DNA of 19,771 bases from an uncultured delta proteobacterium (lineage in GTDB: Bacteria > Desulfobacterota > WTBG01 > CAIYCZ01), in contig CAWDOY010000004.1 of the NCBI GenBank assembly GCA_963803975.1, forward strand, positions 1 through 19,771, written 5' to 3'. The position numbers were made by a program, and so were the translations under genes. The notes below the pieces were generated by a model that was not told the origin of the DNA, searched no databases, and saw only the letters and a list, made by a program, of their open reading frames with translations. Positions 1-19,771 of this stretch are shown one piece after another. Within the stretch, counting starts at the first letter, position 1. Every line of letters starts with the position of its first letter.

Positions 1-9
1 AGAAGAACA

Positions 10-1244
10 ATGAGTCTTGAAAAATACGCTCGAATTTGTGAACTGTGACGTTGCTCCATGTGCAAGTGGGTTCACCGTGGAGCGTCAGACGCATGACCGG
101 GCGCGCGTCCGCCCGTCAATGCAGGATACCTCTATGATGCCCTATTCAGCGCAGGGCCGCTTTACGTGGCGCCGGCGCCTGCTCGAGGCAGATAGAGCTC
201 ACGGACAAGGTGCTGGAGTTATGCCTCCACCGTGTCCGGCGGCTCGCGATGTGACCTGCAGTCCACCCGGATATGGAGCCGTGAGCGTGCGCACGGCTGC
301 GCAGATGTGCGTCGACGAGGGCAGGGGGCCCGCTGCCCGGGCACATGCCGGCGGTGGACAGCGTCCCCCCGCAAGCAGCGCTCCTGGCTGCAGCCGAAGG
401 CGAGGCGCCGGAACACTGGGCGCGGAACCTGAAAGTGAAAGACCTGAATAAAGAGAAAGCCGAGGTGCTCTACTTTGCCGGATGCACGTACTCTTACAAT
501 GCGAACCTGCAGAATGTGGCGCCGGCAACGCTGCGTATTCTGCAGAGCGCGGGAATGACGTGGGTATCCTGGGCAACAACGAAGCCTGCTGCGCGAGCCC
601 GGTATAAAGGTGGCACATGGATGGAATGTTTTCGAGCATGCGCGCAGTAATGTCAAGCTGTTCAACGGGTTCGGAGTAAAAAGGTCATAACGTCCTGCCA
701 GGCTGCTATGGAATCTTTCAGGGGCACTATCCGGGAGTGGAGACCATGAATTATGAAGTGGTGCAGCGTGAATCTTCTGGACGCAGCCTCATCCGCGAGG
801 GGAAGTGAAGTTTAAAAACAGGTGCCCTATGAAGGTCACCTGGCACGACCCCTGCCATCTGGGACGGCGGAAGGACGTTGGGAAGGTGAGCGCCTTAGTG
901 GGGCTCAGCGTGATCTGCCGCCGAACAGAGAAACTTCGGCTCAGCGGCGTGTTTGACGCGCCGCGCACTATTCTTCAGGCCATTCCCGGTATCGAGTTTG
1001 CCGAGATGGAAGCAGATACGGGAGTTTTCCTGGTGCTGCGGCGCAGGGGCGGCGTTAAATCAGCGTTTCCTGCGTTTGCGCTGCATTCCGCCCAGGAGCG
1101 CATTGCCGAAGCTTCCGAGACGGGGCGGAAGCAGTGGCCACCTCGTGCCCCTGGTGCGAGTTAAATCTTGCCGATGAAGCCGCAGCGTCTGGCAGCGCGC
1201 TTAAAATCGTGAGCCTGGTTGAGCTGATAGAGAAGGCGTTATAA
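10..1244 (+). pseudogene. (Fe-S)-binding CCG-domain oxidoreductase (GlpC/GlcF/HdrD-like); many frameshifts as sequenced, probably sequencing errors
   Basis: Fragments join across frames: ATG at 10 (MSLEKY...RCSMCKW, ferredoxin-like Cys motif), KVKDLNKEKAEVLYFAGCTYSY (ORF 345..650), KVTWHDPCHLGR and GVFDAPRTILQAIPG (805..1164), FSWCCGAG (953..1177), then ATSCPWCELNL...LVELIEKAL-TAA ending at 1244. HDPCHLGR, CCGAGGG and TxCPxC are CCG-domain hallmarks. Confidence 0.8.
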
Positions 1245-1280
1245 AAAACTGAACTGCTGCAGGAAGGAGGAAAAGAATTT

Positions 1281-2213
1281 ATGAAAGAGCGCTGCTCATC
1301 GTGCTGGCCGGATTTGCCTATTTTTTCGTGTCAGTGATGCTGTTCATTCCATTGCGGATGAAGCCCATCCCCAACTATAATCTGTTCTTTTTCTCCCTCA
1401 TGAGTGCAGTGTTTCTCTTCCTTTTCTATAAAGCCTGCACGGTCCAGCAGAGAAAGTACCGGCTATTTGTTCGCGCTGTTTGCCGGCAATGCACTGTGGC
1501 AGGTGATTGGAGAGCTTGCCTCGTTGCGGGTAACACAAGGTATGATACTGCAGTTCAGCGATGTTAATATCAAGCTGGTGGGCGGGTACCTGTATGTTCT
1601 CGCTGGCTGGATTCTGCTCTTCATCATGTGGAAGACACAGGTGCTGCGCAAAAGGATCTGTTTTTGTTTCGTGATATTCCTGGGCATATGGTCTCTGGAG
1701 CTGTACCTTGACAACTACTCTTCTTCCGTGCCGGTTGAATTGATGCCCCGGGTTGCCAACATAATCGGCACGGTATTTATTATCGTGTCCATGGTACTAC
1801 TCTTTCTTGCCAGAAAAGCGGCAAGCATCCAGAAACAGACGGTACTGGGCGGCCTGCTGTATTTATCGGTCTCCATAGTGCTGATGGCATTTACCCAGTG
1901 GCAGAAGCCGCAAACGTTTTATCTGCTGCATGAGAAACCAATGATAGAACACGAGATAAAGGCGCTGCAGGAGGAACTGGCATATCTCAACCAGCTGCGG
2001 GAAAAGCTCGGCATTCGCGAAGGTGCTTCCCTGTCTGAGCAGCTGAGCATAAAGCAGGTCCAGGAAAGCCGCCGTCAGCACAGTAGCAGGAGAGGGCAGC
2101 GAAAGAAACAGATGCGGTACATAGCACAGGAGGCGGAAAAGGAGCATGCGTTACGATGTTGCAGTAGTGGGAGCGGGACCGGCAGGGCTGATGGCGGCAA
2201 AGACAGCGGCTGA
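1281..2213 (+). CDS. Multi-pass membrane protein of unknown function with a predicted C-terminal coiled coil (frameshifted; 3' end uncertain)
   Basis: GGAGG Shine-Dalgarno before ATG 1281. Hydrophobic segments continue from ORF 1301..1567 into ORF 1404..2213 (about 7 TM-like stretches), followed by EHEIKALQEELAYLNQLREKL. The annotated end overlaps the next gene, so the true stop may lie earlier. Confidence 0.6.
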
Positions 2214-3417
2214 ACATGGGCTCAGGACAGTACTCCTTGAAAAAAGGAAAGACGTTTCTAAAATAACCCGTGCCTGCTGCCAGCAGTTTATAATGGACGA
2301 GAACTTTCAGGGAGAAACCATTACGCATTGACCAAGGGAAAAGTAATTTTTACAAAGAACGGGTTTGACGTTGATTACCAGGGCCCGCTTCTGAATGTTA
2401 CGGATAAATATTTTGTCTCGCCCGGTGGACATGCGATTCACTTTACCAATAATGACAACTGCCCGATTGTAGTTAAATTTGATAAGGGCCTTCTGTTGCA
2501 GGGAATATGGAACCAGTGCGACAGGCTGGGTGTGACATTACGCGATGGCGCACTTGTCTGCAAAGCTGAAGATAGAAGCACCGGCGTTGAGATGACCATA
2601 AACGCTGGCGGAGTTTCCGAAAAACTGCATGCAAAGAAGCTCATAGTTGCAGATGGCGTCAATTCAAAAACAGCGGGAATACTCGGTCTCAACCAGAGCA
2701 GGACATGTTTTGCAACAGCTCTGTGCACTCTCTCGGTAATTGAAGGACTTCAGGATTTTGAGCCGTGCACGTTAAAAGCTTTATGGGCTGCGCCTATCAA
2801 TCCTTTGCACCCTTAATTATGGGGCCTGCGCTGGAGGGAAGCGATCTCAGGTATCTGGTCATCATAGCCAATAAGAACAAAACCCGAGCAGATCTATCAG
2901 GATGTCGTCACCAAGAGCCCTCTGGCAACAATGTTTGCCAATGCACGGGTCGTTAAGAAAATGGCCTGCATGGCAACAGCATACAGTTCCCTGAAGATTC
3001 CGTACAGGGGCAATGCTCTTGATAATTGGCGATGCGGCAGCCTATGTGGAGGTTGAAACGCAGGGGCGCTCACCTGCGGCTTTCGTGCCGGCACTGCTGT
3101 GTATCAGGAACTCTCCGGTATGGACGGCTTTGCGGAATACACCAGGTGGTGGCAGGATACCTTTGAATTTAACAGTGATGATTATCTTCAGGTGGCCCAG
3201 GGCTTTGCTCTGGTTCCAACGTATACCGATGATGAGACTCGATTACCTTTTTGCATTGATCGAAAATGAGACCTTGGAAGGGACTTTTAACCAGTACAAG
3301 TCGCCCCGGCTTATGTGGAAAGCGTTTCTCAGGCACACGGAAAGAATTGCCCGTGAACGGCCCGAACTGCACCAGAAAATACTTACCCGGAAATTATCTC
3401 TGAGCGATGTTCTGTAG
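2146..3417 (+). CDS. NAD(P)/FAD-dependent oxidoreductase, geranylgeranyl reductase/FixC-like family (several frameshifts)
   Basis: AAGGAG SD. N-terminal YDVAVVGAGPAGLMAAKTAAEHGLRTVLLEKR Rossmann motif, LIVADGVNS (2328..2816) and IIGDAAA (3013..) FAD motifs. Fragments join into one protein of about 420 aa ending at TAG 3417. Confidence 0.82.
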
Positions 3418-3562
3418 TATATCTGCGGGTAACAGTTAAGGCCCGCTCAGTCAGAGAAACCCGGCCCATTTGTTTATACAAGACTCCGCAAACAATTGTT
3501 ACATATGAATAAATATGAAAGATGAATATAGAATTATAATTTATTAAAAAAGGAGAAGCACC

Positions 3563-4352
3563 ATGAACAAAGCAGAAAATTTTAATCGCGATGATTGCAG
3601 CCGGCCTCGTAGCCCTGGGAGGCTACGGGGTGCAGTCTGCAGCAGCAAAAGAGAAAAAGCAGGCGCCGGCCGCAGAGCAGAAAAAAGCGGCATCCATTGA
3701 TGCCGCGGCAAAGCTGAGTGAAAACCACCCTGACTTTGAAGAGGGAACAAGCTGCAACGACTGCCATGAAGTAAAGCTTGACGCCAAGACAACCGCCACG
3801 CAGGCCTGGCTGTATGGCGACTACCTCTCATGGAAAAAAGGCGAGGGCGTTATGCCGAAGGATAAACTCTGGGAGCATATAGTAAAGGTTATCGGCGGCT
3901 CGAAGAGCAAAGAAGACCTACATCCTCGCGACCGTCCTCAATAACCGGCCCTATGCGATTACTATTGAATACGCTCTTGATCCCGGTAAAAAAGGTCATG
4001 TACGCATTCTCTGAAAAGGGTACCTCAAAGCTCAATCAGATAAAAGCAAATCCCTATGTGGCTCTGGGGTGGCATGAAGAATTCAAGAACGACTTCACCA
4101 AGCTGCTCTGCGTATCTCTTAACGGCCGCGCCGAGCTTTTCGACGGAGCATCCAAAGAGTTTGATGAGGGATCTGAGCGTGTACCCCTATGAATACGGCG
4201 CCAACATGAGAAAAATCCCCTTGGACAAATTCAAGGCGATTATGAAACAGGCTATGATTATGAGCAGAATTACCCTGGATGAAGTCACCGTCACCGATAC
4301 TTCTTTAAAGGACGAGGGATTCAGAACCAGACAACGCTGGATGCGAAAGTAG
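3563..4352 (+). CDS. Exported mono-heme c-type cytochrome (CNDCH) fused to a pyridoxamine-5'-phosphate-oxidase-like split-barrel domain (four +1 frameshifts)
   Basis: AAGGAG SD then ATG 3563. Rebuilt N-terminus MNKQKILIAMIAAGLVALGGYGVQSAAA is signal-peptide-like. CxxCH at 3753-3767. It continues KKTYILATVLNNRPYAITIEYALDP / VMYAFSEKGTSKLNQIKANPYVAL / LSVYPYEY...RQRWMRK-TAG, with the LAT..P and K..QI..NP.V split-barrel motifs. Confidence 0.7.
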
Positions 4353-4370
4353 CATAGAAAAGGAAAAGCC

Positions 4371-5577
4371 ATGCTGAACAAGGTCGTTATTGCCAGCGCC
4401 TGCCGGACACCGATAGGCGATTTACTGGGCACGCTGAAAGATGTTCACCCCCGGGAACTGGGCCGTATCGTCGGAGCGGAAGCTCTGAAACGGGCGGGCC
4501 TTGCTCCCGGACAGGTAGATGAACTGGTGTGCGGAAATGTAATCCAGGCAGGGGTGGCGGCAAATATCTGCGCGCCAGATTCAGGCAGCGCTCGGCATTC
4601 CCTGGCAGGCGCCGGCCTGCACCGTGAACCAGCTCTGCGCCTCGTCAATGCGCGCTTTTGAAATTGCCAGCCACAACATCATGGTCGGCGCGAGCAGTGT
4701 TTCTCTGGTGGTGGGAACCGAGAGCATGAGCGGCGCGCCGTATCTGCTGCTGAAAGGAAGAAGCGGCTACCGGATGGGTTCCGGTGTCATCGAAGACGCC
4801 ATGCTGCTTGACGCTCTCGTTTGTTCCATAGAGCATTACCATATGGGAGCGACTGCAGAAAACGTGGCAGCCGCGTTCGGCATCACCCGGGAAGAGCAGG
4901 ACCGGCTGGGAGTCTTGAGCCAGGAGCGGGCCATTGCCGCCATAAAGAGCGGTAAATTCCGTGATGAGATAGTGCCCGTTGAAATTAAAGAGAAAAAGGG
5001 TGTCAGGCTGTTTGATACTGATGAGCATCCGCGCGAAGGCACTACCATGGAGGCGCTGGCAAAGCTGAAGACAGTTTTTAAAGAAAACGGCACGGTAACA
5101 GCAGGTAATGCCTCAGGCGTTAATGACGGTGCTGCCGCCGCGGTGCTCATGTCGGAAGAGAAAGCAAAAGAGCTCGGCATCAAACCGCTTGCCCGTGTGG
5201 TAACAACGGTGAGCGCCGGGGTTGACCCCGCCGTGATGGGGCTGGGGCCCTCTGTTGCCATCCCCCTGGCACTAAAGAGAGCGCAGCTTACATTTTCTGA
5301 TATTAATTACTGGGAGGTTAACGAAGCGTTTGCCGCGCAGTTCATAGGCGTTGAGCGCAAATTAAAGCTTGACTATAACTTTGAATTTAATATGGATATA
5401 GTGAACCGGAACGGTTCCGGCATATCGCTGGGACATCCGGTCGGCTGTTCAGGCTTGCGGGTGATAGTAACCCTGCTGCACGAGATGCAGAAGATGAACG
5501 CCCGGCTCGGGTGCGCGTCTCTGTGCGCCGGTGGCGGGCCGGCGATGGCAGCGATTATTGAGCGGGATGGGGGGTAA
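4371..5577 (+). CDS. Acetyl-CoA C-acyltransferase (thiolase); one +1 frameshift near 4570
   Basis: [12 protein letters not shown] start, active-site [34 protein letters not shown] and SLCAGGG motifs across ORFs 4371..4661 and 4624..5577. Confidence 0.93.
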
Positions 5578-5613
5578 ACAAGGAAACTACAGAGAATCCG
5601 GGAAGGGAAAGCG

Positions 5614-7061
5614 ATGAAGGTTTTGAAATGGATAGTTGATACTGCTGATCATTGTTGTCGGCGCGGGCTACGGGATTATATCAATATAAAAATCAGCGGC
5701 TCAAGCCCGACTATTTTGAAGTCTATAAAAAACAGGACACCACCCCGGTAGGCAAAGTGGGCGTGTTTATTACGACACTCATCATGCCCGAGGAACTGAG
5801 CTACCCCTTCTTTTACAACGTCACATTTAAAATCTTCAACACCATCGTGCCCTGGCCCTTCAGGAATTTTGTGCAGAAGGATTCAGGCGTTGCACTTCTT
5901 GATCCGGTAAAATATCACGAACATAACGAATTCCAGCCGACGAAACTGGTCGATCCCTTCGGCAATGACCGGGACCTTGACGGCACGCCCTACGTGGAAA
6001 AGTATAAGCAGGGCCAGATGAAATGGATACCGCCATCGAAGATGATTTACCTTGATCACGGGTACTTTCTCTATGCGGGGCGGCAGGGTGGTATGCCATC
6101 CATTGCCGGCAAGGTTATGAACAAGGCGCACATCTGGTACTATGGCAAGGGGCTGGGAAGCACGAAACTGCCCCACTGGCAGCAGACCTTCGCCGTTATA
6201 GACGGCGCCATGGACCGAATAAAGCAGAAATACCCCGACGTGCAGTGGCGGGCGGAAACCAGCATGCTGTATGCTGACATGAGACACAAGCTGCATGAGC
6301 TGCTTGACGCGGGCTGCGATACCATTGTGCTGTCATCACCGCTTGCCATGTATTCACATTTTGAGGACTTCAACTCCGGGTTCCGGCATTCAATTGAGTA
6401 CATCGAAGAGTGGGAGCACGAGCACCCGGGTAAAAAGATCAAGGTAATCATGGCGCCGCCCATGGGAAACTATAAGCCCATGCGGGATGCATATCTGCAG
6501 ATGCTGAAAGACCGGCTGGACAGCCTGCCGAAAAACGCCTCGGTGATGGTGGCGGTGACCGTGCATGGCATGCCGTGGGACAAGTTCAAATGGGAGGCAT
6601 GGCTTGAGCTTGCCCCGGCATACCGGGACAAACTTTTTGAAGAGGTCAAGCAGATGGTTGCATCCTACAAGTTTCCGAAGACCAATGTGGTGCAGTGCCA
6701 GGATGAGTTTGCAGACCCCATCTGGGACCCACAGCAGAAATACCTCTCCACCAACCGCGCCTACTGGGCCGCCATAAAAGAAGGCTATGACTACGCCATT
6801 GGCCTTCCCATAGAATTTTATGCCGAAAATTCCGACACCATGTTTCACCACGCGCTGAAAAACTACAAGGATTTTGACCAGTATGATGTGTATAAGCAGA
6901 TAAATTACACGGACTGGTCGCAACCCTATGTCAGAGAAATGGTGCAGGGCAAAACTCATGTCATATATAACGGGGTGCCGGTCGGCAAGTACCAGCCCTA
7001 CGTTATTGATGCTCTTTACCAGTCTCTGGATAGCATTCTATCCAAGCGTGCAGGGAAATAA
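5614..7061 (+). CDS. Ferrochelatase-like (class II chelatase fold) protein with N-terminal membrane anchor or signal; two +1 shifts in the first 60 nt
   Basis: ATG 5614 gives MKVLKWIV-ILLIIVVGAGY-GLYQYK after removing two extra bases. The body (ORF 5652..7061) has LLDAGCDTIVLSSPLAMYS, VTVHGMP and LPIEFYAENSDTM, which parallel the HemH motifs G..ivvlPLyPqyS, SaHGlP and PigFvsDhlETl. Confidence 0.6.
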
Positions 7062-7133
7062 AACCTACCCTGATCTGATAACGGTTTTACCTTTTTTATC
7101 CCCATTCTTACCCGGCGGATGATTCCTTTTTTA

Positions 7134-7162
7134 TTGACCTGAAGATAAAAACATAGTACATT
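7134..7162 (+). promoter_or_regulatory. Putative sigma70 promoter for tetR and the downstream cluster
   Basis: TTGACC (7134-7139), 17-bp spacer, TACATT (7157-7162) in an AT-rich intergenic region. Confidence 0.65.
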
Positions 7163-7163
7163 G

Positions 7164-7185
7164 AAATTGAATCCATATTCAATTT
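7164..7185. promoter_or_regulatory. Palindromic operator, likely bound by the adjacent TetR
   Basis: Perfect inverted repeat AAATTGAAT-CCAT-ATTCAATTT just downstream of the -10 box, covering the expected transcription start. Confidence 0.65.
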
Positions 7186-7253
7186 ACCTCCTTATTGGTT
7201 AAAAATATATAATATTCCTTTATATAATTTAAATTAACCCACCTTTATGTCTT

Positions 7254-7874
7254 ATGGGCGATTCAAAAAAAACGAAAATACTGAATGCAGCAATTAAAGT
7301 TTTTGCAGAAAAGGGCTACCAGTATGCGACCATAGCCGAGATCGCCAGAGAAGCAGGTATTTCAACAGGGCTTGTCTACTCATATTTTGAGAACAAGCTG
7401 GATTTGCTGCTGTCGCTCAATCTCCGTTTTTTCCAGATGGTTAATGTCATAAACCAGAAAAAACTTGCGCAGATATCAGACCCGGTGGAAAAGCTGTTCG
7501 CGCTGTTCCGGACGTATCATGAAATACTGCTCCACGATAAGAAATCACTCTACTGGGGCACTATTATCAGGGAAGGGTTCCCGCAGCCGCACATGGTTAA
7601 AAGTAAAAAATTGAAGCAGAAGCAGAGTAAAATCTATGAGGAGAACAAACAGCTCCTTAAAACCATCGATGACATAGTAGCGGAGGGACAGCGGAGGGGG
7701 AAAATCGATACTACGTTAAAGCCCCAGCTGCTGCGGCAGATCTTCGGCGGCACCAGCCAGATTCTGTTCAACGGGCTGTTTCTGCAGGACTACCGTCAGG
7801 AAGAAATCGGATATGATAGAGAGGATATCCCCAAAGCCATGACAGCGCTGCTGGGGAAATTTGTAACCAGATAA
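7254..7874 (+). CDS. TetR/AcrR family transcriptional regulator
   Basis: KILNAAIKVFAEKGYQYATIAEIAREAGISTGLVYSYFENKLDLL is a TetR_N HTH; 206 aa, intact. Confidence 0.95.
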   Translation: MGDSKKTKILNAAIKVFAEKGYQYATIAEIAREAGISTGLVYSYFENKLDLLLSLNLRFFQMVNVINQKKLAQISDPVEKLFALFRTYHEILLHDKKSLYWGTIIREGFPQPHMVKSKKLKQKQSKIYEENKQLLKTIDDIVAEGQRRGKIDTTLKPQLLRQIFGGTSQILFNGLFLQDYRQEEIGYDREDIPKAMTALLGKFVTR

Positions 7875-7955
7875 TCATCATGCACCAGCATTGCCGCACC
7901 AGGAAGCCGGCAGCCGACCAGATGACTGCACTACTGAATTGACAGGAGCATTGGT

Positions 7956-8195
7956 ATGAATGTACAGAGCCAGGGAAAAATTAAAAAAACAGTTTTCAGC
8001 GTTGATGAAGCGCTGTGCACCGGATGCGGAAAATGCGTCAAAGCGTGCCCCATGCTGATTTTGAAAATTAAAGAAAAGAAGTGCATCATGGTGAAGGAAT
8101 TCATGTGCCTTGAATGCGGCACCTGCATGCGCAAATGCCCGGAAAAGGCCATTATGATTGAAGGGCTTGATATCATGGGAACCATAGAAGAATAA
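7956..8195 (+). CDS. 2[4Fe-4S] bacterial-type ferredoxin
   Basis: CTGCGKCVKACP and CLECGTCMRKCP motifs; AGGAG SD; 79 aa. Confidence 0.92.
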   Translation: MNVQSQGKIKKTVFSVDEALCTGCGKCVKACPMLILKIKEKKCIMVKEFMCLECGTCMRKCPEKAIMIEGLDIMGTIEE

Positions 8196-8216
8196 CAGGA
8201 AAGGGGAAACAATACG

Positions 8217-8942
8217 ATGGAGGAGAAAATTCAATTCACGCCGTTTACTAAAATTCTTTTTGAGCTGCTTGCGGAACTGAACCCGGTCCAGGTCTATGAC
8301 TACGAGGGCATGGACATCCGGGATATCAATGAGTTTGAGCTGGAGGGGGAGAAGTGCTCGGCCAAATGCTACAAGGCTGACAAGCTGGAAAAAATCTGCG
8401 TGTCGTCGCTGAACTTTTTCGGCCAGATGGTGGCGGATGTCATCATTATCACGCCGGGGCATGAGTATGACATGCCGTACTTTGTCGTGGACTGGGACGA
8501 GTCGGAAGATCACATCTTTTTCATCGCCGACCTGCTCCCGAGCGATGACCCCGGGAGAAACCTCGATTATCTTGAAAACTATCTTTATAACCCCCTCGAA
8601 GAGCTCTATCAGAACTACAGTGAAATGCCCGGTCTGAAAAACAGCGTGTTTCACTGGGTGCGCGCGATCCATTCACCCTACATCATCACCGGAACCATAA
8701 AAAAAGAGCCGAAGAACATGGACATGCTTCTGAACTGCGCCAAAGATTATTTAAAGGCGTGGGTCGGGCTCTGGAAAAACGCGCAACCGCGCGACCCCAA
8801 CTCTGACTATATGAAGCTGGTGTACGCGCGCAGGGCCAACATCAGAAAGTTCTACCGCGAAAACGACCCGGGCGCAGGCCCGCTGACCAAATTTTTAGGG
8901 CCTGACCAGGCACAGCGGCTGCTCGCCGTTATAGAACCATGA
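8217..8942 (+). CDS. Ferredoxin-dependent bilin reductase / red chlorophyll catabolite reductase-like protein (paralog 1)
   Basis: 241 aa. P..EYDMPYFVVD, IADLLP, NLDYLENY, WVRAIHSPY, DYLKAW and C-terminal ENDPG..PLTKFLGPDQAQRLL follow the order and spacing of FDBR/RCCR motifs (PcyA, PebA/B, HY2, RCCR). Recognised by eye. Confidence 0.72.
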   Translation: MEEKIQFTPFTKILFELLAELNPVQVYDYEGMDIRDINEFELEGEKCSAKCYKADKLEKICVSSLNFFGQMVADVIIITPGHEYDMPYFVVDWDESEDHIFFIADLLPSDDPGRNLDYLENYLYNPLEELYQNYSEMPGLKNSVFHWVRAIHSPYIITGTIKKEPKNMDMLLNCAKDYLKAWVGLWKNAQPRDPNSDYMKLVYARRANIRKFYRENDPGAGPLTKFLGPDQAQRLLAVIEP

Positions 8943-8962
8943 TTAATGCTACGGGGGTTGAA

Positions 8963-9039
8963 GACACAGAATATTGCTACAGGGCACACAGAGAAACAGG
9001 ATTTGAAAAATTTTAAAAACCCTCTGTGACCTCTGTGTC
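8963..9039. repeat. Intergenic CACAGAG/CTCTGTG imperfect inverted repeat
   Basis: GACACAGA (8963-8970) and CACAGAG (8987-8993) face CTCTGTG (9022-9028) and TCTGTGTC (9032-9039). Related half-copies lie at 10787-10796 and 13933-13950. Confidence 0.6.
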
Positions 9040-9099
9040 AGCAGTTTTTCAGTGTTCTGGTTTGTTTCAACAATACGCAAACAAAAAGGAGGAGATGCC

Positions 9100-9804
9100 A
9101 TGGACGTTAAGTACCCGCTGCTCGATGCAGGCAGAAAGGCCCTGGAAAAATTGTCCCTGAAATCTGTTGCCATAGACCCGGCACTCAAGCATATCGAAGC
9201 CGAGGACGGCAGAGTGTATATAGACGTGTATCGCGGAGAAAAAATCTCCAAGGCTGTCTTCTCCGCCATTGAGATTCACTCCATGTCGGTTGCCGAGCAG
9301 TCGATAATTATCTGGCCTGAAGACCCCTATGATTTTCCGGTATTCTGGTGCAACCTCACGCAGATGCCGGGCATGAGCTTCTTTATTTTTGATTTCATGC
9401 CGGTCATGGACATTGTGGTGTGGCCTGAATACGGAGAAAAGTATTTGCTGGGTCTTCTCGAGATGAAGGCGAACGCGCTTGAAAAACTCGGTGACGGGGT
9501 CGCGGAAAAACATTTTGATCTCAGCTCCCTTGCCGGCTGGGCATTTTCTCCCTATCGCACGCTGTTCCGTCTGACCGAAGAAGGGGTGGCGCATATTGAC
9601 CCGGTTGTTCAGGAATATGGCCAGGCCTATGTAAAGCTGTGGCAGGAAGCAGCGCCGGTGCAGAAAGCTGAGGAAGCGGCATTCTGCAAGCGCAAAAAAG
9701 CAGCGGTACGAAAAATCATGTCTGAGAATGATCCCGGTCACCCCCTGATGCTCGGGGTGTTCGGTGAAGAAAAGACGGAAAAGGTCTTTGAGATTGTTTT
9801 TTAG
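9100..9804 (+). CDS. Ferredoxin-dependent bilin reductase-like protein (paralog 2)
   Basis: AAGGAGG SD places the start at ATG 9100 (234 aa). WPEDPYDFPVFWCN, IFDFMP, EYGEKY, AFSPY, EYGQAYVKLW and ENDPGHPLMLGVFGEEKTEKVFEIVF match the FDBR pattern and are colinear with paralog 1. Confidence 0.75.
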   Translation: MDVKYPLLDAGRKALEKLSLKSVAIDPALKHIEAEDGRVYIDVYRGEKISKAVFSAIEIHSMSVAEQSIIIWPEDPYDFPVFWCNLTQMPGMSFFIFDFMPVMDIVVWPEYGEKYLLGLLEMKANALEKLGDGVAEKHFDLSSLAGWAFSPYRTLFRLTEEGVAHIDPVVQEYGQAYVKLWQEAAPVQKAEEAAFCKRKKAAVRKIMSENDPGHPLMLGVFGEEKTEKVFEIVF

Positions 9805-9879
9805 GCAGCGTGGTATATGTGCGGAACCCCGCCAATTATGCGTGGTTCCCGGTATCTATGAATATCAAAGGGGAGCATC

Positions 9880-10686
9880 ATGGAAACAGGAGCGAGAAGG
9901 TTTATTGACCAGCATGTTATAGTAACCGGCGCCGCGACCGGCATCGGACGGGCCATTGCCCACCGTTTTGCCGCTGAAGGTGCAAAGGTGGTAATCGCCA
10001 ACCGCAACCGCGAGCGTGGCGAGAAGGTTGCGCAGGAGATCAGGGATAAGGGCTGGACAGCACAGTATATCAGGGTTGATGTAGCTGAGCCGGAATCAAT
10101 CAATGAGCTCATCAAAAAAGCAGTCAGTACCTTCGGGCCGGTTCACGTGGCAGTATCAAATGCCGCGGTGAGTGAGACCCAGTCATCGGCACTTGACCTA
10201 AGTGTTGAGGAATGGGACCGGATTTTTAATATCAACGCGCGGGGCTCATTTCTTTTCAGCCGCGCCTGCGCGCAGAACATGATTGACAACAATATTCCGG
10301 GCTCGATCGTCACGCTCTCATCAATTATGGCCCGCTCCGCAAAAAGCATGTCAGGAGCGTATCCTGCCTCAAAGGCAGCGGTCATCATGTTCACCAAGAA
10401 CCTTGCCAAGTTGCTTGGGCCCATGGGCATCAGGGTGAACTGCGTGACCCCCGGCGTGGTGGCGACTGAAATCTGGCATGAAGTGGAATCAGAGATGATG
10501 ATGGAGAAGGACACGTTTGCGGACTGGCTGATTGAGCAGTCAGTTGCCAGCGGGCAGCTGCTCATTCCGCGGATCGGTCAAGCGGAAGAAATCGCCTCGG
10601 CTGTTGCCTTCCTGGCATCAGGCGAGGCATCCTATATCACCGCCCAGGTGCTCTCGGTTGACGGCGGCATGGACTGGTGCTGGTAA
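9880..10686 (+). CDS. Short-chain dehydrogenase/reductase (classical SDR)
   Basis: TGAATGIG, SNAA, catalytic S...YPASK, RVNCVTPG and YITAQVLSVDGG motifs; intact 268 aa. Confidence 0.95.
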   Translation: METGARRFIDQHVIVTGAATGIGRAIAHRFAAEGAKVVIANRNRERGEKVAQEIRDKGWTAQYIRVDVAEPESINELIKKAVSTFGPVHVAVSNAAVSETQSSALDLSVEEWDRIFNINARGSFLFSRACAQNMIDNNIPGSIVTLSSIMARSAKSMSGAYPASKAAVIMFTKNLAKLLGPMGIRVNCVTPGVVATEIWHEVESEMMMEKDTFADWLIEQSVASGQLLIPRIGQAEEIASAVAFLASGEASYITAQVLSVDGGMDWCW

Positions 10687-10694
10687 ATAGCGTA

Positions 10695-10726
10695 AGAGCT
10701 GACAGCTGTCAGCGGTCAGCTTTCTT
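10695..10726 (+). terminator. Palindrome/hairpin after the SDR; possible terminator or short repeat
   Basis: Perfect 16-bp palindrome GCTGACAGCTGTCAGC (10698-10713). An alternative stem AGCTGAC/GTCAGCT (10697-10703/10715-10721) is followed by TTCTT. Confidence 0.4.
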
Positions 10727-10829
10727 CAATTATTTTATCTGTCGCACCTTGACAGTTCTATTCAGTGATGACTTGGTTCTGATGTGCTCTGTGGTTACGT
10801 TTTTCTGTTGCTGGTGATAAGGATTGCCT

Positions 10830-11204
10830 GTGGAACTGAATCAGATTCTGTATATCGTTGCCTACTGCACGTTCATGGCGGGCGCGGCAAAATCCTTCCG
10901 CGATAACGGCAGCACGCTTTCTGTCTGGATAATGTCCGGCGGTGTTATCCTTGATTTTCTCATGAGCATTCTGCCGGTGCTCGGGGTCAAGGCGCTGAGC
11001 TCAGACCTGAAGGGCACCAACGGCGTCATCATCTTTGCCATCGCGTTCGGCTTTGCGGTGTGGCTCACCTATGTTGCGGCGCTCATTGTGCGCAAAAAGG
11101 GCAATAAGCCGCTGTTTCATGTGCTCATCGCAGTGGTCGAGATTTCCTGGTTCATAGATTTCATTTCATTCCTCTACGGGATGTACAAGTTCCCGCTTCA
11201 TTAA
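10830..11204 (+). CDS. Small membrane protein of unknown function (about 4 TM helices)
   Basis: Four hydrophobic segments. AAGGA SD at 10819-10823 favours GTG 10830 over TTG 10824. Confidence 0.7.
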   Translation: MELNQILYIVAYCTFMAGAAKSFRDNGSTLSVWIMSGGVILDFLMSILPVLGVKALSSDLKGTNGVIIFAIAFGFAVWLTYVAALIVRKKGNKPLFHVLIAVVEISWFIDFISFLYGMYKFPLH

Positions 11205-11228
11205 TTTCCAAGAACTGGATGTAACATC

Positions 11229-12694
11229 ATGACACAAAACCACTCTAAAGATCTGTTGAAGGCGCTTTGTGACATTGTCGGAGCCTCCTATGTTACCGAT
11301 GACCCGGTGACGAGGTTTACCTACACGCAGGACGCAAGCCTGTTTGGCGGCACGCAGTCAGCGCTTGTCGTGCGGCCGGGTTCAACGGAAGAGGTTTCGC
11401 GCATTGCGGCCCTTGCCAACCGGCATCGCGTGCCTCTTGTCACGCGCGGCGGCGGCGCCACCATTTACGGCTCGCCCAGGGGTGACGCGGAGCGCACCGT
11501 GCTCCTGGACATGACGCGCATGGACCGGGTGATTGAGGTGAACACCGCAGGCATGACCGTCACGGCACAGGCAGGCATTATCATAAATAAGCTCGTGCTT
11601 GCCTGCAGAGAGAAAGGCGTGTACATGTGGGCGCCGTTTGCCCCGCTGCACATGGTGTCTCTTGGCGGCTGGATATCAGGCGCGGCCGGTGCAGCCGGTC
11701 TCTGGGGCGATATCGTGAGCATCACCGTGGTGCTTGCTGACGGCACCATCGTGCAGACCGGCGGCGGGCCCGGAACGAATATCCACCAGCCGGTCTTTTT
11801 CAACCGCAACCTGGGCGGCCCTGATTTTGCCGGCATATTTATCGGCGACGGCGGCTCCTTCGGCATTAAAACCCAGGCGACGATCCGCACCACGAGACAG
11901 CCTTCTCTGGTGCGGGCCGGCATCTTCGCCTTTGACGAGCTTGAGCCCGCGATGGAGATGGTGCGCCTGCATGTGGAGCGGCGCACGGTGCAGCGTTACG
12001 ATCCGGTGCTGGTTTTCGGCGCCGGGGCCATGAAAAATTTTGTGGGGGATACCGATGCGGTGGCGCCCTTTACCGTGCAGGCAATGATGCAGGGCCATGA
12101 CGCGGCAGAGCTTGACGCCAAGCTCGCCATCATACACAGCATTGCCGAGCAGTGCGGAGCGCGGCGCGACCCCATGCTCGACGCCATGGCAGAGGCCATG
12201 GGAACGCCGACGGGTGAAGACAGCGAAATGGACTGGATGGCCATTTTCAACAGCTTCGGCATTGCGGCATGGCTGCCCTTCACGCTGCCCCGGCAGAGTT
12301 TTCCCGCAGTGTATAAAAAGCTGATCACCTGGCGGAACGAGCGGCTTAAAGAGGCTGAAAAACTCGGTCTCGCGGCTGCGCACGACCTGGGAGTTCTTCA
12401 CCTCAAGTGACCCGAGCACCATAACCGGGGAGATCGATGCGTTTCTTTGCCGATGTCGAAAACCCGCAGACAACAGCATTTGCCCGCACCCTCATGGCGG
12501 ACTTTCAGAAATACGCCCACAGCCTTGGCTCAATTGATGTCTACAACCAGGGATTCATGGCCGACCTGAACGCCTCATGCTGGTCGCCGGGCTTCAAGCG
12601 CCTGTTTGATGCGGTCAAGACAATACTTGATCCGAACGGCATTATCAATCCGGGGCAGTGGGCGGGAAGCTATCTGCGCGAGGGAGGAGAATGA
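11229..12694 (+). CDS. FAD-binding oxidoreductase, GlcD/VAO-PCMH family; two +1 shifts near 12375 and 12442
   Basis: VVRPGSTEEV, TRGGG, LLDMTRMDRVIEVN, VVLADGTIV and FIGDGGSFGI in ORF 11229..12410. A bridging frame TTWEFFTSSDPSTITGEIDA leads into 12437..12694, ending VKTILDPNGIINPG. Confidence 0.88.
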
Positions 12695-13925
12695 CTATGG
12701 CAAAATCGACCATGAAAGAGCTTGAAAAGGTCAAACACTTTATCTACAGCTGCCGCAAGTGCGGTGTGTGCCGCTACAAGATGACCGGCAAAATGCCCTA
12801 TGTCTGCCCGGTGAAACAGGCCAGCCCGGGGTTTGAAACATTTTCCTCCCGCGGAAAAATAATACTGGCGCAGGCCCTGCTGGAAGGGCAGCATCGAGCC
12901 ATCCGCCGGACTGGCAAGCGCTGCCTACAGCTGCACCATGTGCGGCAACTGCATGACCCAGTGCGGCGCCACCGACCCGGACACGAACAGCCCTCTCGTT
13001 GATAATCCCGCGATAGTCGAGGCGCTGCGGGCTGATTTATTGCGGGAGCATCCCGAATATGTACCTGAAGCGTATCACCACGCGCTGGCCGTGACGCGCC
13101 AGTACGGCAATCCCTGGGGCATGCCGCGCTCAGCCCGGGGGAAATGGGCAAAGGGGCTCAAGATAAAGGATGCGCAGAAAGAAAAGTGTGAGGTGCTGCT
13201 GTTTGCCGGCTGCACCATGAGTCTGAACCCTGAGCTGACCCCGCGCATTAAAAAAGCTGTATCCGTGCTCAAGGCTGCAGGAGTTGACCTGGGAACGCTC
13301 GGCGCGGCAGAGCCCTGCTGCGGCAGCGTACAGCAGCGCATCGGCGCGCGGGAGCTTGCCGCGGAGATGATCGCAGGCAACATTAAGCAGCTGAACAGCC
13401 TTGGCTGCACAACAATTGTGACGCTCTGCGCCGGCTGCTGCAATATGCTGAGAAAAGAATATGCTACATGCAGAGGAAAAGCTTGCGCCGAAGGTATATC
13501 ATCTCGTTGAATATCTGGCTCGGCTTATAAAGGAAAACAAACTTACCTTTACAAGAGAGCAGAATATAACCCTGGCCTATCATGACCCCTGCCATCTGGG
13601 ACGACATCTCGAGGTATTTGATCCGCCCCGCGCTATACTCAAAGCACTGCCGGGCATAACACTTGTGGAGCGGACAGCCACACGGGAGAACACCATTTGC
13701 TGCGGAGCGGGTGGTGGTATGCGCCTTTTTGACGGAGGCATCTTCGCGCAGGACATGGGCCTTGAAGCGGTGAAGGCCGCGCGCGATGCCGGCGCCCAGG
13801 CGCTTGTTTCTGCATGTCCGTTTTGCGAAACAAATCTTTCCGCAGCCTCGCAGATTGGAAATAGTCCGGTGCCGGTATACGATATTATTGATCTGGTGAG
13901 CGACGCTCTGGAAGTAAAGAGTTGA
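12691..13925 (+). CDS. (Fe-S)-binding CCG-domain protein, GlcF/HdrD-like partner of the FAD oxidoreductase; +1 shifts near 12890 and 13468
   Basis: ATGA overlap with the upstream stop (alternative start 12697). CRKCGVC...CP, CTMCGNCMTQC, LLFAGCT, EPCCG, TLCAGC, YHDPCHLGR, CCGAGGG and SACPFC motifs. Confidence 0.88.
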
Positions 13926-13974
13926 AAATAATCTCTGTGCCTCTGTGGTTAATTTTTAAAAAAGGAGAACAGCC

Positions 13975-14557
13975 ATGCCCGCATCTGCAAAAAAAGACCA
14001 AGGCCCAGATAAAAAAAGACATCATCAGTTTCCTCGATAAAACCTCAGGCGGCGTTGACCCGAAACCGGGGAAGTACGGCTGCGGCATGCTGCATCACAA
14101 TGCCCTGGTGCTGGCAACATCGTATAATGACACGCCGCGCGCCACGGTGCTTGAATTTTTCAACGAAGGCCTTACCATCTATATCTTCGGCGAGCCGGGC
14201 GGAAAGATCGCAAACCTGAAAAGAAACCCGAAGGCTTCTGCCGTGGTGTACGAGCAGCCCCTGGACCACGGAAAATTTCAGCGCAGCCTGCAGATCTTCG
14301 GCACCACCGAGCTTATCAACGTGCGGAATAACGCAAAGCTCTTTAACGCCAAGATGAAAAAATGGAACCTGCTTTCAGTGGGGAAAAAGCTCCTGAGCCC
14401 GATGCTGAAAGCACAGAATCTCTCCGGCAAAGCAGCAGACGAGACCGTAATAAAATTCCTCTCCGCGCTCAACATCATAAAAATTATTCCGCAGCACATC
14501 ATCCTGAAAGAGTACCATCCGGACTTCTCGATGCACAAGTACGAGTGGAAGAAGTAG
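13975..14557 (+). CDS. Pyridoxamine-5'-phosphate-oxidase-like (split-barrel flavin/heme-binding) protein; +1 shift in the A7 run 13989-13995
   Basis: AAGGAG SD then ATG 13975. LVLATSYNDTPRATVLEF, IYIFGEPGGKIANLKRNPKAS and SLQIFG are split-barrel motifs. Confidence 0.8.
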
Positions 14558-14676
14558 ATCACCCCCTCACCCCATCCCTCTCCCGCCGGGGTGAGAGGGA
14601 GAGCTGTTCTAAATGTTCCGGATAAGCTGGTTAAATCTCCCCTCCCTTGATGGGAGGGGATTAAGGGGAGGGTGAT
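14558..14676. repeat. Inverted pair of C-rich/G-rich palindromic intergenic repeats (BoxC/REP-like)
   Basis: CCCCTCACCCCA-TCCCTCTC...GAGAGGGA (14562-14600) and TCCCCTCCC-TTGAT-GGGAGGGGA-TTAAGGGGAGGGTGA (14638-14675), bounded by ATCACCC/GGGTGAT. Confidence 0.75.
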
Positions 14677-14678
14677 TC

Positions 14679-15758
14679 ATGCAGTACCGAAGACTCGGAA
14701 GGACCAACCTCAATGTGTCAGCCATTGCCTACGGCGGGCTGCCGACCGTGTTCCAGCCCCCTGATGTGGTAATCGAGGCGATCAACTATGCCCTTGACCA
14801 GGGGGTGAACTATTTTGACCTTGACGAGGGCGGCAACCAGTTTGCTTCGGAGAAAGTCTATCTTGATGGCGCCTCCAAGATCGGCCAGGTGCTGAAGGCG
14901 CGGCGCGGCGACTGCTATCTCGGCGTGAAGAGCATGCGCCAGACCTATGAGGAGCTCAAGTATGATGTTGACCTTGCGCTGGAGCGACTGGTGAAGGGCA
15001 CCTCGCGTGAAGTGATAGATATTTTCCAGCTTGCTTTTCTTGACAGCCCGGAAAAGGTTAAACTGGTTCTTTCCAGGCAGGGCGGCTTGAGGGCGCTTGA
15101 AGAGGCGCGCGAAGAAGGAAAGATCGATTTTATCCTGGCCACTGCCCACAACCCGAAGACCCTTCTGCAGGCCATGGAGACCGGCCGCTTTGACGTCATC
15201 GAATTTCCCTTTAACATCATTGAGAATGAATATTTAAATAAGGTGATGCCCCTCGCGGAGAAGATGGACCTGGGAACGGTCGTGATGAAGCCGGTTGGCG
15301 GCGGCCAGCTGGCAAGCCTCTATGACCTGTCGCTGCGCTGGATTCTGCAGCACGAGGTTGACTGCGTGATTCCCGGCATGAAAAACATCGAGGAAGTTAA
15401 AAAGAACGTGGTGTTCGGCAGCCGAGCGGAGCCGCTGACAGAAGAGGAACTTGCAAAACTTGAGAAGCTGGGAAAAGAAGTTGGCGCGGAATACTGCCAC
15501 CGCTGCGGCTACTGCATGCCCTGCCCGCAGGGCATCATCATCGTCGGGGTGATGGACCTGATGCGCGGGCAGATGCTCTCTCCGGACATGAAAAAGCGCT
15601 CCTACAACGAGGTGCTGAAGAAGCGCCTGAAGAGCGACCCGGCAAACTGCGAGCAGTGCGGCCAGTGCGTGGAGAAGTGCCCGTTCAAGCTGCCCATACC
15701 AAGCCTTATGCAGCGGGCGGTGGAACTGTTCGGGGAAGGCGGCTGTGAGGCGTACTAA
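14679..15758 (+). CDS. Aldo/keto reductase with C-terminal 4Fe-4S dicluster domain
   Basis: MQYRRLGRTNLNVSAIAYG, GVNYFD and VVMKPVGGG, plus C-terminal CHRCGYCMPCP and CEQCGQCVEKCP; intact 359 aa. Confidence 0.92.
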   Translation: MQYRRLGRTNLNVSAIAYGGLPTVFQPPDVVIEAINYALDQGVNYFDLDEGGNQFASEKVYLDGASKIGQVLKARRGDCYLGVKSMRQTYEELKYDVDLALERLVKGTSREVIDIFQLAFLDSPEKVKLVLSRQGGLRALEEAREEGKIDFILATAHNPKTLLQAMETGRFDVIEFPFNIIENEYLNKVMPLAEKMDLGTVVMKPVGGGQLASLYDLSLRWILQHEVDCVIPGMKNIEEVKKNVVFGSRAEPLTEEELAKLEKLGKEVGAEYCHRCGYCMPCPQGIIIVGVMDLMRGQMLSPDMKKRSYNEVLKKRLKSDPANCEQCGQCVEKCPFKLPIPSLMQRAVELFGEGGCEAY

Positions 15759-15821
15759 TAAGGTACGCTGCAATGACGAAGGATGAGGAAACGCAGCGGA
15801 CGGGTATTTTTCAACAGCCTG
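15745..15821. repeat. Partial MITE-like multicopy element ending in TTTTTCAACAGCCTG
   Basis: GCGTAC-TAATAAG-GTACGC hairpin, then GACGAAGGATGAGG and terminal TTTTTCAACAGCCTG (CAGGCTGTTGAAAAA on the - strand) next to TTAG. It resembles, from memory, a dispersed repeat of deltaproteobacterial genomes; only one end is present. Confidence 0.5.
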
Positions 15822-16811
15822 TTAGCGGGGTTTCCGTCCTTCCACCAGACAGTCCATCCGCTCACCGCTGCGCGCAAGCTTCACATCCTGAAAGCCAGCC
15901 TGCTCAAGCGTTTCTTTTATTTCCCTGAAGGTGTAGGTATCGCCGCCGGTGGTGTGCACGAGCATGTTTATGGCAAAGAGCGCGCCTGCAGGCGGCCGGG
16001 TGCGGGATTCATCCATGACGTGGTCGCGGATGAGCACCGCTCCGCCCGGCTCAAGGGCCTGGTAGATTTTCCGGTAAAGAGAAAGGTTCTCCTGCGGGCT
16101 GTTCTGATGAATGATTGCTGAAAGAAGCGCCAGGTCGCACCCCTTCGGCAGTTCATCCTTATAAAAATCCCCTGCCGCAAGCTTCACCCGCTCAAGATAT
16201 CCTTCAGCCTTCAAGCGCTCTGCAGCAAGCGCGATGACATCCGGCAGGTCAAAGATAACGGCGGTCATGTTCTTATTCTTTTCAAGAAATGCGATAGTGT
16301 AGGTGCCGGACCCTCCGCCGATGTCAAGCAGCCGTTTAAAGCGGCCTGCATCATATGACGCGGCAATGTCCTGCGACATGCTTTTGCCGATAACGTGCAT
16401 GGCGCCGATGAAGGCTTTGGTCACCGCCTCGTCCTTTGCGTCAATGACTGACTTCAGGCCGGGATTTTTCCCCTCCTGCACTGTTTCCGTGAGCAGTGAC
16501 CAGTTGTCCCACATGTTGTTCATGTGCAGGAGCATGGGAAGGACTGATTCAGGGTGACGCGAGGAAAAGAAAGCGCCGTTTCCGGTCAGTGCGTAGCGCC
16601 CGCTCGATTTCTCCAGCAGCTCAAAGACAACCAGGCAGTCAAGTATCCTCTCGGCAGCCCGCGCATCAGCCTTCAGGTGGCGCGCAAGCTCCTCCGCGGT
16701 AAGCGGCTTTCCATCGAGCATGGTGAACATATCAAGCTCGGCGGCGGTGAGAATAATACGTGCCTTCATCCATCCCGCGTATTCAGCGAAAATATCCGGT
16801 GCCTGGGACAT
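15822..16811 (-). CDS. SAM-dependent O-methyltransferase (dimerisation + Methyltransf_2 type)
   Basis: N-terminal wHTH-like TAAELDMFTML..LTAEELA, LLDIGGGSG SAM motif, FDLP, AGDFY and ALEPGGAVLIRD; AAGGAG SD on the - strand; intact 329 aa. Confidence 0.92.
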   Translation of the reverse strand: MSQAPDIFAEYAGWMKARIILTAAELDMFTMLDGKPLTAEELARHLKADARAAERILDCLVVFELLEKSSGRYALTGNGAFFSSRHPESVLPMLLHMNNMWDNWSLLTETVQEGKNPGLKSVIDAKDEAVTKAFIGAMHVIGKSMSQDIAASYDAGRFKRLLDIGGGSGTYTIAFLEKNKNMTAVIFDLPDVIALAAERLKAEGYLERVKLAAGDFYKDELPKGCDLALLSAIIHQNSPQENLSLYRKIYQALEPGGAVLIRDHVMDESRTRPPAGALFAINMLVHTTGGDTYTFREIKETLEQAGFQDVKLARSGERMDCLVEGRKPR

Positions 16812-16853
16812 GGTGTCTCCTTTTCTATGCTGAAAAAACAGTTAAACAATTTT

Positions 16854-16892
16854 TCCCCTCCCTCGCATGGGAGGGGATTGAAGGGGAGGGTG
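16854..16892. repeat. Third copy of the C-rich/G-rich palindromic repeat
   Basis: TCCCCTCCC-TCGCAT-GGGAGGGGA-TTGAAGGGGAGGGTG, near-identical to 14638-14674. Confidence 0.75.
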
Positions 16893-16959
16893 TTATGCTA
16901 AAAACAGATTTTCTTTATTAATAGTATTTCAAATTATATCTTCTGGCCACAAAATATTT

Positions 16960-16994
16960 CTTGCAATTATGCATTTTGAATGCATAATTGCAAG
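16960..16994. promoter_or_regulatory. Perfect 35-bp inverted repeat containing a candidate promoter, upstream of the AAA+ ATPase
   Basis: CTTGCAATTATGCATT-TTG-AATGCATAATTGCAAG (16-bp arms). It embeds TTGCAA (16961-16966), 16 bp, CATAAT (16983-16988). Confidence 0.65.
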
Positions 16995-17029
16995 TTGTGA
17001 GGTTTAATAAAAAAGGGGTGCACAGCTTC

Positions 17030-18253
17030 ATGAGCCAGACCTATATCACCAGAGAGCTTGAGGATGTATTGACACAGGCTGCCCGGGAATTTCCGGCAGT
17101 GGTACTTACCGGGCCGCGCCAGTCAGGGAAAACCACGCTTCTTAAGCATCTATTTGCTAAAGACTGCTCCTATGTCTCTCTTGAGCCGCTGGATGTACGC
17201 TCCGCGGCTGCTGCCGACCCGCGCAGTTTCCTTGAGATGCATCAGCCTCCCGTTATTTTTGATGAGGCGCAGTATGCGCCGGAACTCCTACCCTATATTA
17301 AAGAGCGCATAGATAAAAACCGGAGCAAACACGGCCAGTATTTACTGACCGGCTCGCAGAACCTGCTCCTCATGGAACGGGTGACCGAATCCCTGGCGGG
17401 CCGGGCTGCCATGCTCAGACTGCTGCCGCTGTCATACCGGGAACTGCTGGGCTGTCCGGGTGCGTCGCTTCCCTGGGAAGTAAAAAAGAAAAATCCTCCC
17501 CGCAAGCACGTGACCTACCCTGAACTCTGGAAGAGTTTTATCCGCGGAGGATACCCGGAGCTTGCGGCAGAGCCCGGACGGAACCTGTCGCTGTGGCATG
17601 CAAGTTATATCCAGACCTACCTTGAGCGCGATGTGCGCACGCTGCGCCAGGTTGGTGATCTCACCCAGTTTCAGAGCTTTCTGCGGGCGCTTGCAGCAAG
17701 AACCGGCCAGCTCCTGAATCTTGCCGACATGTCCCGTGATCTGGGCATAGCTCTCAATACCTGCAAAGCCTGGCTGTCGGTGCTTGAGGCAACCTTTCAG
17801 GTTATTATGCTGCGGCCCTATTTTGCCAATGTGGGAAAGCGGCTGGTGAAAACCCCCAAGGTATATTTCAGCGATACCGGAACGCTCTGTCACCTTGCAG
17901 GACTTAAAGACCCGGAGCACGCAGCCTCAGGGCCTATGGGCGGGGCAATCTTTGAAACGGCGGTGCTTTCTGAAATCACCAAGGCCCTTATAAACCGGGG
18001 CGAGCAGCCGCACCTCTATTTCTGGCGGACTTCTGCGGGAACCGAAGTTGATATTATAATTGAGACCGAAGGGAAACTCATTCCAATTGAAGTCAAACTG
18101 TCTGCAACCCCGCGGCCTGCAATGGCTTCAGGGCTGAATACGTTCAGGAAAGACTTTGGGAAAAAAGCGGGCGCTGGTTTTCTGGTGCATCCCGGAGATG
18201 TGAGGCTGCCGTTGGGGCAGGGGGTCGTGGCACTGCCGTTTACTGAATTATAG
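17030..18253 (+). CDS. AAA+ ATP-binding protein, AAA_14 + DUF4143 type, with C-terminal PD-(D/E)XK-like motif
   Basis: Walker A GPRQSGKT, Walker B IFDEAQ, LTGS, ESLAGR, GGYP, YLERD, KVYFSDTG, YFWR and EVDIIIE..LIPIEVK. ATG 17030 (MSQTYITR) after AAGGGG is preferred to TTG 16988, which lies inside the palindrome. Confidence 0.9.
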   Translation: MSQTYITRELEDVLTQAAREFPAVVLTGPRQSGKTTLLKHLFAKDCSYVSLEPLDVRSAAAADPRSFLEMHQPPVIFDEAQYAPELLPYIKERIDKNRSKHGQYLLTGSQNLLLMERVTESLAGRAAMLRLLPLSYRELLGCPGASLPWEVKKKNPPRKHVTYPELWKSFIRGGYPELAAEPGRNLSLWHASYIQTYLERDVRTLRQVGDLTQFQSFLRALAARTGQLLNLADMSRDLGIALNTCKAWLSVLEATFQVIMLRPYFANVGKRLVKTPKVYFSDTGTLCHLAGLKDPEHAASGPMGGAIFETAVLSEITKALINRGEQPHLYFWRTSAGTEVDIIIETEGKLIPIEVKLSATPRPAMASGLNTFRKDFGKKAGAGFLVHPGDVRLPLGQGVVALPFTEL

Positions 18254-18372
18254 AAAGCTAAAAAGCAGGATCCCGTTACTATCTCGATAAAAAGATGATG
18301 GTTATTGTTCCTTGTAGGTTCGAAGCGTCTAAAAAAAAAGAGGAGTTTATGATATTTGTGGTAAGGGTGAAT

Positions 18373-19764
18373 GTCGCTCCAGACTTCAGTGTGGTAATCC
18401 CCAAGATGTTGTGGTCCGAAGTCTAACCTGCTTCATGTCGTTGCCGCTCTTGGGTAAAGGTCAAGACCACCGCAGTGGAAGTAGATGGCTGCCTTGTAGT
18501 GCTCCCGATTTCGGTATCCACATGCCATCATCTTGATCATCTGGATTTTGCTGTTGATCCCCTCCGCCGTTGCATTTGTGATCCGGTGCTTGATGTAAGT
18601 CAGAAGGTTTGCAAGGTGCCGTTTCAGTGTCTTCGCGGCCTCGATCATCGGCGTAAGCCGTGAATGCGTCGCCCAGAAGTACCATGCCTTGAAGTATTTC
18701 TCCGCGCATTTTGTATACGCATACGTCCAGAATGCACGGAGAGATTCTTTGATCGCCCACGCACGGCCCGTCTTGAGGTCAGCGTTCTTCACTCCCTCAA
18801 ACTCCTCGCGACGCCACTCTGGCATGTTCTCCTCGTTCCAAAGCCACAGATATTTCGTTCCCTTGAGACGAAAGTCACCGCGCGCTGATAAAGCTTTGTG
18901 TTCTCCTCGCCGCACTTTGTCTACGGCCTTCGTTACGTACGTCGTTGCGTGGTATCGGTCAAATACGATCTTTTCATCAGCATCAGGAACATAGGCCTTT
19001 GTCGCAGCGACGTAAGGATCCCACATGTCCATGGCAATTCCCTTGATTTGCGCCAATTCATCTTTGGTGAACTGCCGATAGTAGCTTTCCAGACTCTTCT
19101 GCTCCCGGTCATCAACAACATACTCGACGGTACCCTTGTCGAGATCGCATACGATGCTCTCGTAATTGTGGCCCTTACCAATCGACTTCTCGTCGATACC
19201 AATACGCGCGGGAACCCGCTTCTCTTTCCGGGCAAGCCCACGCGTTACTGCTCTCATCAGCACGCCCCACGTCTCGTCCCAGCTCGTTCCAGACAGCCGC
19301 GTCACTCCCGTTACATCACATTCCTTGAGCGTGTCGATCAGCCGCGTCTCAAACAGCCTCGTGAACTGAGATCGCGCTTCTGCCCACGGTGCTACAATCT
19401 GTTTCACTCCATCTGCCGGACACTTCGTCCGAGGCAGGCGGACGTGCACAAACGTCTGGCACTGGCAGGTGTCCAGGTGCCGCCACACCTGTTCCTCCGT
19501 ATGGTCATACACCGCAGCCTCTTGCCTGCATACTGCGCAGAGAAACTTCGTTCCCGGCCCTTCCTCAACCCACACGTCAACTCGTTGTGACGTCATGTCC
19601 ACCTGTACCTTGCTTACTCTCCACGGATACAGTATCCCAAGCAACAGCGCATACAGCTGAGTATCTTCCATACCTTTCCCTCCTTGTGGTTTGCATGAAA
19701 GATATTATCACAAAATTATCAGCTACTACATCTTGGGGTTACCCATGCTACATGCGAAGGAGTC
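18373..19764 (-). mobile_element. ISL3-family insertion sequence (about 1.39 kb; outer ends approximate)
   Basis: ISL3 transposase flanked by inverted repeats GGTAATCCCCAAGATGTTGTGG (18393-18414) and, on the - strand, GGGTAACCCCAAGATGTAGTAG (19744-19723). Weaker similarity extends to about 18373 and 19764. No target duplication is visible. Confidence 0.75.
18433..19671 (-). CDS. ISL3 family transposase
   Basis: Zinc-finger region CAVC...WRHLDTC...PRTKC, catalytic GIDE, AMDM, IVFDRYH, TNATAEGINSKI and GYRN motifs; AAGGAGG SD; intact 412 aa. Confidence 0.96.
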   Translation of the reverse strand: MEDTQLYALLLGILYPWRVSKVQVDMTSQRVDVWVEEGPGTKFLCAVCRQEAAVYDHTEEQVWRHLDTCQCQTFVHVRLPRTKCPADGVKQIVAPWAEARSQFTRLFETRLIDTLKECDVTGVTRLSGTSWDETWGVLMRAVTRGLARKEKRVPARIGIDEKSIGKGHNYESIVCDLDKGTVEYVVDDREQKSLESYYRQFTKDELAQIKGIAMDMWDPYVAATKAYVPDADEKIVFDRYHATTYVTKAVDKVRRGEHKALSARGDFRLKGTKYLWLWNEENMPEWRREEFEGVKNADLKTGRAWAIKESLRAFWTYAYTKCAEKYFKAWYFWATHSRLTPMIEAAKTLKRHLANLLTYIKHRITNATAEGINSKIQMIKMMACGYRNREHYKAAIYFHCGGLDLYPRAATT

Positions 19765-19771
19765 AAATAAA

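Follow-up and report, generated by a model that had tools for sequence, protein, structure and literature searches.

A ferredoxin-linked pair of putative FDBR-fold reductases in a conserved gene cluster of an uncultured sulfate-reducer-type bacterium

INTRODUCTION

To our knowledge, each FDBR characterised to date works downstream of a heme oxygenase that requires oxygen or, for RCCR, of the oxygenase PAO, and has its role in photosynthesis, light sensing or plant senescence; the oxygen-free degradation of tetrapyrrole pigments is little understood. HY2 and PebB take their electrons from a plant-type ferredoxin, the plant RCCR pathway requires the oxygenase PAO for ring opening, and ChuY, which takes part in anaerobic heme degradation, is not known to be an FDBR. 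PetF is the donor used in PMC13446030 (available portion), and the two-enzyme synthesis of PEB by PebA and PebB is described in the available portion of PMC6755814. The pre-PcyA FDBRs (pre-1 to pre-3; Rockwell et al. 2023, Frascogna et al. 2026) occur in non-photosynthetic bacteria, in clusters that also encode BBAG globins and V4R proteins and, in most cases, a heme oxygenase (PMC10151467, available portion). We found no paper on ferredoxin-fused FDBRs or on FDBR expansions in anaerobes; the outgroup 'RCCRs and related sequences' of PMC10151467 may include such proteins.

The window analysed here, a stretch of 19 771 nt, belongs to the 4.25 Mb, 98 % complete genome of an uncultured sulfate-reducer-type bacterium. 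An initial annotation of the sequence had drawn attention to two adjacent FDBR-like paralogues, here called P1 and P2, behind a ferredoxin gene. New beyond that observation are a ferredoxin fusion, a conserved nine-gene operon, a ferrochelatase-like neighbour and a lineage-wide expansion of FDBRs.

RESULTS AND DISCUSSION

Family and fold of P1 and P2

The ORFs that had been claimed for a TetR regulator, a ferredoxin, a 241-aa P1 and a 234-aa P2 all exist, and those of the ferredoxin, P1 and P2 are intact. P1 (8217–8942) and P2 (9100–9804), encoded like all genes below on the forward strand unless stated otherwise, are 25 % identical over 211 aligned residues (E-value, 1e-16), and the alignment bears out the colinear motifs YD.P.F, D..P, SPY and ENDPG. 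An upstream GTG at 9052 is an alternative start of P2 and would give a protein of 250 aa. Both score above the gathering cut-off (31 bits) of the Fe_bilin_red profile PF05996, P1 with 57.6 bits and P2 with 58.3 bits. Their AF2 models (pLDDT 92.2 and 94.3) are alpha/beta/alpha sandwiches with a central antiparallel sheet, and in Foldseek searches they match HY2, PebB, PcyA, RCCR and PebA with TM values of 0.75–0.83 (P1, 0.83 to tomato HY2; P2, 0.81 to GtPEBB and 0.80 to RCCR and PebA), in agreement with the FDBR fold first proposed for them. At E≤1e-3 only FDBRs, RCCR and two chains of an algal complex, one of which bears the title PcyA, are found through rank 45, and coproporphyrinogen oxidase follows.

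The best PDB sequence-profile matches of both proteins are tomato HY2 (6KMD/6KME; 44.7 bits for P1 and 44.1 for P2) and GtPEBB (6QWQ/6QX6; 29.8 and 35.8 bits), with which they share the sandwich (TM 0.81–0.83) but only 17–20 % identity. No NCBIfam equivalog cut-off for PcyA, PebA or PebB is reached by either: the best model, NF009720, gives 34.8 bits (P1) and 35.9 bits (P2) against a cut-off of 263, the PebB and PebA models 25–36 bits against cut-offs of 263–327, and the PcyA model NF002760 21.1 bits with P1 against 206. The suggestion that P1 is closest to RCCR was not supported. The RCC_reductase profile PF06405 (cut-off 24.9) yields 19.8 bits with P1 and 12.3 bits with P2, PDB RCCR chains reach 19–21 bits with the P1 and P2 profiles, and the P1 profile gives HY2 44.7 bits against 21.3 for RCCR; the RCCR fold is nevertheless the same (TM 0.76–0.80).

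In a tree whose rows are the representatives matched by the P1 profile, labelled by their NCBIfam and Pfam scores, P1 and P2 are not sisters and neither groups with the RCCR-like or the canonical PebA/PebB/HY2 rows; the RCCR-like representatives form a clade of their own (99), apart from P1. Canonical PcyA, pre-PcyA, PebS, plant RCCR and plant HY2 sequences are not among the rows, so that the tree does not bear on where the two proteins stand with respect to the PcyA/pre-PcyA branch or to the root, and no PcyA-type protein occurs among the 107 labelled representatives. As judged from sequence, P1 and P2 are members of two deep, unnamed clades. The expectation that a pipeline would call both genes hypothetical is partly right, since relatives are named 'hypothetical protein', '4Fe-4S binding protein' or 'PreA subunit', but Pfam recognises both.

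Active sites

Catalytic positions were assigned from HMM alignments to the GtPEBB and tomato HY2 chains, read against the available portion of PMC6755814. P1 carries the FDBR acid triad, as D92/D105/D217, and P2 has N85/D98/D211, the pattern of vascular-plant HY2. P1 D92 aligns with the central-strand Asp-99 of GtPEBB, a position that we take to be that of PcyA Asp105, and P1 D217 and P2 D211 align with the distal-loop Asp-219, so that the distal 'DP' aspartate of HY2 and PebB is kept in both proteins. P2 lacks the central-strand Asp and has N85 there, matching the Asn of vascular-plant HY2, in which another residue, Asp-116, takes over the role (PMC6755814, available portion). P2 D98 and P1 D105 align with an HY2 Asp 13 residues past that Asn; we infer that this is the Asp-116 of PMC6755814 (available portion), although the numbering does not itself show the equivalence. 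The models bear out this mapping: in that of P1, residues 88–96 and 99–107 form strands, and D217 falls in the loop between helices 197–216 and 220–227; the distal Asp occupies an inter-helix loop in both models.

Catalytic-site residues are invariant or nearly so within each family. D92 is found in 22 of 22 P1-family sequences, the P2 family keeps D98, D104 and NDPG without exception, and D217 and D211 both lie within invariant NDPG motifs. Two observations count against a bilin-reduction reading: where A-ring reducers have Arg-215, P1 has Tyr213, a difference from HY2 and PebB, and the central acid is not conserved among the paralogues of the genome, being D or E in about 8 of 15. The fold, the family membership and the difference between the active sites are shown here, and from the alignments and models the two would be catalytically different FDBR-fold reductases. 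A two-step pair of the PebA/PebB kind, as first proposed, is plausible because the active sites differ in this way. By analogy with PebA and PebB, the adjacent paralogues would each probably perform one two-electron step on a shared substrate, but both fall outside the PebA and PebB clades and P2 is not always present.

The ferredoxin and the surrounding cluster

The ferredoxin (Fd; 79 aa, 7956–8195) is of the 2x[4Fe-4S] type, with two CxxCxxCxxxCP motifs and a Fer4_7 score of 51.5 bits, and differs in this from the donor of HY2 and PebB. In 24 of 24 loci a ferredoxin gene is the immediate upstream neighbour of P1, and the two are fused in 78 of 96 homologues; in the window, as in loci L001 and L002, they are in the same frame and are separated by one TAA and 21 nt. 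The partnership proposed for the ferredoxin and the reductases is thereby supported, and in the adjacency and the fusions there is strong genetic evidence, at the sequence level, that the ferredoxin is the dedicated electron donor of P1. No fused P2 was seen among 30 near-length homologues, and a search of 3184 candidates revealed no longer (fused) form, which is weak evidence.

The locus comparison comprised 24 P1 loci, of which 23 were evaluable for P2. P2 is directly downstream of P1 in 14 of these (41–98 % identity) and missing from nine. The spacer between the two genes (8943–9099) contains an insertion of about 125–144 nt relative to the closest relatives; it is 32 nt long in L001 and L002, and the 157-nt form occurs only in C4 and C31. 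Around the pair, the conserved cluster consists of a GGR-like flavoprotein, a TetR regulator, an Fe–S aldo-keto reductase, a GlcD/HdrD-like pair, an SDR and a small membrane protein, and in L005 nine co-directional, tightly packed genes form an operon. To these the window adds a ferrochelatase-like protein, a thiolase, a PNPOx-like protein and a methyltransferase.

Upstream of the ferredoxin, the geranylgeranyl-reductase (GGR)-family FAD protein (2128–3414) was traced by tblastn with the intact 451-aa L005 protein, in pieces at 2128–2322, 2328–3236 and 3019–3414 that lie in three different frames; the C31 copy is in a single frame. The L005 protein scores 68.1 bits with TIGR02032 (GG-red-SF; cut-off 158.8). 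The thiolase (4371–5577; Thiolase_N and Thiolase_C) is split into two overlapping ORFs by a frameshift near 4624–4661, and its pieces are in frame in L002 and L003. The 469-aa product of 5652–7061 is a putative ferrochelatase-like (class II chelatase-like) protein, an assignment based on a sub-threshold Pfam match (PF00762, 22 bits; cut-off 27) and on its nearest ESM Atlas clusters, 'putative Ferrochelatase', with scores of 0.93–0.95; PDB sequences gave no meaningful match. Apart from the window, its gene adjoins the cluster in C31 and L003/L049 alone; this restriction to the closest relatives counts against a tetrapyrrole reading. The TetR-family regulator (7254–7874; TetR_N 58.1 bits) has a FadR/YsiA-like C-terminal domain (TetR_C_4 29.7 bits), matches the NCBIfam FadR-Bacillus model with 83 bits, under its cut-off, and has homologues in 8 of 24 related loci. 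The FadR/YsiA-like character of this regulator, with the thiolase and SDR as lipid-type enzymes, also counts against a tetrapyrrole reading.

Downstream of P2 lies the short-chain dehydrogenase/reductase (SDR; 9880–10686; adh_short_C2 208.6 bits), and 14 of the 24 loci carry a homologue of it, with 63–96 % identity, at most 4 kb away from P1. It is followed by a 126-aa membrane protein (10824–11204) with no Pfam family and a weak NCBIfam match (22 bits) to the N-terminus of a CPBP/Rce1 protease; its family is unassigned, it is present in eight loci, and in L005 it is kept between the SDR and the Fd::P1 fusion. The GlcD-like FAD-linked oxidase (11229–12694; FAD_binding_4 99.9 bits) occupies two frames, with a frameshift near 12380–12440, and the HdrD/TfrB-like Fe–S protein with two CCG domains (12712–13925) is frameshifted over three; the intact L005 forms are 490 and 401 aa long, the latter scoring 186.6 bits with the TfrB model, under its cut-off. 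A PNPOx-like split-barrel protein (13922–14557; PNPOx_N 34.6 bits) follows, and genes of this type also adjoin FDBR paralogues on C5 and C42. It was considered as a HugZ-type heme degrader, but phmmer found no HugZ, HutZ or ChuZ match among PDB sequences, only weak ones (general stress protein 26, E-value 0.016), and this reading was set aside. The aldo-keto reductase (14679–15758; Aldo_ket_red 59.6 bits) carries a C-terminal 2x[4Fe-4S] domain matching Fer4 families and has homologues in L002, L005, L018, L019 and L020. On the reverse strand, a Methyltransf_2-type SAM methyltransferase (15822–16811; 115.7 bits), also present in L002 and L003, has the BchU C-20 methyltransferase as its top NCBIfam model (74.6 bits; cut-off 276). 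That the methyltransferase and GGR matches are far under the family cut-offs is a further count against a tetrapyrrole reading.

A scan of positions 7000–11300 was not informative, with six promoter-like sites where 4.8 are expected and eight terminator-like sites where 4.5 are. Contigs from RNA libraries of two studies reach P1, P2 and the SDR, and two of them span P1 to P2 in the short-spacer form; they carry no transcript level, ends or strand and could derive from library DNA, and are a weak hint that these genes are expressed. DNA contigs with at least half of the sampled words were found in eight sequencing runs, and the RNA-library runs had 5–10 %.

Genome and lineage context

As the initial annotation stated, a profile search of the window shows no heme oxygenase, phytochrome or phycobiliprotein gene, and the same is true of the whole genome. 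There, no match was found to heme oxygenase (PF01126), the PHY domain, V4R (PF02830) or the phycobilisome/phycobiliprotein family PF00502, from which distant BBAGs may escape, and no HutW exceeded its cut-off. A bilin supplied by a heme oxygenase finds no support in these searches. Given this absence, the intact ORFs, the P1–P2 alignment, the PF05996 scores and the ferredoxin motifs, the original observation stands far above chance expectation. HY2 and PebB differ in their hosts from this non-phototrophic, anaerobe-type bacterium without a heme oxygenase.

The genome contains 22 FDBR matches. FDBRs were found in 31 of 41 relatives (6–22 per genome) and, in a phylum search at E≤1e-6 with at most 11 candidates per genome scored, in none of 243 other genomes of the sample. 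The ferrochelatase-like protein is present in 32 of the 41 and has the same phyletic pattern, both it and FDBRs being absent from families f3 (0/8) and f6 (0/1). In the protein library searched, one FDBR, P0231, is fused to a protochlorophyllide reductase PCP_red domain. On C42 the FDBR has a weak PCP_red match at a distance of 1.3 kb, and a further paralogue pair is accompanied by a B12-radical SAM enzyme and small ferredoxins. Other paralogues adjoin outer-membrane DUF1302/DUF1329/BNR modules, FMN reductases, corrinoid methyltransferase systems, nitroreductases and MFS transporters. With such varied neighbours, the 22 copies look like a broad catabolic toolbox, not a single pigment pathway, which also counts against a tetrapyrrole reading.

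Possible functions of the pair

We consider the chances evenly balanced that P1 and P2 carry out a sequential, ferredoxin-driven and oxygen-free reduction of a tetrapyrrole-derived substrate. The low-potential ferredoxin would deliver single electrons to P1, and probably to P2 too, with the substrate itself carrying the radical as in known FDBRs, and protons would come from conserved carboxylates (D92, D105 and D217 in P1; D98 and D211 in P2, whose central site holds Asn85). The outcome would be two regiospecific reductions in succession, of two electrons each, on a substrate most likely linear (bilin-type), which would be scavenged or made without oxygen because the genome has no heme oxygenase. 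The ferredoxin, P1 and P2 would form part of a TetR-controlled, catabolic-type cluster, and a catabolic role, as for RCCR, seems the likeliest. The ferrochelatase-like neighbour, the PCP_red links, the BchU-like methyltransferase, the GGR-family protein, and the B12-radical SAM enzyme and small ferredoxins beside another pair all count for a tetrapyrrole context, but the genome has no recognisable ring opener (no heme oxygenase, and no HutW over cut-off) that would account for a linear tetrapyrrole. ChuW and ChuY offer a functional analogy only, since there too an opened tetrapyrrole is reduced independently of oxygen by a dedicated reductase, and a sister paralogue locus of the genome pairs FDBRs with a B12-radical SAM enzyme; the genome nevertheless has no HutW/ChuW over cut-off and the window no radical SAM gene.

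Somewhat unlikely, in our view, is recruitment of the FDBR fold for non-tetrapyrroles, with P1 and P2 acting as ferredoxin-dependent ene-type reductases of another conjugated, probably hydrophobic compound acquired from sediment; an isoprenoid quinone, a polyene or carotenoid fragment, and an enone of aromatic or lipid origin are examples. The same carbon skeleton would then be the target of the GGR-like flavoprotein, the SDR, the thiolase and the FadR-like TetR. The copy number of 6–22 per genome, the paralogues beside DUF1302/DUF1329/BNR/MMPL-type envelope modules, FMN reductases, O-demethylase-type corrinoid systems, nitroreductases and MFS transporters, the FadR/YsiA-like regulator with a thiolase, SDR and GGR-family reductase in the cluster, the failure of the genome search to find a heme oxygenase or other known ring opener, and the differing active-site acids among paralogues all fit such a role. 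However, characterised members of the fold, and its neighbour coproporphyrinogen oxidase, all use tetrapyrroles, the proton donors specific to bilin reduction are retained and invariant in the P1 and P2 families, and the chelatase-like and PCP_red links point toward tetrapyrroles.

It is very unlikely that the pair is biosynthetic and supplies a reduced bilin chromophore or cofactor to an unrecognised bilin-binding protein (a sensor or redox carrier), much as in the pre-PcyA/BBAG systems. Heterotroph pre-PcyA FDBRs are active and some are clustered with an Fe–S protein (PMC10151467, available portion), and PebA with PebB is a precedent for a two-enzyme pathway (PMC6755814, available portion), but of the pre-PcyA partners only an Fe–S protein, the ferredoxin, is found here: PF01126, PF02830, PF00502 (phycobiliprotein/BBAG-type globin) and PHY are all without a match in the genome. 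Moreover, neither P1 nor P2 falls with the canonical PebA/PebB/HY2 rows, the TetR-controlled dehydrogenase/reductase cluster appears catabolic, and up to 22 copies are hard to square with a single chromophore. Slightly less probable still is that P1, P2 or both are non-enzymatic carriers or scaffolds for a tetrapyrrole or other ligand, for instance P2 as a non-catalytic partner of P1, as might be suggested by its N85, its lack of a ferredoxin of its own or of fused forms, and its absence from nine of the 23 loci, since the HY2 of vascular plants is an active enzyme despite sharing this Asn/Asp arrangement (PMC6755814, available portion), D98, D104 and NDPG are invariant in the P2 family, and P2 is retained beside P1 in 14 loci.

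Returning to tetrapyrrole reduction, a wider and unlikely extension is that this class-level lineage of uncultured anaerobe-type Thermodesulfobacteriota possesses an oxygen-independent network for the breakdown or salvage of tetrapyrrole pigments, of which the Fd–P1–P2 module would be one step. Its substrates might be the remains of chlorophyll, heme and bilins that reach anoxic sediment. Its parts might be the expanded FDBRs (6–22 genes in each genome, many of which carry a fused 2x[4Fe-4S] ferredoxin), the conserved ferrochelatase-like proteins in the role of dechelatases, and reductases of nitrogenase-like type that contain PCP_red domains. These clostridial-ferredoxin-linked, heme-oxygenase-independent FDBRs could then be candidates for the early 'archae-FDBR' forms sought by the field (PMC13446030, discussion, available portion).

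Significance

An FDBR pair with its own Fe–S donor in an anaerobe points to an unstudied, oxygen-free handling of pigment-like molecules. The FDBR fold is here tied to a low-potential, clostridial-type ferredoxin, in up to 22 copies per genome and without a heme oxygenase, and the cluster supplies named genes that make oxygen-free pigment degradation directly testable. If the substrate is not a tetrapyrrole, such an activity would be a first for the FDBR fold and would amount to ferredoxin-dependent reductase chemistry of a new, cofactor-free kind. The family is also relevant to how bilin biosynthesis arose.

A ferredoxin and two tandem FDBR-family genes

A TetR regulator (7254–7874), a 79-residue 2×[4Fe-4S] ferredoxin with two CxxCxxCxxxCP motifs (Fd, 7956–8195) and two paralogous proteins of 241 residues (P1, 8217–8942) and 234 residues (P2, 9100–9804) are encoded by ORFs on the forward strand. 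P1 and P2 match the Pfam profile of the ferredoxin-dependent bilin reductases (FDBRs; Fe_bilin_red, PF05996) with 57.6 and 58.3 bits respectively, both above the gathering cut-off of 31, and the initial annotation of tandem bilin-reductase-type paralogs behind their own ferredoxin and a TetR gene is thus borne out. The two proteins align with each other over 211 residues at 25 % identity (E-value, 1e-16). The best scores against the NCBIfam equivalogs for PcyA, PebA and PebB (34.8 bits for P1 and 35.9 bits for P2) are far below the cut-off of 263, and neither protein can be assigned to any of these three groups; Fd, P1 and P2 do not qualify as a pre-PcyA cluster either.

AlphaFold2 models of P1 (21 sequences; mean pLDDT 92.2, pTM 0.90) and P2 (25 sequences; pLDDT 94.3, pTM 0.92) both show the FDBR sandwich, whose absence would have refuted the fold assignment. 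When the PDB was searched with Foldseek (E≤1e-3), 45 matches were found for P1 and 48 for P2, and these are FDBRs (tomato HY2, PcyA, GtPEBB, PebA and PebS) and red chlorophyll catabolite reductase (RCCR), together with two algal motor complex chains, one of which carries the title PcyA; coproporphyrinogen oxidase is next in the lists. The query-normalized TM scores for P1 and P2 are 0.81–0.83 with HY2, 0.81 with GtPEBB, 0.73–0.75 with PcyA and 0.76–0.80 with RCCR. Their Pfam scores, fold and catalytic residues make P1 and P2 members of the FDBR superfamily.

Active-site residues

The P1 and P2 family profiles were aligned to PDB chain sequences and interpreted using the GtPEBB structure paper (PMC6755814). 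It names Asp-99, Arg-215 and Asp-219, the last in a short loop joining two covering helices, and describes how in vascular-plant HY2 an Asn replaces Asp-99, with its role passing to Asp-116 (PMC6755814). The GtPEBB chain numbering is offset by +2, as the aligned pair R217/D221 shows. In the profile alignment, P1 D92 and D217 occupy the positions of GtPEBB Asp-99 and Asp-219, Y213 that of Arg-215, and D105 that of the HY2 aspartate 13 residues past the central site, a site (D92) that we take to be equivalent to PcyA Asp105. P2 has N85, D98 and D211 at the positions of P1 D92, D105 and D217, which is the HY2 arrangement. The P1 model places D92 on a strand at 88–96, D105 on a strand at 99–107 and D217 in the loop linking helices 197–216 and 220–227, and the P2 model has the same secondary-structure layout around its site residues. 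Since these residues align, are invariant or nearly so within the respective families and agree with the modelled secondary structure, both of these FDBR-fold proteins retain the proton-donor machinery of bilin reduction, in two versions. The difference between the two sets would fit two different regiospecific steps.

The ferredoxin and its linkage to P1

A search of 5.8 billion proteins with P1 yielded 96 homologues. In 78 of them an extension of some 85 residues at the N terminus contains two complete 4Fe-4S motifs; three have a single motif and 15 have none. At the level of genome loci a ferredoxin coding stretch lies immediately 5′ of the P1 relative in all 24 cases, which come exclusively from metagenome-assembled or single-cell genomes, most of them Thermodesulfobacteriota or 'delta proteobacterium', with one Spirochaetota and one unclassified. 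Fd and P1 share a reading frame in the window and in two related loci, L001 and L002, and are separated by one TAA codon and 21 nt (8193–8219 in the window) that include the ribosome-binding-like sequence GGAAAGGGGA, whereas in more distant relatives an open linker of 25–30 residues joins the ferredoxin to P1. Because the frame is kept across a single TAA and 21 nt where most relatives have the open linker, the arrangement in the window is best read from sequence as a gene fission, conserved in L001 and L002, of what is usually a fusion, with Fd as the putative electron donor of P1 itself, a dedicated low-potential ferredoxin. The P2 homologues (30 real of 31 listed) are each 165–255 residues long and contain PF05996 alone; a search of longer proteins gave no fused P2 form, which is weak evidence.

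Position among known FDBR clades

An exhaustive P1 profile search of 1.84 billion representatives matched 154 proteins at E≤1e-3, 59 at E≤1e-10 and 11 at E≤1e-30. Labels were obtained for 107 of the matches by NCBIfam (52 of the 107 by Pfam too), among which are one true PebA, five PebA-like, four PebB/HY2-like, six weaker PebA/B-like and four RCCR-like proteins, and no PcyA. One labelled match, the 303-residue P0231, has an FDBR domain followed at the C terminus by PCP_red, a small helical domain known from subunit B of protochlorophyllide reductase; in the tree described below it falls in a clade of four rows with support of 100.

Relationships were examined in a quick, unrooted IQ-TREE maximum-likelihood tree of 124 rows picked by similarity to P1, with SH-aLRT support only, from which three spurious rows had been removed and whose reach stops short of the PcyA/pre-PcyA branch. 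The canonical PebA and PebB/HY2 rows form one clade (support 96) within a wider group (97) that includes five other paralogs of the window's genome. P1 belongs to a clade (96) made up of 40 unnamed rows, six further paralogs from this genome among them, P2 has its own clade of 10 rows (100) and the RCCR-like rows form a distinct clade (99). Given these separate clades, P1 and P2 represent old, distinct lineages and not recent tandem duplicates, and neither is an RCCR. The proposal that P1 is nearest to RCCR is therefore not upheld: the RCC_reductase (PF06405) scores of P1 (19.8 bits) and P2 (12.3 bits) are below the cut-off of 24.9, the RCCR-like clade stands apart and RCCR does not stand out in the fold search.

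The gene cluster and its second copy

The window makes up all of contig C4. The genome contains a second copy of window positions 1–16942, at the end of contig C31 (55869–72744; 88–97 % identity), which may reflect either true duplication or a strain variant binned with the genome, whose estimated contamination is 2.13 %. Fd, P1, P2 and a short-chain dehydrogenase (SDR) gene are unbroken in both copies. Four window genes that are intact in relatives are split by frameshifts, namely those for a geranylgeranyl reductase (GGR)-like protein (2128–3414), a thiolase (4371–5577), a GlcD-like protein (11229–12694) and a CCG protein (12712–13925). Since the relatives lack these frameshifts and the C31 copy is broken at other sites (its aldo-keto reductase gene is broken and its GGR gene intact, for example), the pattern fits that typical of assembly indel errors. 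Multi-frame pieces of a second HdrD-like CCG protein lie 5′ of the GGR-like gene (411–1241); L002, L003 and the copy on C31 each have an intact counterpart. The end of the contig (16988–19671) holds an AAA/DUF4143 ATPase gene and, on the opposite strand, an ISL3-family transposase; similarity to C31 ceases in this region because C31 itself ends.

The intact arrangement is seen in locus L005, where nine co-directional genes encode, in order, a GGR-family FAD protein, TetR, an aldo-keto reductase with a 2×[4Fe-4S] domain, a GlcD-like FAD oxidase, an HdrD/TfrB-like CCG protein, SDR, a 127-residue membrane protein, fused Fd–P1 and P2. Of the 23 loci that could be evaluated, 14 have P2 directly after P1; among all 24, an SDR orthologue is found no more than 4 kb away in 14 and TetR is present in eight. 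The genes make up a conserved, redox-rich operon under TetR. Additional genes encode a tungsten-type aldehyde:ferredoxin oxidoreductase and a DUF1329/DUF1302/MMPL envelope module in locus L006, and in the window a thiolase, a ferrochelatase-like protein, two PNPOx-like ORFs and, on the opposite strand, a methyltransferase whose best model is BchU, with a score far below the cut-off. The P1–P2 spacer (8943–9099) is 157 nt in the window and C31 and 32 nt in L001 and L002; the extra segment of about 125–144 nt occurs nowhere else in the genome and is predicted, from the native sequence alone, to form a long hairpin (−38.6 kcal/mol). In two studies, RNA-library contigs reach into P1, P2 and SDR, and two of these contigs run across P1–P2 with the short spacer; this is only a weak hint of expression.

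Genome and lineage distribution

The 4.25 Mb genome, 98 % complete, has 22 PF05996 matches, 17 of them above the cut-off, corresponding to some 13–15 distinct genes in about ten deep subfamilies when near-identical copies are allowed for. FDBR matches (six to 22 each) are present in 31 of 41 genomes of the same class, distributed by family as 3/3 (f1), 16/17 (f2), 0/8 (f3), 10/10 (f4), 1/1 (f5) and 0/1 (f6). In an even sample of the phylum (E≤1e-6) they are restricted to this genome and seven of its own order, with no match in the other 243 of 251; all of these counts are samples in which kin genomes are non-independent. The ferrochelatase-like protein, 60–70 % identical across families, has the same phyletic pattern (32 of 41 genomes, 1–8 matches each; f3 0/8, f6 0/1), and four of the 14 loci examined have an FDBR gene at most about 7 kb away from it. 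On contig C3 (168329–169711 and 159844–164612) a 70 % identical ferrochelatase-like paralog is found a few kb from PCP_red-domain genes.

The other FDBR paralogs of this genome neighbour FMN reductases (four loci), PNPOx-like proteins (two further loci), DUF1302/DUF1329 and BNR envelope genes (four loci), corrinoid methyltransferase systems (two loci), GGR-like flavoproteins with TetR and an Rce1-like protein, and, in one case, a protein with a weak PCP_red match. At C25:52662–59000 and C36:48753–54500, FDBR paralogs, one broken by a stop codon, sit beside corrinoid protein, MtrH-like, URO-D-like and RACo genes, which are methyltransferase or O-demethylase-type systems. At C8:12600–15521, two divergent paralogs are interspersed with three small ferredoxin ORFs and adjoin the gene for a B12-binding radical SAM enzyme, which might serve as a partner that modifies the ring without oxygen.

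Possible function

Single electrons would pass from the ferredoxin to P1, and probably to P2 too, with the Asp residues protonating the bound substrate, whose reduction would proceed through radicals, as it does with PcyA, PebA and PebB; P1 and P2 may act one after the other on one common substrate. To our knowledge the FDBR fold is associated exclusively with tetrapyrrole chemistry. For this reason, and in view of the conservation of catalytic residues and the links to chelatase-like and PCP_red proteins, we consider the chances about even that the substrate is tetrapyrrole-derived, most likely linear, and handled catabolically or for salvage. A non-tetrapyrrole conjugated compound, a possibility to which we give appreciably less weight, would suit the large size of the family, the variation of the central acid among paralogs, the lipid-type enzymes and regulator in the cluster and the hydrophobic-uptake modules close by. 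Heme oxygenase, phytochrome PHY, phycobilisome proteins and V4R have no matches in the genome, and HutW none above the cut-off, so that the lack of heme oxygenase, phytochrome and phycobiliprotein genes noted for the window extends to the whole genome, which has no oxygen-dependent ring opener; a chromophore-making role for P1 and P2 seems improbable. A non-catalytic role, set beside the near-invariant site residues, is slightly more improbable still.

By analogy, P1 and P2 may work like the PebA/PebB or HY2 type of reductase. Our literature search, part of it covering papers in partial text, returned no account of such ferredoxin-linked, heme oxygenase-free FDBR clusters or of their expansion, and the outgroup 'RCCRs and related sequences' of one study may include relatives (PMC10151467). 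Compared with published systems, the new features are a clostridial-type ferredoxin in fused form, the lack of heme oxygenase, the genes that share the operon and an expansion of the family restricted to this lineage.
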